NCBI GenBank assembly: GCA_963832155.1
Contig: CAWHTB010000002.1
Coordinates: 1,024,908 to 1,088,907 of the forward strand
Length of the DNA stretch: 64,000 nucleotides
Origin: an uncultured Actinomycetes bacterium
GTDB lineage: Bacteria > Actinomycetota > Thermoleophilia > Solirubrobacterales > 70-9
Direction of reading: 5' to 3'
Position 1 is the first letter of the stretch, and the number at the start of each line of letters is the position of its first letter. The notes beneath the pieces were generated by a model that was not told the DNA's origin, did no database searches, and was given only the letters and a program-made list of their open reading frames with translations. Below, in pieces: positions 1-64,000 of the stretch. The position numbers and the translations under genes are program-made.

Positions 1-28
1 CCGTGCCTGTGATAATTGGCGTCTTCCT

Positions 29-1279
29 ATGGGCAAAGTCGTCGATATCGAGTCGAAACCGCGCCGCAAAGCGCGCAGCCGCAAAAAGCCTTCGAAAACG
101 GCTCTGGTACTCGGCGGCGGCGGCTTCACCGGCGGGGTCTATGAGATCGGCGCCCTGCGCGCCCTCGACCTGCTCGCCGTCAACAGCACCGTCAACAACT
201 TCGACGTCTACGTCGGCACCAGCGCCGGCTCCTTCGTCGCCGGGATGCTCGCCAACGGCGTCACCCCCGACGAGATGATGCAGGTGCTCAACTCGCGGGT
301 CCCATCCGAGCTCGAAGACCTCGATCTGAGCAAGGTCCTCAAACCCAACTACCTCGGCTTTCTCTCCAAGGCGGCGGCGCTGCCGCTGCGGACGGCGGAG
401 CTGGTCCGTTCGCTGGCGCGGATCGGCGAGCTCTCGGCGATCGACATCGGCGTCGGTCTCGCCGAGGCGCTCCCCACCGGCCTCTACTCGGGCGCCGGCC
501 TCGGTGACTACGTCGAGGGGGTGCTCTCCGAGGGCAACCGGGTCAACGACTTCCGCCTGCTCGACCGCGAGCTCTACCTCACCGCCACCGACCTCGACAC
601 CTGCGAGCGGATCGTCTTCGGCGAGGAGAAGTGGGACGACGTGCCGATCTCGAAGGCGATCGAGTGCTCGACCTGCCTGCCGATCGTCTACAAGCCGGTC
701 GAGCTAAAGGGCCGGCAGATGGTCGACGGCGGCATCCGGTCGACCACCAACGTTGACGTCGCCGTCGAAAAGGGCGCCAAGTTCATCGTCGTCGTCAACC
801 CGCTGGTGCCCTACGTCAACGACTTCGAGAAGACAATTCCCACCGTCTTCGGCCGGCGCGTGCGCAGGGTATCCGACATGGGCCTGCCGGCGATCGCCAA
901 CCAGACCTTCCGCCTGATCGCCCACCAGCGCCTGCACCAGGCGGTCCAGCACTGGCAGGAACGCTACCCCGGCGTCGACATCATCCTGGTCGAGCCCGAG
1001 CCCACCGACGAGCTGATGTTCGGCACGCCGATCATGGACTACTCGCAGCGGCTGAAAATCGCCCGCCACGGCTTCGAATCGGTCACCGCCACCCTGGCCA
1101 AGGACTACGACCGCTACCAGGAGATCGCCGGCCGCCACGGCCTCGAGATCTCCGAGCGCCGCGTCCGCCGCGTAGTCGAGCGGGCCGCCGAAGAGGAGCC
1201 CGAGCAAATCTCCGCCTGGCGACGGGTTCTAGAGCAGACGACCTCGGTATTGCTGCGGCAGTCTGGCGAGGCTTCCTGA
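29..1279 (+). CDS. patatin-like phospholipase family protein
   Basis: 416-aa ORF with GGGGFTG oxyanion motif, GTSAGS nucleophile elbow and DGG catalytic-Asp motif in canonical order. Confidence 0.85.
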   Translation: MGKVVDIESKPRRKARSRKKPSKTALVLGGGGFTGGVYEIGALRALDLLAVNSTVNNFDVYVGTSAGSFVAGMLANGVTPDEMMQVLNSRVPSELEDLDLSKVLKPNYLGFLSKAAALPLRTAELVRSLARIGELSAIDIGVGLAEALPTGLYSGAGLGDYVEGVLSEGNRVNDFRLLDRELYLTATDLDTCERIVFGEEKWDDVPISKAIECSTCLPIVYKPVELKGRQMVDGGIRSTTNVDVAVEKGAKFIVVVNPLVPYVNDFEKTIPTVFGRRVRRVSDMGLPAIANQTFRLIAHQRLHQAVQHWQERYPGVDIILVEPEPTDELMFGTPIMDYSQRLKIARHGFESVTATLAKDYDRYQEIAGRHGLEISERRVRRVVERAAEEEPEQISAWRRVLEQTTSVLLRQSGEAS

Positions 1280-1609
1280 GCTCACACGCATGGGCTACTT
1301 GCTGAAGACGAACTTCTGGAGCAATGCCAAGATGATTAGAGCTTGAATTGCGAGCGCGACTTCCATTCTCTGCTCCCCTAGCGGCGATTAGGCCCCGAGT
1401 GGTTCAGTTCTAGCTGCAGGGAAGGACCACATTGCAATCCCCCGGTCGGCTGAACGGCGAACCCTTGCGGTCCCAGGACGTAACCACAGCCCATACGGCT
1501 CGTCAACTAGGCGTAGCGTCGTCGACGGGAAAACGTCTTTGAAGACACTATATACGGCGTACTGGTAGGCGTTGGCAGAGTAGAACCCCAGATATAGGGT
1601 CCAGGAAGA

Positions 1610-2686
1610 ATGCATTGTCCACGCTGCTTTGTTGACGATGGCAAGCAGAGTCGAACCGAAGTCCGAGAGACTCGGCCCGAGCGCTCAAACGAGCGGAATC
1701 TGGGGGTTCGGCGGCGCCGTCAATGCACGATCTGTGGGCACCGTTTCACGACTATCGAGCGGCCCAAGGCCGCCACGGTCCGTACTGGCGATGGGAAAAC
1801 TGAGGCCTTTGACGAGGACCGGCTGTTCCGGAGCCTGCAGCGTTCAACTGCAGGCGCTGACCTAGAGGACCGCAAAATTCGTGAAGTTGCCGCACAGGTG
1901 CGAAGGGTCGTCGAGAGGCACCGAGGTTGTGTGACGCCTGGGAATCTCGCCCAGCTGTCACTGGAAGAGTTGGGCTGGAGAACCCATGCTCGAGCGCTGT
2001 ATCGGGAACGGACCCCCAGTCTGGCAGATGAGGAGTACACCGCTGTTGGCCTGGTCAAGAAGCGTTTGCCGCGGAATGGTTTGGTCGTGCGAACAGACGA
2101 ACAGCGGTTTGAACCGTTCGATCGCCGGAAACTCCTCACCTCCCTGAGGCTTATTGTTCATCGCCGGGTCAAGGAGGACGCCATAGTGCAGCTCGTAGAT
2201 ACCATCGAGCGCCGGGCTGCAAAAGCCGATGGGCCGATCTCGACCGAAGCGATTCGAAGCTGGGTAGCCGACGGCCTGAGACCGCTGGATCCCTTCGCGT
2301 ACTTGCAAGCCCTCGCGACCGCTCCGGACGCAGACCTCAATGCACTGAGAAGGTTGGCTGGGGAAATTCAGCATGGTCTGGTGTGGAGCCGCGCATTGAG
2401 GCAGTCTGAGCAATTTTCGCGGGACAAGCTGATCGCAAGAATCAAGCGGGCCACGGCCAGCCGAGATGCAATCTCCGACAGCGACATCGAGAACTTTGCG
2501 GCTGAGGTTGGACAGAGGGTGCGTGCGAGAGTGGAGCCGGTGGAGAGCGGTCAGATTGGGCAGTGGGTGCTTGCCTGGCTGAGGCAGCGCGACCCGGTCG
2601 CATTCATCAGCCTTCAACTCGACTTTCAACCGCCCGATAGCCCGGGTGATCTGGTACAGGCGCTTCGGGACGACCGAATTGGGTGA
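1610..2686 (+). CDS. NrdR-like zinc-ribbon protein with three ATP-cone-like modules
   Basis: N-terminus MHCPRC...RRRRQCTICGHRFTTIE (CxxC...CxxC, NrdR signature). Three segments follow with the ATP-cone opening pattern (VRTGDGKTEAFDEDRLFRSL; VVRTDEQRFEPFDRRKLLTSL; VWSRALRQSEQFSRDKLIARI). Codon usage is richer in A/T-ending codons than in neighbours. Confidence 0.7.
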   Translation: MHCPRCFVDDGKQSRTEVRETRPERSNERNLGVRRRRQCTICGHRFTTIERPKAATVRTGDGKTEAFDEDRLFRSLQRSTAGADLEDRKIREVAAQVRRVVERHRGCVTPGNLAQLSLEELGWRTHARALYRERTPSLADEEYTAVGLVKKRLPRNGLVVRTDEQRFEPFDRRKLLTSLRLIVHRRVKEDAIVQLVDTIERRAAKADGPISTEAIRSWVADGLRPLDPFAYLQALATAPDADLNALRRLAGEIQHGLVWSRALRQSEQFSRDKLIARIKRATASRDAISDSDIENFAAEVGQRVRARVEPVESGQIGQWVLAWLRQRDPVAFISLQLDFQPPDSPGDLVQALRDDRIG

Positions 2687-2729
2687 TGGTGTGCGCTAGG
2701 CGTCTGGCCCCACCCTCATTGGAAGAACC

Positions 2730-4514
2730 TTAAGCCGCGTAAAGCTTGTCGATCTCGTCCTCGTGCTTGGCCGTGACCACGGCGCGCTTGACCTTCAGCG
2801 TCGGCGTCAGCTCGCCGGACTCTTGTGAGAGGTCGTGGGGGAGGATGGCGATCTTCTTCACCTGCTCGACGCGGGCGAATTTCTCGTTGATCTTCTCGAC
2901 GTGGGCCTCGATCGCGGCGCGGATGTCGGCGTTGCGGGCCAGCTCGGCCGGGTCTTCTGAGAGGCCGTTCTCTTTCGCGTAGCCGGCCGCCTCTTCGGGG
3001 TCGAGGGTGACCAGGGCGACCAGGTAGGGCCGGCGGTCGCCGACGACCACGCACTGGGAGACCAGCGGCTGCTGCTTGATCTCGGCCTCGAGGTTGGCCG
3101 GGGTGATGTTCTTGCCTCCGGCGGTGATGATGATGTCCTTTTTGCGGCCGGTGATCTTGATGAAGCCCTCGGAGTCGATCTCGCCGATGTCGCCGGTGTG
3201 CAGCCAGCCGTCGACGATCGTCTCCCGAGTCGCCTCCTCGTTCTTGTGGTAGCCCTGGAAGACGTTCGGCCCCTTGACCAGGATCTCGCCGTCATCGGCG
3301 ATCCGGACCTCGCAGCCGTGGAACGGTTTGCCGATCGTGCCGACCTTGAAGTCATCGGGCTGGGAGATCGTCGCCGCGGTCGAGGTCTCGGTCATTCCCC
3401 AGCCCTCGAGCACCAGCACCCCGGCGGCGTCGAAGAAGCGGAGGATGTCCGGGTTGATCGGCGCCGCGCCGGAAACGGCGAGGCGGATGTTGCCGCCGAA
3501 GAGGTTGCGGATTTTCGAGAGCACCTGCTTGTCGGCAAACGCGTATTTGCGCTTCAGCAGCGGCCCGGGCTGCCGTCCTTCGCGCTCCATCTGGCGCACC
3601 TTGGCGCCGACGTCGATCGCCCAATCGAAGATCCGCTTTTTCAGCCCACCCTCTTTTTCGATTGCGCTAGTCGCGGCGGTGTAGATCTTCTCGAAGATCC
3701 GCGGCACGGACGGGAAGTAGGACGGTTTCAGTTCGGCCAGGTTGACCATGATCTTCAGTGGGTCGCGCTCCCAGTAGGCGATCGTCGTGCCGAGGTCGAA
3801 GCTGCCGAGCTGGATCAGCAGGGCGAAGGAGTGGGCGAGTGGGAGGTACAGGTAGGTGACGTCCCCCTCTTCGATCACGCTGGTCTCGTTGACCATGTCG
3901 AGCATCGCCCGGTAGTTGCCGTGGCTGATGACGCAGCCCTTCGGCGGCCCGGTGGTGCCGGAGGTGTAGATGAAGGTGCAGATGTCGGCCGGCGTCACCG
4001 CCGAGTAGAGGGCCTGCCAACGGGAGGCGTCCACAGCCTCGCCTTTGGCGCTCAGGTCCGCCATCGAGATCGCGTCCTCGGCGCTGCCGTCCATCAGCAC
4101 GATCTGCTCCAGCTGCGGCAGCTGGTCCCGCACCTCACGGACCTTGGCCAGTTGTTCCTCGTCCTCGACGACGACGATCTTGGAGTCGGAGTTCTCCAGC
4201 ACGTAGCGGCACTCGTCAGGCGAGTTGGTCTGGTAGATCGGGACCACGGTGGCACCGATCGAGAGCGCGGCGTAATCGAAGTACGTCCACTCGGGGCGCG
4301 TGTTGCCGAGGATCGAGACGCGATCGCCTTTCTGGACTCCCAGCTCGGCTAGCCCGAGCGCCAGCGGCCGGACGATCCCGACGACCTCGGTGAAGCTACG
4401 GTCGACCCACTTCTCGCCGTCCTTGTAGCGGACCGCCGTGTTGTCCCCGTACATCTCGGCGGAACGCGGCAGCAGATCAGCGAGCGTCTGGGATTTGGTT
4501 CCCCTCCCCGGCAT
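2730..4514 (-). CDS. long-chain fatty acid--CoA ligase (AMP-dependent synthetase)
   Basis: 594-aa ORF with AMP-binding motif IYTSGTTGPPKG and later TGDIGEID / GRKKD motifs typical of FadD-type ligases. Confidence 0.9.
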   Translation of the reverse strand: MPGRGTKSQTLADLLPRSAEMYGDNTAVRYKDGEKWVDRSFTEVVGIVRPLALGLAELGVQKGDRVSILGNTRPEWTYFDYAALSIGATVVPIYQTNSPDECRYVLENSDSKIVVVEDEEQLAKVREVRDQLPQLEQIVLMDGSAEDAISMADLSAKGEAVDASRWQALYSAVTPADICTFIYTSGTTGPPKGCVISHGNYRAMLDMVNETSVIEEGDVTYLYLPLAHSFALLIQLGSFDLGTTIAYWERDPLKIMVNLAELKPSYFPSVPRIFEKIYTAATSAIEKEGGLKKRIFDWAIDVGAKVRQMEREGRQPGPLLKRKYAFADKQVLSKIRNLFGGNIRLAVSGAAPINPDILRFFDAAGVLVLEGWGMTETSTAATISQPDDFKVGTIGKPFHGCEVRIADDGEILVKGPNVFQGYHKNEEATRETIVDGWLHTGDIGEIDSEGFIKITGRKKDIIITAGGKNITPANLEAEIKQQPLVSQCVVVGDRRPYLVALVTLDPEEAAGYAKENGLSEDPAELARNADIRAAIEAHVEKINEKFARVEQVKKIAILPHDLSQESGELTPTLKVKRAVVTAKHEDEIDKLYAA

Positions 4515-4529
4515 CTGCGGCAGTTTAGT

Positions 4530-4721
4530 TCAGCTTTGCCCCCGATAGCTAGGAGAAGTCGACGGATGGGCCCCGGCGTTGCGCAGCGAGATCTCGAACA
4601 GGGTCCGGTCGATGCGGCCGTGGTAGATCGGGACCCCCATCTGGATGCACTTTCCGATCACCTCCTGCCGCTTCATATGGAGCTGGTCGGCAAGCTCGCT
4701 CGGCGTCAGGTGATGGGCCAT
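4530..4721 (-). CDS. small helix-turn-helix DNA-binding protein (excisionase/MerR-superfamily-like)
   Basis: 63-aa ORF 15 bp upstream of the ligase gene; TPSELADQLHMKRQEVIGKCIQMGVPIYHGRIDRTLF resembles the excisionase-type HTH. Confidence 0.55.
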   Translation of the reverse strand: MAHHLTPSELADQLHMKRQEVIGKCIQMGVPIYHGRIDRTLFEISLRNAGAHPSTSPSYRGQS

Positions 4722-4845
4722 GGAGGACCTCCCGTGTTGTGGAAAAGTGGGGTACCCAATACTCGTTCCCGGTAGGCGGCGTTGTCAATCTCCGTGGCCG
4801 CACGTTGCGGCGTCCCCAGGTGGCCAGTCGGGATAATGAGCGTCG

Positions 4846-5571
4846 ATGAGCGAAGCGGCGGTGAAAGCGATGCCCAGGCGCGGGCGGGTCTGGGTGGCGG
4901 GGATCCTCGCCCTCGGGCTGATCGTGCTCGGCTACACCCTGGTGGAGGTCGCGACCCAGGAGGCCGGCCGCCAGGTCGTCCGCGTGGCCGGCATCTCCGA
5001 CGCCCAGGAACTGTTCGGCGGCGTGCCGCAGGAAGGCGACCGACTCGGCTCCGCCGATGCCCCGGTCTCGATTCAGGTCTTCAACGATCTCCAGTGCTCC
5101 GGCTGCCGCGACGACTTTCTCAGCACGATTCCGGCGCTGGCCGAGCGCTACGCGCGCCCCGGTGACGCGAAGCTCCTCTACTACCACTACTCGAACAGCC
5201 AGCGCGTGCAGCAGGAGGGATTCTTCGGCGCCGAGGCGGCGGCGGACCAGAACTACGCCTGGCAGTACATCTATCTCTTCTTCCGCAACCAGGAGGAAGC
5301 CGAGCGGTTTGGCGTCGACCAGGACTTCCTCGCTTCGATTGCTACCGGCGTGGAGGAGCTGGACGGCGCAGAATGGAAGGCCGACCTCGAACGGAACGAT
5401 GGCCCCGACGGTGTGATCGCCAAACGGCTCGAAGCCGACGAGGAGCTCGGCCGCGGCCTCGGCATCCGCACCGGGCAGGGGATGATCGTCAATGGCCCGA
5501 ACGGGACCGAGACCCTCCAGGAGGGCCCCACGCTGGCCGAAGTCGAGGCGGCGATCGCGGCGGTCGAATAG
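4846..5571 (+). CDS. DsbA-family thiol:disulfide oxidoreductase, membrane-anchored
   Basis: N-terminal hydrophobic helix (VWVAGILALGLIVLGY); thioredoxin-fold CSGC active-site motif in FNDLQCSGCRDDF. Confidence 0.75.
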   Translation: MSEAAVKAMPRRGRVWVAGILALGLIVLGYTLVEVATQEAGRQVVRVAGISDAQELFGGVPQEGDRLGSADAPVSIQVFNDLQCSGCRDDFLSTIPALAERYARPGDAKLLYYHYSNSQRVQQEGFFGAEAAADQNYAWQYIYLFFRNQEEAERFGVDQDFLASIATGVEELDGAEWKADLERNDGPDGVIAKRLEADEELGRGLGIRTGQGMIVNGPNGTETLQEGPTLAEVEAAIAAVE

Positions 5572-5575
5572 CCGC

Positions 5576-6505
5576 TCAGGCTGCGGGCCGAAGCCGTCGC
5601 CCTCGCCTGTCGATCACCGCCCCCCACTGCGAGTCGTCGATCCGGGCCGGGGAGGTGGTGGCGAGGAAGTCCTGCAGCACGCCGCCGAGCCCGTCCGGGT
5701 CTTCGAGGTTGGGGAAGTGGGCGGCGCGCGGGAGCACCTCAAAGCGGCAGTTTGGGATCGCCTGCTGTGCCTGCAGCCCGTGGGCGAGCGGGATCGTCCG
5801 GTCGCGCTCGCCCCACACGATCAGGGTCGGCATGTCGCCGAGCAGGTAGAGGCGGTCCCGGGCGCTGACCCGCTGGCCACGGGCATCGATCACCGAGCGC
5901 AGGGTCTCCAGGAAGGCTCGCCGCGAGCCGGGCGCCTGCAGCGGCGCCAGCGCTCGCGCCACCGCCTGCAGGTAGACGCCGGTCGAGCTGCCGCGGCTGC
6001 GAAGGCCGGCGCCGGTGGCGACCAGGGCGCGGAGGGCCCCCGGGTGGGCCACCAGCCGCAGCAGCGCGGCCGAGCCGGGGAGGGTGGCGGCGCGCAGGAG
6101 CGGGCTGACCTCGTCGCCAAGGCCGCCGCTGGAGATCAGTACAAGGCGCTCGGTGCGTTGGGGGAACTGGTAGAAGAACTGCATCGCGACCCCGCCGCCG
6201 AGCGAGTGGCCGACGAGCGTCGCCCGCTCGACCCCGATCGCCGTGAGCAGGTCGCGGATGCTCGCCGCGTGGGCGCCGAGCGAGTAGTCGCCCCGGGGCG
6301 TGGCGGAGTCGCCGTGGCCGATCAGGTCCGGCGCGATCACCCGGTGGCTGTCGGCGAGGCGGGTCGCAACTGCCTCCCAGTGTCGGGAGGAGTTGACCAT
6401 CCCGTGGACCAGGACGACGGTCGGGCCGCTGCCGGCCACCCGGTAGACCGCCCGGTGGCCGTGCAGCTCGACCTCATGTGCAGCGAAGGCGCCGCCAGGG
6501 TCCAT
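5576..6505 (-). CDS. alpha/beta hydrolase
   Basis: 309 aa; HG oxyanion motif (VVLVHGM) and nucleophile elbow GHSLGG. Confidence 0.85.
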   Translation of the reverse strand: MDPGGAFAAHEVELHGHRAVYRVAGSGPTVVLVHGMVNSSRHWEAVATRLADSHRVIAPDLIGHGDSATPRGDYSLGAHAASIRDLLTAIGVERATLVGHSLGGGVAMQFFYQFPQRTERLVLISSGGLGDEVSPLLRAATLPGSAALLRLVAHPGALRALVATGAGLRSRGSSTGVYLQAVARALAPLQAPGSRRAFLETLRSVIDARGQRVSARDRLYLLGDMPTLIVWGERDRTIPLAHGLQAQQAIPNCRFEVLPRAAHFPNLEDPDGLGGVLQDFLATTSPARIDDSQWGAVIDRRGRRLRPAA

Positions 6506-6531
6506 GTCGAGACCCTAGCGGCGCGTGGCGG

Positions 6532-7194
6532 TCAGCCTTCCCAGACGACCGGTTCGTCGTAGTAGGGGGTGAGGTCCGATCCGTCGGTCGGCCCGGTGCC
6601 CCACTCGACCTTTTCGATCGAGCCGCCGCCCGGGACCAGGTAGGCGAGGCACCCTTCGAAGCTCTCGCCACTGGTGAACGGCCGCGGCATGTCGGTGTTT
6701 TCGCAGCGCTCGAAGTCGCCGATGAAGGTGACGTTGGACTGTTCCTGCCCGCGGTCGTCGATGGCGTCGAAGGCGATGTACGGTTCTTCATCCGGCGGCG
6801 GTTCGGTGCCGGAAAGCGCCTCGACCTTGAACTTCACGTAATAGGGGGTCGATTCCTCTTCTTCGGGTTCCAGTTCGATGTTGGCGAAGTCGTCGATCGA
6901 GCCTTTTTCGATTGCCTCGACCGTGACTTCGACGTCGATTCCCTCCTCCGGTTCAGTGGCGCTTTCTTCGCTGAACGGGACCCAGGCCAGGGTCGCTTCT
7001 TCGCCGACTTTGAGCTGCGTGCCGGGGGGCGTCAGCGCGCCACCCTGGCTGTTCGACGAGTCCGGGGTCTCGGCGGTCGTGGGCGTGGACGAGGTCTCCG
7101 ACGAGCTGTCGTCGGAGCCGCCGCAGGCGGCGAGTCCAAGGACGAGAGCAAGAGACGCCGCTGCGATCAGCGCGGCGATCCGGCTTGACTTCAT
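6532..7194 (-). CDS. lipoprotein of unknown function
   Basis: Signal peptide with lipobox LGLAAC-GGSD, followed by a Ser/Thr/Glu-rich linker; high GC3 coding frame. Confidence 0.7.
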   Translation of the reverse strand: MKSSRIAALIAAASLALVLGLAACGGSDDSSSETSSTPTTAETPDSSNSQGGALTPPGTQLKVGEEATLAWVPFSEESATEPEEGIDVEVTVEAIEKGSIDDFANIELEPEEEESTPYYVKFKVEALSGTEPPPDEEPYIAFDAIDDRGQEQSNVTFIGDFERCENTDMPRPFTSGESFEGCLAYLVPGGGSIEKVEWGTGPTDGSDLTPYYDEPVVWEG

Positions 7195-7305
7195 GCGTGC
7201 TTCTCCTAGCCGCCCGGACCGCGGGGGGACCGGGCACGTTTCTTTACAGCCGGCGGGCGCCGGGAGGGGCGCGGGACGCTACCAGACGGGGTCAACAGAC
7301 ATCCG

Positions 7306-7926
7306 ATGATTCAGGCCCAGGCGGTAGCCTCCACCGCCGTGTTCGATCCCCTTGCCGTCGCCTCCTCCAGCCTCATCCAGGTGGTCGGAGTGACCCGCGT
7401 CTACTGCTCCGAGTGCGATCCGGAACTGCCCTTCTGGCAGGAGGCGCTGCTCGCTTCGCTCGCCATCGCGATCGCGTCCGGGATCCTCTACCTGATCTTC
7501 CGGGTTGGACCGATCAGCCGGCGCATGCGCAACCTCCGGCTGGGGACCTGCTTCCTCTCGGTGCAGCGGGGCTGGGAGAAGGAAGATCCCGCCCAGTTCG
7601 CCCCTTTCGTCACCTACGAGCTCGGCGAACGGTTGCGTCGCCAGCTGGCGGAAATAGCCGCCGACGGCCGGGTGATCCACCACGAACGGCCCCGCCTCCG
7701 GAAGGTCCGCGTCGTCAGCGGCGGCGGGAAAAAGGACGACGAATGCGTCGCCAGGATCGAGTCCTCGGTCCGCCACTGGCTGGCCGACGCAACCAGCGGC
7801 GAGCTGGTCGGCGGCAGCAAAGAGGTCTCCCGTGACGAATCGCACTGGCGCTTCATCCGCGACCCCGCCACCGACTGGCTCGCCGCGGAGATCGGCGTGA
7901 CCCCGCCCGCCGTCGGGGCTCGGTAG
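7306..7926 (+). CDS. hypothetical protein with one predicted TM helix
   Basis: Strong G/C third-position bias in this frame; hydrophobic stretch ALLASLAIAIASGILYLIF. The overlapping minus-strand ORF 7279..8031 is Arg/Pro/Gly-rich shadow. The true start may be internal. Confidence 0.5.
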   Translation: MIQAQAVASTAVFDPLAVASSSLIQVVGVTRVYCSECDPELPFWQEALLASLAIAIASGILYLIFRVGPISRRMRNLRLGTCFLSVQRGWEKEDPAQFAPFVTYELGERLRRQLAEIAADGRVIHHERPRLRKVRVVSGGGKKDDECVARIESSVRHWLADATSGELVGGSKEVSRDESHWRFIRDPATDWLAAEIGVTPPAVGAR

Positions 7927-7943
7927 GGGCCAGTCGAGGCAGG

Positions 7944-8324
7944 TTAGGACTGAGGGCGCTCGGCGGCGCGCTGGCGCGCTTCGGTCTTCTGCTCGAGCGT
8001 CATCGCACCGGGGTGGCCGTCGCCGGGCCACGGAGTGAGAATCAGCAGCAGACGGGCAGCCGACTTCGCGACGACCGTGTGGCGCTCGCCGGGGTCGAAC
8101 TCGAAGAGATGGCCGGCGCTCGCCGGCACGCTCTCCCCGTCGGGGGTGGTGACGTCGATGTCACCCTCGATGACGAGCAGCCGCGCCCGCTCGTGCACCT
8201 CGTGCTCCTGCAGTTCCTCCCCCGCCGGGAGGTGCAGCACGATCGTGCGTGCGTCCTCGGCCGAGGCGAGGATCTGCGGTTCGTGCGGCTCCGCCTCCAC
8301 GGTCTTCAGGTCCCAGCTCTGCAT
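7944..8324 (-). CDS. cupin domain protein
   Basis: Start set at internal ATG (MQSWDL), leaving a 26-bp gap to the upstream DedA gene; cupin-like HxH...E / GD...P.G..H pattern (LQEHEVHERARLLVIEGD...PGERHTV). Confidence 0.7.
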   Translation of the reverse strand: MQSWDLKTVEAEPHEPQILASAEDARTIVLHLPAGEELQEHEVHERARLLVIEGDIDVTTPDGESVPASAGHLFEFDPGERHTVVAKSAARLLLILTPWPGDGHPGAMTLEQKTEARQRAAERPQS

Positions 8325-8350
8325 CGTGGCCTCTTGTTTTATCAGGACCG

Positions 8351-8971
8351 CTAGGGCGCGATCCTGTCGCCGAAGATGTCTTTGCCTCGACGGCGCTGCA
8401 AGCGGCGCCATGCTTCGACTGAGAGCGTGACGAGGCCGGCGACGCCGAGCGCGATCAGCAGCGGCAGCCAGATGTTGTCTTCAAAGGTGGCGCCCCCCAG
8501 GTAGCCGAGCATCGAGATGTAGAAGGCCCACAGCACCGCGGCTACCGCATCGGCGAGGAGGAAGCGGCGGTAGGGCATCTTCAGCGTGCCGGCGGCGATC
8601 GTGGTCGCGGTGCGACCCGCGGGTATGAACCGGCCGATGGCGATCAGGGCGACCCCGCGTCTGTGGATCGCCGTTTTCGCCCACTCGAATCGCGCCCGCG
8701 CCTTCTCCCCCCGGAACAGGCGATTGGCGACCGGTTGTCCGACCTTGCGCCCGAGCCAGTAGGCGAGGTTGTCGGCAAGGAAGGCACCGAGCGCTGCCGC
8801 GGGCACGATCCCGGCGATCAGCAGCCCGCCGTCGGCGGCGATCACCGCGGCCGCGATCACGATCGTCTCCGACGGCACCAGGGGGAAGAAGACGTCGGTC
8901 GCCGCCGCGCCGAAAACCACCAGGTAAGTGATCGGGTTGTTCGAGACCTCACTCGTCAGCCACTCGAACAA
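8351..8971 (-). CDS. DedA family membrane protein
   Basis: 206 aa, multi-TM; DedA/SNARE-associated signature FFPLVPSETIVIAAAV and GRFIPAGRT. Confidence 0.85.
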   Translation of the reverse strand: MFEWLTSEVSNNPITYLVVFGAAATDVFFPLVPSETIVIAAAVIAADGGLLIAGIVPAAALGAFLADNLAYWLGRKVGQPVANRLFRGEKARARFEWAKTAIHRRGVALIAIGRFIPAGRTATTIAAGTLKMPYRRFLLADAVAAVLWAFYISMLGYLGGATFEDNIWLPLLIALGVAGLVTLSVEAWRRLQRRRGKDIFGDRIAP

Positions 8972-9087
8972 GACCGGCCTCCGCGGATGTCGGGCAGGGG
9001 GGAGATGCCCACCCAGGTACCCGCTTCGGGCGCAAAGCTGCGCAGGACGTCTAGATGCTCATGGGAACGCGCACTGGAGTGCTACTG

Positions 9088-10032
9088 CTATCCGGCCTTG
9101 ACAGTCGTTTCCCTGGCAGGATCGTTGCTGGTCACCTCGGCGGTTTGCACCTCCAGGGGCGCAGTGTCCGACCCGACCTCGGTCCGGCGCAGCCGCTTGC
9201 CGCTCGAGCTTGAGACCCGGTTCAGCCGCTCGCCGCGTGGTTTCGGGGCCCCAAGTGCCTGCGTGCGCTCGATCCGGTGGAGGAACGCCTCCCAATCGGC
9301 CTCCCGGGTACGGCGAGCTTCGAGGTGCTGTCGTTGGGTGCGGCGGTCCCAGAGGTCGAGGCCAACTCGCCAGCCTGAATAGGCAAGGCCGAGGGCAAGC
9401 ACAATCGCGGCCAGCACCAGCAGGGCATTGGAGTCCGAGCCCCCCCGCTCGCTGGAGTTCGCGGGCACAGCAGCGGGCGGCGGAGACGCCGATCTCTCGT
9501 TGCCGCCCTGAGGCGCTTTGGGCAGAGCCACCGCGGCGGCGGTGCCGACGTCCACGTTGGCGGCCTTGGCGATCGGGGCGGGCGGCGCCACCGGCCGGGT
9601 GGCGCTCTCCGCTTGACGCGGGCTCGCGGCATCCTCGAAGGTCGGCGGCGCCGACGATTCCAGTTCGTCGTAGCCAGCTGAACCGGCGGTGTAGGAGGGT
9701 TCTTCGCCGGTCGACGTGACCTGTTCCGAATCGCCGCTGTCGTTGCCGTTGCTGCCGGCGCCGCTTCCGAGCGAACTTCCACGCCGGATTGAGGAAGTCC
9801 CGTCGCTGGAAGTTCCCGTGCCAGGACCCACCGGGGTCCAGCCCGTCGAACCCGGTGAGGAGGCGGCGGGTTCCGCCGGGGCGCTAGGAGATTCGGTCGC
9901 GGTTTCTCCCGGCGGTGGAGCGCCGCCGGATTCTTCTCCGGTCGTCACCGCCCCCGCGGGCGACGCGGCCACCAGGGTCATCGCTGCAACGACTATCGCA
10001 AGCCCAATAGAGCGATGCAGGCGCAGCCTCAT
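9088..10032 (-). CDS. Pro/Ser/Gly-rich secreted protein with C-proximal TM helix
   Basis: ATG at 10032 gives signal-like MRLRLHRSIGLAIVVAAMTLVAASPAGA; long low-complexity region; TM ALLVLAAIVLALGLAYSGW; basic cytoplasmic tail. Divergent from the Ig-repeat gene. Confidence 0.6.
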   Translation of the reverse strand: MRLRLHRSIGLAIVVAAMTLVAASPAGAVTTGEESGGAPPPGETATESPSAPAEPAASSPGSTGWTPVGPGTGTSSDGTSSIRRGSSLGSGAGSNGNDSGDSEQVTSTGEEPSYTAGSAGYDELESSAPPTFEDAASPRQAESATRPVAPPAPIAKAANVDVGTAAAVALPKAPQGGNERSASPPPAAVPANSSERGGSDSNALLVLAAIVLALGLAYSGWRVGLDLWDRRTQRQHLEARRTREADWEAFLHRIERTQALGAPKPRGERLNRVSSSSGKRLRRTEVGSDTAPLEVQTAEVTSNDPARETTVKAG

Positions 10033-10184
10033 TTGCCGACTCGTTCCGTCATAGTTCAAAAGGTGGACGCATATTGTAGATCGGTGTCGGAAACTGCGAC
10101 GAAAAAGTCGCTAAGAGCGAGAAAAAGCTTGGTTTTCAGGGAACGCGGGCGCGCCGGGAGCTTCAACAGGGCGCTCTGATAAGG

Positions 10185-13100
10185 ATGAGAATTTTTCACC
10201 GGACCGCGCTTGGAGGGTCGGCAGGCGCCGGCATCGCGACGTGCCTGGGGTTGGTGCTCGCAGCCACCTCCTCAGCCGCCACGCCGACGCTGGGCGTTAC
10301 GGCCACCGACGCGATCGTCGGGCAGGCGATTCATGCAACCGCTCAACTCTCCGAAAGCACCGATGCCTCCGGGGAGATCTCCTTCGAAGTGTTCGGACCG
10401 GGCGACCCGGGCGACCCGGACTGCTCCGGGCCTGACTTGACGCCGGCTCCGGCGTCGGCGTCAGTGGACGGCGACGGGGAATATTCCTCCGGAAACTTCA
10501 CCCCGCCCGTCGCCGGGAGCTATTTCTGGAGCGCCCATTACCCGGGTGACGTGGACAACGATCCAGCCGAGTCCATCTGCTCAGCGGTTTCGACCGTCGA
10601 TAAGGCTTCACCCTCGCTTGCAGGGTCCGCGACCTCCGGGGTCACCGTCGGCTCGACGATCACCGACGAAGCGACGCTCACCGGAGGTTTTGAAGCCGGC
10701 GGCCAGCTCGTCTTCCGCGCCTTCGGGCCAAACAACCAAGCCTGCGCGGGCGCCCCCAAATACCAAGATACGGTCGCTGTCGACGGCAATGGCTCCTACT
10801 CACCATCTGGATTCGCCCCGGTGCCAGCGGGGCTCTACCGCTGGACCGTCGAATACGAAGGTGACCAAAACAACAAACCGGCCGACTTGGGCTGCGGGGC
10901 TTCCAACCAGTCCTCAGCCGTGAACAGAGCTTCACCGATCCTCTCAGGGTTGGCAACCTCCGTCGTCACCGTCGGCTCTCCGATTCACGACGAGGTGACC
11001 TTCACCGGAGCCTTCTCTCCCACCGGCGAAGTGACTTTCAAGGTCTTCGGGCCGACTGACACCGACTGCTCAGTGCCGTTGGCAACGGATGCCGTGCCCG
11101 TACAGGGTGGCCAGGCTACCTCTGCGAATTTCCTTGCTCAGCAGGCCGGGGAATTCCGCTGGACCGCGGATTACCCCGGGGACGCAAACAACGAACCGGC
11201 CAGCCTGCCTTGCAACGCCACCAACCAGACCTCGACCGTCAACAAAGACTCACCGAACCTTTCAGGGTCGGCGACCTCCACCGTCATGGTCGGTTCGACG
11301 ATCACCGACGAAGCGACGCTCTCCGGCGGCTTTCAGGCCGGCGGTCAGCTCGTCTTCCGCGCCTTCGGCCCCGGCAATGAGACCTGCACGGGCACCCCCC
11401 AACACGAGGAGGCGGTCGCCGTCAACGGCAACGGCTCCTATTCGCCGGCCGGGTTTATCGCGGCACCGGCGGGGTCCTACCGCTGGACCGTCGCTTACGA
11501 AGGGGATGGCAACAACGAACCGGCCAGCCTCCCCTGCAACGCCGCCAACCAGACCTCGACCGTCAACAAAGACTCGCCGAACCTCTCGGGGGCGGCGACC
11601 TCCACCGTCACGGTCGGTTCGACGATCACCGACGAAGCGACCCTCACCGGCGGCTTTCAGCCCAGCGGTCAGCTCGTCTTCCGCGCCTTCGGCCCCGGCA
11701 ACGAGACCTGCATGGGCACCCCCCAATACCAGGAAGCTGTCGCCGTCAACGGCAACGGCTCCTATTCGCCGGCCGGGTTTGTCGCATCTCCCGCGGGGCT
11801 CTACCGCTGGACCGTCGAATACGGAGGCGACGCGAGCAACGAACCGGACAGCTTGGGCTGCAACGCCGCAGGCCAAAGCTCCACTGTCAACAAAGCCTCG
11901 CCGTCGCTCGCGGGGATCGCGAGCTCCGCCGTCGTCGGCTCGCCGATTCACGACGAAGTGACCCTCACCGGGGACTTCTCTCCCACCGGGGAAGTGACCT
12001 TTTCGGTCTATGGGCCGACGGATACCGGCTGTTCGACGCCGCTGGTAACGGGGTCCGTACCCATCCAGGGCAACCACGCCACTTCCGCGAACTTCCTCCC
12101 CCAGCAAGCCGGGGAATTCCGTTGGACCGCGGACTACCCGGGTGACGCGAACAACGAACCGGCCAGCCTCCCCTGCGGCGCCACCAACCAAACCTCGATC
12201 GCAAGCAAAGCCTCACCGAACCTCTCGGGGACGGCGACCTCTGCGATCACGGTCGGTGAAGAGATCACCGACAACGTCACTCTCACCGGCGGCTTTGAGG
12301 CCGGCGGTCAACTCACCTTCCGCGCCTTCGGCCCCAACGACCAAACCTGCGCGACCACTCCCAAATACGAAGATACGGTCACCGTCAACGGCGATGGCTC
12401 CTATTCCCCGTCCCCTCCTGAGTTCGTCCCGGCGCTGGCGGGGCTCTACCGCTGGACCGTGGAATACGGGGGCGACGCGAACAACGAACCGGCCAGCCTG
12501 CCATGCGGGACCACCAACCAGGCTTCGGCGGTCGGCACTGTTTCCGTGACCCTTTCAGCCAGCGCCACCAGCGCCACTGTCGGGGGCTCCGTAACCGCCA
12601 TGGCGTCGATCCAGGAAGGAGCGATTCCGGCCGGGCAGATCACCTTCAAAGCGTTCCCTCCGAGCGACGCGACTTGCTCGGGCGCCGCCGCCTTCAGCTC
12701 GACCGTCGGCGTTTCGGGGCTCGGCTCCTACCGTTCGGCCGCATTCGTGCCTCCTCGGGTCGGCATCTTCCGGTGGACCGTCGGGTACTCGGGCGACCCG
12801 AACCACGCCCCAGCGGCCGTCGGTTGCGGCGGAGCGACGTCCGGTGTCTCCCAGGCAAGGCCCACGATCGCCACCGGCGCCGTCGGGCAGCGATTCGTCG
12901 TCGGTGCCCCGTTCCGTGCCGCTGCGACGCTGCAGGGGGGTTTCGCGCCCGCCGGCACGGTCACCTTTCGGATCTACGGCCCGGGCGCGGGGGACTGTGT
13001 CAAACCGCTCTCGGTCAACACCGTCGCCATCGCCGGGAACGGCGCCTTCCTCTCGGATCCGTTCGTTCCGCAGCGCCCCGGTCGCTACCGGTTCGTGGCG

Positions 13101-13490
13101 AGCTATTCGGGCGACGCGTCGAACCAAGGGGCCGCCGAGGCGTGTGGCTTGGCCGGCCAAATAGCCCAGGCGCAAAAGCGAACGCCGAAAGTGAAGCCGC
13201 GCGCGCGTTTGAGCGGCAGGCAGATCTCGATACGCGCGCGCCTCTCGGGCACGATGTCTCCCTCCGGGGCAATCACCTTTCGCCTCTACGGGCCGGGCAA
13301 CAAGCGGTGCAAAGCTGCCCCCGCCTTCAGCGGCAGTATCGGGGTGAAGTCGAACGGCAGCTACTTGCTGGCCAAGTACCTCGCAACCCAACGAGGCATC
13401 TACCGCCTCAGCGTCGGCTACTCCGGGGACCTGCGCAACCGGCGAGACCCCGGCAGCTGTCGCGCCGCACAGCTTCTCCAGGTCGACTGA
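10185..13490 (+). CDS. secreted Ig-like domain repeat protein (10 tandem modules)
   Basis: Signal peptide, then ten modules of roughly 105-109 aa, each with two conserved Cys and a Y/F-RWT-x-Y-x-GD-x-N motif reminiscent of bacterial Ig-like (Big) repeats. Confidence 0.85.
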   Translation: MRIFHRTALGGSAGAGIATCLGLVLAATSSAATPTLGVTATDAIVGQAIHATAQLSESTDASGEISFEVFGPGDPGDPDCSGPDLTPAPASASVDGDGEYSSGNFTPPVAGSYFWSAHYPGDVDNDPAESICSAVSTVDKASPSLAGSATSGVTVGSTITDEATLTGGFEAGGQLVFRAFGPNNQACAGAPKYQDTVAVDGNGSYSPSGFAPVPAGLYRWTVEYEGDQNNKPADLGCGASNQSSAVNRASPILSGLATSVVTVGSPIHDEVTFTGAFSPTGEVTFKVFGPTDTDCSVPLATDAVPVQGGQATSANFLAQQAGEFRWTADYPGDANNEPASLPCNATNQTSTVNKDSPNLSGSATSTVMVGSTITDEATLSGGFQAGGQLVFRAFGPGNETCTGTPQHEEAVAVNGNGSYSPAGFIAAPAGSYRWTVAYEGDGNNEPASLPCNAANQTSTVNKDSPNLSGAATSTVTVGSTITDEATLTGGFQPSGQLVFRAFGPGNETCMGTPQYQEAVAVNGNGSYSPAGFVASPAGLYRWTVEYGGDASNEPDSLGCNAAGQSSTVNKASPSLAGIASSAVVGSPIHDEVTLTGDFSPTGEVTFSVYGPTDTGCSTPLVTGSVPIQGNHATSANFLPQQAGEFRWTADYPGDANNEPASLPCGATNQTSIASKASPNLSGTATSAITVGEEITDNVTLTGGFEAGGQLTFRAFGPNDQTCATTPKYEDTVTVNGDGSYSPSPPEFVPALAGLYRWTVEYGGDANNEPASLPCGTTNQASAVGTVSVTLSASATSATVGGSVTAMASIQEGAIPAGQITFKAFPPSDATCSGAAAFSSTVGVSGLGSYRSAAFVPPRVGIFRWTVGYSGDPNHAPAAVGCGGATSGVSQARPTIATGAVGQRFVVGAPFRAAATLQGGFAPAGTVTFRIYGPGAGDCVKPLSVNTVAIAGNGAFLSDPFVPQRPGRYRFVASYSGDASNQGAAEACGLAGQIAQAQKRTPKVKPRARLSGRQISIRARLSGTMSPSGAITFRLYGPGNKRCKAAPAFSGSIGVKSNGSYLLAKYLATQRGIYRLSVGYSGDLRNRRDPGSCRAAQLLQVD
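11247..11894 (+). repeat. two adjacent near-identical 324-bp coding repeat units (modules 4 and 5 of the Ig-repeat gene)
   Basis: Units start at 11247 and 11571 (period exactly 324 bp). Both begin GACTC.CCGAACCT and share long identical runs (e.g. ggtcggttcgacgatcaccgacgaagcgac, cagctcgtcttccgcgccttcggccccggcaa). Confidence 0.85.
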
Positions 13491-13530
13491 CCTCACCGAG
13501 CCCGCCTCCGCGGGACCGAGGCAGTCTTGC

Positions 13531-13940
13531 TCAGCCGCGAAGTGCTCGCCAGACAACCCCTGGCCGTCTAGCGACCTTCGGTCCGAGGATCAGGCCGAAT
13601 AGCGTCAGGGCCAGCCAGGGTCGAAGGTGAGGGCTGATCTTGCGGATACGGCCATCGGGTTCCAACTCGAAGACCATCGCGTCGGTCATATGCACAGGCC
13701 CGAGCCGTGCATGCCCCAGAGCGACCCAATGCTCGTTTTCGCCGAGCGTTCGCGTCCAGCGCAGCCCCTTCAGGCTCCCGTACACAGCGCTGAGCAGAAC
13801 CTCGACGTCGTCTCGCCCCGAAAGACCATTCGGCCCGAGATCGGGGAGACGACCTCGATATCCGCGGTGAGCGAACTCATGATCCCGTCGATGTCTCCAG
13901 CCTCGGAGGCAGACAGATAACGCTCCACCGACTCGTCCAT
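13531..13940 (-). pseudogene. NTF2/SnoaL-like protein gene interrupted by a 1-nt frameshift
   Basis: ATG at 13940 reads MDESVERYLSASEAGDIDGIMSSLTADIEVVSPISGRMVFRG. The sequence then continues in another frame as RDDVEVLLSAVYGSLKGLRW...; the switch lies in the C-run at 13816-13819. Confidence 0.6.
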
Positions 13941-14072
13941 GGGATAACCATATGGCGGCTGAGATCCGAAGAGCTTCGGGTGCTGCAGTCGTGCGGGTCA
14001 TCCGATTGTTCATCCTTGATGGCGAGCGTTCGGTACTGGCTCGCCGGAGGGGACCTCACGTAGGAACTAGAT

Positions 14073-14092
14073 ATTAGCTAATCCCTAATAAA
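14073..14092. promoter_or_regulatory. AT-rich motif ATTAGCTAATCCCTAATAAA (contains perfect palindrome ATTAGCTAAT)
   Basis: Read directly; lies just 3' of the two-gene cassette. 16/20 identical to 15555-15574 in the cassette promoter region. Confidence 0.4.
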
Positions 14093-14101
14093 TCTCAGAT
14101 A

Positions 14102-14842
14102 TCAGGAAGCAGCTAATAGCAGCAGGGCGATCACCGCGGCGATGATGACGCTGGTGAACGTGCCAACGAGGAAGTACTCGGTGAGCCCATCGATTTTGGC
14201 TCCATTGTTTTCTCGGCTGATCTCGGGGAAGCGGAGCAGTCCCTTCGCTGCGATCACGAAGCCGGCTCCGGCGAGGTCGCCCGAGACGATCGAAGCGGCG
14301 ACGATCAAGCGCTCCATCGGGCCAAGGAACCGCCCCCCTTTGAGTGGTTCCGGCTTCTCGTCTACCTCGGTGTCTTCCTTGGTCGCTGCGAGCACGAGCA
14401 CGACGATCCGGTTACTCGTCGCGAGCAGGAAGAGAAATGCCCCGACGCCAAGGACGAACTGATCCACGGGCACCAAGCCCGACGCGGCGACGGAGAGGGG
14501 GAGGCTTTCGTACCAGTCCTGCAGCGAGCCCCCGACCGGACTCGCCGATCCACTCGCGGCGACCGTGCCCACGAGCGCGACGGTCGGCAGCACGAGCGCC
14601 CAGACATAGTGTCGCTGGGTTCCGAATTTCCAGTCGACCAGCAGCCAGGCGACCGCGGGCAGGGCGACGATCGTCGTCAGCGCGACCGAGCACCAGTCCA
14701 TGCCGCTCAGTCGCGCCATGCCCCAGGTTGCGACGAGGGTGCCGCCGATCGCGATCGAGGTTCGGAGCCGCACCTTCTCTGGTACCAGCCTCAGCAGGTC
14801 ACCCACCCCGAAGGCGAGCAGGGCGAGAGCCGGCAGGATCAC
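14102..14842 (-). CDS. multi-pass membrane protein (about 7 TM), DUF3307/SatE-like
   Basis: 246 aa; GTG start overlaps the upstream stop (GTGA). Repeated hydrophobic helices; GRFLGPMERLIV...IAAKGLLRF resembles the DUF3307 signature as recalled from memory. Confidence 0.65.
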   Translation of the reverse strand: MILPALALLAFGVGDLLRLVPEKVRLRTSIAIGGTLVATWGMARLSGMDWCSVALTTIVALPAVAWLLVDWKFGTQRHYVWALVLPTVALVGTVAASGSASPVGGSLQDWYESLPLSVAASGLVPVDQFVLGVGAFLFLLATSNRIVVLVLAATKEDTEVDEKPEPLKGGRFLGPMERLIVAASIVSGDLAGAGFVIAAKGLLRFPEISRENNGAKIDGLTEYFLVGTFTSVIIAAVIALLLLAAS

Positions 14843-15522
14843 CAGGAGCCACCTTCGAGGCGGGCCTGGGCCATGTGGACGGCGTTGGCGCCGCTGCGCG
14901 CGAGGTTCTGGGAGATCGCGCCCTGGGTCTTTCCCTCAGCTGCGGCTATCCGCGACTGCGACCACCCTCGCATCAAGCCGTAGAGGCGCCGGCGGCTCTG
15001 GGTGTTCATCCGGTCGATCATTGCGTCGCGGCAGAACAGGAAGGCATTCAGGGAGGCGGCCTCCGCAAGTGCGGCATTTCCGTCGCTCGGGTCCGGCTCG
15101 AAATAGGTGCGGACGAAGGAGGTCGAGTTGGCGTCGGCCATCTCCTTCGCGACATCGATCCCACGCCGCGCCGTCCACCAGCCGGGGCCGTCCTGGGAAA
15201 CGGGCTTGCGCGCCGCGAAGACGGTGATCGGTCCGTGGCCGAGCCCGAACCTCGTGTCGACTTCAGCGCGTTCGAAGAACACCAACCGGATGACCAGGCT
15301 CGCCCGAACCGCTTCCGCGACGCTCACGAACCCCCCTTGGAACTCGTCCCCGATCGTCGGTTCGAGGCGCAGCGCCGGCCTCAGCTCTTTGTTCATCTGC
15401 CGAAGCATCGCCCCGAGCTGCTTCTGGAGGGCGGGTCGATCGTCGGCATGTCGTGACCCGACGATGTCGCCGATCAGGGTGTAGACGGGTCCGTGTAGAC
15501 GGAGGATCTCTGGTTTCGGCAT
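14839..15522 (-). CDS. SatD-like protein: cyclase-fold-like N-domain fused to C-terminal HTH
   Basis: 227 aa. IGDIVGSR, TIGDEFQGGF, RFGLGHGPI and WWTARRGIDVAKE parallel the class III cyclase motifs of the cyclase at 58079..61126. C-terminal WSQSRIAAAEGKTQGAISQNLARS is HTH-like. Confidence 0.65.
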   Translation of the reverse strand: MPKPEILRLHGPVYTLIGDIVGSRHADDRPALQKQLGAMLRQMNKELRPALRLEPTIGDEFQGGFVSVAEAVRASLVIRLVFFERAEVDTRFGLGHGPITVFAARKPVSQDGPGWWTARRGIDVAKEMADANSTSFVRTYFEPDPSDGNAALAEAASLNAFLFCRDAMIDRMNTQSRRRLYGLMRGWSQSRIAAAEGKTQGAISQNLARSGANAVHMAQARLEGGSW

Positions 15523-15574
15523 AGCTATTAGAGGATAGCTAATAAAGACAGGAAATTAGCTATTTCCTAATAGG
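15522..15574. promoter_or_regulatory. AT-rich region with three TAGCTA cores upstream of the SatD-like gene
   Basis: TAGCTA at 15522, 15536 and 15557; CTATTAG (15525) and CTAATAG (15567) form an inverted pair; strongly AT-rich in a high-GC genome. Confidence 0.4.
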
Positions 15575-15641
15575 CACAAAAAGCTGCAGATGGATGGTTG
15601 GAGGCTCACCAGGGGTCGGCCCTGATCCTGTTGTCTACTCA

Positions 15642-15715
15642 TCGGGGCGCCCGGATTTGAACCGGGGACCTCACCGACCCGAACGGTGCGCGCTACCAGG
15701 CTGCGCCACGCCCCG
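15642..15715 (-). tRNA. tRNA-Pro (anticodon CGG)
   Basis: Reverse complement CGGGGCGTGGCGCAGCCTGGTAGCGCGCACCGTTCGGGTCGGTGAGGTCCCCGGTTCAAATCCGGGCGCCCCGA folds as a cloverleaf: 7-bp acceptor stem, anticodon loop TTCGGGT, T-loop GGTTCAAATCC. No encoded CCA. Confidence 0.9.
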
Positions 15716-15805
15716 AGAGCGGGGATTATCCCAGAGCGAGGCCGGGACGCGGTGCCGGGACCTCTCCCGCTACTTTTCGCCTGGCCCCGGTTCCCCAAGG
15801 AGACC

Positions 15806-16900
15806 ATGACCCGCAAGCTGATTCCGTTCCTGTTCCTCGTGCTGCTCGCGCTCGCGCCGGCGACCGCGCGAGCGGGGCTTCCCCCTGGGTTCATCGGCAT
15901 CTCGCCGCAGAACGCGTCCAACGAGAAGGACTTCGAGCTGATGCGCCGGGCCGGGATCGAGAGCGTGCGGGTGCAGCTCAACTGGGGCGGCGTCGAGAGC
16001 GAGAGCCCGCTGCTGGTCGAACCGAACTGGAGCGGCTTCGACCGCGAGGTCGAGCTGGCCGCCGAAGCCGGGCTCCGGGTGATGCCGTTCGTCCTCGGCT
16101 CGCCCGACTGGGTGACGCCGGAGCCGCTCGAGTTGCCGGTGCGCAGCTCCTGGCAGCGCTGGGCCTGGGCCTCCTTCCTGCGCTCCGCGGCCGATCGCTA
16201 TGGCCCGCAGGGCATCTTCTGGGAAGAGCACCCTGAACTTCGCTTCTTGCCGATCCGGAAATGGGAGATCTGGAACGAGCAGAACATCGTCAGCTTCACG
16301 CCCCGGCCTGATCCGGTCAGGTTCGCGACGCTGATCCGGTCCGCCGGCCGGGCGCTGCATGCGGTCGACCCCGGCGCCCAGGTGATCCTCGGTGGCCTCT
16401 TCGGGCGACCGCTCCAGATCCCGCCGAACATCGCCTCGGGGGATTTCCTCAATCGCTTTTACAAGGCCGGGAACGTGAAGCCGTACTTCGACGGCGTCGC
16501 CCTGCACCCCTATGTCGCCGATGCGCTGGCGATGGGAGCTCAGATGGAGAACCTGCGGCGAATCATGCGCCTGCACGGCGACGCCCGCACGGCGACCTAC
16601 GTGACCGAGCTGGGATGGGGCTCCCGCGGCGGCCCGACGCGGTGGGAGCGTGGCCTCTTCGGGCAGGCGGAACAGCTCTCCCGCGCCTTCGAGTTGCTTT
16701 CGGACAACCGGTTGCGCTGGCGGGTTCGCGGCGCCTGGTGGTTCACCTGGAGCGACGAAGGCGGCGCCTGCGCGTTCTGCGGCTCGGCCGGGCTGCTGAC
16801 CGCCGCCCGCGAGGCGAAGCCCTCCTGGTACCGGTTCAACGAATGGACCGGCGGCAATCCCGAAGCGGCCGAGCGCTCGCTGATCGGTGACGCTGGCTAG
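15806..16900 (+). CDS. secreted clan GH-A (GH5-like) glycoside hydrolase
   Basis: AAGGAG RBS before the ATG at 15806; signal peptide [23 protein letters not shown]; acid/base motif WEIWNEQN and nucleophile-like VTELGW. Confidence 0.75.
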
Positions 16901-16947
16901 AGGCTAGGCTCCGCAGGAACCTTCCACACGAGCTAAGGAGATCTTCG

Positions 16948-17547
16948 ATGGCTTTCTCGGTCCCGGACCTGCCGTACGCCTACGACGCGCTCGAGCCTCA
17001 TATCGATGAGGAAACGATGCGCATCCACCACGACAAGCACCACCAGGCCTACGTCGACAAAGCCAACGGTGCCCTTGAGGGAACCGAGTGGGCTGACCGC
17101 GAGGTCGAGGACGTGCTTCGCAACCTCTCCAGCCTTCCTGGCGACAAGCAGGGGCCGGTCCGCAACAACGCCGGCGGCCACTACAACCACTCGCTGTTCT
17201 GGGAGATGATGAGCCCCGACGGCGGCGGTGAGCCCGAGGGCGAGCTGGCCTCCGCGATCACCGACACCTTCGGCTCCTTCGACGCCTTCAAGGAAGAGTT
17301 CAAAAACGCCGGGATCGCCCGCTTCGGCTCTGGCTGGGCCTGGCTGGTCAAGGACTCCTCCGGCCTGGCGGTGGTCTCGACCCCGAACCAGGACTCGCCG
17401 ATCTCAGACGGCAGCGTGGCGCTACTCGGGTGCGACGTCTGGGAGCACGCCTACTACCTCAAGTACCAGAACAAGCGCCCGGACTACCTCGACGCCTTCT
17501 GGAACGTCGTCAACTGGAGCTACGTGGCGGAGAGGTTCGCCGAGTAG
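16948..17547 (+). CDS. sodA: Fe/Mn superoxide dismutase
   Basis: [25 protein letters not shown] and [18 protein letters not shown] signatures. Metal specificity not determined. Confidence 0.95.
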
Positions 17548-19145
17548 CTGCGGTCCGCGGCATCGGGTATCTGGCTGATGGCGTGCTCGGCGAGTGCGGC
17601 GATCGTCAGGCTGGGGTTGACGCCGACGTTCGCCGGCACCGCCGCGCCGTCGCAGACCAGCAGGTTCTCGTAGCCGAAGACCCGCTGGTCGCGGTCGACG
17701 ACTCCGTCCTCCGGGCTGTGGCCGATCACCGCGCCGCCGAGGATGTGGGCGGTCGTCGGCACGTTCATCAGCGCCTCGTTGACCGAGCTCTGGGCGATCC
17801 CCCCGGTGCGCTCGGCCAGCCATTCGGCCGCTTCGTTGGCGACCGGGATGAAGGTCGGGGTGGGCCGGTCGGGATCCTGCTCGGTCTGCAGCCGCACGTC
17901 GCCTGAGCGCTTCAGCTTCGGCCGCAGCGCGATCGCGTTGTCGAGCGTCTGCATCACCAGGACGATGATCGTGCGGCGCGACCAGCCCTTCGGCCACATC
18001 ACCTGGGCGAAGCGAAGCGGGTGGCGGACGATCTGCGCCAGCAGCTTCAGCGGCCGGGTCACCCGGGTGCCGTCGCCGACCAGGAGGGTGTAGAGGGTGT
18101 TCATCGAGTCGCCCGCGGCGCCGTAGGTGACGGTCTCGATGTGGGTGTGCGGGTCGGGGTAGATGCTGGAGGTGATCGCCACCCGCTTGGTCAGGTCCTC
18201 GGGGTAGTCCTCGGGAACCGTGACGGCGAGGATCACCTCGCTGTTGGTCCGCACCAGCTCGCCGAGCCGGGAGGAGATTCGCGGCAGTGCGCCGCCGAGC
18301 CGGCAGCGCTGGAGCAGCTTGTTGGTGCCGAGCGGGCCGGCGGCGACGACGACGCCGCGGGCGGTGACGGTGCGGCGGCCGCGCCCGGGAAGCAGGCCGG
18401 AGCGCTCGCTCGCGACCGCGTAGCCATCGCTGCCGTCGGCGGCGCCGAGCGGGCGGATCTCGGTCACGGTGCGCTCGGGCGTCACCTCGGCCCCGCGCCG
18501 TTCGGCCAGCCAGAGGTAGTTCTTGACCAGCGTGTTCTTGGCCCCGTGCGGGCACCCGACCATGCACCGCCCGCACTGCATGCACCCGGTCCGGTCCGGT
18601 CCCTCGCCGCCGAAGTAGGGGTCGGGGACGGTCTTGCCGGGCTCGCCGAGGAAGATCCCGATCGGGGTCTTGCGGTAGGTGTCGCCGACCCCGAGCTGCT
18701 CGCCGAACTCGCGCAGGAGCTGGTCGGCGGGGTCGTCGTTGTCGTGGACGACGACGCCGAGCATCCGCTGCGCCTCGGCGTAGTGGGGCGCGAGCGTCGC
18801 CTCCCAGTCCTCGAGGTCCGCCCACTGCGGATCCTGGAAGAACTTGGACGGCGGCACGTAGAGGGTGTTGGCGTAGCCGAGGCTGCCGCCGCCGACCCCG
18901 CAGCCGCTGACCACGGCGACGTCCTTGAAAGGCGTCATCCGGAAGATCCCGCGGAGGCCGATGCGCGGCGCCCAGAAGTACCGGCGCAGGTCCCAGGTCG
19001 ACTTCGGGAAGTCCTTGTCGCCGAACCGGCGCCCGCACTCCAGCACGCCGACGCTGTAGCCCTTTTCGGCCAGGCGCAAGGCCGAGACCGAGCCGCCGAA
19101 GCCCGAGCCTACGACCAGCCAGTCGTAATCGAATTCCGCAGGCAT
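17520..19145 (-). CDS. GMC family FAD-dependent oxidoreductase (cholesterol/long-chain alcohol oxidase-like)
   Basis: Start set at ATG 19145 ([29 protein letters not shown], Rossmann GxGxxG); length 541 aa; 3' end overlaps sodA by 28 bp. Confidence 0.9.
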
Positions 19146-19164
19146 GCGGCGGAGGGGGTGTGGA

Positions 19165-19356
19165 TCAGGCCTCGCCCGGCTCCAGGGGGCGGAAGTCGGT
19201 GGTCCGAGCACCGCAGACGGGGCAGAACCAGTCCTTCGGTATCTCCTCGAACGGGGTCCCGGGTGGGATGCCCCCGTCGGGATCCCCGATCTCCGGGTCG
19301 TAGATGAACCCGCAGCTGTCGCAGATCCACTGGGTCGCTTCGATAGTCGCGCTCAT
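19165..19356 (-). CDS. rubredoxin
   Basis: 63 aa with WICDSCGFIYDP...WFCPVCG, the two CxxC knuckles of rubredoxin. Confidence 0.9.
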   Translation of the reverse strand: MSATIEATQWICDSCGFIYDPEIGDPDGGIPPGTPFEEIPKDWFCPVCGARTTDFRPLEPGEA

Positions 19357-19374
19357 ACCTGGGATTCTAGAGCG

Positions 19375-19938
19375 TTATTTGTCGCCGAAGCTGACCGCGA
19401 CCGGCTCGCGCTCGGCGCCCTCGACCTCGAAGAACTCGCGCTCGGTGAAGCCGCCCTGGTTGGCGATGACCGAGCCGGGGAACTGTTCGATGTCGGTGTT
19501 GTAGGCCTGGACGTTGGAGTTGTAGATCCGCCGCGACGCCTGGATTTCGTCCTCCAGCTCGGAGAGGTTGCGGGTCAGCTGCTGGAAGTTCTCGGTCGCC
19601 CGCAGGGTCGGGTAGTTCTCGGCGACGGCGCGCAGTTCGGTCAGGGCGCCGCTCAGTTTCGACTCGGCCTTGGCGGTGTCGTCGACGCCACCGGCCTGCA
19701 TCGCCTCGGCCCGCGCTTTGGTCGCTTTCTCGAACACCTGGCTCTCGTGCTCGGCGTAGCCCTTGACCGTCTCGACCAGGTTGGGCACGAGGTCGTGCCG
19801 GCGCTTCAGCTGCACGTCGATCCCGCTCCAGGACTCGTCGACCCGGTTGCGGGCGGCGATGATCGAGTTGCGCTTCCCGATGAAGTAGAGGACCGCGATT
19901 ACGACTATCGCGACGACGACGATGATGGCGATGATCAT
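19375..19938 (-). CDS. LemA family protein
   Basis: N-terminal TM, then RNRVDESWSGIDVQLKRRHDLVPNLVETVKGYAEHE, a classic LemA sequence. Confidence 0.9.
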   Translation of the reverse strand: MIIAIIVVVAIVVIAVLYFIGKRNSIIAARNRVDESWSGIDVQLKRRHDLVPNLVETVKGYAEHESQVFEKATKARAEAMQAGGVDDTAKAESKLSGALTELRAVAENYPTLRATENFQQLTRNLSELEDEIQASRRIYNSNVQAYNTDIEQFPGSVIANQGGFTEREFFEVEGAEREPVAVSFGDK

Positions 19939-20023
19939 GGGAGCTCCTGTGGTCGAACCGCGGTTGGACCCAATCCTAACGCCGTCGCCCCGCGCCTTCC
20001 GCGATTGCGCCTAGGATCGGCCG

Positions 20024-20695
20024 ATGGGTGCCAAGCAGGAAGCGCAGGAATGGACCGAGGCGGTGCGCCGCTACGGCGAGCGCAACGGCCTCACCTACGA
20101 GGAGGTCGGCGGGATCAATCCCAAAGACGGGCCGGTGGCGCTCTGCGTGGGCGGGGTCAACCGCCTCACCGGCCAGCTCGCCGAGGGGTTCTGGGGGTCC
20201 TCCTGCGACGCCGACGAAAAGGAGGCTGGCGGTCTCTTCGCCAAGGCGGTGCTGCCGACCGCCGTCCTCGCCAAGGCGCACATGCCGGATCTGGCCGAGG
20301 TCGCCCCCGCCTTCAACGTCGAGTCGATCGAGGGCCACGAGGCGGTGACCCAGCGCTTCTCCCGCAAGGTCGAGTTCGAGTCGATCGAGTTCAACCGGCG
20401 CTTTCTCGCCACGGTGCCGAAGGAGTACGACCCCGTCGCCCTGCGGGAGCTGTTCGGCCCCGGTTTCCTCGGCTGGGTGACGACGATGACCGGGGAGATC
20501 GACTTCGGCATCAACGACCGCCAGCTCTGGTTTCTCTGGCGGCTGCATGAGCGCACCGAAGCGGAGCTGAAAAGCGCCCTGAAGAACGCCGGCGAGCTGT
20601 TCAAACGACTCCAGGGCGAGATGGAGGAGAGCGGCATCAACACCTATCCACCGGGCCCCTGGCACGCGGGGCTGGAGCCTTTTCCGGCGAGCTAG
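20024..20695 (+). CDS. hypothetical protein
   Basis: 223-aa ORF with balanced composition and good GC3 bias; divergent from LemA; no family recognised. Confidence 0.6.
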   Translation: MGAKQEAQEWTEAVRRYGERNGLTYEEVGGINPKDGPVALCVGGVNRLTGQLAEGFWGSSCDADEKEAGGLFAKAVLPTAVLAKAHMPDLAEVAPAFNVESIEGHEAVTQRFSRKVEFESIEFNRRFLATVPKEYDPVALRELFGPGFLGWVTTMTGEIDFGINDRQLWFLWRLHERTEAELKSALKNAGELFKRLQGEMEESGINTYPPGPWHAGLEPFPAS

Positions 20696-20713
20696 CGCCG
20701 CGCTGCGGTTGCC

Positions 20714-21355
20714 TCAGGCGGGGTAGTCGGGGTCGCCGGGCAGGACCACGCGGTGGTCTTCGCGGGTGCCGATCACCTTCGGCAGGATCGCCTCCACGGC
20801 GCGGCCGCGGTGGGCGGTGATCGCCTCCTCGGCGGTGCCGTACTCGACCAGCGAGTGGAGCTGACTGAGGGTCGGGAAGGCCAGCGTCAGCTCGCCGGCC
20901 GCCTGGGCCTCGAGCGCCGCCGCGGGCTGGAACCACCGGGCCTCGGTGGTCTCGACGCCGTCGGCGGTGGGGGGCGTGTGCGCGGGGGCGAGGGCGAGGA
21001 AGAACCAGGCGTCGTACCGGGTCGCAATCACCTCCGGCGTGATCCAGCGCGAGAACAGCACCAGCTCCGAGCCGGCCGGCAGCTCGATGCCCGCCTCCTC
21101 GCTGAGCTCGCGCATCGCGCAGGCCCGGTGGCCGTTCTCGCCCTCACCGTCGACAGGGTCGACGGCGCCGCCGGGAAAGACCCAGACGCCGGGCATGAAC
21201 TTGGCCTCCTCACTGCGCTTCAGCAGGAGCAGCTCGAGTGCGCGTTCGGAGTGTTTGCCGCCGCGCCGCAGCAGCACCACAGAGGCGGCGGGCCGGGGGG
21301 TGGAGGGCTCCCCGAAGTTCGGCTGCTCACCCGACCCACGCCGCCTCTCGCCCAT
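20714..21355 (-). CDS. NUDIX hydrolase
   Basis: Nudix box GGAVDPVDGEGENGHRACAMRELSEEAGIEL (GX5EX7REUXEEXGU). Confidence 0.85.
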   Translation of the reverse strand: MGERRRGSGEQPNFGEPSTPRPAASVVLLRRGGKHSERALELLLLKRSEEAKFMPGVWVFPGGAVDPVDGEGENGHRACAMRELSEEAGIELPAGSELVLFSRWITPEVIATRYDAWFFLALAPAHTPPTADGVETTEARWFQPAAALEAQAAGELTLAFPTLSQLHSLVEYGTAEEAITAHRGRAVEAILPKVIGTREDHRVVLPGDPDYPA

Positions 21356-21379
21356 CCGCCCACCCTATAAGGACGTGTC

Positions 21380-22510
21380 TTAGCTGAGGGCGCGTTCGCG
21401 GCCGCGGCGCAGCCAGGCGCGGTGGGCCAGCCAGGCGAGGAGGGCGATCAGAGCGATCGGGCCGAGTACCGCGAGGGAGACGAGGGTGACGGCGGCGGCG
21501 ATCGCGAGGATGTGGCCAGCGTCATCGAGGGCATCGCCGATGCCCCAGGTTCCGCCGCCGGAGGAGGACGCACCGCCGGTCTCGATTGCCACCGAGACCC
21601 GCGAGAAGTTGGCGCGGCGGTCCAGCTTGGCCAGCCGGGTGCGCAGGAAGGCGGCGTGGCGGCGCTCGCCGCGCAGCTCGGTTTCCACCGCTTCGCGCTC
21701 GGATTCGGTTTCCGCCGCGGCCAGCTGGCCGAGCAGGCCGTCGATCCGTGCCCGGGAGTCCTGCAGCCGCTCCTCGACCCCGACGGTCGGGGCGGTGATG
21801 TCGGCGGTCGCCTCCTGGCGCGACCGGACCTGATCGATCGCCGAGAGGTCGGCCAGAGCGTCGCCCAGGTTGGCGCTCGGGATCAGTAGGTCGAAATCTG
21901 CCCTCGCCCTGCCCGCCGGGCCCTCGACGGTCGAGGAGCGGAGGACTATTCCTTTGGCGGCCTGGACGGCGTCGAAGACCTCGTCGGCGTCCTCGGCGAG
22001 GTCGGCTGGGTCGGCTCCGAGGACGATCTCGGCAGAGCGTTCGACGTCGCGGTTGGCGGCGGCTGCGGCGTATGAGGGGCTTAGCGGGGAGTCCGTCTCG
22101 GCGATCCCACCACTCGTCGTGGGGACTACGTTTGAGAGCTGAGGCAATGGCCTCCCGGCCCCTTGCTTCGCACCGGCAGGCTCTTCGAAGAACCCCTTGG
22201 AGTCCCTGTCGGATGGCTTGGCGGCGGACTGCGGCCCCACCGTGGGGTCCGACTCCGTACCGACCACCACCACCGTGGCAACCGCGATCGCGGCCAGGGC
22301 GGTGGCGCCGGTGGAGAGCATCAGGCGGCGGGGCGAGAGCGCGCGCAGGCGCTCCCCGACGCCGGCCAGCGCCGAGCCGTGGAGCCAAGAACGGCGCGGG
22401 AAGCCCGCGGCTGCCCTCTCGTCCAGCTCGGCCGCGAAGGTCGGCTGCGGCGCGGGCCGCAGGGCTCGCAGCTCGGCCGCCAGCTCGGCGTCGTCCCTAT
22501 GCGGATTCAT
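21380..22510 (-). CDS. anti-sigma factor-like membrane protein with DUF4349-like domain
   Basis: Overlaps the 3' end of the ECF sigma gene by 14 bp. Has an internal TM, a coiled-coil region (IDGLLGQLAAAETESEREAVETELRGERRHAAFLRTRLAKLDRR) and a C-terminal TM, as in DUF4349 proteins. Confidence 0.7.
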   Translation of the reverse strand: MNPHRDDAELAAELRALRPAPQPTFAAELDERAAAGFPRRSWLHGSALAGVGERLRALSPRRLMLSTGATALAAIAVATVVVVGTESDPTVGPQSAAKPSDRDSKGFFEEPAGAKQGAGRPLPQLSNVVPTTSGGIAETDSPLSPSYAAAAANRDVERSAEIVLGADPADLAEDADEVFDAVQAAKGIVLRSSTVEGPAGRARADFDLLIPSANLGDALADLSAIDQVRSRQEATADITAPTVGVEERLQDSRARIDGLLGQLAAAETESEREAVETELRGERRHAAFLRTRLAKLDRRANFSRVSVAIETGGASSSGGGTWGIGDALDDAGHILAIAAAVTLVSLAVLGPIALIALLAWLAHRAWLRRGRERALS

Positions 22511-23036
22511 CGCATGCCTCCCTCAGTTTGGTCATTGCGCGGTGCAGCTTGGTGCCGGCGTTCGACTCGGAGATCCCGAGGACCCTGGCGATCTCGGCGT
22601 TGGTCAGGCCGGCGAAGAACTTGAGCGCGATCAGCTCGCGCTCTCGCGAGTCGAGGTGCGACAGCGCGGCGGCGAGTGCCAGCCGGCGCTCGCGCGCCTC
22701 CACACCGTCCTCGAAATCCGGTTCTGAAAGATCGGCTTGCTCCGCCGTCAGCTCAGCACGGCGGCCGCGCCGGCGCAGCTCATCGAGCGCGGCGTTGCGG
22801 GCGATCCCGAACAGCCAGGCGCGCGGTTCCCCCCGCTCGGGGTCGAAGCGGGAGCGCTTCCGGTAGGCGCGCTCGAAGGCGGTCGCCGTCACTTCCTCGG
22901 CGGCGGCGCGGTCGCGCACCAGGCTGGCGACGTAGGCGTAGACGTCGTCGCGGCTGGTCCGGTAGAGGCGATCGAAGGCGGGGGAGGCCTCCCGCGGTGC
23001 CTCCTCGGCGCTGGCGACCAGGGTCTGACTCGTCAT
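22497..23036 (-). CDS. ECF-type RNA polymerase sigma-70 factor
   Basis: Start at ATG 23036 (MTSQTL). Region 2 (DDVYAYVASLVRDRAAAEEVTATAFERAY, WLFGIARNAALD) and region 4 HTH (LTNAEIARVLGISESNAGTKLHRA). Confidence 0.85.
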   Translation of the reverse strand: MTSQTLVASAEEAPREASPAFDRLYRTSRDDVYAYVASLVRDRAAAEEVTATAFERAYRKRSRFDPERGEPRAWLFGIARNAALDELRRRGRRAELTAEQADLSEPDFEDGVEARERRLALAAALSHLDSRERELIALKFFAGLTNAEIARVLGISESNAGTKLHRAMTKLREACDESA

Positions 23037-23082
23037 GCCCCTACTACGGCCTGCCGCCGGATCCATCACATATGAGTATCGG

Positions 23083-24411
23083 TCAGGCGGCTTGGCGGAG
23101 CTGCACCCGCGGCTCCGCCGGGGCGGAGCGACCCGAGATCCGGGCAGCCTCGATCGAGACCGAGGTGATCTCGAGCAGCTGCCCCAGCTCCTCCTCGGTG
23201 ATCGAAAGCGGCGGGACGAGGACGACGGTGTCCCCGAGCGGGCGCACGATCGCACCGCGCTTGCGCGCCTCCAGCGTCACCCGGTGACCCATCCGCCGGG
23301 ACGGGTCGTGCTTGCCGAGGTCGATGCCGACCATGAAGCCCCGGCCCCGCACCTCGGCCACCTCCAGCATCGCCTCGATCTCGGCCAGGAGCTCGCCGAG
23401 CAGGCGGATCTTCGGCTGCAGCCGCAGGATCGTCCGCTCGGTCTCGAAGACGTCGAGGCTGGCGATCGCGGCCGCGCAGGCCAGCGGGTTGCCGGTGTAG
23501 GTGTGGCCATGGAAGAAGGTCCGCTGCTCCTCGGGCGTGCCGAGGAAGCCCTCGTAGATCCGCTCGGTGGCCAGCGTCGCGGCCAGCGGCAGGTAGCCGC
23601 CGGTGAGGCCCTTGGCGAGGCACATCAGGTCGGGTGCGACTTCCTCCTGGTCGCAGGCGAACATCGTCCCGGTGCGGCCGAAGCCGGTGGCGACCTCGTC
23701 GCAGATCAGCAGGATGCCGTAGTGGTCGCAGAGTTCGCGGACCGCCCGCAGGTAGCCGGGGGGGTGGACGAGGATGCCGGCCGCCCCCTGCACCAGCGGC
23801 TCGACGATCACGGCGGCGATCTCCTCCGCGTGGACCGAGAGGATCCGCGCCAGGCTCGACGCGTCGCCGGGCTCGGCCGCGTGGGTGTCGAAGAGGAGGG
23901 GCCCGTAGGCGGAGTGGAAGAGGTCGATGCCGCCGACCGAGACGGAGCCGATCGTGTCGCCGTGGTAGGCGTCGCGGAGGCGGACGAAGGAGGTTCGAGC
24001 CGTGTGCTCCCCGCCGCGCTGCTGCTGGTACTGGAAGGCCATCTTCAGCGCGATCTCCGCCGCGGTCGAGCCGGAGTCCGAGTAGAAGACCCGGGAGAGA
24101 CCGGATGGGGCGATCTCCACCAGCCGGCCGGCGAGCTCTGAGGCGCCAGGGTGCCCGAGGCCGAGCATCGTCGAGTGGGAGATCCGGTCGACCTGGTCGT
24201 GCACCGCCCGGTCGATCGTCGGGTGCCGGTGCCCGTGGACGTTGCACCAGAGCGAGGAGACGCCGTCGATGTAGCGGCGACCGTCGCTGTCGATCACATA
24301 GGAGCCCTCGCCCCGCTCGACAATCAGCGGTTCTTCTTCTGCCCAGCCCTGCTGCTGGGTGAATGGATGCCAGAGATGCTCTCGATCGAGACGTGCGAAG
24401 TCGACCGACAT
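23083..24411 (-). CDS. bioA: adenosylmethionine-8-amino-7-oxononanoate aminotransferase
   Basis: Class III aminotransferase. Start at ATG 24411 (MSVDFARLDREHLWHPFTQ), with FYSDSGSTAAEIALKMA, LICDEVATGFGRTG and CLAKGLTGGY as in BioA. Confidence 0.9.
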   Translation of the reverse strand: MSVDFARLDREHLWHPFTQQQGWAEEEPLIVERGEGSYVIDSDGRRYIDGVSSLWCNVHGHRHPTIDRAVHDQVDRISHSTMLGLGHPGASELAGRLVEIAPSGLSRVFYSDSGSTAAEIALKMAFQYQQQRGGEHTARTSFVRLRDAYHGDTIGSVSVGGIDLFHSAYGPLLFDTHAAEPGDASSLARILSVHAEEIAAVIVEPLVQGAAGILVHPPGYLRAVRELCDHYGILLICDEVATGFGRTGTMFACDQEEVAPDLMCLAKGLTGGYLPLAATLATERIYEGFLGTPEEQRTFFHGHTYTGNPLACAAAIASLDVFETERTILRLQPKIRLLGELLAEIEAMLEVAEVRGRGFMVGIDLGKHDPSRRMGHRVTLEARKRGAIVRPLGDTVVLVPPLSITEEELGQLLEITSVSIEAARISGRSAPAEPRVQLRQAA

Positions 24412-24507
24412 CAAAACGACCCTAGCCGTGGGGTCGGCCGGAATGGAACCCCTTCGTAACGGGAGACCCCCCAAATAGCGTGAGGCTGAGTGACATGGAT
24501 CACACGA

Positions 24508-24552
24508 GCAAATATTGTGCTGTCGAAATGATTGCGCTTATGCAAATATTGT
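24508..24552. promoter_or_regulatory. two exact copies of GCAAATATTGT (candidate MarR operator)
   Basis: Copies at 24508-24518 and 24542-24552, 34 bp apart, in the bioA/marR divergent intergenic region. The second ends 4 nt before the marR ATG. Confidence 0.4.
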
Positions 24553-24555
24553 CGT

Positions 24556-25089
24556 ATGCAAGCCACGCACGCGAAGGCGATCGCCGAGAAGGCGACTTCC
24601 CGGGTCGGGACAGAGGAGCATGAGACCGCCGCCAGGCTGACGGCGCTGTTTCGCCATCTCTTCCTCTACGACCGTGGCAACGTGCTGCGGGTGATCGAGG
24701 AGTCCGGGCTCTCGATGACCCAGTCCAAGGCGCTGCTGGAGCTTGGCGGCCTGGGGGGAGAGGTGGAGACCTGGCAGGTCGGTGACTTGGCCGAGGTCTT
24801 TGGCGTCTCCGTTCCCTCGATGAGCAGGGCGGTCGACGCCCTGGTCAAGGCCGGGCTGGCGACGCGGGTCGAGGATCCCGAGGACCGGCGCGCCCGCCAG
24901 GTGAAGATCACCGGCAAGGGGAAGGAGCTCGTCGACACCCTTCTCACCCTGCGCCAGACCGGGATCGAGACTTTCGCGGCGGGCCTCAGCCCTGCCCAGC
25001 GGCGCAAGCTCGACGCCGCGGTGGACTCGTTGATGGACCGCGAGGACATCGCCGCGACCTACGAGCACCTGAAAGGCGAGCGCGCTTGA
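24556..25089 (+). CDS. MarR family transcriptional regulator
   Basis: Winged-helix region LSMTQSKALLELG...VGDLAEVFGVSVPSMSRAVDALVKAGLATRVEDPEDRRARQVKITGKG. Confidence 0.85.
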   Translation: MQATHAKAIAEKATSRVGTEEHETAARLTALFRHLFLYDRGNVLRVIEESGLSMTQSKALLELGGLGGEVETWQVGDLAEVFGVSVPSMSRAVDALVKAGLATRVEDPEDRRARQVKITGKGKELVDTLLTLRQTGIETFAAGLSPAQRRKLDAAVDSLMDREDIAATYEHLKGERA

Positions 25090-26543
25090 CTCGCTACCGC
25101 CACCTGATCACCGACGAGAACCGCCGCTGGTGGACTCTAGGGGCGATGTGTTTCGCGCTGTTCATGATCATGCTCGACAACACGGTCGTGAACGTCGCCC
25201 TGCCGTCGATCCAGCGCGACCTCGGGGCCTCGATCTCCGGCCTGGAGTGGACGATCAACGGCTACACGCTCTCCTTCGCGGTGCTGCTGGCGACCGGGGG
25301 GCGGCTCGGCGACATCTTCGGGCGCCGCCGGATGTTCCTGATCGGCGTCGTCATCTTCGCCGCCTCCTCCGCCACCGCCGGGCTGGCTCCGGACCAGACC
25401 TCGCTGGTCCTCAGCCGCGTCGTCCAGGGCGTCGGCGCCGCGCTGATGATGCCGGGGACGCTCTCGATCATCACCGATGCCTTTCCGCCCGAGGAGCGCG
25501 GCAAGGCGATGGGGACGTGGGCGGGGGTCTCCGCGCTGGCGCTGGCGATCGGGCCTGTGCTGGGCGGCTTCCTCACCGAGCACGTCAGCTGGCGGGCGAT
25601 CTTCTACATCAACATCCCGGTCGCGATCGGCGCGGTCGTGGCGACGCTGTTCGCGGTGCGCGAGTCTCGCGACACCTCGGTCGGCCGCGACGTCGACTAC
25701 GCCGGCGTCGCCGTTCTCACCGCCGGGCTCACCGCCCTCGTCCTGGCCCTGGTCGAGGGCAACAGCTGGGGCTGGGGATCGCCGCAGATCATCGGCCTCC
25801 TGGCGGTTGCCGCGGTGGCGCTGCCGGCCTTCGTCGCGGTTGAGAACCGGGTCAAGGCGCCGATGGTCCAGTTCGAGCTGCTCTCCGATCGGAACTTCCT
25901 CGGCGCTGTCGTGGTCGCGCTGATCATCAGCTTCGCGATGCTCGGAGTCTTTTTCTTCCTCGCCCTCTACATGCAGAACATCCTCCACTACTCGCCGCTG
26001 GAGGCGGGCATCCGGTTCCTGCCGTCGACCCTGATGATCGTCGCCGTGGCGCCGGTCGCCGGCCGGCTCTCGGACCGGGTCGGGCCTCGCTGGCTGATCG
26101 CCGGCGGGCTCGCGCTCGTCACCGCCTCGCTGCTCTCGTTCAGCGGGATCGCCATCGACTCCGGCTATCTCGACCTGCTCCCCGGCTTCATGCTGCTCGG
26201 CATCGGGATCGCGATGACGATGTCGCCGATGACGAGCGCGGCGATGAACGCGGTGCCGGTGCAAAAAGCCGGGGTTGCCTCCGGCGTCCTCTCGATGTTC
26301 CGGATGGTCGGCGGGACCCTCGGTATCGCGATTACCGGGGCGATTTTCCAGGGAGCCGTCGGCGGCAGCTTTGAGAGTGCGAGCCCGCAGCAATTCGTCG
26401 ACGCGCTGAGCGAGGCGATGCTCGTCTCCGCGGCGGTGGCATTTGCCGGCGCGGTCGTCGGCGCGATCGCGATCCGCGCCAAGCCGAGAAAGACGACGAT
26501 CGAGACGGCCGATGCTGGTCCTGTTGCCCCCGTCGGAGGGTAA
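25086..26543 (+). CDS. MFS transporter, DHA2 (EmrB/QacA) drug-efflux family
   Basis: 485 aa, about 14 TM. Motifs LDNTVVNVALPSIQRDL and GRLGDIFGRRRMF; TTG start overlaps the marR stop. Confidence 0.9.
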   Translation: MTRYRHLITDENRRWWTLGAMCFALFMIMLDNTVVNVALPSIQRDLGASISGLEWTINGYTLSFAVLLATGGRLGDIFGRRRMFLIGVVIFAASSATAGLAPDQTSLVLSRVVQGVGAALMMPGTLSIITDAFPPEERGKAMGTWAGVSALALAIGPVLGGFLTEHVSWRAIFYINIPVAIGAVVATLFAVRESRDTSVGRDVDYAGVAVLTAGLTALVLALVEGNSWGWGSPQIIGLLAVAAVALPAFVAVENRVKAPMVQFELLSDRNFLGAVVVALIISFAMLGVFFFLALYMQNILHYSPLEAGIRFLPSTLMIVAVAPVAGRLSDRVGPRWLIAGGLALVTASLLSFSGIAIDSGYLDLLPGFMLLGIGIAMTMSPMTSAAMNAVPVQKAGVASGVLSMFRMVGGTLGIAITGAIFQGAVGGSFESASPQQFVDALSEAMLVSAAVAFAGAVVGAIAIRAKPRKTTIETADAGPVAPVGG

Positions 26544-27246
26544 GGCGGCGCCCGACGGGGGTGAGTCGCTGGACCTTGGGTCGCTCGCTTTCGCCGAGTC
26601 GCTCGGCGACCGCCGCGAGGCGGTTCTCGACGCGCTCGAAGGGCTTGCTGCCCTGCCGCGCGAGAAGGCGGTCGCGACGCTCGCCGTGAGCAAGGGCCAG
26701 GCCGGAGAGGTCGATGTTGACGCACGGCTGCGGGCTGCCCCCGCGGCGCCGGCGGCCGAGGTCTACACCGGGGTCCTCTACGACCACCTCGGCCTGCCGG
26801 ACCTGCCGGCGGCCGCGCGCGGCCGGGTCCTGATCTCCAGCGCCCTCTGGGGCGTGGTGCGGCCGCAGGACCGTATTCCCTACTACCGCTTCTCGGCCAA
26901 GGCGCGGCTGGACGGGATCGGGGCGCCGGCGTCGTGGTGGCGCCCGGCGCTCGCCGAGGCGATGCCGGACGAGCCCGGTGACCTCGTCGTCGATATGCGT
27001 TCTGCCGCCTACGCCGCCGCCTGGAAGCCGAAGCGGGCGACCCTGCTGGCGGTGCGGGCGTTCACCGAGAATGGCGGCAAGCGCAAGCCGGTGTCCCATA
27101 TGGCGAAGGCGGTGCGGGGTGACCTCGCTCGAGCACTGCTGGTGGCGAAGAAGCCGCCGGCGGACCCCGAGTCCGCCGCCGCGATCGCCGAGGCGGCCGG
27201 CTTCACCGTCGAGCTCGCTCCCGGCAACCTCGACGTGATCGTCTAG
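26512..27246 (+). CDS. YaaA-like peroxide stress protein (UPF0246/DUF328)
   Basis: Start at ATG 26512 (MLVLLPPSEGK). VYTGVLYDHL, ALWGVVRPQDRIPYYR and HMAKAVRG parallel E. coli YaaA. Confidence 0.8.
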   Translation: MLVLLPPSEGKAAPDGGESLDLGSLAFAESLGDRREAVLDALEGLAALPREKAVATLAVSKGQAGEVDVDARLRAAPAAPAAEVYTGVLYDHLGLPDLPAAARGRVLISSALWGVVRPQDRIPYYRFSAKARLDGIGAPASWWRPALAEAMPDEPGDLVVDMRSAAYAAAWKPKRATLLAVRAFTENGGKRKPVSHMAKAVRGDLARALLVAKKPPADPESAAAIAEAAGFTVELAPGNLDVIV

Positions 27247-27888
27247 CTAGGGGCTCAGCGCCGGCCAGCTGGAGGGGTCGTTGAGGTCGAGGGGTGGGAG
27301 CGTCTGGATCTCGACCCCGGCCAGGGAGGCGATCGTCTCGCGGTTGGATCGCTCGATCTCGGTCGGCTCCTCCGGCCAGGGGGTGAGGACGATGGAGGCG
27401 ACGTCGAGGCCGGCGGCGCGGGCCGACTCGACCGTGAGCAGGGTGTGGTTGATCGTGCCGAGGCCGGGCGAGGCCGCGACCACCACCGGATAGCCGAGGT
27501 CGACGGCGAGGTCGCGGACGAGGTAGCCGGGCGCGAGCGGGACCAGCAGGCCGCCGACCCCCTCACAGACGAGGACATCACCAGCGGCCGCCGCGGTTCG
27601 CGCCGCCTCGAGGAGCCGCTCGCGATCGATCTCCTCACCCGCCATCGCGGCCGCGAGGTGGGGAGAGGCTGGTGGCCCGTAGCGGTAGGGCGCGATCTCC
27701 TCGTCGCTCTGGTCCGAGCCTGCGGCGCGCCTCAGCAGGGCGTGGTCGGGCTCGACCTCCTCCTCGAGGCCGGTCACGCAGGGCTTGAAGACGGCGACTC
27801 TCTGTCCGGAGGTCGCGGCGGTGCGGGCGATCGCCGCAGCAACCACGGTCTTGCCGACCTCGGTCCCGGTGCCGGTGACGAAGATCAA
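27247..27888 (-). CDS. bioD: dethiobiotin synthetase
   Basis: MIFVTGTGTEVGKT P-loop and overall BioD pattern; 4-nt overlap with bioF. Confidence 0.9.
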   Translation of the reverse strand: MIFVTGTGTEVGKTVVAAAIARTAATSGQRVAVFKPCVTGLEEEVEPDHALLRRAAGSDQSDEEIAPYRYGPPASPHLAAAMAGEEIDRERLLEAARTAAAAGDVLVCEGVGGLLVPLAPGYLVRDLAVDLGYPVVVAASPGLGTINHTLLTVESARAAGLDVASIVLTPWPEEPTEIERSNRETIASLAGVEIQTLPPLDLNDPSSWPALSP

Positions 27889-29069
27889 GCGGCGATGGGC
27901 TGGGGCGTCAGCAGGCCGACCTCGCGGGCGGCGGCGCCGACCTCGCGGGCGGCCCGCGCCAGCTCCTCGGCGGAATGCGTCGCCATCACGGTGAAGCGCA
28001 GGCGCGAAGTCCCCTCCGGCACCGTCGGCGGCCGGATCCCCTGGGCGAAGACGCCGCGCTCCAGGGCACGCTCGCTGAGCTCCATCGTCGTCTCGGCGTC
28101 GCCGACTTCGACCGGCACGATCTGGGTCGAGGAGCGCGTCGGGGCAAGGCCCTCGGCGACGAGCGCCGCTCGCAGGGTGTCCGCCGCCGCCCGTAGCTGC
28201 TCGACCCGCTCGGGCTCGGCTTCGAGCAGCTCCAGCGCCATTGCGGCGGCACCGAGGGCGGGCGGTGGCGGCGCGGTGGAGAAGATGAAGGGGCGGGCGG
28301 TGTTAATCAGCAGCTCGACTGTCTCGGCGCCGGCGCAGATGTAGGCGCCGTAGGAGCCGAGCGCCTTGCCGAGGGTGCCGACGACGACATCGACCTCGCC
28401 GCTCAACCCGGCGGCGGAGACCGACCCGCGACCGCCTGGCCCGACGGCGCCGGTGGCGTGTGCCTCGTCGACCATCAGGCGGCAGCCGTGGCGACGGGCG
28501 AGCTCCAGCAGCGCGCCGAGGGGTGCAACGTCGCCGTCCATCGAGAAGACGCCGTCGGTGACGATCAGCGAGGCCCGCCCGCCGGCCTCGCTCAACCCCC
28601 AGGCGAGGTGCTCGAGGTCGGCGTGGCGGTAGACGAAGGTCTCGGCCCGCGAGAGACGGCAGCCGTCGACGATGCTGGCGTGGTTCAGCTCGTCGGAGAA
28701 GACGACCTCGTCGCGGCCGGCCAGCGCCGCGATCGTGCCGGTGTTGGCGAGGTAGCCGCTGCCGAACAGAAGCGCCGCGCCGTAGCCCTTGAACCCCGCC
28801 AGCTTGGCCTCGAGCTCGCGGTGGGGCTCCATGCTCCCCGAGATCAGCCGCGAGGCGCCGGCGCCCGCCCCCCACCGGATCGCTGCCTCGGCGGCGGCCT
28901 CCCGCACCTGGGGATGGTCGGCGAGGCCGAGGTAGTTGTTGGAGCAGAGCAGCAGGACCGGGCGGCCGCCCAGCGTCACCGTCGGCCCCTGCGGGCCCTC
29001 GATCAACCGCAGTCGCCGGTGAAGGCCCCGCCCGCGGAGCTCCTCCAGCCGCTCCGCGACGTCGGTCAC
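27885..29069 (-). CDS. bioF: 8-amino-7-oxononanoate synthase
   Basis: PLP-dependent acyltransferase. LCSNNYLGL, DEAHATG and GTLGKALG (Lys-PLP) motifs. Confidence 0.9.
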   Translation of the reverse strand: MTDVAERLEELRGRGLHRRLRLIEGPQGPTVTLGGRPVLLLCSNNYLGLADHPQVREAAAEAAIRWGAGAGASRLISGSMEPHRELEAKLAGFKGYGAALLFGSGYLANTGTIAALAGRDEVVFSDELNHASIVDGCRLSRAETFVYRHADLEHLAWGLSEAGGRASLIVTDGVFSMDGDVAPLGALLELARRHGCRLMVDEAHATGAVGPGGRGSVSAAGLSGEVDVVVGTLGKALGSYGAYICAGAETVELLINTARPFIFSTAPPPPALGAAAMALELLEAEPERVEQLRAAADTLRAALVAEGLAPTRSSTQIVPVEVGDAETTMELSERALERGVFAQGIRPPTVPEGTSRLRFTVMATHSAEELARAAREVGAAAREVGLLTPQPIAA

Positions 29070-30190
29070 GCCGCCTGTGGGTAGGGGGGAGGCTTTTTCG
29101 CCTTCTTGACCACCCGCAGCTGGGTCGAGGGGTCCCAGAAGTTGGCCTCCTCCTGGTGGTCGATCAACTCCTCCATCGGCGTCTCGGGGGTCTCCCCGTC
29201 GAGCCAGCCCGAGCGGTTGTCCGGCCGTGGATTGGCGCCGTTATCGGACTGACGGGCAACGTTCAGTCCCAGCTCCTCGAACATCGCCCGGTCATCCTCC
29301 GGCTCGGCGCCGAGAGTGGTGAGGAAGTTGCCCATCATCACCCCGTTGAGGCCGGCCTTGACCGCAAGTGGCTGCAGGTCGCCGAGGTTCTCGACCCGGC
29401 CGCCGCAGAGACGGAAAAGGGCGCCGGGGATGATCAGCCGGAAGATCGCGACCCACTTCACCACCTCCCAGGCGTCCATCAGGTCGCGGTCGCCGAACTT
29501 CGTCCCCTCGCGCGGGTTGAGCAGGTTGATCGGCACCGAGGTGGGGTTGATCTCGGAGAGCTCGAAGGCCATCTCGACCCGCTGCTCCGGGCTCTCGCCG
29601 AGGTTGAGGATGCCGCCGACGCAGGTCTCCAGCCCCGCCTCCTTGACCGCCTGGATCGTCCTCAGGCGGCCCTCGTACCGGACCGTCGAGGTGACCTCGG
29701 GGTAGTAGGAGCGGGAGGACTCGACGTTGTGGTGGACGCGCTGGATCCCCGCCTCGCGCAGTGACTTGGCCCGCTCGGTCGACATGTGCCCGATCGAGGC
29801 GCACCGCTTCAGGTTGGTCTGCTCGGCGACCAGGCGGGCGCCCTCGAGGATCTTCTGGAAGTCCCGTTTGGAAAGCCCCTGGCCCTGGGTGACCATGCAG
29901 AAACGGTGGGCGCCAGCGGCCTCGGCGGCTTTCGCGTGTTCGAGGATCTGGTCGGGCTCCATCATCGCGTGCATCGGCGTGTCCGCCTCGGCGTAGCGGG
30001 ACTGGGCGCAGAAGCCGCAGTCCTCGGCGCAACCGCCCGACTTGGCGTTGACCAGCGAGCACATGTCGGTGGAGTCGCCGAAATTCTCGCGGCGCACCGC
30101 CCAGGCGCGCTCGACCAGGTCGCCGATCTCTTGGTGGTCGGTGAGCCCGCCGTAGGCGAGCGCTTCGTCGAAGGTGATCAAGGGGGGCAT
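29066..30190 (-). CDS. bioB: biotin synthase
   Basis: Radical-SAM CAEDCGFCAQS (CxxxCxxC) and a downstream BioB-like sequence; C-terminal extension of about 50 aa. Confidence 0.95.
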   Translation of the reverse strand: MPPLITFDEALAYGGLTDHQEIGDLVERAWAVRRENFGDSTDMCSLVNAKSGGCAEDCGFCAQSRYAEADTPMHAMMEPDQILEHAKAAEAAGAHRFCMVTQGQGLSKRDFQKILEGARLVAEQTNLKRCASIGHMSTERAKSLREAGIQRVHHNVESSRSYYPEVTSTVRYEGRLRTIQAVKEAGLETCVGGILNLGESPEQRVEMAFELSEINPTSVPINLLNPREGTKFGDRDLMDAWEVVKWVAIFRLIIPGALFRLCGGRVENLGDLQPLAVKAGLNGVMMGNFLTTLGAEPEDDRAMFEELGLNVARQSDNGANPRPDNRSGWLDGETPETPMEELIDHQEEANFWDPSTQLRVVKKAKKPPPYPQAA

Positions 30191-30252
30191 TCCGGGTCCT
30201 TTTCCGGGGGATGACTGGCTCGCAAGGCTAGGTATCGCCCCGGACGCAGGGC

Positions 30253-30296
30253 GTGTCTGAGTTGCCCCGCCATATATGGGGGTCGAGCTCAGACAC
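30253..30296. promoter_or_regulatory. concentric palindrome GTGTCTGAG-N26-CTCAGACAC with central CCATATATGG
   Basis: Perfect 9-bp arms at 30253-30261 and 30288-30296 and a perfect 10-bp palindrome at 30270-30279 share the same centre. Lies in the bioB/GH3 divergent intergenic region. Confidence 0.4.
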
Positions 30297-30315
30297 CCCG
30301 GTAGGGTCGGCGCCC

Positions 30316-31428
30316 ATGAGCGGAGTGAAAGTACGGAGGCGGCGCCTGTCCCTGGCGGTCCTGGCGGGATTCGCCGCCGGTGCCTTCGCGTTCGGGGCGG
30401 CGCTCGGGGACGGAACTCCGAGACGGATCGAGGTATCGGAGACGCTGCCGGCGGCGCAGCTGGCCGGAGAGCGGATCGTCACCGGGCTTCCCGGCACCGG
30501 CATCTCGCCGCGGCTGCGAGGGGCGATCGCCGAGGGGCAGGTGGCCGGCGTCGTCCTCTTCGACGCCAACTTCCCGACTCGCGCCGCGGGCCGGCGGCTG
30601 ATCTCCCGTCTTCAGGCGATCCGCCGCCCGCCGGCCCTGCGCGACCCGTTGCTGGTCATGGTCGACCAGGAGGGCGGCCTGGTGAAGCGGGTCGGTGGCG
30701 CGCCAACCGCGTCCGCCCTGCAGATGGGCGAGCGCGGGCCGGACTTCAGCCGCGAGCAAGGCCGCCAGACCGCCGCCAACCTGCGCGGCATCGGGATCAA
30801 CGTCGACCTCGCGCCGGTGCTCGACATCGCCCGGCCCGGCGGCACGATCGCCGAGACCGAACGCGGCTTCGGCTCCACCGCGGCCGCTGTGGCGGCCAAC
30901 GCGATGCCCTTCGCGACGGCGCTGCAGCAGGGCGGCGTGGCGGCGACCGCCAAGCACTTCCCCGGCTTCGGGGCGGCACGGGAAAACACCGACTTCGCCG
31001 TTCAGCGGATCGGCCTCTCCCAGGAGCGGCTCCGCGCCGTCGACGAGCCCCCCTACCGGGACTTCATCGCCGCCGGGGGCGACCTGGTGATGCTGAGCAC
31101 GGCGATCTACCCGGCCTTCTCTCCCGACCCGGCGGCGTTCGCGCGCCCGATCGCCACCGGCGAGCTGCGCCGCCGGCTCGGCTTCGCCGGGGTCTCGATC
31201 ACCGACGCTCTGGAGACGGTCGCGGTCGAGGACTTCGGGGGGCCCGCGAAGGCCGGGATCGCCGCCGCCCGCGCCGGCACCGACCTGCTGCTCTTCACCA
31301 GCCTCGCGCCGGCCGAACGTGCTTGGCAAGCGCTGGTCGGCAAGCTCCGCGCCGGCGCGCTCGACCGCGCCGAGTTCGAGGCATCGGCACAGCGGGTGCT
31401 CGACCTCCGCGCCCGGATGGACCCCTAG
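30316..31428 (+). CDS. glycoside hydrolase family 3 (beta-N-acetylhexosaminidase-like), exported
   Basis: Start at ATG 30316 with a signal/TM segment; MVDQEGGLVKR and KHFPGFG motifs of GH3 NagZ-like enzymes. Confidence 0.85.
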   Translation: MSGVKVRRRRLSLAVLAGFAAGAFAFGAALGDGTPRRIEVSETLPAAQLAGERIVTGLPGTGISPRLRGAIAEGQVAGVVLFDANFPTRAAGRRLISRLQAIRRPPALRDPLLVMVDQEGGLVKRVGGAPTASALQMGERGPDFSREQGRQTAANLRGIGINVDLAPVLDIARPGGTIAETERGFGSTAAAVAANAMPFATALQQGGVAATAKHFPGFGAARENTDFAVQRIGLSQERLRAVDEPPYRDFIAAGGDLVMLSTAIYPAFSPDPAAFARPIATGELRRRLGFAGVSITDALETVAVEDFGGPAKAGIAAARAGTDLLLFTSLAPAERAWQALVGKLRAGALDRAEFEASAQRVLDLRARMDP

Positions 31429-32897
31429 CCAGGCTCCGGCGCGGTCTCGCGGACCACGCCCGGATCGAAGACGCGGACGTCGTCGCGACCGCCGTCCTTG
31501 GCCGCGTACATCGCCGTGTCGGCCTCCGAGGCGATCGACTCCGGGCTCAGGGTCGGGTCTTCGCCGAACATCGCGATGCCGATGCTGGCGGTGACCGGCT
31601 CGCCGCCATCGAACCTCGCGCTCTCGCGGATCGTTGTCGCGATCGCCTCCGCGACCAGGAGCGCTTCCTCGACCCCGGTGTTGGGGAGGACGATCGCGAA
31701 CTCGTCGCCGCCGATCCGCGCCAGCACGTCGGTCTCGCGCACCCGCCGCCGCAATAGAGCGGCGACCTCCTTGAGCAGGCGGTCCCCCGCCGGGTGCCCG
31801 CTCGTGTCGTTGACCCGCTTGAAGTGGTCGAGGTCGATCATCAGCATCGCCCCGCTGGTCCCCTGCCGGCGGGAACGCGCCACCTCCCGGCGCAGCCCCT
31901 CGTCGAAGCTGCGGCGGTTGCTGAGCCCGGTCAGCGAGTCCTGGCCGGCCTCGCGCTCCAGCTCGAGGATCCGCTCGTTTCTGCTCCAGACCAGGATCAG
32001 CGCCGCGAGCAGAGCGGCGAGGGAGATGCCCACCCCGCTGATCAGGAGCGGCAGCCCGGGGCCCGGCCGGTTCGGGTCGCTGACGATCACCACCCAGTTG
32101 CGATTGGCGATCTGGACGGTCGCCCGGGCCGGGTCCTCCAGCTCTCCGGGGTCGCCGAGCGTCATCCCGGCACCGACGCGAAGCTGCACGTCGTGGGCGG
32201 CCGGCAGCTCTGCGGCGGCCGCAGCAGCGAGGTCCCGGAGCTGGAAGACCCCGGAGGCGAAGCCGGTCAGCGCCGACCGCCGCTCGGCGACGGTTGAGGT
32301 GGGGGCGCCGTCGCGATAGACGGGGCGGTAGACGATTATCCCGAGCCCTGCGGCGAGGAGGGGCACCGGGGGAGTCGCCACAGAGACCCCCTGATCCCGA
32401 GCGCGGCGCAGGTACGGCGCTCGGTCGGGGTCGGACTCGAGGTCGTACCCGAGCGTCGTTTTCGCGCTGCGTTCGGCGAGGGTGAAGGCGATCGGGAAGT
32501 ACTCGCGCCGCGGCTTCGCTGCCACCAGCCCGCGCGCCGTCGGTTCGCGGATCGTGACACCGCGCTGGCGTTCGAACTCGCGGCGGTCAGCAGCGGTGAC
32601 GCGGTCGATGAAGGAGGTGCCGTAGAGGACGCCGGGTCCCAGCAACGGCCTGGCAATCAGCCGGAACTCGTGCTCGTCGAAACGGTCCTTGGCGCGAAAG
32701 AAGGCCGCGGCGCTGGCGAGCTGCCCGACCGAGAGGGCGGCGACCGCCTCGGCCTGTCGCGCCGCCCGCATCGCCTGCTCACGCTGAGCCGCGTGGAAGC
32801 GGTCGGATTCGGTGTCCTGGACGACCAGGCCGGCGCCGACCGCGCCCGCGGCGAGCAGCAAGACGGCCGAAAGAGCGATCCAGAACCGGAGTTGCAT
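31425..32897 (-). CDS. CHASE-domain sensor diguanylate cyclase (GGDEF)
   Basis: Start at ATG 32897. TM, periplasmic CHASE-like region (YFPIAFTLAERS...GYDLESDPDRAPYLRRARDQG), second TM, then GGDEF domain with RIGGDEFAIVL. Confidence 0.85.
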   Translation of the reverse strand: MQLRFWIALSAVLLLAAGAVGAGLVVQDTESDRFHAAQREQAMRAARQAEAVAALSVGQLASAAAFFRAKDRFDEHEFRLIARPLLGPGVLYGTSFIDRVTAADRREFERQRGVTIREPTARGLVAAKPRREYFPIAFTLAERSAKTTLGYDLESDPDRAPYLRRARDQGVSVATPPVPLLAAGLGIIVYRPVYRDGAPTSTVAERRSALTGFASGVFQLRDLAAAAAAELPAAHDVQLRVGAGMTLGDPGELEDPARATVQIANRNWVVIVSDPNRPGPGLPLLISGVGISLAALLAALILVWSRNERILELEREAGQDSLTGLSNRRSFDEGLRREVARSRRQGTSGAMLMIDLDHFKRVNDTSGHPAGDRLLKEVAALLRRRVRETDVLARIGGDEFAIVLPNTGVEEALLVAEAIATTIRESARFDGGEPVTASIGIAMFGEDPTLSPESIASEADTAMYAAKDGGRDDVRVFDPGVVRETAPEPG

Positions 32898-32911
32898 CCG
32901 GGAATTGTTGA

Positions 32912-33544
32912 CTATTCCGGGACGGCTGACAGAGACTCCCACAGATATATGGAGGCGAGGCTCCGGTGCGGGCGCCACACCTCACCGATCTCGAGCACCT
33001 TTTCCGGCGTCGGCATCTCGTCCAGGCCGTACTCGATCTGCACCGCCTTGCGGATGCCAAGATCACCGCCGGAGAGGACGTCGGGCCGTTCGAGGTGGAA
33101 GATCAGGAACATCTCCGCGGTCCACTGGCCGAGCCCGCGCACGGCGACGATCTCCTCGATCGCCTCCTCGTCGGAGAGCTGGCCGAGGCGGTCCAGCTCC
33201 AGTTCGCCGCTGAGCACGTGCGAGGCGAGGTCGCGGATGTATTCGACCTTGCGGCCGGAGAGCCCGGCTCCCCGCAGGTCGGGTTCCTTTGCCGCCAGCA
33301 ACTGTTCGGGCGAGGGGGTCGTGCCGTCGAAGAGGTCGACCACCCGCAGGTAGATCGTCCGCGCCGCTTTGGTCGAGAGCTGCTGGCCGACGATCGCCCG
33401 CAGCAGGGCTCCGTAGGCGTCGTTCGGCCGCTCCTCTTTGCGGCGTTTCAGCCGCGTCGCCAGGTCGATCGTCCCGATCCGCTCGATCAGGGCCGCCATC
33501 GTCGGGTCGGAGTCGCCCAGCGCCGTGCGAGCTTTTTTGCTCAC
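32912..33544 (-). CDS. DNA-3-methyladenine glycosylase II family (HhH-GPD)
   Basis: HhH-GPD pattern (LRGAGLSGRKVEYIRDLA, VRGLGQWTAEMFLIF, D in GGDLGIRKA). GTG at 33544 overlaps the upstream stop (GTGA); alternative ATG at 33499. Confidence 0.8.
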   Translation of the reverse strand: MSKKARTALGDSDPTMAALIERIGTIDLATRLKRRKEERPNDAYGALLRAIVGQQLSTKAARTIYLRVVDLFDGTTPSPEQLLAAKEPDLRGAGLSGRKVEYIRDLASHVLSGELELDRLGQLSDEEAIEEIVAVRGLGQWTAEMFLIFHLERPDVLSGGDLGIRKAVQIEYGLDEMPTPEKVLEIGEVWRPHRSLASIYLWESLSAVPE

Positions 33545-34347
33545 CGGCCCGTCCACTTGGGCGAGCGCTTCTCGGCGAAGGCGGCGATCCCCTCGCGAAA
33601 GTCCTCCGAGGAGAAGCAGGACTCGCGCAGCGCGATCAACCCAGCCTCCTGCTGCTCGGTGAGGACGGGGGAGGAGTTGAGCAGGTCGATCGCGTGCTTG
33701 TTGCCGCGCATCGAGAGTGGCGCGTTGGCGGCGATCGCGGCCGCCAACTCGACCGACTCCGCCTCCAGTTGTCCGCCGCCGACCACTTCGTTGACCAGCC
33801 CGATCTGCTCGGCCCGGCCGGCCTCGACGTTTCGCCCGGTCAGGAACAGCTCTTTGGTCCGCGCCAGGCCGAGCGTGTCGAGGAACTTGCGCAGGCCGGT
33901 GTGGCCGTAGATCAACCCGAGTTTTGCCGGCGGCATCCCGAGCTTGGCGCCGGCGGCGCAGATCCGCAGGTCGCAGGTGATCGCCAGCTCCAGGCCGCCG
34001 CCGAGGCAGTGGCCGTTGATCGCCGCGACGGTCGGCCACGGGTGCTTGGCGATCGCCTCCATCGCGCTGTGGAAGGGATGGGCGACGAGCGCCTCGGCGT
34101 CGCGCTCGAAGGTCGCGGCCGGGATCGCCGCGATGTCGTAGCCGGCGGAGAAGACCGGCGGCTCCCCGGTGATCAGGACGCAGCGCGTCTCGATCCCGCG
34201 GTCGAGCCCCGGCAGGGTCTCCGCGATCGCGTCGAGGATCTCGTGGTCGAGGGCATTGCGGCGCTCTGGGTTGCAGATCCGCAATCGCGCGACTGCCTCG
34301 GCGGGCCGGTCGAGGAGGAGCTTGCCGCCGGCGAGCCGCTCGTCCAC
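33541..34347 (-). CDS. enoyl-CoA hydratase/isomerase family protein (methylmalonyl-CoA decarboxylase-like)
   Basis: Crotonase fold. FSAGYDI, INGHCLGGGLELAITCD and SEDFREGIAAFAEKRSPKWTG parallel the E. coli YgfG/ScpB layout. Confidence 0.85.
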   Translation of the reverse strand: MDERLAGGKLLLDRPAEAVARLRICNPERRNALDHEILDAIAETLPGLDRGIETRCVLITGEPPVFSAGYDIAAIPAATFERDAEALVAHPFHSAMEAIAKHPWPTVAAINGHCLGGGLELAITCDLRICAAGAKLGMPPAKLGLIYGHTGLRKFLDTLGLARTKELFLTGRNVEAGRAEQIGLVNEVVGGGQLEAESVELAAAIAANAPLSMRGNKHAIDLLNSSPVLTEQQEAGLIALRESCFSSEDFREGIAAFAEKRSPKWTGR

Positions 34348-34354
34348 GTTGCGC

Positions 34355-34567
34355 CTACTCCAGCACTACGAGGACGTCGCCTTCGGAGACCGACTGGCCC
34401 TCCTCGCACCGGATCTCCTTCACGGTGCCGTCGTCTTCGGCCTCGACCGGGATCTCCATCTTCATCGACTCGAGGATCACGACGGTGTCGCCGTCGGAGA
34501 CCTCGTCGCCGACCGCGACCTCGACTTTCCACACGTTTCCGGTGATGTGCGCCTCGATGTCTGCCAT
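34355..34567 (-). CDS. stand-alone biotinyl/lipoyl carrier domain protein (BCCP-like)
   Basis: 70-aa ORF from ATG 34567 with biotinylation motif VILESMKMEIPV. The 257-aa track ORF is an upstream shadow extension. Confidence 0.8.
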   Translation of the reverse strand: MADIEAHITGNVWKVEVAVGDEVSDGDTVVILESMKMEIPVEAEDDGTVKEIRCEEGQSVSEGDVLVVLE

Positions 34568-34589
34568 GGCCCGAGACAATATCCGCACC

Positions 34590-35318
34590 ATGGGACCGGA
34601 AGAGAGTGCGGGTGACCAGCGGCTCGCGGCGATCGTCGCCGCGCGAAACGAGGCCGACCGCATCGGCGCGACGGTTGCGGCGCTGCGGGAGGCCTTTCCA
34701 GTGGCCGCGATCTGGGTCGCCGACGACGCCTCCACCGACGGCACCGCCGATGCGGCGATGGTCGCCGGGGCCGAGGTGGTCAGCCGCGCCCGTTCGCACG
34801 GCAAGGGCGGCAACGTCACCGCAGCGGCCGAAGCGGCGCTCGGCGCCGACTCGGCGCTGCACCTCGTCCTCCTCTGCGACGGCGACCTCGGCGCCTCAGC
34901 GGCCCGGTTGGGACCGCTGGTGGAGGCGGTGGAGCGGGGCGAGTGCGATCTCGCCGTCGCCTCCTTCTCGCGCCGCGTCGGTGGCGGCTTCGGGGTCGCG
35001 CTCGGCTTCGCCGGGTGGGCGATCCGGCGGCTCTGCGGGGCCGAGACCGAGGCACCGATCTCCGGCCAGCGGGCGCTGCGGGCGGAGGCGCTACGAAGCT
35101 GCCTACCGCTCGCCGCCGGCTTCGGCATGGAGATCGGGATGACGGTCGACGCCGTCCGCCAGGGCTACCGCCTGCGCGAGTACGAGCTCGACCTCGAGCA
35201 CCGCGCCACCGGCCGCACCTTCGGCGGCTTCCAACACCGAGCGGTCCAGCTACGCGACTTCCTCCGGGTGTATGCGTCCCGCCGTCGCAAGGGCGGGACG
35301 CAATCGCCGGCCGGCTAG
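34590..35318 (+). CDS. glycosyltransferase family 2
   Basis: AAIVAARNEADRIGATV...VADDASTDGT...DGD pattern of GT2. Start at ATG 34590 (alternative 34566 would overlap the divergent BCCP start). Confidence 0.7.
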   Translation: MGPEESAGDQRLAAIVAARNEADRIGATVAALREAFPVAAIWVADDASTDGTADAAMVAGAEVVSRARSHGKGGNVTAAAEAALGADSALHLVLLCDGDLGASAARLGPLVEAVERGECDLAVASFSRRVGGGFGVALGFAGWAIRRLCGAETEAPISGQRALRAEALRSCLPLAAGFGMEIGMTVDAVRQGYRLREYELDLEHRATGRTFGGFQHRAVQLRDFLRVYASRRRKGGTQSPAG

Positions 35319-35680
35319 CCTCGCTTCGCGTACTCGCCGACGTCGCCGAAGTCGACCATCACGCACGGCTCGTCCCCGGGCACCTCGGCGTGGTGGCCGG
35401 GAGGGATCGAGACGACGTCGCCGGCGCCGATCTCGACGTCGCCGCCGCCGTCGTCCATGTGGACGATCATGCGGCCGGAGAGAACGTAGGCGAGGTGTGG
35501 CACTTGACAGGAATCGGTGCCAGCGATCGGGCGGACGTTCTCAGACCAGCTCCAACCGGGCTCGAACGTGCCGAGGCCTATCGTGTGGCCGGCCATTTCC
35601 ACCACCTTCGCCTGTCCATTGCCTTCGAACGGGCGCACTTCGTCGGGGGAGTCGAAGTTCTTCACTTCCGCAGTTGCCAT
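35315..35680 (-). CDS. cupin domain protein
   Basis: 121 aa; cupin motif region HLAYVLSGRMIVHMDDGG...GAGDVVSIPPGHHA. Confidence 0.7.
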   Translation of the reverse strand: MATAEVKNFDSPDEVRPFEGNGQAKVVEMAGHTIGLGTFEPGWSWSENVRPIAGTDSCQVPHLAYVLSGRMIVHMDDGGGDVEIGAGDVVSIPPGHHAEVPGDEPCVMVDFGDVGEYAKRG

Positions 35681-35782
35681 TTTGGGGCTCCTGACGTCGA
35701 GGTTCGTCCCCTACCCAGTTCGACCGTACACCCTCGTCCGCACTATGGCCAGTCGGGGCGTGTGTAGCCTGCCCATCCTGAA

Positions 35783-37237
35783 GTGATCCTCGCGATCGAC
35801 CAGGGAACCACCGGTACCACCTGCCTCGTCTTCGATCCCGAGGGGCGGGTCGCCGGCCGCGCCTACTCGGAGTTCGAGCAGCACTTCCCGCGGCCGGGTT
35901 GGGTCGAGCATGACGCCGGCGAAATCTGGGAGGTCACGCGGCGGGTCGCCACCGAGTCCCTGGCGGATGCCGGCATCGACGGCGGCGCGCTGGAGGGGAT
36001 CGGGATCGCCAACCAGCGTGAGACCGTGGTTGCCTGGGACCCGGCGAGCGGCGAGCCGGTGCACCGGGCGCTGGTCTGGCAGGACCGGCGCACCGCCGAG
36101 CGCTGCGAGGAGTTGCGGGTGGCGGGACACGAGGGGCTGGTCAGAGAACGGACCGGGCTGACCATCGACCCCTACTTCTCCGCGACCAAGATCGAGTGGA
36201 TGCTCCGGAACGTCGAGGGGATCGAGGGGGCGGTCTTCGGCACGATCGACTCCTGGCTCCTCTTCAAGCTGACCGGCCGCCACGTCACCGACTACACCAA
36301 CGCCTCGCGGACGATGCTCTTCGATATCCGCCGCTTGGCCTGGGACGAGGAGCTGTGCGGGTTACTGGGGGTCGACCCAGCCCGCCTCCCCGAGCCGCTG
36401 CCATCGGCCCATATCTTCGGTACGACCACCGAGTTCGGTGGCGAGGTGCCTGTCGCGGGGGTCGCCGGCGACCAGCAGGCGGCGCTGTTCGGGCAGGCCT
36501 GCCACCGGCCGGGGATGGCGAAGAACACCTACGGCACCGGCAGCTTCGTCCTCCTCAACACCGGGCCCGAACCGCCGGCCGCGGCGGAGGGCCTGCTCGG
36601 TACCGTCGCCTGCGGCCTGGGGGAGGAGGTCGCCTACGCCCTGGAGGCCTCGATCTTCGTCACCGGGGCAGCGGTGCAGTGGCTGCGCGACGGGCTTGGG
36701 ATCGTCGAGGCGGCGGGGGACACCGAGGCGCTGGCGGCCTCGCTCGACTCCAACGAAGGCGTCTACTTCGTCCCGGCCCTGACCGGCTTGGGCTCACCGC
36801 AGTGGGATCCTTACGCCCGCGGCACGATCGTCGGCCTCACCCGCGGCAGCGGCCGCGCCCACCTGGCGCGCGCCGCGCTGGAGGCGATCGCGTATGAGAC
36901 GGTCGACGCGGTTCGCGCCCAGGAGGAGGCCTCGGGGGAGCGGCTGGAGGTGCTGAAGGCCGACGGCGGCGCCGTCGCCAACCGGTGGCTGATGCAGTTC
37001 CAGGCCGACGTACTCGGCGCTCCTGTCGTCGTCCCCGAGATCGCGGAGACGACCGCGCTCGGCGCCGCCTACCTGGCGGGGATCGCGACCGGGCTGTGGA
37101 GCGGCGAGCAGGTGGGCCAGATGTGGCGCGAGGCGGCGCGGTATGAGCCCGAGATGGGGGTCGAAGAGCGCGACTCGCTGCTGCGCGACTGGCACCGGGC
37201 GCTGGCGCGCTCGCGCGACTGGGCGACGCCGGAGTAA
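35783..37237 (+). CDS. glpK: glycerol kinase
   Basis: ILAIDQGTTGTTCLVFD, GIANQRETVVAWD, FSATKIEWML and YGTGSF motifs of GlpK. Confidence 0.95.
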   Translation: MILAIDQGTTGTTCLVFDPEGRVAGRAYSEFEQHFPRPGWVEHDAGEIWEVTRRVATESLADAGIDGGALEGIGIANQRETVVAWDPASGEPVHRALVWQDRRTAERCEELRVAGHEGLVRERTGLTIDPYFSATKIEWMLRNVEGIEGAVFGTIDSWLLFKLTGRHVTDYTNASRTMLFDIRRLAWDEELCGLLGVDPARLPEPLPSAHIFGTTTEFGGEVPVAGVAGDQQAALFGQACHRPGMAKNTYGTGSFVLLNTGPEPPAAAEGLLGTVACGLGEEVAYALEASIFVTGAAVQWLRDGLGIVEAAGDTEALAASLDSNEGVYFVPALTGLGSPQWDPYARGTIVGLTRGSGRAHLARAALEAIAYETVDAVRAQEEASGERLEVLKADGGAVANRWLMQFQADVLGAPVVVPEIAETTALGAAYLAGIATGLWSGEQVGQMWREAARYEPEMGVEERDSLLRDWHRALARSRDWATPE

Positions 37238-37296
37238 CCCCGTCGCCGGCCGAGGGTAGGCACCATCGGCGGATCCACCCCTCCGCCACTTTCGTC

Positions 37297-38040
37297 ATGG
37301 CGGACATGAAGCCACAGGTGTACAAGGACCCGCGACCGGCGGAGTACTTCACGCAGTTCCACACCGCCGCGCGGAAGGGCGTCGGGTGGACCTACACGCT
37401 CGCTCGCTCGATCCTCACCTTGCCGACGATTCTGCTCTACCGGGTGCGCGGCGTCGGCGTGAAGAACGTCCCCCGCGAGGGAGGCATCGTCCTGGCGCCG
37501 AACCACTTCAGCCAGATGGACCACTTCTTCGTCGGCGTCTACCTGCGGCGGAAGATCCGGTTCATGGCGAAATCCCAAATGTTTGGTCCGCCGGTCCTCA
37601 CCTACATCTACAAGCACGGGGGCGTCTTCCCGGTCCGCCGCGGCCACCATGACGAGGAGGCATTCAAGACCGCCTACGAGATCCTCCGCCAGGAAGGGAT
37701 GCTGCTGGTCTACGCCGAGGGCGGGCGCTCTCGCTCAGGGGAGATGGGTACACCGAAGCCGGGGATCGGGCGGATCGCGCTGGAGTCCGGCGTGCCCGTC
37801 GTCCCCGTGGCGATTCACGGCTCGGCCCGGGTGCGCGGCTGGAAGCGACTCCGCTTCCCGCAGGTCACGGTCGAGTTCGGCGAGCCGCTTGCGTTTCCGG
37901 TTGAGGACTCGCCGAGCCGCGAGCGCCAGTTGGAGGCGGCGACCGACGTCTTCGACCGGGTGCGGGAGATGTACGAAGGGTTGGCTACTCGTAGCGAGCG
38001 CCGAGCTGAGAGTAGAAGTCCGGATCGTGCCCGGGCGTGA
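37297..38040 (+). CDS. 1-acyl-sn-glycerol-3-phosphate acyltransferase
   Basis: HX4D motif NHFSQMD, FPVRRG and YAEGGRSRSG blocks of the PlsC family. Confidence 0.85.
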   Translation: MADMKPQVYKDPRPAEYFTQFHTAARKGVGWTYTLARSILTLPTILLYRVRGVGVKNVPREGGIVLAPNHFSQMDHFFVGVYLRRKIRFMAKSQMFGPPVLTYIYKHGGVFPVRRGHHDEEAFKTAYEILRQEGMLLVYAEGGRSRSGEMGTPKPGIGRIALESGVPVVPVAIHGSARVRGWKRLRFPQVTVEFGEPLAFPVEDSPSRERQLEAATDVFDRVREMYEGLATRSERRAESRSPDRARA

Positions 38041-38896
38041 TCACCGCGTCGGGGAACTGTTTGCGGAAGAGGCGCAGCTCCTGCAACGAGCGGCGGTAGT
38101 TGTGGGCGTCGTAGGGACGCGGCGGCATCGGCGCTGAGCCGTCGAGCTGGCCGCTGGTGTAGGTCGTGTCGCCGCCGATCACGAAGTCCCGCTGGGAGAG
38201 GCGGACGATCACCGAGATGTGACCGGCGCTGTGGCCGGGGGTGGAGGCGAGGCGGACCGAGCCGTCGCCGAAGAGGTCGAAGGTGCGGCCGAAGCTGGCG
38301 TAGGAATCGATCCCGCCGCGTTCGAAGTCGATCGTGCGGTAATCGAAGGCGTAGTCGAAGTGCGGCCGGCGGTAACCGTTCATCACCGGTTGGGAACCAT
38401 GTGCGGCGGCCTGCCACTCGGTCTCGCTGACCACGAACGTCGACTTCGGGAACTCCGAGATCGCCGAGGTGTGGTCGATGTGGAGGTGGGTCATCACCAC
38501 GACCGGGAGCTCGCCCGGGTCGAGGCCGCGGTCGCGCAGCTGCGAAGGCACGTCTTCGCCGGGCTCCAGGGTGGGCTTGCCGAAGCGGGTGCCAAGACGG
38601 CCGAAGTTCTCGCCACCGTCGGTGGCGATCGAGGGGTGCAGGCCGGTGTCGACGAGGATCGCGCCGGCGCTCGGGTGGCGGATCAGGAAGGCCGGCACAG
38701 GGACCACGTTGGCCGGGGCGCCGAAAAAGAGTGCGCGCGCCAGCTTCAGGGTGACGAAGCGGCCGCCGGGGCTCTCCATCATCGCCAGCGGGAAATCGAC
38801 ATGGCCGGCGATCAGCGGTTCGACGACCGCGGTCGCTCCCGGGGTTCCCCCGGCGAGCGGCTCGTGCAGCGGGTGTGGTTCCACGTGAACGGCCAT
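37985..38896 (-). CDS. MBL-fold metallo-hydrolase (N-acyl homoserine lactonase-like)
   Basis: HxHxDH motif THLHIDH, later TPGHSAGH; 3' end overlaps the convergent plsC-like gene by 56 bp. Confidence 0.85.
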   Translation of the reverse strand: MAVHVEPHPLHEPLAGGTPGATAVVEPLIAGHVDFPLAMMESPGGRFVTLKLARALFFGAPANVVPVPAFLIRHPSAGAILVDTGLHPSIATDGGENFGRLGTRFGKPTLEPGEDVPSQLRDRGLDPGELPVVVMTHLHIDHTSAISEFPKSTFVVSETEWQAAAHGSQPVMNGYRRPHFDYAFDYRTIDFERGGIDSYASFGRTFDLFGDGSVRLASTPGHSAGHISVIVRLSQRDFVIGGDTTYTSGQLDGSAPMPPRPYDAHNYRRSLQELRLFRKQFPDAVITPGHDPDFYSQLGARYE

Positions 38897-38944
38897 CGCC
38901 GGGCCACATTACGTCGCCAAGGCCACCTATAGGCTTGCCGGCCG

Positions 38945-39799
38945 ATGGCTGAAAGCTCGCATTCGCAGGTGTTCCGGGACGGTTTGCTGGACGGTCAGGT
39001 GTGTGTGGTGTCCGGCGCCGGCAGCGGCCTCGGGCGCGAGGCCGCGCTTGAGCTGGCGCGGCTGGGTGCGACCGTGGTCGGTTGCGGGCGCCGCGAGGAG
39101 CCGCTGGCGGAGACGGCGGAGCTGGCCGCGGGCCTGCCCGGGGCGTTTGCCTACGAGCCGCTCGACATCCGCGCTGAGGACGCCGTCGAGAGCTTCTTCG
39201 ACGGCCTGCTGGAGCGCCAGGACCGCCTCGACGTGCTCGTCAACAACGCCGGCGGCCAGTTCCTCAGCCCGGCCGAGGCGATCTCGCCGAAAGGCTTCCG
39301 CACGGTGATCGAGCTGAACGTGCAGGGAACCTGGCTGATGACCCACGCGGCCGCGACCAAGGCCTTCATCCCGCAGGGGGGAGGCAAGATCCTCAGTGTC
39401 ACCCTCTCACCCCACCACGGGATGCCCGGAATGGTCCACTCCGGCGCGGCCCGGGCCGCGGTCGAGAACATGATGCGGACCCTCGCGGTCGAGTGGGCGC
39501 GGTTCGGGATCCGCACCTGCGCCCTCGCCGCCGGCCAGTTCGCGACCGAGACGCTGCTGACCAAGTATCCGAGCGTGGTGGTCGAGAACCTCGAGCGCTC
39601 GATCCCGGTCGGGCGTGCCGGGCGGCCCGAGGAGCTGGCTTGGCTGGTCGCCTATCTCGCCTCGCCCGCCGGCGACTTCGTCTCCGGCACCACGATCACG
39701 ATCGACGGTGCTCGCGACAACTGGGCCGGACCCTGGCCGCCCCAGGCGATCGCCGACGAGAGCGGCACGCCGGTAGCAGAGGAGCGGCGGGAGAAGTAG
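38945..39799 (+). CDS. SDR family oxidoreductase
   Basis: Cofactor motif VSGAGSGLG, NNAG, catalytic region with SGAARAAV. Confidence 0.85.
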   Translation: MAESSHSQVFRDGLLDGQVCVVSGAGSGLGREAALELARLGATVVGCGRREEPLAETAELAAGLPGAFAYEPLDIRAEDAVESFFDGLLERQDRLDVLVNNAGGQFLSPAEAISPKGFRTVIELNVQGTWLMTHAAATKAFIPQGGGKILSVTLSPHHGMPGMVHSGAARAAVENMMRTLAVEWARFGIRTCALAAGQFATETLLTKYPSVVVENLERSIPVGRAGRPEELAWLVAYLASPAGDFVSGTTITIDGARDNWAGPWPPQAIADESGTPVAEERREK

Positions 39800-40204
39800 C
39801 TACCCCGCGCGGGGCTCGAGCACCACGAGCGGGATCTGGCGGTCGGTGCGGGCCTTGTAGTCCTCGTAACCGTGGTAGCCCTTCACCGCCAGGGCCCAGA
39901 GCCGGTCGTACTCCTCGGGGGTGGCGACGCGGGCGTGTACGGCGCGATGCTCCGAGCCGACCTGGACGGTGGTATCGGGGTTGGCAACCAGGTTGTGGTA
40001 CCAGGCCGGGTTCTTGGGGAAGCCGCCTTTGGAGGCGACGATGACGAGGTCCTCGCCGTCCCTGACGTAGAGGAGGGGGGAGGTGCGCTTGGTGCCGCTC
40101 TTGGCGCCGACGTGGTCGAGCAGGAGCATCTTCCCCGGCACTCCCGGGATCGTGTGGCCGAGACGCCCACCCGTCCTCTGGTAGAGGAACGTGTGGACGC
40201 CCAT
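39800..40204 (-). CDS. deazaflavin (F420)-dependent nitroreductase family protein (DUF385/Ddn-like)
   Basis: LLLDHVGAKSGTKRTSPLLYVRDGEDLVIVASKGGFPKNPAWYHNLVANP is the characteristic family core. Start at ATG 40204 is uncertain. Confidence 0.75.
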   Translation of the reverse strand: MGVHTFLYQRTGGRLGHTIPGVPGKMLLLDHVGAKSGTKRTSPLLYVRDGEDLVIVASKGGFPKNPAWYHNLVANPDTTVQVGSEHRAVHARVATPEEYDRLWALAVKGYHGYEDYKARTDRQIPLVVLEPRAG

Positions 40205-40284
40205 GAAACGACGGGTGGCAGGCCAAACCCGGTCCGCTACGTCGAGGTAACGGGGTGGGCGCCTGCCACTTGTCGCCGTCTCGC

Positions 40285-41115
40285 TCAGGTGTACATCCCT
40301 CCGAATTGCCCACCGGTCACGTTCAGCACCTGGCCGTGAACGTAGTTGGCGAGCGGGCAGGCCAGGAACAGCACCGGGCCTGCGGCCTCCTCGGGCTGGG
40401 CCGGGCGGCCGAGCGGGATGATCGCCGAGGCCATCGCCCGCATCTGCTCGGGGATGCCGAGCTCGATTTTCTCGCCGGTCGGCGAAGTCATCTCGCCACC
40501 GGCCTCCTTGGCCGCGGTAAGGCGGGTCTCGACGAAGCCGAAGGCGACGGCGTTGACGTTCACCTTGAACTGACCCCACTCCTTGGCCAGCGTCTTGGTC
40601 AGCCCGACCACGCCCGCCTTGGCGGCGGAGTAGTTGGCCTGGCCGGCGTTGCCCATCGTGCCGGAGATCGAGGAGACGTTGATCAGCTTGCGGAAGACCT
40701 CCTTGCCCTCGCCGCGCTCGGCCTTGGCCGCCTCGCGCCAGTGGGGAGCGAGGGCGCGGGTGATGCGGAAGGGAACCACGGTGTGGATGTCGAGCATCGC
40801 CTGGAACTGCTCGTCGGTCATCCGGTGGACGACGCCGTCCCAGGTGTAGCCGGCGTTGTTGACGACGATGTCGATCGCGCCGAAGGCGTCGACCCCGGCG
40901 GCGACGAGCTTGTCGGCCGCGTCGGGTTGGGTGAGGTCGCCGGCGTGGACCGCGGTCTCCCCGTTGATCTCGCCGGCCGCCTGCCCGGCGACGTCGGCGT
41001 CGAGGTCGTTGATCAGAACCTTCGCGCCCTCGGCTGCGAACAGTTCGGCGGTCGCCCGCCCGATGCCGCGGGCCGACCCGGTCACGATCGCCGCTTTGCC
41101 ATCCAGAAGTCCCAT
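40285..41115 (-). CDS. SDR family oxidoreductase (FabG-like)
   Basis: GKAAIVTGSARGIG, NNAG and YSAAK motifs. Confidence 0.9.
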   Translation of the reverse strand: MGLLDGKAAIVTGSARGIGRATAELFAAEGAKVLINDLDADVAGQAAGEINGETAVHAGDLTQPDAADKLVAAGVDAFGAIDIVVNNAGYTWDGVVHRMTDEQFQAMLDIHTVVPFRITRALAPHWREAAKAERGEGKEVFRKLINVSSISGTMGNAGQANYSAAKAGVVGLTKTLAKEWGQFKVNVNAVAFGFVETRLTAAKEAGGEMTSPTGEKIELGIPEQMRAMASAIIPLGRPAQPEEAAGPVLFLACPLANYVHGQVLNVTGGQFGGMYT

Positions 41116-41231
41116 CAGTCAGCGTCTCCTTTGGTTCGTGAATCGGCCGCGGAGGCTACAGGGATCGGCGCAATCCTGGTTGACCGGCCAGTCGGGCTGC
41201 GTAACCGCATGGTGTGCGGGCAGGCGCGCTG

Positions 41232-41660
41232 TCAGCTCAGGTGGACGCCGCCATCCTCGTCGAGCCGCCAGTGTGGATTGTGGGCGACCTCCCAAGGATG
41301 TCCATCCGGGTCGAGGAAGACACCGCTGTAACCGCCCCAGAAGGTTTCGGCCGGCTCGCGCCCGATCTTCGCTCCGGCAGCCCGAGCCTCCTCGATCGCG
41401 GCGTCGACCTCTGCTGGCGAGCCGAGATTGAGGGCGAGCGTCACGCCTCCCCAGCCGCCGGAGTCCTCGACGCAGCTGTCCTCGGCGAGCCTGGCGCGAT
41501 CCCACAGTGCCAGGACCATGTCGCCGGCCTGGAAGAAGACGACATCGTCGCCCTGCTCGGCCCCGGTCGTCCACCCGAGTCCTTCGTAGAAGATCCGGGC
41601 GCGGCCGACGTCGCCGACGCCGAGGGTGACGAGACTGACCCGCTGCTTCATCGCGACCAT
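41232..41660 (-). CDS. VOC (glyoxalase/bleomycin resistance) family protein
   Basis: Start at ATG 41660. VSLVTLGVGDVGRARIFYEGLGW...FLDPDGHPWEV is typical of the VOC fold; the upstream part of the track ORF is shadow. Confidence 0.8.
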   Translation of the reverse strand: MVAMKQRVSLVTLGVGDVGRARIFYEGLGWTTGAEQGDDVVFFQAGDMVLALWDRARLAEDSCVEDSGGWGGVTLALNLGSPAEVDAAIEEARAAGAKIGREPAETFWGGYSGVFLDPDGHPWEVAHNPHWRLDEDGGVHLS

Positions 41661-41684
41661 TGTCGCAGTCAGAATGCGCGGGCG

Positions 41685-42380
41685 ATGGGGGACCTGGGGA
41701 GCATCTTCGGACTGGCGCTGTTGGCGATGTGCACTCCGGCGCTGCTGGCCGCGGTGACGGTGATGATGCTGCTGCCGAACACCAAGAAGCTGATGCTCGG
41801 CTACCTGCTCGGTGCGTACCTGGCCAGCATCGGTTGCGGGATGTTGATCGTGTTCTCGCTGCACGACTCGGGAAGTGTGGAAACGGCGAAGCAAACGCTC
41901 GGACCGGCGGAGGACCTGGTGCTCGGTGCGATCGCGCTGATCGTCGGGTTCGTCCTGGGCACCGGCCGCGACGAGCCAGTGCGAGAGCGACGCCGGCGGC
42001 GCAAGGAAGCCAAGGAGCAGGGGCCGCCGAGGCAGTCTTGGCCGGAGCGGATGCTCGGCCGGGGCTCGGCCCGGGTCACCTTCGCGGTCGGCGTCTTGCT
42101 CACCTTCCCCGGGGTTTCCTACCTCACCGCGCTCGACCGGATGGCGAGGCTCGACGCCGGCACCGCCGAGACCGCGCTCTTGGTGATCGTCTTCTGCGTG
42201 ATCCAGCTGGCGCTGTTGGAGGTACCGCTGGTCGGCTACGCGCTGGGGCCGGAGCGAACCCAGGAGGCGGTCAACGGGTTCCGCTCCTGGCTCGAGCGCA
42301 ACGGCCACCGCGCCGCGGCGGGGGTCGCCCTGACGATCGGCGCGCTGCTGATCCTGCGTGGGGTGGTGACGCTGCTCTGA
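41685..42380 (+). CDS. GAP (Sap/DUF2910-like) family membrane protein
   Basis: Start at ATG 41685; about 6 TM split by a highly basic loop (RERRRRRKEAKEQ). Family name recalled from memory. Confidence 0.55.
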   Translation: MGDLGSIFGLALLAMCTPALLAAVTVMMLLPNTKKLMLGYLLGAYLASIGCGMLIVFSLHDSGSVETAKQTLGPAEDLVLGAIALIVGFVLGTGRDEPVRERRRRRKEAKEQGPPRQSWPERMLGRGSARVTFAVGVLLTFPGVSYLTALDRMARLDAGTAETALLVIVFCVIQLALLEVPLVGYALGPERTQEAVNGFRSWLERNGHRAAAGVALTIGALLILRGVVTLL

Positions 42381-42384
42381 AGCC

Positions 42385-42681
42385 TTACTCCATCACCCTT
42401 TCCTCGACGATCTCAAAGACTCCGTCGGTGCCGAGCGATTCGACGTACTGATCCGCCGCGGAGCGGCGCTCGTCGTAGTCGGCATCGCCCTGGTTGGCGC
42501 GCAGCTCCTCGAGGGTGCCGTCGAAGAACCCGAAGGTGATGATCTCGTTTTCGTCGGAGACACCGCGCAGGGCGTAGAAGCGCTTCCACCCCGGTGGCGG
42601 CTCTCCGGTGGGGACGAAGGCCTCCCTGAAGTCCTCCATCGAGCCCGGTTTGAGCTTGCGGACAGTCAGCGCACAGAGCAT
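42385..42681 (-). CDS. hypothetical small protein (possible dimeric alpha/beta-barrel fold)
   Basis: ATG 42681 is preceded by GAGGAG at 5-nt spacing. 98 aa, balanced composition; no family recognised with confidence. Confidence 0.55.
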   Translation of the reverse strand: MLCALTVRKLKPGSMEDFREAFVPTGEPPPGWKRFYALRGVSDENEIITFGFFDGTLEELRANQGDADYDERRSAADQYVESLGTDGVFEIVEERVME

Positions 42682-42767
42682 CTGAACTCCTCTCATCTGG
42701 CTTCGCCCGGCCGGAAGACCCGGCGCGGGGCCGGTACTCCGATCCTAGTCCCGACCCGGCTGAGTGG

Positions 42768-43190
42768 CTAGAGCTTTCCGGCGGCGGCCAGGTACTCGTC
42801 CAGCTTCTTGCTTTTCTGGGTGTCCTCGTAGACCTCGTAGTCGCGCAGCAATCCCCAGGAAAGGTGTCCCCAGATCACGTACCTGTTTTCGTACACCCGC
42901 TCGCCGGCAGGGGAGTCGAGATGATCGGTGCCGCGGATGCAGATCGTCTGTCTCCAGGGAAAGCCCTTCAGCACCACCTCGTCGGGGTGGATCTGGAGGC
43001 CGACGTCGGCGAAACGCTGTAACCACTGCTCCAGCTTCTCCTTGCCCTGCAGCTCGGTCGCCCAGGAGCTGTCGCCGGGGAAGCGGAACCGGACGTCCTC
43101 GGCATCCATCTTCAGCGTCGGGCCGATGTCCCCGGCGCTGGCCCGCTCCATGTTGCGGGCAATCATCTTCTTGGCCAACCACGAAAGCAT
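42768..43190 (-). CDS. NTF2/SnoaL-like protein
   Basis: 140 aa. The pattern DVRFRFPGD...WLQRF...ENRYVIWGHLSWGLL is typical of ketosteroid-isomerase-like folds. Confidence 0.65.
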   Translation of the reverse strand: MLSWLAKKMIARNMERASAGDIGPTLKMDAEDVRFRFPGDSSWATELQGKEKLEQWLQRFADVGLQIHPDEVVLKGFPWRQTICIRGTDHLDSPAGERVYENRYVIWGHLSWGLLRDYEVYEDTQKSKKLDEYLAAAGKL

Positions 43191-43247
43191 CGTTGCCTCC
43201 TCGCGTTGGGACGGTTGTCTGGAACGTAGCGCTCGGCAGGCTCGGGT

Positions 43248-43700
43248 CTAGCCGCGCCCGGCCTCGGCGATCCGCGCCAGCTCGCCCGGCCGCAGCAGCG
43301 CCACCAGGGTCGAGCCGTCGAGGACCGCGATGCCGCCCTTGCGCATCTTCGCCTTGGCGCCGGTCAGCCGGGCTACCTCGGAGGACAGGTCGGGCTCGTG
43401 GCCGACAAGCAGCACCTCGCCGCGGCCGGTCGCCAGAGCGAGCGCGTCGAAGCCACCGCCACGAAGCTCAGCGGCAGTCTCCGGCTCGAGCGCCAGCGCC
43501 TCGCAGGCGAGCCGCGCGGTTTCCGCGGCCCGGGTCTTGGGGCTGGTCAGGCAGGCGTCGAGCTCGACGCCGAGCGCCGCCAGCGCCTGGCCGGCAGCGC
43601 GGGACTGGCGCTGGCCCTTCTCCGTCAGTCGCCGGGCGTCGTCGTTCCCGTTGCCATCCTCGGCGTCGCCGTGCCTGAGCAGGTAGATCACCAGACGCAT
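43248..43700 (-). CDS. phosphohistidine phosphatase SixA-like (histidine phosphatase superfamily)
   Basis: MRLVIYLLRHGDAE (RHG catalytic motif) from ATG 43700, later LLVGHEPDL. Confidence 0.8.
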   Translation of the reverse strand: MRLVIYLLRHGDAEDGNGNDDARRLTEKGQRQSRAAGQALAALGVELDACLTSPKTRAAETARLACEALALEPETAAELRGGGFDALALATGRGEVLLVGHEPDLSSEVARLTGAKAKMRKGGIAVLDGSTLVALLRPGELARIAEAGRG

Positions 43701-43719
43701 TTTATGAGCCAACGCTCAC

Positions 43720-44457
43720 ATGTCGGCCAAGATCTCTACTATCGCGCGGATGCCGTTACCCCCAGGCAGGCGTTTCGTCGTTGTCTTGCTCGTGGCTCTG
43801 GGCCTGATGCTGGCCCCGTCCGCGGCGACTCCCGCTGGCCAGATAACCATTCACGGAGCTGCTTCGGGCACGCACTTGAGGCTCTCGGTGGAGGGGCCGA
43901 GGCTGGTCGTCGAAGGCAGGATGGCCCGGGCGAAGACGCGCAGCTGCCGGTTCGTTCGTGGGCACACGCTCGCCGTGTGCCGCCTCGCCGGGGCTTCCGC
44001 GATCGAGGTGACCGGCGGCCCGTCCGGGGACTTCATCCGGGTCGCCGACCGCCTGCCGGTGCCGCTCACCGTCTATCTCGGCGGCGGCTCGGACAAATTC
44101 ATCGGCAACGACGAGCCGGACACCTGCTACCCGCAGGGCTCGCGGCGCAACCGGTGCATCGGTCACGGCGGCAACGACATCTGCATCACCGGCAAGGAAA
44201 ACAGCGACTGCGTCGGCGGGCCCGGCGACGACTACTGCCGCCACGGCCGCGGCAGCGACGGCTGCTGGGGCGGCCCCGGGCGAGACATCTGCGTCATGGG
44301 CCCGGGCCAGGACGGCTGTCACGGCAACGGCGGCAACGACCGCCTCTTCGGCGGCGCCGGTGCGGACCAGCTCTACGGCGGCCGCGGCACCAACTACTGC
44401 GACGGCTCACCCGGTCGCGGCAAGTCCCACTCCTGCACCGTCGGCCCGCGCCGCTGA
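43720..44457 (+). CDS. secreted Cys-rich protein with hemolysin-type (RTX-like) GGxGxD repeats
   Basis: Signal peptide (VVVLLVALGLMLAPSAA); C-terminal run GGNDICITG / GGPGDDYCRHG / GGPGRDICVMG / GGNDRLFGG / GADQLYGG. The start could be ATG 43750. Confidence 0.65.
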   Translation: MSAKISTIARMPLPPGRRFVVVLLVALGLMLAPSAATPAGQITIHGAASGTHLRLSVEGPRLVVEGRMARAKTRSCRFVRGHTLAVCRLAGASAIEVTGGPSGDFIRVADRLPVPLTVYLGGGSDKFIGNDEPDTCYPQGSRRNRCIGHGGNDICITGKENSDCVGGPGDDYCRHGRGSDGCWGGPGRDICVMGPGQDGCHGNGGNDRLFGGAGADQLYGGRGTNYCDGSPGRGKSHSCTVGPRR

Positions 44458-44483
44458 GTCGCTATCGGCCAGAGGCCGGAGAC

Positions 44484-45683
44484 CTATATCCCGCCCACCG
44501 GGTCGACGCCTATCGCCAGCCCCGGGGTGGCGCTCCGGTCTCCGGGAGATGACCTCGATATGCCCCAAGCGCTGGGCCCGCCTCGCTTCCGTTGGCGTTC
44601 CCTCTCGTCGAGGCAGCCCGGCCCATCCGGCCCGGTTCCGTCGCTGATCGCGCCCACGAGTCCCCATGCTCCGCAGAATCCCGCCCAGCCCTGAGACTCG
44701 AGCGGCAAGAGGCTCTCCCAAGTCGGCCACGAGAATCCCGAGGCGATCGACGAGGTGTGGTCGGAAACCAACCCAAGGGTGGGGCGGAGCCGGTGACGGC
44801 CAGAAGTCGGGTAGGTCGCGTGGTCGCCGTCGGCGACGAACCCGACGAGGCGAGTGCTCCCCTGCCATTTCGTTCGGGGGACGGGGCAGGAGAGAAGGGT
44901 GCCGCCGGGAGGGGCGATCGAGCAGGTGGCACCGACCGCTTTGGGAGAGCCATGGGCGGAGTAGGAGACCGCGTCGAGCGTCCAGAGCAAGGAGCCGGGA
45001 GCGTCCTGCTGGAAGAGCAGCGTGATGTTCTCCCAGTCGCCTTGGTGGTTGAAAAGGGGGCCGCCTCCCGGTGCGTCGTTGTAGGGGTAGAAGAACCAGT
45101 AGGAGATGTAAGCCTGCCGGGGGCTCTTGGCAGAGCCGCTTGGGCTGAACAGCTCGCCGTCGTCATAGTAGATCGGCGAATCAGTCACGAATTCATGGCC
45201 GCCGGTCGCCTTCGTGAACGACATGCCGCTCTTCCCGCCTTGATCCAGGTTGGCCTTCAGGTAAAAACCCTCACCGCGGTGGAGGCCGGGTGGGCGGTTC
45301 GCCTTATACGGTCGGGTGTAGTCCGTCACCAAGAACACGGGGCCGCTGCGGTGGCAGAGAAACTCCTTGGTCTGGTATCGCCACCGACTGCCACTCCCCA
45401 CCAGGAGGCCCAGCTTGCGAGTGGCGGTGTTGGTCCAGGGCCCGTCGTAGACCGTCTCGTCCCTACAGGGCTTACGCTCGGCAAACCTGAGCAGCGAGCG
45501 GTCGAGAAACCACGGCGCGCTCGAAGGGCCGTTGTCCTCCTCTGCGTACATCACGAGGAGGGGAGAGAACCGCTGAATCGTGTCCTGGGTGAAGAAATCG
45601 GCCGAGGCAACCGAGCACCGCATCAGCGCGACCAGGACGACCGTCGCGACGAGCAGCCATCGCGCCGCCCACGCGGCCCCCAA
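44484..45683 (-). CDS. secreted Vps62/DUF946-like protein
   Basis: Signal peptide. ISYWFFYPYNDAPGGGPLFNHQGDWENITLLF resembles the WxFYPxN...H.GDWEH core of the Vps62 family (from memory). Confidence 0.55.
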   Translation of the reverse strand: MGAAWAARWLLVATVVLVALMRCSVASADFFTQDTIQRFSPLLVMYAEEDNGPSSAPWFLDRSLLRFAERKPCRDETVYDGPWTNTATRKLGLLVGSGSRWRYQTKEFLCHRSGPVFLVTDYTRPYKANRPPGLHRGEGFYLKANLDQGGKSGMSFTKATGGHEFVTDSPIYYDDGELFSPSGSAKSPRQAYISYWFFYPYNDAPGGGPLFNHQGDWENITLLFQQDAPGSLLWTLDAVSYSAHGSPKAVGATCSIAPPGGTLLSCPVPRTKWQGSTRLVGFVADGDHATYPTSGRHRLRPTLGLVSDHTSSIASGFSWPTWESLLPLESQGWAGFCGAWGLVGAISDGTGPDGPGCLDERERQRKRGGPSAWGISRSSPGDRSATPGLAIGVDPVGGI

Positions 45684-45778
45684 TTTCCTAACCCCTAGCC
45701 CTGTCGCCTCCGAGCGCAGAATTTCTGAAGCCTAGGTACCAAACTGCACCCAGTCAATACTCAGCTATTTATCGACTC

Positions 45779-46207
45779 CTACAAGTTGCGGACTCTCCGA
45801 CCGATCTCCCGATCGAGTGGGTAACCGGCGGACTCCCAGAACCCTCCCGCCACCTCGTCGTCAAAGGCGACCAACGCGGTCACCCGACGGACACCACACT
45901 GGCGTAGGTAGTCCTCGCCGGCCCGCGTCAGCGCCAGCCCGATGCCTTCCCGCCGATACCCATGGCGGACGGCGAGCCGGTACATGTTTCCCCGCCACCC
46001 GTCCCAGGCCGCGATCAGCGCCCCGACGATCTCCCTGCCCTGCTCGGCCACCAATAGAGCAGCGGGAGATTCACCCACCAGCCGCTCAACCTCCTCGAGC
46101 CGATCAACCGTGCTCGCATGCTCACTCCGAGCCTGTGCCCACAGATCCAGTACTGCCGGTACCTCGGACCGCCGACAACGCCGTACGTTGAATCCCTCTC
46201 CCTTCAA
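45779..46207 (-). CDS. GNAT family N-acetyltransferase
   Basis: Acetyl-CoA motif LAVRHGYRREGIGLALTRAGEDYL; TTG start at 46207 is uncertain. Confidence 0.85.
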   Translation of the reverse strand: MKGEGFNVRRCRRSEVPAVLDLWAQARSEHASTVDRLEEVERLVGESPAALLVAEQGREIVGALIAAWDGWRGNMYRLAVRHGYRREGIGLALTRAGEDYLRQCGVRRVTALVAFDDEVAGGFWESAGYPLDREIGRRVRNL

Positions 46208-46220
46208 GTGCGGAGCATAA

Positions 46221-46283
46221 CTCCGCGAATTCCTACACCGCCGGCGTACAACCCCAGCTGCTTGCTGAGGATCTCCTTAGTGA
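46221..46283. repeat. relic copy of the acyl-CoA dehydrogenase 3' end plus flank (imperfect direct repeat of 49209-49260)
   Basis: 46247-46283 is 32/37 identical to 49224-49260. The minus-strand translation is TKEILSKQLGLY versus the gene end MKEILGKQLGL-stop. Confidence 0.6.
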
Positions 46284-46397
46284 ACCGGAGGGTGGGACAA
46301 GCGGGGCGCAGGGGCATCGCGGGGCACGCATTTGCCGCAGATGAACCTTGTTGAGGAAGAGGGCAACGATCTGGTGTGATCGCGTTCTGCTGGTCGG

Positions 46398-46414
46398 TGT
46401 GTCCGGATTGTGTC
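46398..46414. repeat. exact 17-mer TGTGTCCGGATTGTGTC (copy 1)
   Basis: Identical 17-mer in the same orientation at 49158-49174. Confidence 0.75.
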
Positions 46415-46436
46415 GTCGCTGCCGCACCCATTTTGC

Positions 46437-46466
46437 GCGGGTTCGATTGAGCACCCGCTGGTTTTT
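46437..46466 (+). terminator. intrinsic-terminator-like hairpin with no upstream plus-strand gene
   Basis: GCGGGT-tcgattgagc-ACCCGC followed by TGGTTTTTC. Confidence 0.3.
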
Positions 46467-46482
46467 CTGCGATTCTGAGCCG

Positions 46483-47188
46483 ATGGACTGGCTGCGCGGT
46501 CGCAGGAAGCGCAACACGATTTCGGCCGACCCGGGATCTGCGTCGTTTGATCTCGACGCTCCAGGTTCTCGGTTCACGATGAGTCTCGCTCTCGCGGTCG
46601 GGCTTGGCCCGGAATGGATGGAGCACTCGGAGGGCAAGAAGAACTTCGCTCGCACAGCCGTGGCGGAAGAGCTGGGTGAGCCGTGGCTTGCGCGAGATCC
46701 CGACCTTGGAAAGGTGAAGGTCCTCGATGGCAGTGTTGGCCGAGGTGCTTCTGGTTGGATCCCCGTGCTGGAATGGTTCGGTCTGCAAGCGGCGGGGGGG
46801 GCTCGTCGGCCTTGCGGCAGGTCAAGCCGCCAGAGAGGGAATACGGCGAATTCGCGAGAAAATTCGAGAAGCGAAAGCTTCTGGACACGGCCCCCTCGTC
46901 TCTCGCGGATTGGCTGCCGCTCTCGCGACGGAGCACGTCTTCGAGAGCACCGATGAGACCCAGGTACTTCACGTCGAGTTCGCCCAGGAGCCGTCGGTTT
47001 TGGGAGGTCGAGCCCCCACGGAGACGAGCTACACCGGGCTAGAGCCCTGGATCATCTCGCTCGTCAATGGGTCTCGGCGGATTCGATATGTCCTGGTTGT
47101 TGCACCCGACGGCGACGTGCAGGGTTGCATCATGGCCCCTGCCGGGGAGTTCGATCCAATGTTCGGCCTCCTGCGCCCGACTGAATAG
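46483..47188 (+). pseudogene. hypothetical gene split by a frameshift in a G8 homopolymer
   Basis: Frame 1 (MDWLRG...LEWFGLQAAGG) and frame 2 (GLVGLAAGQAAREGIRRIREK...FGLLRPTE) join if one G is removed from the G8 run at 46794-46801. Confidence 0.45.
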
Positions 47189-47217
47189 GCGTAGGAGGTT
47201 CGGTCACCTGGGAAGCG

Positions 47218-49077
47218 TTAACCCTCTCCGGGCATTGAGACGCCCGCCGCCCGCATCGCCACGCCCAGGTTGTGGCGTGCATTCTCTGGCAGAAGCTTTG
47301 AATTTGCCTTAAGGAGGAGAGCGAGTACCTGCCCGGCTTCGGTTCTCGCGGATGGAAAGCCAACTCCTTCGAGCCACGTGAGGTGGTTCCGGAGGAACTC
47401 ACTCAGCTGGTCAAGATCGCCTTCCTCTAGGAGCGCGGAGACGACAAGCGTGTCCACCGTCGGCAGGATTCTGTTGGTCTTCTCGATTCGGCCGGCGAGC
47501 AGAACCCAGAGTCGAGCGACACGGGCATCGCCCGCTACGAGAGCCTGCCGACCCAGGAATGGTGCGAGCCAGGGATCCTCTGGTCGCTTCCTTTTCCACA
47601 ACCGGAGCGCAGGGCTGGCAAGTAGAGGCTGACGATGGATCAGCCACCACAATCTGGCCCTCCAACCGTCTGGCAGGGTTGGAAGTAGCCGCGGTATCCC
47701 AAGCAAAGACCGGGCGTTGCGGGCTGCGAACATCGCCGCCGAATTGGCCCTCAGTTCCTTCCGGTAGTACCTGAGTGCCTCCTTTCGATGGCCGAGGGCT
47801 GCATAGCAATCGCCGATTTGCCAGCTTTGTGGCGATCCCCGCCTGGATGCCGCCTTGTAGTTGGCAAGCGCAGCGGCGGGTTCACGTCGTTCCCAGGCAA
47901 TGTTGGCGCGCAGCCTTGGATTCCCCGGGTTGTCAGGGTCACTCTCCAAGACCTGGGCAATGAGCTCCTCAGCCCCAAGCAGGTCGTGCGCCTCTACTGC
48001 TCCTGCGGCCACGTTGAGGAGCACGTTTGGATCGTCCGGAAATCGACTCCCTATCTCCTGCAATTTCGTGTACGCGTCACTGCGGGAAATCCGGCGCTCG
48101 ACGCTTGCTGCGAACCACTGGTTCTGGACCCAAATGGCGTAGTCGACGCTAGAGATCTCGTTGATGCAGAGATCGTGTACGTAGCGGAGAACCGATTCGT
48201 GATCGTCGCCGAGACCAAGTCTTGCGAGCGCCTCGAGAATCGCGGTTCGCCCGCGAAGGTTTGGGCTGAGGTCTTCGTCCTCTGGGTCTGGGATGACCAG
48301 TATCCGTGGGTCCTCAGCCTCTCGCTCGACTACAAGTTCGCTCGCGAGCACGCCAGCGATTTTCCCAAGGACCTTGAAGTGGGGGACCTTATTGGTGGCT
48401 GCAACGAACTGAGCTAGATCGGTTCCACCGTCTATGTCGTGGCTGGCCGTCATCGTGGGAACGGTTCGGAGTCTGGTCATCAATGGGGGCTTTTCATCAT
48501 GGACCAGCAGCGAGAACTCATATTTGGTCAGGTGAACATCGGGCCGGCCCTCTCGGAAGTGAGCCCACCACTCCCATCGACTGACACCTGCTGCGGCATC
48601 ACCGGTGCCCCGAATGACCATCAGAGCACGCGAAAGCCGCAGCAAACGTTCTGCTTGTGCGTCCGAGAGAGGCAGCGCAATCTGCCTGACCCGAAGTGGT
48701 CCCACTTTGTCGAGATACTCGGTTTCGTCGAAGAAACGGGCCAGCGCGCCAAAATGCGTTTCTGCTGCTTCCCGACCGACAGCCGAGCGAGCTTTGAACT
48801 GGCTCACGAAGACAATTGGCTCGCCTCCCCGGCCCAGCCACCCCCAGTGCCCGAGAACCGCACCGACCACCCCAGCGGGAACCAACAGAGCTGCGCCGAC
48901 CAAGGGCGGAAGCAACAACCAAGCGGCGATGTTGCTCACGAGAAGAAGCACAAGGGCCGCTAGCCACAGGCGCCGTGAGAAAAGGAAGGGCCGCTTAAAA
49001 AGCCAGAGGAATGCCGACAGAGCAACGCGACCAAGAGCAGCGAAGATTCCGCCTGGTAGGGGAAGTTCCGACATCAC
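47218..49077 (-). CDS. membrane-anchored TPR-repeat protein
   Basis: 619 aa. N-terminal hydrophobic helices (LWLAALVLLLVSNIAAWLLLPPLVGAALLVPAGVVGAVL), an unassigned central region, and C-terminal TPR-like repeats (e.g. IGDCYAALGHRKEALRYYRKEL). Lower GC than the genome background. Confidence 0.7.
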   Translation of the reverse strand: MMSELPLPGGIFAALGRVALSAFLWLFKRPFLFSRRLWLAALVLLLVSNIAAWLLLPPLVGAALLVPAGVVGAVLGHWGWLGRGGEPIVFVSQFKARSAVGREAAETHFGALARFFDETEYLDKVGPLRVRQIALPLSDAQAERLLRLSRALMVIRGTGDAAAGVSRWEWWAHFREGRPDVHLTKYEFSLLVHDEKPPLMTRLRTVPTMTASHDIDGGTDLAQFVAATNKVPHFKVLGKIAGVLASELVVEREAEDPRILVIPDPEDEDLSPNLRGRTAILEALARLGLGDDHESVLRYVHDLCINEISSVDYAIWVQNQWFAASVERRISRSDAYTKLQEIGSRFPDDPNVLLNVAAGAVEAHDLLGAEELIAQVLESDPDNPGNPRLRANIAWERREPAAALANYKAASRRGSPQSWQIGDCYAALGHRKEALRYYRKELRANSAAMFAARNARSLLGIPRLLPTLPDGWRARLWWLIHRQPLLASPALRLWKRKRPEDPWLAPFLGRQALVAGDARVARLWVLLAGRIEKTNRILPTVDTLVVSALLEEGDLDQLSEFLRNHLTWLEGVGFPSARTEAGQVLALLLKANSKLLPENARHNLGVAMRAAGVSMPGEG

Positions 49078-49157
49078 GCGCAGGCTAGCGGTGTGCCTTA
49101 TTCGATACCCGCGAATCCCTCGGACTGCTTTGCTTGGGTCGAGCAGGCACGGCGCGA

Positions 49158-49174
49158 TGTGTCCGGATTGTGTC
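49158..49174. repeat. exact 17-mer TGTGTCCGGATTGTGTC (copy 2)
   Basis: Identical to 46398-46414. Confidence 0.75.
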
Positions 49175-49208
49175 CGCCTAGCGCCGAGGGCAACTCAGAA
49201 CTCTAGAA

Positions 49209-49260
49209 AGCCCCGCAAATCCTTACAACCCCAGCTGCTTCCCTAGGATCTCCTTCATGA
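49209..49260. repeat. 3' end and flank of the acyl-CoA dehydrogenase gene (partner of the relic at 46221-46283)
   Basis: See 46221-46283; includes the last 12 codons of the gene at 49223..50401. Confidence 0.6.
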
Positions 49261-50401
49261 TCTCGTCGGTGCCGCCGCCGATTGGGCCGAGGCGGGCGTC
49301 GCGGACGGCGCGCTCGATGCCGTACTCGCGCATGTAGCCGTAGCCGCCGTGGATCTGGAGGGACTGGTCGGCGATCTCTAGGACGCCGCGCTGGGTGATC
49401 AGCTTCGCCATCGTCACCTCTTTGATGCAGTCCTGGCCGGTATGGAAGAGGCGCAGGGCGTCGTAGGTGAGGGCGCGGGCCACGTCGGCCTGGGTCGACA
49501 TCTCGGCGACCTGGTGGCGGACCGTCTGGAATTTGCCGATCGGGCGGCCGAAGGCCTGGCGCTCGAGGGCGTAGTTGACGGTGATCTCGATCAGGCGCTG
49601 CATCGCCCCGACGGCCCCGATCGCCATCAGCAGCCGCTCCCAGGCGAAGTTGGCCATGATCAGTTTGAAGCCGCCGTTCTCCTCGCCGAGCAGGTTCTCG
49701 GCCGGGACCTCGACGTCGGTGAAGGAGAGCTCGCCGGTGTCGGAGGAGTGCCAGCCCATCTTCTCCAGCTTCTGCGCGACCTCGTAGCCGGGCATCTCCC
49801 GCTCGAGGACGAGGAAGGAGATGCCATGGTGGCCGCCCTCCTGGGTCGTCTTGCAGGCGCAGACGAGGAAATCCGCGCGAACACCGTTGGTGATGAAGGT
49901 CTTGGCGCCGTTGACCACGTAGCCGTCGCCCACCCGCTCGGCCGTGGTGGTGATGCCGGCGACGTCGGAGCCGGCGCCGGGCTCGGTGACCCCGAGGGCG
50001 CCGATCTTCTCGCCGGCGATCCCGGGAACGAGCCACCGCTGCTTCTGCTCTTCGGTGCCGAAGTTGAAGATCGGCGGCATCGCGATCGAGGCGTGGGCGT
50101 TGAGTCCGGCGGCGACGCCGCCGGAGCCGCCGGAGCGGGCCAGCTCTTCGACCCAGATGGCGTCGTGCAGGTGGGTGCCGCCCTGGCCGCCGTACTCCTC
50201 CGGGAACTTCAGCCCAAGGAAACCGAGCTCGGCGCAGCGCGAGTACAGCTCACGAGGGAATTCCCGCGCCGCCTCCCACTCGTCGACGTTGGGGGCGATC
50301 TCCTTGGAGACGAAGCGGCTGACGGTCTCCCGCAGCTCCTCGTGCTCCTCGCCGAACGGCGGCGGCGTCGCCCGCCGGCCAGTGTCCTTGACGACCGTCA
50401 C
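49223..50401 (-). CDS. acyl-CoA dehydrogenase
   Basis: 392 aa. Typical ACAD blocks (GVTEPGAGSD, FITNG, IHGGYGYMREYGIERAVRDARLGPIGGGTDEI); GTG start overlaps the upstream stop. Confidence 0.95.
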   Translation of the reverse strand: MTVVKDTGRRATPPPFGEEHEELRETVSRFVSKEIAPNVDEWEAAREFPRELYSRCAELGFLGLKFPEEYGGQGGTHLHDAIWVEELARSGGSGGVAAGLNAHASIAMPPIFNFGTEEQKQRWLVPGIAGEKIGALGVTEPGAGSDVAGITTTAERVGDGYVVNGAKTFITNGVRADFLVCACKTTQEGGHHGISFLVLEREMPGYEVAQKLEKMGWHSSDTGELSFTDVEVPAENLLGEENGGFKLIMANFAWERLLMAIGAVGAMQRLIEITVNYALERQAFGRPIGKFQTVRHQVAEMSTQADVARALTYDALRLFHTGQDCIKEVTMAKLITQRGVLEIADQSLQIHGGYGYMREYGIERAVRDARLGPIGGGTDEIMKEILGKQLGL

Positions 50402-50850
50402 GCGGGGCTTTCCTCGCTCTTAGTAGGAGCCGTCCAGTCCTCGAGCATCCTGTAGCCGCGCGCCTTGTGGTCGAAGCCGAGCAGGTCGCCCTGGGGATTC
50501 TTGGGTCCGCCGTGGTGGTAGGCACGCACCTCAGCGATCTTGCCGTCGCGGATCAGGAACCACTCGGTGCCGCGGTCGAGCCGACGCTCGCCGCTCTTGG
50601 GATCGCGCCAGGTCATCGTCCACTCGATTACCACCTGGTCGCCTTCCTCGATCACGTTCTCGATGTACCACTGGGCGTCGATCGTCGATACCCCCAGCGC
50701 CGCATAGTCGCCGATCGTCTTCGCTCCCTCGTGCGGGCCGAGCCGGGTGTAGTAGTGGACGGCGTCGTCGGTGAAGTGGGCCGTGACCCCCGCGGCATCG
50801 CCCGTATTGAGGGCTTTGTAGTAGGCCTGGACGCGCTCGGTGCCAGTCAT
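50398..50850 (-). CDS. NTF2/SnoaL-like (ketosteroid isomerase-like) protein
   Basis: 150 aa; YYKALNTGDAAGVTAHFTDDAVHY...IRDGKIAEVRAYH. Confidence 0.75.
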   Translation of the reverse strand: MTGTERVQAYYKALNTGDAAGVTAHFTDDAVHYYTRLGPHEGAKTIGDYAALGVSTIDAQWYIENVIEEGDQVVIEWTMTWRDPKSGERRLDRGTEWFLIRDGKIAEVRAYHHGGPKNPQGDLLGFDHKARGYRMLEDWTAPTKSEESPA

Positions 50851-50922
50851 AGGACGAAGGTGCTACAAAGAATTTGCAGACAACGCGTTTCGCGTGCGCT
50901 TTTCTTCTCTAGCGTGCTATCC

Positions 50923-51123
50923 ATGGAGCGGACGATGTGGACCGACGAGCGACTTGACGATCTCTCACACCGGGTCGACGCCGGCTTTGACCGAGTCGAC
51001 AAGGACATCCGGGAGCTGCGCGCAGACGTCGGCTCCCTCCGGCTGGCGATCTTCCAGGTAGGAGGAGGCTTGGGCATCGGCCTGATCGGCGTCATTGCCT
51101 CGATCCTCATCAGCGGCGGCTAG
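50923..51123 (+). CDS. small tail-anchored membrane protein
   Basis: 66 aa from ATG 50923: a charged coiled-coil-like N-part, then GGGLGIGLIGVIASILISGG. The upstream part of the track ORF is shadow of the minus-strand gene. Confidence 0.4.
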   Translation: MERTMWTDERLDDLSHRVDAGFDRVDKDIRELRADVGSLRLAIFQVGGGLGIGLIGVIASILISGG

Positions 51124-51140
51124 CTAGAGAGCAACTGGGC

Positions 51141-52358
<1,218 letters not shown>

Positions 52359-52444
52359 GTATCTCTCCCTCGCTCGTGTTCTCCTAAAAGCCGAGTAGAC
52401 AGTAGCACTTCCTACTTTCAGCTTGGTCGGCTATCGTTGCCGCC

Positions 52445-53236
52445 GTGAGCACCGAGAGCTACGAGCTGGTCGCCTACGAGGTCACCGACGGCGTCGCCAC
52501 GGTGACGCTGAACAACCCGGAGAAGCGCAACATGCTCTCCGGGCAGATGCTGACCGAGCTGGTGTCGGCGATGAAGCAGGCGCGCGACGCCGAGGAGGTC
52601 CGCGCCGTCGTCCTCACCGGCGCGGGGGACAAAGCCTTCTGCGCCGGCGCCGACCTCGGTGGCTTCGCGGCGGAAGTGCCGCTGGTCGCCAAACACTTCG
52701 CCTCCGACCTCTTCCTCGAGTTCTTCCGGCTGATGCCGCGGCTCGGCAAGCCCTCGCTCTGCGCGGCCAACGGGCACGTGCTGGCGGGGGGGATGGGGCT
52801 CGCCCTCTCCTGCGACCTGGTGATCGCCAAGGAGGGCGCGACCTTCGGCACGCCGGAGATCAACGTCGGCGCCTTCCCCTACATGATCATGGCGATCATC
52901 TACCGCAACGTCCCGCGCAAGAAGGTCAACGAGATGATGCTTCTGGGCGAGCGGTTGAGCGCGGAGCAGGCGGTCGAGTTCGGCCTCGCCAACAAGGTCG
53001 TCCCGGCCGCGGAGTTCGACGCGGCGGTGGCCGAGTGGGCGGGCAAGCTCGCCTCCAAGAGCCCGGTCCTGATGCGGCTCGGCCACGACGCGATGTACCG
53101 CCAGCAGGACATGGCCGTCGACGACGCGCTCGACTACCTGCGCTCCCAGCTCTCCCTCACCTTGAGCACCGAGGACATCGTCGAGGGCGTCACCGCCTTC
53201 TTCGAGAAACGCGAGCCGCAGTGGAAGGGAAGGTAA
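52445..53236 (+). CDS. enoyl-CoA hydratase/isomerase
   Basis: Crotonase motifs FCAGADLG and NGHVLAGGMGLALSCDL; stop overlaps the next start (TAATG). Confidence 0.9.
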   Translation: MSTESYELVAYEVTDGVATVTLNNPEKRNMLSGQMLTELVSAMKQARDAEEVRAVVLTGAGDKAFCAGADLGGFAAEVPLVAKHFASDLFLEFFRLMPRLGKPSLCAANGHVLAGGMGLALSCDLVIAKEGATFGTPEINVGAFPYMIMAIIYRNVPRKKVNEMMLLGERLSAEQAVEFGLANKVVPAAEFDAAVAEWAGKLASKSPVLMRLGHDAMYRQQDMAVDDALDYLRSQLSLTLSTEDIVEGVTAFFEKREPQWKGR

Positions 53237-54831
53237 TGGCGAGCACCGAGCAAGAGCCGAGGGATCTGCTGCCGGGCACTGCGCCGCTCGGCGATCTGAC
53301 CGACCAGCTGCACGAGCGGCGCGAGAAGGCGAAGCTCGGCGGCGGCGAGGAGAAGATCGCCAAGCAGCACGAGCGCGGCAAGCTGACCGCCCGCGAGCGG
53401 ATCGATCTGCTGGTCGACGCCGGGACTTTCGTCGAGCTGGGCGTCCACGGCCGCCCGCACTTCGCCCAGCGGGCGATGGAGGGGGTCGACGCGCCGGCCG
53501 ACGGCGTCGTCACCGGTTGGGGGGACGTCGACGGACGCGCCTGCTGCATCGCCGCCTATGACTTCACCGTGATGGCCGGCTCGATGGGGATGACCGGCGA
53601 GCTGAAGGTGACGCGGCTGCGCGAGATGGCGCTGCAGAAGCGGATGCCGTTCATCTGGCTGCTCGACTCCGCCGGCGCCCGGATCCAGGAGGCGTCCGGC
53701 TCGCTCTTCGCCGGCTCTGGCCACCTCTTCCGCGAGGAGGTCGAAATGTCGGGGGTGATCCCGATGGTCGCGGCGATGATGGGTCCCTGCGCCGCCGGCA
53801 CCGCCTACATCCCGGCGCTCTCGGACTTCGTCCCGATGGTCTCCGGCCAGGGCGCGATGGCGCTCGCCGGGCCGCACCTGACCAAAGCCGTCACCGGCGA
53901 GGACATCACGATGGAGGAGCTGGGCGGGGCCAAGGTCCACTGCCGCAAATCGGGAGTGGGGGACCTCGAGGTCAAAGACGACGAGGAGTGCATCCGCGTC
54001 GTCCGCGACTACCTCTCCTACTTCCCGCCCAACTGCGAGCAGAAGCCGCCGATCCGCGAGAGCGCCGACCCGGTAGACCGGATGTCGGAGAAGCTGATGG
54101 AGATCGTCCCCGAGTCCTCGCGCCAGCCCTACGACATGTACGACGTGATCCGCGAGATCGTCGACGACGGCGAGTTCTTCGACATCAAGCCGAAGTTCGC
54201 CCGCACCCTGATCACCTGCTTCGCTCGCTTCGGCGGCCAGCCGGCCGGGATCGTCGCCAACCAGCCCAAGCACCTGGCCGGGATCCTCGACAACGACTCC
54301 TCCGACAAGGCGGCGCGCTTCATCAACCTCTGCGACGCCTTCAACATCCCGCTCGTCTTCCTCCAGGACGTTCCCGGCTTCATGGTCGGCTCAAAAGTCG
54401 AGCACGCCGGGATCATCCGCCACGGCGCGAAGATGCTCTACGCGGTCAGCCGCGCCACCGTGCCGAAGGTGACCGTCGTCGTCCGCAAGGCCTACGGGGC
54501 CGGCTACTACGTGATGTGCGGCAAGGCGTACGAGCCCGACCTGATCGTCGCCTGGCCGGGGGCGGAGATCTCGGTGATGGGCGCCGAGGGCGCGGTCAAC
54601 ATCATCGGCCGCTCAGCGATCGAGGCCTCCGACGATCCCGACGCGACCCGCGAGGAAATGCTGAATGCGGTGCGCCAGCAGATCGACCCTTACATCGCCG
54701 CCGGGAACGCGGTGATCGACGACATCATCGACCCGCGGGAGACCCGGCCGACGATCGTCAAAGCGCTGCGGATGGCGCGGAACAAGCACGTGGAGAAGCC
54801 GAAGAAACGCCATGGAGTAATGCCCGTATGA
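53236..54831 (+). CDS. acyl-CoA carboxylase carboxyltransferase (beta) subunit
   Basis: 531 aa from ATG 53236. HERGKLTARERIDLL, FTVMAGSMG and later carboxyltransferase blocks as in PccB/AccD5. Confidence 0.9.
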   Translation: MASTEQEPRDLLPGTAPLGDLTDQLHERREKAKLGGGEEKIAKQHERGKLTARERIDLLVDAGTFVELGVHGRPHFAQRAMEGVDAPADGVVTGWGDVDGRACCIAAYDFTVMAGSMGMTGELKVTRLREMALQKRMPFIWLLDSAGARIQEASGSLFAGSGHLFREEVEMSGVIPMVAAMMGPCAAGTAYIPALSDFVPMVSGQGAMALAGPHLTKAVTGEDITMEELGGAKVHCRKSGVGDLEVKDDEECIRVVRDYLSYFPPNCEQKPPIRESADPVDRMSEKLMEIVPESSRQPYDMYDVIREIVDDGEFFDIKPKFARTLITCFARFGGQPAGIVANQPKHLAGILDNDSSDKAARFINLCDAFNIPLVFLQDVPGFMVGSKVEHAGIIRHGAKMLYAVSRATVPKVTVVVRKAYGAGYYVMCGKAYEPDLIVAWPGAEISVMGAEGAVNIIGRSAIEASDDPDATREEMLNAVRQQIDPYIAAGNAVIDDIIDPRETRPTIVKALRMARNKHVEKPKKRHGVMPV

Positions 54832-55715
54832 GCTCCTTCGGCGACCCGGTGATCATCAGCTGCTCGATCAGCGGGGTGATCGCCAACCGCGACCAGTGCC
54901 CGGCGATCCCATACACGCCGGAGGAGTACGCGGCGGAGGCGCGGCGGGCGGTCGACGAGGGCGCTTCGCAGATCCACATCCACGCCCGCAAACCGGACGG
55001 GACGCCGTCGTATGAGATCGAGGACTTCAAGGCGATCACCGAGGCGATCCTGGCCGAGGTCGGCGACGTGATCGTCAACTACTCGACCGGCGCGATCGGG
55101 ATCCCGGTCGAGAAGCGGCTGGAATACCTGCGGGCCATGCGCCCCGACGTCGCCGCTCTCAACATGAGCTCGATGAACTACGCCAAGTACTCGCCCCGGC
55201 GCAAAGACTTCGTCTTCAACACGGTGTTCGAGAACAGCTTCGACACGATCATCGAGTTCCTCACCGAGATGCGGGAGCTGGGGATCAAGCCCGAGCACGA
55301 GTGCTTCGACTCCGGCCACGTCGCCAACCTCGACCCGCTGGTCGACATGGGGCTGCTGGAGCCGCCGCTGCAGATCTCGTTGGTGATGGGGGTGACCGGC
55401 GGCATCCGCCCGACGCCGCGCAACGTCAACCTGATGTCCGACCAGATCCCCGGCGGCCCCGAGGGGCCGAACCAGTGGCAGGTGATCGGGATCTCCCGCG
55501 ACCAGTGGAAGCTGCTCGCCTCCTCGCTGGTGCTCGGCGGCAACGTCCGCGCCGGGGTCGAGGACAACCTCTACCTGCCTAACGGCGAGATGGCGAAGTC
55601 CAACGGCGACCTGATCGCCAAGGCCCGCCAGATGGCGGAAGACATCGGCCGGCGGCCGGCAAGCGTGGCCGAGGCGCGCGACCTCCTGGGAGTGCCGCGC
55701 CGGGCCGAGGCCTAG
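54828..55715 (+). CDS. BKACE family enzyme (3-keto-5-aminohexanoate cleavage enzyme-like, DUF849)
   Basis: ATGA overlap with the carboxyltransferase. IPYTPEEYAAEARRAVDEGASQIHIHAR, HECFDSGH and GNVRAGVEDNLYL match the family pattern. Confidence 0.85.
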   Translation: MSSFGDPVIISCSISGVIANRDQCPAIPYTPEEYAAEARRAVDEGASQIHIHARKPDGTPSYEIEDFKAITEAILAEVGDVIVNYSTGAIGIPVEKRLEYLRAMRPDVAALNMSSMNYAKYSPRRKDFVFNTVFENSFDTIIEFLTEMRELGIKPEHECFDSGHVANLDPLVDMGLLEPPLQISLVMGVTGGIRPTPRNVNLMSDQIPGGPEGPNQWQVIGISRDQWKLLASSLVLGGNVRAGVEDNLYLPNGEMAKSNGDLIAKARQMAEDIGRRPASVAEARDLLGVPRRAEA

Positions 55716-55719
55716 GCAA

Positions 55720-64000: not shown

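Follow-up and report, generated by a model that had tools for sequence, protein, structure and literature searches.

SatD and SatE of the Streptococcus mutans sat operon, represented in Pfam by PF16264 and PF11750 (DUF3307), are the described proteins closest to the pair analyzed here, and in the literature searched we found no published biochemical function for either family. The DUF3307 model of SatE describes an N-terminal membrane domain with an H..DF..Q motif. In Streptococcus pyogenes satD is an accessory gene, yet it has an essential score in Tn-seq (PMC11323703), as would be expected of a repressor restraining a harmful gene; this SatD is distantly related, and its essential score could arise for other reasons. 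A search of the supplements of that study for satE essentiality found nothing on satE.

Class III nucleotidyl cyclases (PF00211), such as Mycobacterium tuberculosis Rv1900c, bPAC and CyaB, carry an RxGxxxG motif on a palm fold. In mycobacterial Rv0386-type regulators, which run to about 1,000 residues or more, one polypeptide carries both a genuine PF00211 domain and a DNA-binding helix-turn-helix (HTH), separated by a STAND ATPase. Pycsar joins a cyclase of class III-like fold (PycC) to a transmembrane or TIR effector, whilst the signaling enzyme of CBASS is a CD-NTase, a Pol-beta-like nucleotidyltransferase. Among regulators of membrane-protein genes, TetR/TetA exemplifies a dimeric HTH repressor that acts at palindromic operators over a promoter and is released by a ligand, and lambda CI exemplifies looping between distant paired sites (OL-OR).

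The locus described here lies in a 64-kb window, meaning the whole stretch of DNA that was analyzed, and consists of two genes beside a tRNA gene:

satD: 14839..15522, minus strand; open reading frame for a 227-aa protein with a PF16264 match and an AlphaFold model
satE-like partner gene: 14102..14842, minus strand; polytopic membrane protein of 246 aa, with its GTG start within the GTGA overlap
tRNA-Pro(CGG): 15641..15716, minus strand; co-oriented with satD and 118 nt upstream of it; neighboring context rather than an established component of the module

Both reading frames, their strand and the nearness of the tRNA gene agree with a first-pass annotation made from the sequence, as does the overlap of the satD stop codon with the partner start (GTGA, 14839-14842). 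Its assignment to the SatD family was borne out by Pfam, where PF16264 scored 53.7 bits against a cut-off of 29, aligning to residues 15-134 only. This model is carried by all but one of 120 listed homologues, the exception (P0094) being a 180-aa fragment, and in archaeal and Arthrobacter homologues the match extends to model position 196-197 of 211, HTH included.

The partner gene lies directly 3′ of satD in 77 of 80 genome loci, and 62 of those 77 show the 4-nt overlap. A co-oriented, overlapping membrane-protein gene immediately downstream is also the arrangement of the SatD/SatE type, and an annotated SatD-DUF3307 pair from an archaeon is arranged likewise, with the membrane gene downstream; unlike at the S. 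mutans locus, the ffh/ylxM neighborhood is absent here. The pair was found in at least 552 species genomes (counted as species representatives), whilst SatD occurred in 0 of 50,697 phage records and in 3 of 72,556 plasmids. SatD and its partner are a widespread and ancient two-gene unit of bacteria and archaea that has been catalogued by name only.

The AlphaFold2 model of SatD (pLDDT 93.4, pTM 0.90) shows an N-terminal palm domain of class III cyclase homology at approximately residues 10-145 and a C-terminal domain of five helices, in which the predicted HTH occupies approximately residues 189-210, TQGAISQNLARSG. Foldseek comparison of this model with the PDB gave 74 matches at E ≤ 1e-3, and the best 50 of the 74 were all class III adenylyl, guanylyl or uridylyl cyclase catalytic domains, whose palm fold has the order beta-alpha-beta-beta-alpha-beta. 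The top match was the cyclase homology domain of Rv1900c (E 3.8e-6, probability 1.0, TM (target) 0.56), and the Pycsar cyclase structures 7r65 and 8jsz were among the matches. The palm fold proposed in the first-pass annotation is therefore confirmed structurally, at the level of the predicted model. Residue conservation was assessed in a set of 80 SatD sequences spanning actinobacteria to one haloarchaeon. D19, S23, G58, D59, E60, Q62, R91, G93, G95, G97, G112 and R119 are kept in 80/80, including the two aspartates (Asp19 and Asp59) that had been put forward as metal ligands. GDEFQ is an invariant motif, as is QDGPGWW, which is specific to the SatD family.

By sequence, the kinship to cyclases was far less apparent. 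PF00211 did not match SatD at E ≤ 1, and hhalign found no significant similarity (probability 0.2-0.3%) between SatD and either the cyclase encoded in the same window (58079..61126) or a profile of 53 cyclase sequences. The earlier claim that SatD matches the window's cyclase motif for motif was not confirmed by sequence or profile, and direct sequence kinship was rejected as non-significant; the alignment does use the register that had been proposed. In this non-significant profile alignment D19, D59 and R91 stand opposite the metal-binding Asp pair and the RxGxxxG arginine of the cyclases, so that acidic residues occupy both metal positions and an RxGxGxG strand replaces RxGxxxG. In the same alignment SatD has a 4-residue deletion at the base-specifying lysine, where the purine-specifying Lys hairpin appears lost, and the transition-state Asn of the catalytic Asn/Arg pair was not located, the invariant R119 lying nearby. 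SatD further differs from the class III cyclases in its shorter domain, of approximately 135 residues, and in its own QDGPGWW motif. Because the profile similarity is non-significant, the Lys hairpin appears lost and the Asn was not located, we infer nucleotide binding only from the fold and three or four residues. The strict invariance of the active-site residues suggests real catalysis, which a pure sensor model would underplay.

The window's own cyclase gene sits on the minus strand and encodes Guanylate_cyc, AAA_16 and TPR domains. It has this part of the Rv0386-type layout, and we take it to belong to that general class. SatD likewise joins a cyclase-fold domain to a predicted HTH, but it is a minimal fusion of 227 aa, its palm domain is divergent, and it has a membrane partner of its own.

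The C-terminal HTH predicted in the first-pass annotation is weakly supported as a DNA-binding domain by the five-helix model and by sub-threshold sequence matches. The sigma70-ECF model TIGR02937 gave E 0.046 (13.4 bits against a cut-off of 42.9), and matches to Sigma70_r4_2 in homologues were likewise weak and below threshold. A SatD profile searched against PDB sequences retrieved no cyclases and only weak HTH matches, the nearest solved sequence being the KorA/TrfB HTH, at a non-significant E of 0.29 over 28 residues.

The partner has about seven hydrophobic segments, the number given in the first-pass annotation, but their charge distribution favors six spans plus a cytoplasmic hairpin. 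Conserved residues are concentrated in a C-terminal module (N144, GGR169-171, E177-R178, K200, R204, E207, E222-Y223), and its most conserved part, GGRxLGPxER...AAKGLLRFxE...TEYF, probably faces the cytoplasm. The family is large, with 5,021 clusters at 50% identity (E ≤ 1e-3), and the partner fold had no match in the PDB or BFVD. Its earlier assignment to DUF3307 stands for one half of the protein. Residues 131-243 align to residues 147-249 of an archaeal DUF3307 protein (hhalign 99.1%, E 4.4e-19, 35% identity over 103 columns), a genuine family member whose residues 15-115 match the Pfam DUF3307 model. The model itself matched 0 of 44 sequences at E ≤ 1 (the partner and 43 relatives at 28-37% identity), and its H..DF..Q membrane domain found no counterpart in the N-terminal half of the partner. 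By sequence comparison, then, the C-terminal half of the partner is homologous to DUF3307 proteins, and the N-terminal domain by which Pfam defines DUF3307 is not detectable. None of 120 partner homologues has a precomputed Pfam domain, and Pfam searches of 44 diverse family members gave scattered single weak matches only, with no cNMP-binding or other Pfam effector domain in the family.

Four palindromic sites flank the two genes:

Candidate operator U1 (distal upstream): 15555..15571, minus strand; perfect 17-bp palindrome ATTAG-N7-CTAAT
Candidate operator U2 (proximal upstream): 15527..15543, minus strand; perfect palindrome ATTAG-CTATCCT-CTAAT
Candidate operator D1: 14101..14117, minus strand; ATTAG-CTGCTTC-CTGAT, with 1 mismatch
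Candidate operator D2: 14073..14089, minus strand; perfect palindrome ATTAG-GGATTAG-CTAAT, including the 10-bp palindrome ATTAGCTAAT

U1 and U2 begin 49 and 21 nt 5′ of the satD start codon, respectively. D1 extends across the stop codon of the partner gene into its last five codons, and D2 lies 12 nt past this stop and 28 nt from D1. In the window the sites are confined to the cassette: all 5 matches to ATTAG-N7-CTAAT with at most 1 mismatch in the 64-kb window fall in its flanks (0.05 expected), and so do all 4 occurrences of TTAGCTA (0.48 expected), in agreement with the earlier remark that AT-rich TAGCTA-type motifs bracket the cassette. They also recur elsewhere. Across 76 loci, perfect AT-rich 5-N7-5 palindromes numbered 57 between -60 and +3 of satD, against 2.8 ± 1.5 in shuffled flanks (approximately 20-fold), and 27 near the partner stop, against 0.8 ± 1.0 (approximately 34-fold). 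Their positions repeat, at about -18 to -22 and -43 to -49 from the satD start (the latter being the range of sites equivalent to U1) and at -16 and +12/13 from the partner stop, with a spacing of 28-29 bp within each pair; the -16 position of D1 was found again in 8 loci (L001, L002, L003, L008, L011, L015, L046 and L050). Of the 76 loci, 44 have perfect palindromes upstream and 19-26 have them downstream, the number varying with the window scanned, so the downstream sites are not universal. Mycobacterium loci mostly have the proximal palindrome only.

The half-site is identical at both ends of the operon in 11 of 15 loci, and by lineage it tracks the recognition helix of SatD, helices ending in SQN or SQS occurring with AT[TAC]AG, SQQ with TTCAG and SQR with TGAAG; this correlation is confounded by phylogeny. 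The operator of KorA, GTTTAGCTAAAC (PMC2680271), has a TTAGCTAA core in common with the palindromes described here. On sequence grounds we regard the ATTAG-N7-CTAAT palindromes as conserved candidate operators.

The proximal site appears to be integrated with the promoter. The U2 spacer contains a -10-like hexamer, TATCCT, at 15532..15537, 9 nt from the ATG. A TANNNT element occurs in the spacer of 20 of 33 proximal sites, compared with none of the 15 distal or 33 downstream sites, and in 16 of these 20 it sits 6-7 nt 5′ of the start codon, closer than the 9 nt of the locus described here. U2 adjoins a satD start that has no Shine-Dalgarno (SD) sequence, and an SD-like tetramer precedes satD in only 4 of 81 loci, as against 47 of 78 for the partner gene. 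An E. coli-type sigma-70 promoter scan scored none and a terminator scan gave none after the partner gene, both being uninformative in a high-GC actinobacterial lineage. Rfam searches of the intergenic regions returned the tRNA only.

The fold, the residue conservation, the gene coupling and the position, enrichment and covariation of the sites were obtained directly, and the reading that we favor, with somewhat better than even confidence, is that SatD is a dimeric autorepressor whose nucleotide-binding input domain gates the production of a membrane protein. The two genes would form a self-contained operon of the SatD/SatE type, and a SatD dimer would bind the 17-bp palindromes, which in this lineage take the form ATTAG-N7-CTAAT. 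Two of these would cover satD's own promoter, the proximal one enclosing the -10 element of a leaderless or near-leaderless transcript, and the other two stand at the operon's 3′ end, where one of them runs across the stop codon of the partner gene. Binding would switch off transcription of satD together with the translationally coupled membrane-protein gene, and SatD would therefore set the dose of the membrane protein. The 3′ pair would probably strengthen repression by looping, or shield the operon from outside transcription. The palm domain, which appears to retain the metal- and phosphate-binding residues of the cyclases, is likely to be the module for signal input and dimerization; binding or turnover of a nucleotide there would alter DNA binding and so allow the membrane protein to be expressed. 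A factor other than SatD could bind the palindromes.

The proposed logic is that of TetR/TetA, and the paired sites at two distant places recall the OL-OR looping of lambda CI. The sensor domain of SatD has no homology to TetR or CI, and the regulator and membrane-protein genes are co-transcribed and translationally coupled, where those of TetR/TetA are divergent. The first-pass annotation had suggested a nucleotide-making or nucleotide-sensing regulator of a membrane protein, a suggestion that these data support, and the TAGCTA sites it had flagged appear to be conserved palindromic operators. Should the palm domain prove to be the input of a DNA-binding switch, bacterial transcription factors would gain a new type of sensor, and such a switch could account for the accessory but essential status of satD in S. 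pyogenes. The module can now be tested, with defined operator sequences, a predicted promoter occlusion and a conserved cytoplasmic module on the partner, and SatD offers four or five candidate catalytic or ligand residues.

A bolder form of the autorepressor model, which we consider unlikely, would make SatD an undescribed class of transcription factor, whose minimal palm is still catalytic and makes or consumes a nucleotide on the DNA whilst looping and sealing its own operon by means of the operator pairs at either end, the partner being a nucleotide-gated channel or enzyme whose derepression is lethal. If true, this would explain the essential accessory satD of S. pyogenes and give a function to a module found in archaea, Firmicutes and Actinobacteria.

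Of the alternatives, the one that survives best is a second-messenger pair, in which SatD is an active cyclase or nucleotidyl transferase whose product directly gates or activates the partner by way of its conserved cytoplasmic module, the HTH serving for autoregulation or localization. The putative metal-binding Asp pair and phosphate-binding Arg show no variation over two domains of life, nor does the Gly loop, which is stricter than is usual for a pure sensor, and the fold matches active cyclases, the cUMP synthases of Pycsar included. A strict 1:1 coupling of the genes would fit a stoichiometric pair, and the most conserved part of the partner probably faces the cytoplasm. The partner, however, has no known nucleotide-binding domain and a fold that matches nothing solved, and on the side of SatD the Lys hairpin seems missing, the Asn was not located and the Pfam cyclase model does not match. 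It also explains the operator pairs no better than the autorepressor model does. We judge this explanation rather improbable as a rival. It is compatible with the autorepressor model and could be added to it.

We give still less credence to a toxin-antitoxin-like module, in which the membrane protein is harmful if over-made and the SatD repressor is its antidote, so that the module persists because loss of SatD kills the cell. Regulator-first order with a 4-nt overlap is the usual antitoxin-toxin layout, the essential score of the accessory satD in S. pyogenes (PMC11323703) agrees with it, and sites both over the promoter and at the 3′ end suggest unusually tight control. The module is self-contained and its contexts are variable, but unlike most addiction modules it is absent from phages and very rare on plasmids, and its synteny around a superoxide dismutase (SOD) gene in Solirubrobacterales points to vertical descent. 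Typical type II pairs are far smaller and less well conserved than these two proteins, the invariant polar residues of the partner resemble those of an enzyme or transporter, and PADLOC found no match. This explanation would sharpen the autorepressor model rather than rival it.

Two further explanations are highly improbable. The first is an anti-phage module of the Pycsar or CBASS type, in which infection would be sensed by the cyclase, whose product would then activate an effector that disrupts the membrane. The structures 7r65 and 8jsz are among the matches of SatD, and, as in Pycsar, a cyclase-fold protein adjoins a membrane protein; this gene layout lay behind the first-pass comparison with Pycsar and CBASS, which found no backing. 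PADLOC matched neither SatD nor its partner, the partner lacks cNMP-binding and other effector domains, and SatD has a palm fold where CBASS uses a CD-NTase. Neither system is known to pair an HTH with operators at its own promoter. The neighbors are of housekeeping type, namely SOD, an Ig-like protein, a glycosidase-like gene and a SnoaL fragment (by Pfam scan), with no defense genes and no conserved third gene alongside. A defense island was not supported by PADLOC, PHROGs, neighbor Pfam scans, neighbor clustering or phage and plasmid searches. That the pair occurs, with synteny at the level of lineages, in at least 552 species representatives likewise speaks against an anti-phage nucleotide-signaling role, which is largely refuted. 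This removes a tempting mis-annotation, as a cyclase-fold gene beside a membrane-protein gene need not be defense. A cluster of antisense shadow ORFs called across the cassette, found by neighbor clustering, was set aside as a high-GC artefact.

The second is a sigma/anti-sigma-like pair, in which the region-4-like domain of SatD recruits RNA polymerase to -35-like sites and the partner sequesters SatD. A translationally coupled, co-transcribed membrane partner is the classic ECF layout and the distal site is centered near -41, but every region-4 match was sub-threshold, SatD has no sigma region 2 and carries a cyclase fold as its N-terminal domain, the symmetric 17-bp palindromes fit a dimeric repressor, not a sigma factor, and the proximal site covers the -10 region.

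Least probable of all is a mobile two-gene cassette inserted beside tRNA-Pro with the flanking repeats as terminal recombination or transposition sites: the repeats bracket precisely the two genes, contexts vary over the phylum, 5 of the 6 closest relatives (L001-L006) and L039 follow tRNA-Pro genes with three different anticodons, and an 11-nt match, GTGAGGTCCCC, occurs within tRNA-Pro and past the far flank, but there is no integrase or transposase, the glycosidase-like and SOD synteny is kept in L005, L006, L011 and L013 with local inversion only, the proximal repeat stands at a fixed distance, integrated with promoter and start codon, and the pair is rare on plasmids and phages. A mobile-element association is not supported. 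Neither precise empty sites with target duplications nor multiple identical copies per genome were seen. Integration at the tRNA was rejected, GTGAGGTCCCC being a chance match that 12 of 500 shuffles reached and six other tRNA-Pro loci lack. Association with tRNA genes is not a general trait either, as the ±6 kb fetched contained a tRNA in only 8 of 80 loci (within 500 nt in 7), and there is no integration scar. The cassette had also been described as lower in GC than its surroundings, and a low-GC island was rejected; its coding GC of 0.66-0.69 equals that of the surroundings, and AT-richness is confined to the short intergenic flanks.

Reading the ORFs of the window placed satD and the gene for its SatE-like membrane partner in tandem behind a tRNA gene. 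In the order of transcription the features are:

15641..15716, minus strand: tRNA-Pro(CGG), followed by a 118-nt AT-rich spacer before satD
14839..15522, minus strand: satD ORF, 227 aa
14102..14842, minus strand: partner ORF, 246 aa, followed by a second AT-rich stretch

The translational overlap proposed in the first-pass annotation was confirmed, as the partner's GTG start overlaps the TGA stop of satD in a shared GTGA tetranucleotide on the minus strand. The accompanying claim that the two-gene cassette is lower in GC than its surroundings did not hold. The coding GC of satD and partner is 0.66-0.69, equal to that of the adjoining genes, and the drop to about 0.56-0.57 is confined to the two short flanks, so there is no low-GC island.

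The locus belongs to the SatD family, and among SatD/SatE (DUF3307) pairs it is a divergent variant. The family name given in the first-pass annotation was borne out by a match to Pfam SatD (PF16264) of 53.7 bits vs a cut-off of 29, with the model aligned to residues 15-134 only of the 227-aa protein. An AlphaFold2 model built from 46 homologues was confident (pLDDT 93.4, pTM 0.90) and showed a beta-alpha-beta-beta-alpha-beta core followed by five helices. When this model was searched against the PDB with Foldseek there were 74 matches at E<=1e-3, and all 50 of those listed were class III adenylyl, guanylyl or uridylyl cyclase catalytic domains, in agreement with the cyclase fold suggested earlier. 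The best was M. tuberculosis Rv1900c (E 3.8e-6, probability 1.0, 21% identity over 126 columns), with Pycsar cUMP synthases lower in the list. At the sequence level SatD did not match PF00211 in Pfam, nor did its profile retrieve any cyclase when searched against PDB sequences. A "motif for motif" match to the window's own cyclase had been proposed; hhalign of the SatD profile against that domain gave a probability of 0.2-0.3%, whether the domain was entered as one sequence or as a 53-sequence profile, leaving the match without statistical support. The non-significant alignment did fall in the proposed register, pairing D19 with the first metal Asp, D59 with the second and R91-x-G-x-G-x-G with RxGxxxG, and had a four-residue deletion at the base-specifying Lys of cyclases. 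On its model SatD has the class III cyclase fold in common with these enzymes, but membership of their sequence family is not demonstrable. The window's own cyclase (58079..61126, minus strand) has 1015 aa and the domains Guanylate_cyc + AAA_16 + TPR_12, which place it among the large STAND-type cyclase regulators; in its motif GHTVGLAQRME, a Gly occupies the position of the catalytic Asn found in many cyclases.

Conservation was assessed in 80 SatD sequences (78 genome loci, one Arthrobacter plasmid and one haloarchaeal plasmid). Both Asp residues singled out beforehand, D19 and D59, were invariant in all 80, together with S23, G58, E60, Q62, R91, G93, G95, G97, G112 and R119, and D111 was kept in 79. 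SatD combines a cyclase fold and invariant candidate metal and phosphate residues with an HTH-type C-terminal domain. This last had been predicted from the sequence; the five-helix domain is of HTH type, but all HTH profile matches were sub-threshold (sigma70-ECF at E 0.046 for SatD itself, Sigma70_r4_2 and other HTH models for its homologues). ECF sigma factors are defined by region 2, which SatD lacks. The nearest solved sequence to the HTH was the KorA/TrfB repressor, at a non-significant E of 0.29 (TRGAVSQ vs TQGAISQ). The KorA operator of IncP plasmid is GTTTAGCTAAAC (PMC2680271), and it has the core TTAGCTAA in common with the window flank motif ATTAGCTAAT (14072..14081; 15527..15571). 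This resemblance in operator core and HTH may be taken as a lead only.

The assignment of the partner to DUF3307 was upheld in one part of the protein. Pfam DUF3307 gave no match at E<=1 for the partner or for 43 relatives at 28-37% identity, and precomputed Pfam domains were absent from all 120 closer homologues, in a family of 5,021 cluster representatives at E<=1e-3 (999 at E<=1e-10) by exhaustive profile search. On a haloarchaeal plasmid, an annotated SatD gene overlaps, again by 4 nt, the annotated DUF3307 gene behind it, in whose product the Pfam model spans residues 15-115. Aligned by hhalign, residues 147-249 of that protein matched 131-243 of the partner family (probability 99.1%, E 4.4e-19, 35% identity). 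This stretch lies outside the Pfam-modelled region. The partner thus has a C-terminal module common to SatE/DUF3307 proteins, in which N144, G169-G170-R171, G174, E177-R178, K200, R204, E207, E222-Y223, G227 and S231 are invariant; its N-terminal membrane half has diverged past what that Pfam profile recognises. The partner's AF2 model (pLDDT 82.3, pTM 0.82) found no fold match in the PDB (best E 0.92) or BFVD (best E 0.59). Positive charge in the family is concentrated in loops 19-30, 155-174 and 203-218, a distribution that favours six spans with the conserved module cytoplasmic; seven spans are a possible alternative topology.

Scanning one genome per species gave at least 552 loci with a SatD relative, the best 80 of which were all from Actinomycetota (Solirubrobacterales, Nocardioides, Mycobacterium, Myceligenerans, Blastococcus and others). 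The partner lay directly 3' of satD in 77/80, with the 4-nt NTGA overlap in 62 of the 77; at least two of the three exceptions (L007, L029) are on sequences that end within about 750 nt of satD. No third gene family accompanied the pair in more than 19/81 loci, and the common neighbours were lineage-specific. The two genes form a conserved self-contained module whose coupling is obligate. SatD relatives were found on 3/72,556 plasmids and in 0/50,697 phage records. The Halorientalis plasmid pHOS300 carries a SatD-DUF3307 pair (2965..4382 of locus L081) with its own upstream palindrome, GTTCGG-N8-CCGAAC, and the Arthrobacter plasmid pZXY21 (3004..4514 of locus L082) has a ATTAGCTAAT site 3' of the partner gene and transposase genes close by. 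The likeness to Pycsar or CBASS defence modules raised by the first-pass annotation was not supported: the locus lacks the cNMP-binding effector that defines Pycsar, SatD is not the CD-NTase that defines CBASS, and PADLOC matched neither protein. PHROGs likewise gave no match for SatD.

Adjacency to a tRNA gene, noted here for tRNA-Pro, recurs in five of the six closest relatives but is not a family trait, with a tRNA within +/-6 kb in only 8/80 loci (within 500 nt in 7 of these). Two related loci, L005 and L006, have tRNA-Pro(CGG), the glycosidase-like gene and the superoxide dismutase (SOD) gene in common with the window, in the co-oriented order tRNA-Pro(CGG), satD, satE, glycosidase-like gene, SOD (about 5800-9300); in the window (14102..17547) the first three form a block that is inverted in place against the last two. 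SOD lies just upstream of satD in L011 and L013, so its adjacency recurs within this bacterial order. These retained neighbours indicate vertical inheritance with rearrangement on a local scale. A scar-like exact repeat of 11 nt, GGGGACCTCAC (plus strand), just past the far end of the cassette (14049..14059) and inside tRNA-Pro (15664..15674) was rejected as an integration scar; its score was reached by 12/500 shuffles and it is absent from related loci.

Both flanks carry paired palindromes. All four TTAGCTA matches in the window (0.48 expected) and all five to ATTAG-N7-CTAAT with <=1 mismatch (0.05 expected) fall within them. The candidate operators, 28 nt apart inside each pair, are:

15555-15571: U1, the distal site upstream of satD
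15527-15543: U2, the proximal site upstream of satD
14101-14117: D1, overlapping the partner's last five codons and stop (LLAAS*)
14073-14089: D2, downstream of the partner

Owing to that overlap, the bases of D1 are constrained twice over, as coding sequence and as a binding site. Across loci, inverted repeats of the perfect AT-rich 5-N7-5 type lay, counted from the satD start, near -18 to -22 and -43 to -49, and, counted from the partner stop, at -16 and +12/13 with 28-29 bp spacing, the -16 position (that of D1) recurring in at least 8 other loci. Upstream sites numbered 57, where shuffling the same flanks 300 times gave 2.8+/-1.5 and never more than 8; downstream there were 27 vs 0.8+/-1.0. 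The half-site was identical at both ends in 11/15 loci with perfect sites at both. Its lineage variants track the recognition-helix residue that follows the invariant S-Q, with ATTAG, ATAAG and ATCAG going with N or S, TTCAG with Q and TGAAG with R. Such tracking is the expected signature of a cognate protein-DNA pair, though confounded by shared ancestry. Conserved, positioned and co-varying, the palindromes overlap the predicted promoter and mark the 3' end.

A TANNNT hexamer lay wholly inside the 7-nt spacer of 20/33 perfect proximal sites, compared with 0/15 distal and 0/33 downstream, and in 16 of those 20 it ended 6-7 nt before the satD start codon. An SD-like tetramer preceded satD in 4/81 loci and the partner start in 47/78. 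TANNNT just before the start without an SD is the standard layout of leaderless actinobacterial genes, and it sets the proximal operator directly over the -10 element. The window's own hexamer, TATCCT at 15532-15537, stands 9 nt before the satD ATG, so a 2-4-nt leader is possible. The geometry points to autorepression of a leaderless satD operon.

Since class III cyclase domains form dimers and a palindrome of 17 bp suits a dimeric HTH protein, we propose that SatD dimers would bind these sites. Their binding would repress the satD-partner operon. Protein at the proximal site would block RNA polymerase; the -35 region would be covered by the distal site, whose centre is near -41. With no promoter-like spacer, the sites of the downstream pair may be auxiliary operators that loop or insulate the operon; the analogy is to lambda CI OL-OR and to the auxiliary operators of lac, gal and deo. 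The palm domain may bind or turn over a nucleotide and so modulate DNA binding, and the membrane protein would need tight dosing. Of S. pyogenes genomes 71% carry satD, which nevertheless scored essential in every strain tested (PMC11323703); in this distant relative, such essentiality is the behaviour of repressors and antidotes and would fit tight dosing.

Otherwise, the literature searched on SatD/SatE gave only the name "secretion and acid tolerance" and the annotation "DNA-binding protein". Because the SatD family is already catalogued, the object is not categorically new. No description was found in that literature of the partner subfamily outside Pfam, of SatD as a cyclase fold plus HTH (from structural search), of operator brackets at both operon ends or of the leaderless promoter-occlusion geometry. 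The pair would share with TetR/TetA-type systems the logic of a ligand-released repressor of a membrane protein, and its flank sites would be KorA-like or CI-like palindromic operators; SatD has no homology to the sensors of those systems.

The neighbours of the cassette in the window encode an Fe/Mn superoxide dismutase, an Ig-like protein of Big_3_5 repeats, a protein resembling a glycosidase and a SnoaL-like fragment. The last (13531..14013, minus strand), 3' of the cassette, has the appearance of a frameshifted SnoaL-like (NTF2-fold) gene. Its N-terminal part, read in the frame of ORF 13770..13940, matches SnoaL_2 weakly (E 0.0027), and the remainder is in that of the 160-aa ORF 13531..14013; a pseudogene and a sequencing error are both possible. 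For the glycosidase-like gene (15686..16900, plus strand; sole Pfam match Glyco_hydro_14, weak, E 0.0047), the longest ORF begins within tRNA-Pro on the opposite strand, and the true start is probably the Met at about 15806, with a signal-peptide-like sequence. At 10185..13490 (plus strand), a 1101-aa protein with a signal-peptide-like start and about ten near-identical Big_3_5 modules of roughly 100 aa each is a highly repetitive surface protein.

Follow-up and report, generated by a model that had tools for sequence, protein, structure and literature searches.

An insertion of low G+C content at the 3′ end of an acyl-CoA dehydrogenase gene in Solirubrobacterales: probably derived from a site-specific integrative element and lacking its integrase

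Results

Genes of the islet

In the window (the whole 64-kb stretch of DNA that was analysed), a GNAT acetyltransferase gene and an acyl-CoA dehydrogenase gene are separated by an islet of about 3 kb with two cargo genes (Table 1). The first of these encodes a membrane-anchored TPR protein, and its start is most likely at 49074. All of the 20 homologues of this protein came from Solirubrobacterales or soil metagenomes, and it also recurs beside integrases and a relaxase at other sites (L081, L085, and L086). The AF2 model (pLDDT 81) predicts N-terminal TM helices, an alpha/beta domain, and a TPR superhelix. Foldseek returned only generic TPR matches, together with weak FlgT/PelC/LptE-like matches for the middle domain, and no PADLOC, NCBIfam, or significant Pfam family was found for this protein.

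The second cargo gene, orfA, had been described in the initial annotation as a poly-G-frameshifted ORF, and the homopolymer is a run of eight G. Its true start is likely Met32 at 46576. With one G removed, orfA would encode 234 aa, and its homologues comprise 49 proteins (most of 180–269 aa, 50–84% identical) in which no Pfam domain was detected. The frameshift recurs in an independent contig of run X1 (with an Illumina-type adapter trace), which spans 46479–48570 with 0 differences and 0 gaps. Comparison with the intact homologues indicates that orfA is a pseudogene or prone to slippage. In addition, one orfA homologue adjoins B-right in L095, and another (82% aa identity) lies in L090 inside a family element with xis and int; this int is 96% identical to the L027 integrase over the first 159 residues, where the contig ends. 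PADLOC (E ≤ 1e-3) gave no match for the TPR protein or for the downstream ORF of orfA (153 aa), and the two ORFs of the islet contain no recombinase or transfer domains.

Table 1. Coordinates of the genes and attachment-site features at the insertion locus
Feature	Position in window	Strand	Remarks
GNAT acetyltransferase gene	45779..46207	-	Pfam PF00583, E = 3.7e-12; ancestral downstream neighbour of the dehydrogenase, outside the insertion
Native intergenic flank	46208..46246	.	B′ side of the old attB; the insertion has placed it 3 kb away from the dehydrogenase
attR core (relic)	46247..46283	-	Degraded duplicate of the final 12 dehydrogenase codons with the stop; reads TKEILSKQLGLY
P arm of the element attachment site	46284..46394	.	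Between B-right and core
B-right	46395..46414	.	17-mer TGTGTCCGGATTGTGTC, exact repeat; two GACAC(A) half-sites 11 nt apart
orfA, frameshifted cargo gene	46483..47188	+	Pseudogene or slippage-prone
G8 homopolymer, +1 frameshift in orfA	46794..46801	+	One extra base relative to the intact homologues in L088 and L090 (DNA alignment)
TPR protein gene, membrane-anchored, 618 aa	47218..49074	-	Intact cargo; 20 homologues, ~42–53% identity
Integrase 3′ remnant	49138..49179	+	14 codons, corresponding to Int residues 362–375; tblastn with the L027 integrase, 12/14 identical
P′ arm	49175..49222	.	Between B-left and the dehydrogenase stop codon
attL core	49224..49260	-	Last 12 codons of the dehydrogenase as it now stands (MKEILGKQLGL)
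Acyl-CoA dehydrogenase, target gene, 392 aa	49223..50401	-	Intact; Pfam PF02771, PF02770, PF00441

Base composition

The islet had been noted as lower in G+C, and this holds against the whole window: the element has a G+C content of 61.1%, below all 611 sliding 3-kb windows (mean 68.3%, sd 2.6), and it is the most tetranucleotide-deviant stretch within the 64 kb. The GC3 values are 0.65 for the TPR gene and 0.67 for orfA, 0.74–0.83 for the GNAT gene and the 399-aa gene (hyp399), and 0.87–0.97 for core genes on both sides (ACAD, SnoaL, ACAD2, and ECH; RTX and HisPhos). The islet has a foreign composition. In 300-nt windows, low G+C (62–67%) begins at ~44,950, upstream of the insertion, and spans the 399-aa gene and the GNAT gene, both of which are also present at the empty site described below. 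Nearly all of the related elements have 60–66% G+C vs 67–70% in their dehydrogenase gene.

Empty site and target gene

The closest relative, L001, is 95% identical to the window at the nucleotide level over 11 kb and has an empty site: the dehydrogenase stop codon is followed by 40 nt and then by the GNAT orthologue (86% aa identity). Its single core (11147–11179) aligns to window 49255–49223 and also to 46278–46246, and the window exceeds L001 by exactly 2,977 bp between the equivalent core positions (about 46247/46284 to 49223/49260). No deletion scars were seen at the L001 empty site. The native flank was assigned from the L001 block 11147–14713, which is colinear with window 46278–42738 (89%), and from a three-way alignment. 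Furthermore, in at least 10 further species, fewer than 100 nt separate the dehydrogenase from the next conserved gene. The target dehydrogenase is 98% identical in amino acids to that of L001 and 86–94% to those of 79 other species. The insertion of foreign cargo at the dehydrogenase 3′ end with target duplication, one of two readings offered in the initial annotation together with an empty site to be sought in close relatives, is supported by these observations; the repeats are not dispersed (two copies in 64 kb), and the composition is strongly different.

Repeats and attachment-site anatomy

Both pairs of repeats from which the order A′-B-cargo-B-A had been read were verified by coordinates. 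Direct comparison of the core pair (46247–46283 and 49224–49260) reproduced the identity of 32/37 between the relic and the dehydrogenase 3′ end, and a repeat search extended it to 48 nt at 79%. With a 38-nt query (≤12 mismatches), no further core copy was found in the 64 kb beyond these two, and so the paralogous dehydrogenase (51141–52358) has no core copy. The 17-mer B (TGTGTCCGGATTGTGTC) occurs without mismatch and in the same direction at 46398–46414 and 49158–49174; with ≤3 mismatches allowed, the window has just these 2 matches, vs 0.11 expected by chance. A repeat search lengthened B to 19/20 over 46395–46414 and 49155–49174. The similarity claimed between the flanks (46221–46234 and 49209–49221) is present as well but short, with an offset of 11 nt and an uncertain meaning.

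The P arm matches the ~120-nt right end that is conserved in 16 related elements (mean identity to family members 70%), and the P′ arm aligns with the family left end (GGATTAGCAGGGG..., mean identity 73%). Both cores, arms, and B sites of the window align with the family ends, and the junctions are in the expected register. The attR core differs at 4/38 positions from a family-type core built using the window's own CTG codon: ATG is changed to CTA and the stop codon to TAC, so that the otherwise invariant TCATG and the stop codon are gone. The attL and attR cores of the window differ from each other at 6/38 positions, which is the maximum in the family (0–5 in the others). Meanwhile, both B 17-mers are intact (34/34 nt). 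In the alignments, B is conserved in both att arms throughout the family, with a constant spacing to the core, and is thus not another duplication of the target; B-right is probably an arm-type binding site of recombinase or Xis.

The initial annotation had stated that no integrase, transposase, or tRNA is associated with the islet. None is intact in or beside it, and this part stands. However, a stub of 14 codons at the dehydrogenase end is a remnant of the family integrase gene. B-left (49155–49174) sits inside the remnant, and the similarity to the family left end stops at ~49136. No other int or xis signal was found in the 64 kb.

Related elements in other Solirubrobacterales

Insertions of ~1–10 kb at the same codons were found in ~20 of 80 other Solirubrobacterales species and on 47 metagenome contigs; the latter were retrieved by the B-gap-core pattern and hence match it by construction. 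In the loci of 16 of the 80 species, a second core lies 1.1–9.8 kb downstream of the dehydrogenase. The elements all have one end architecture in common, with both ends conserved across the family: core, ~45 nt, B, cargo, B, ~120 nt, core. B lies 81–84 nt past the start of the first core and 136–140 nt ahead of the second, and the latter spacing to the attR core holds in 14 of the 16 relatives' loci having a second core.

The lack of an integrase is true of the window copy but not of the related loci. In ten of these, an integrase gene and a Xis-like gene adjoin the dehydrogenase-side B. The integrase is a ~400-aa ORF of the tyrosine type reading toward the dehydrogenase (PF00589, E = 1.7e-17; PF14659), and the ORF directly upstream encodes an HTH_17 Xis-like protein (PF12728, E = 2.6e-10). 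The nearest phage relatives of the family integrase are tyrosine integrases of Gordonia and Arthrobacter phages (~30% identity), and it scores 26.8 bits with the NCBIfam integron-integrase model vs a cut-off of 265.

The family cargo usually consists of anti-phage defence or toxin–antitoxin genes. For instance, sister elements carry PDC-S06 (PADLOC, 6.5e-159), a CBASS cyclase (1.9e-93), PIN toxin–antitoxin pairs, and an SNF2 helicase with a methylase. No conjugation or mobilisation genes (relaxase, coupling protein, T4SS, FtsK-like Tra, and Rep) were found in the window element, or among ~27 family proteins scanned with Pfam and/or PADLOC (a subset of the ORFs). Structural, packaging, and replication phage families were also absent among the scanned proteins of elements up to ~10 kb.

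Integrase-less copies are independent and have stubs of differing length (L036, L044, L066, L093, L129, and element 1 of L090); three of them keep both arms (L036, L044, and L093). Units bounded by att sites are arranged in tandem in L090, L095, L099, L102, L111 (5 cores), and L128. In four of these (L099, L102, L111, and L128), the units are 0.8–2.3 kb, each ending in B-P arm-core, and one unit with its core variant is common to L102 and L111, contigs from two different samples. The arrays of L090 and L111 combine integrase-less with integrase-bearing units.

Within one genome, the attL and attR cores share host-lineage-specific variants, which are not predicted by a fixed short crossover between a constant attP and attB. 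A lone P arm-core-P′ arm-int junction in L136 fits both a circle and a tandem joint. Neither excision products nor circular forms nor integration events were seen in any member of the family, and the strict attP pattern had no match in metagenome contigs. Reads skipping the element or joining its ends were absent from the sole run holding the islet, at a depth of only ~3–7×.

Discussion

Origin of the islet

The islet is probably derived from a site-specific integrative element whose integrase it lacks, and we infer that its insertion was mediated by an integrase. The parent family, seen in uncultured soil Solirubrobacterales, encodes a tyrosine integrase of the lambda type together with a Xis-like HTH_17 protein, and its elements are inserted in the last ~12 codons of a single acyl-CoA dehydrogenase gene. 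Each element brings its own copy of those codons, and therefore the gene is intact at attL and a relic lies at attR. B is present in both arms, at ~45 nt from the core on the side of the integrase and at ~120 nt on the opposite side; its position and conservation make an arm-type site bound by Int or Xis its most likely role. The window copy has probably lost int (except 14 codons), xis, and regulators through an internal deletion or replacement, so that attL, the TPR membrane-protein gene, the frameshifted orfA, and attR are left. The integrase could have been lost either by decay in place or before arrival. Because only the 14-codon stub is present, we regard the window copy as a derivative and not as an autonomous member of the family. 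At present, it is presumably immobile by itself, and at most it might move in cis or in trans once a related integrase-bearing element reaches the same site.

Alternative explanations

A different reading is that the islet is an active non-autonomous cassette, an integrase-less unit that family integrases move either in trans or, once it has accreted, in cis. In that case, the 3′ end of the dehydrogenase gene would be an integron-like exchange platform gathering att-bounded defence and toxin–antitoxin cassettes, where family integrases insert, stack, and swap short cassettes, including integrase-less ones. The intact B 17-mers fit this reading, compared with a relic core differing at 4/38 positions and arms of ~70% identity to the family. 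It is also favoured by the independent integrase-less units with both arms, by the arrays of 0.8–2.3-kb units, and by the unit and core variant common to L102 and L111. However, the attR core of the window has lost TCATG and the stop codon, orfA is broken, and there is no integrase at the site or elsewhere within the 64 kb. In addition, int stubs of differing length point to ordinary deletions, and no circular or empty-site reads were found (depth only ~3–7×). We consider an active cassette unlikely, and the platform as a whole equally doubtful. If the platform were real, it would be an integron-like, strain-variable store of defence and toxin–antitoxin modules in soil Solirubrobacterales, the intact TPR protein would be an uncharacterised phage-exclusion or envelope-defence gene, and the exactly conserved 17-mers would still work as recombination sites.

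A prophage origin, in which the islet would be what is left of a decayed temperate phage whose attB was the dehydrogenase 3′ end, is very improbable. In its favour, the family integrase belongs to the lambda-like tyrosine integrases of phages, and its nearest annotated relatives are actinophage integrases. However, the identity to these is only ~30%, no capsid, tail, terminase, or replication match was found in the scanned proteins of elements up to ~10 kb, the B-gap-core pattern had no match in viral contigs (IMG/VR), and the cargo consists of defence or toxin–antitoxin modules.

The other reading in the initial annotation, decay of a third paralogous acyl-CoA dehydrogenase locus with the relic as the last trace of a deleted paralogue, can be dismissed almost entirely: two dehydrogenase paralogues do lie nearby (49223–50401 and 51141–52358, ~52% aa identity), but the dehydrogenase similarity ends at codon −12 and the relic runs into the family P arm upstream of it, the relic fits the end of the first dehydrogenase while the paralogue is unmatched even at 12/38 mismatches, no Acyl-CoA_dh domain was found in the islet ORFs, L001 has a clean empty site, and the relic plus arm is found with integrases in other species. 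Just as negligible is a misjoin of 3 kb into the chromosome of a Nanopore-derived MAG by assembly or binning, for although the records of the relatives are Nanopore soil MAGs (PMC12313526), the window is apparently likewise, and the attL junction (49063–49349) is outside the coverage of independent short-read contigs, contigs of run X1 span the attR junction (45906–46490) and the interior (46479–48570) with no differences, and the junction architecture is exactly as in dozens of other loci, with both junctions in the expected register.

Comparison with known systems

The ICESt1/ICESt3 family occupies the 3′ end of fda in Streptococcus thermophilus. The target here is likewise the 3′ end of a protein-coding gene that is rebuilt by the element, as in CIMEs of the ICESt1/ICESt3 type. 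Under the definition of cis-mobilizable elements (CIMEs) in a review (PMC5704250), the derivative in the window is a CIME, as both att sites are kept and the recombination genes are lost. As in the CIMEs and the ICE/IME–CIME accretion treated there, it is flanked by tyrosine-recombinase-derived attL and attR, its integration and transfer genes are lost, and related loci (L090 and L111) show tandem stacking with intact relatives. Unlike CIMEs, its parent family has no detectable conjugation or mobilisation genes among the proteins scanned, the units are as small as ~0.8–1.1 kb, the host belongs to an uncultured actinobacterial order, and mobility is putative. The mixed arrays of L090 and L111 offer only indirect support for a possible accretion-based mobilisation of the CIME.

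AICEs of the pSAM2 type carry rep and FtsK-like tra genes and target mostly tRNA genes. The present family resembles them in the actinobacterial host, the int–xis pair beside the att site, and the arm-binding lambda-like Int; it differs in having neither rep and FtsK-like tra genes nor a tRNA target. The likeness to integrons is a resemblance only: a tyrosine recombinase ends an array of short cassettes parted by a repeated site (L099 and L111). However, the family integrase is not IntI (its score is far below the cut-off), the repeated sites are ~170-nt arm-plus-core direct repeats and not attC hairpins, and the cassettes hold whole operons.

The dusA-specific integrase islands (PMC4482086) are similar in that one integrase family uses one conserved gene site in many species, with variable cargo and with direct repeats derived from the target gene. 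Those islands enter the 5′ end of the gene, whereas the site here is the last 12 codons, and the integrase here reads toward the target, with its ORF running through the att core. Compact int-plus-cargo units at a fixed hotspot are also known from defence islands and integrase-associated hotspots, among them chromosomally integrated mobile elements with defence cargo (PMC10121019, PMC10201445), and from tycheposons (bioRxiv 10.1101/2020.12.28.424599), and the PDC-S06, CBASS cyclase, SNF2 helicase–methylase, and PIN cargo of the relatives is like that of defence-carrying elements. In contrast, the TPR protein and orfA of the window match no known defence family, and the target is not a tRNA gene.

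Significance

The family has not been described previously in the literature searched, and the kind of element itself is established. Nothing here is conceptually new, as gene-3′-end integration, CIMEs, accretion, and defence cargo are already established. For the window, the low-G+C patch is now a dated and bounded insertion with a known mode of origin, in which orfA is recognised as a pseudogene and the TPR gene as cargo gained by horizontal transfer. In addition, the integrase–att pair, which has defined arms and a core of 37 nt, is a candidate tool for site-specific integration in high-G+C Actinomycetota. More broadly, the results point to a recurrent integration hotspot and a compact int–xis element family in an abundant, uncultured order of soil actinobacteria. 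The family includes recognisable defence systems, and therefore its variable slots are a reasonable place to seek new defence genes.

Boundaries and Composition of the Islet

The low-GC islet is a real, well-bounded horizontal insertion, and we explain it as a remnant, lacking the integrase, of a tyrosine-recombinase island family that targets the 3′ end of one acyl-CoA dehydrogenase gene. Elements of this kind are well known, and the family, its target and its host group were absent from the literature searched. Here, L numbers denote loci of other species and metagenome contigs, the core is the last 12 codons plus stop of the dehydrogenase gene, and B is the 17-mer of both att arms.

Features of the islet and its surroundings (window coordinates)
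Feature	Position	Strand	Remark
tRNA-Pro	15641-15716		sole tRNA in the window
GNAT gene	45779-46207
Relic (attR core)	46247-46283
B-right	46398-46414		exact copy of TGTGTCCGGATTGTGTC
orfA	46483-47188	+	frameshifted by a surplus G within a G8 run
G8 run	46794-46801		within orfA
TPR gene	47218-49074	-	intact, 618-aa protein, convergent with orfA
Integrase remnant	49138-49179		Int residues 362-375
B-left	49158-49174		exact copy of TGTGTCCGGATTGTGTC, same orientation as B-right
Dehydrogenase gene	49223-50401	-
attL core	49224-49260

The relic is identical to the dehydrogenase end at 32 of 37 positions, and a looser match reaches 48 nt. The 17-mer has no third copy in the window at up to three mismatches (0.11 expected by chance). 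The G+C content between the repeats is 61.1%, below all 611 sliding 3-kb windows (mean 68.3%, sd 2.6), and the tetranucleotide deviation of the islet is the extreme of all stretches in the window. Furthermore, GC3 is 0.65 and 0.67 in the two islet genes, whereas it is 0.87-0.97 in the core genes on either side beyond the element. The initial annotation had described an islet of lower G+C, a 3′-end relic of the dehydrogenase and an exact 17-mer direct repeat, and these observations bear it out. Each B site lies 70-85 nt upstream of an inward-reading cargo gene. An Rfam search of 44000-51000 at permissive thresholds found no RNA family, and a scan for sigma-70 promoters and terminators gave nothing exceeding shuffles.

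Further stretches of the window, at ~1200-3000 and ~9500-11000, are also G+C-poor (61-63%) or deviant in tetranucleotides. In addition, the GNAT gene and a gene for a 399-aa hypothetical protein without Pfam or NCBIfam family (together 44484-46207) are G+C-poor (~66%; GC3 0.74 and 0.83, respectively).

An Empty Target in the Closest Relative

The dehydrogenase protein was scanned against one genome per species, which yielded 80 loci. Nearly all were from uncultured Solirubrobacterales MAGs, and six were labelled Actinomycetota, Actinomycetes or Conexibacteraceae. No exact protein match was found for the dehydrogenase and TPR ORFs of the window, probably owing to start-codon choice or a missing record, and homologues were used. 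The closest locus, L001, shares 98% amino acid identity in the dehydrogenase and 95% nucleotide identity over 11 kb, and only 40 nt separate its dehydrogenase stop codon from the GNAT start. In the DNA alignment, L001 1-11179 corresponds to window 60407-49223 and L001 11147-14713 to window 46278-42738. Because the two L001 blocks overlap, nt 11147-11179 are aligned twice and match both core copies. Relative to L001, the window thus carries a 2,977-bp insertion flanked by a duplicated gene end, and the L001 target is unoccupied and without scar. This comparison, which the initial annotation had suggested as a check, supports the proposed insertion at the dehydrogenase 3′ end.

An assembly artefact is rejected, as contigs of an independent sequencing run (X1) confirm the attR junction and the interior, and the architecture is common to dozens of loci. 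The attL junction is without independent cover.

The interval between the dehydrogenase and a histidine phosphatase gene is hypervariable across the 80 species, from 40 nt to ~10 kb or more. The 399-aa hypothetical and GNAT proteins are only 79% and 86% identical to those of L001, whereas the flanking genes are 93-100% identical.

A Family of Elements at the Same Codons

A search of all loci for core plus B showed that 16 other species have another core, lying 1.1-9.8 kb downstream of their dehydrogenase gene. In most of them, B lies 81-84 nt past the start of the first core and 136-140 nt ahead of the second; the spacings in the window are 81 and 136 nt. End alignments showed a conserved left arm of ~100 nt (stop codon, GGATTAGCAGGGG, ~25 variable nt, then GGACACAATCCGGACACATCGCG) and a conserved right arm of ~170 nt (B, ~120 nt, then TCATG and the core). 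In the JGI metagenomes, a strict attP pattern (B, gap, core, gap, B) had no match, and a looser right-end pattern then gave 47 further examples on soil and rhizosphere contigs. Since the same arms recur in 16 species and 47 contigs, the repeats are not a dispersed genomic repeat, a reading that the initial annotation had named as fatal to its proposal; they are most probably the two att arms of a single element family tied to this dehydrogenase gene. The G+C content of nearly all family elements is 60-66%, compared with 67-70% in the adjacent dehydrogenase gene.

The initial annotation had also considered a decayed third dehydrogenase paralogue as the source of the relic. This is contradicted by the relic itself, in which similarity to the gene stops at codon -12 and runs on into the family arm. 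Moreover, a 38-nt core query with 12 mismatches allowed found two sites only in the whole 64 kb, and the neighbouring dehydrogenase paralogue had no copy.

In both arms, B is built from a pair of GACAC(A) half-sites spaced by one helical turn, and from its position and conservation it would most simply be an arm-type site for Int or Xis. Both 17-mers are perfectly kept in the window while the adjoining att sequence decayed. The chance of this under equal decay is roughly 0.02, which is a weak hint of continuing constraint.

Within a genome, the attL and attR cores have host-lineage-specific variants of the dehydrogenase codons in common (L036, L046, L066, L027, L067 and the window). For instance, AAAGAGATCATCGGCAAGACG is present in both core copies of L036. 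This is unexpected for a short fixed crossover of constant attP and attB. It could reflect transfer restricted to near-identical hosts, homogenisation through homologous crossovers inside the repeat, or a longer exchanged segment.

Many lineages (L111, L092, L099, L105, L108, L110, L117 and L118) have a terminator-like hairpin, TTTTCCCCAC-TGGC-GTGGGGAAAA, after the dehydrogenase stop. In L111 it stands after both the first and the last core (43-160 and 10551-10640), and so the duplicated att region is ~90 nt in that lineage.

Genes of Intact Members

In ten loci the left arm enters an ORF of ~400 aa reading toward the dehydrogenase. It encodes a tyrosine recombinase with Phage_integrase PF00589 (E = 1.7e-17), a SAM-like N-terminal domain and a visible catalytic motif LDVYAHV. 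The protein is ~30% identical to Gordonia and Arthrobacter phage integrases and scored far under the cut-off of the integron-integrase model. Directly upstream are a 99-aa HTH_17 protein of excisionase type and then XRE-type regulators. The family cargo includes a PDC-S06 protein (E = 6.5e-159), a CBASS oligonucleotide cyclase (1.9e-93) beside a multi-pass membrane protein, an SNF2 helicase with a DNA methylase, PIN_3 and PIN toxins with small partners, DUF4143 ATPases, DUF6414, DUF433, DUF4062, a ThiF-like protein and a trypsin-like protease. Among the family proteins scanned, none was a relaxase, a coupling protein, or a replication or virion protein. A prophage remnant is rejected, as these proteins included no phage genes and the B-gap-core pattern had no match in the viral contigs of IMG/VR.

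In the ten loci (L007, L021, L026, L027, L046, L054, L058, L067, L069 and L077), whose element left end mostly lies at about 11065-12350, the integrase ORF runs without a stop codon into the att core. Once integrated, it terminates 80 nt within the dehydrogenase gene on the opposite strand, with an 89-aa tail after TLDVY in 10/10; at the reconstructed circular junction, the tail would end after 96 aa in 7/8 elements. Integration would thus swap the C-terminal tail of the integrase, if translated. These lengths are kept despite many substitutions, which may not be due to chance. Within this ORF, B-left reads RRDVS(G/E)(L/S)CPP. The L026 integrase (~11224-12349) is split into two frames at residue 184, as a pseudogene or through a Nanopore-MAG homopolymer error.

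Loss of the Integrase

On the dehydrogenase side of the window, family similarity ends ~20 nt past B, near 49136. There, tblastn detected 14 residues of the integrase (12/14 identical), and the rest of the 64 kb gave no int or xis signal. The initial statement that no integrase, transposase or tRNA is associated holds for intact genes, and this integrase remnant is to be added to it. On the opposite side, the P arm and B are kept, ~70% identical to family members. Integrase stubs of varied lengths occur in L036, L044, L066, L093, L129 and L090, and the left arm is missing as well in L003, L005, L008 and L019. Independent deletions like that of the window are common in the family. The window copy shows signs of age: its cores differ at 6/38 positions, the family maximum, its relic lacks both the invariant TCATG and the stop codon, and orfA is a pseudogene.

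Cargo of the Window Element

After removal of one G, orfA encodes 234 aa. The 49 proteins retrieved by a protein search mostly have 180-269 aa and 50-84% identity, and DNA alignment placed the extra base exactly within the G8 run. A Nanopore homopolymer error was rejected as the cause, since a 2,092-nt X1 contig bearing an Illumina-type adapter trace matches 46479-48570 without a difference. The orfA product fell into no PADLOC, NCBIfam or Pfam family, and no homologue was present in the 80 dehydrogenase loci. L090 has an orfA homologue (82% aa) in an element ending in xis and an integrase 96% identical to L027 Int over its first 159 residues, where the contig ends; L095 has one directly beside B-right, as in the window. 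These arrangements place orfA in the element family. In homologues the corresponding GGnGGn stretch is interrupted, and substitutions there gave rise to the G8 run. A run this long could toggle orfA on and off by slippage; one length only was seen, in the single run X1.

For the TPR protein, Pfam, NCBIfam and PADLOC gave no family, only sub-threshold TPR repeats. Its AlphaFold2 model (pLDDT 81) has N-terminal transmembrane helices, an alpha/beta domain (residues ~87-250) and a TPR superhelix, and Foldseek with the full model returned generic TPR proteins only (OGT, IFIT, APC). The middle domain, modelled separately (pLDDT 66), gave weak FlgT/HpaA/PelC/LptE-like matches (TM ≤ 0.42), which suggest an envelope-associated (periplasmic) scaffold and are too weak to name a function. 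Homologues (~50% identical) were found only in Solirubrobacterales or soil data, and none in the 80 dehydrogenase loci or 47 metagenome contigs. In L081, L085 and L086 they lie in other islands at unrelated sites of Solirubrobacterales, next to tyrosine integrases, a TrwC relaxase, triple XRE regulators and AbiEi. These variable neighbourhoods argue that the TPR gene is mobile accessory cargo, and by association one might guess at a role in defence or the envelope. In L082-L084 the homologues adjoin an ECF sigma gene; an anti-sigma role was not adopted, as this neighbourhood is not conserved.

Origin and Mobility of the Islet

In the best-supported account, a family member would have integrated by Int-mediated recombination between its own attP and the attB in the last codons of the dehydrogenase. 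Because attP holds a copy of those codons, the gene would be rebuilt at attL, with the displaced copy left at attR as the relic. A subsequent internal deletion or replacement would have removed int, xis and the regulators, whose place the TPR gene has taken.

The reads of the one run that holds the islet and the JGI and IMG/VR pattern searches showed no excision product of any family member. In the metagenome contig L136 (2039-3357), B, the P arm, the core, the P′ arm and B are followed by an integrase, with no dehydrogenase gene. This junction could be an excised circle or the joint between two tandem elements.

Tandem att-bounded units were found behind the dehydrogenase in six loci: L111 has five cores (43, 6280, 7411, 9710 and 10551), i.e. 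up to four units, L099 has three (3203, 4335 and 5532), and L090, L095, L102 and L128 have two each. Some units are just 0.8-1.2 kb long. Recurring cassettes of these arrays include PIN/antitoxin, DUF433 and DUF4143, and L102 and L111, from different samples, carry the same unit with the same odd core variant. The arrays in six loci indicate that accretion happens. In principle, an integrase-less unit could travel with its neighbours or be mobilised in trans. It is improbable that the unit in the window is still mobilisable.
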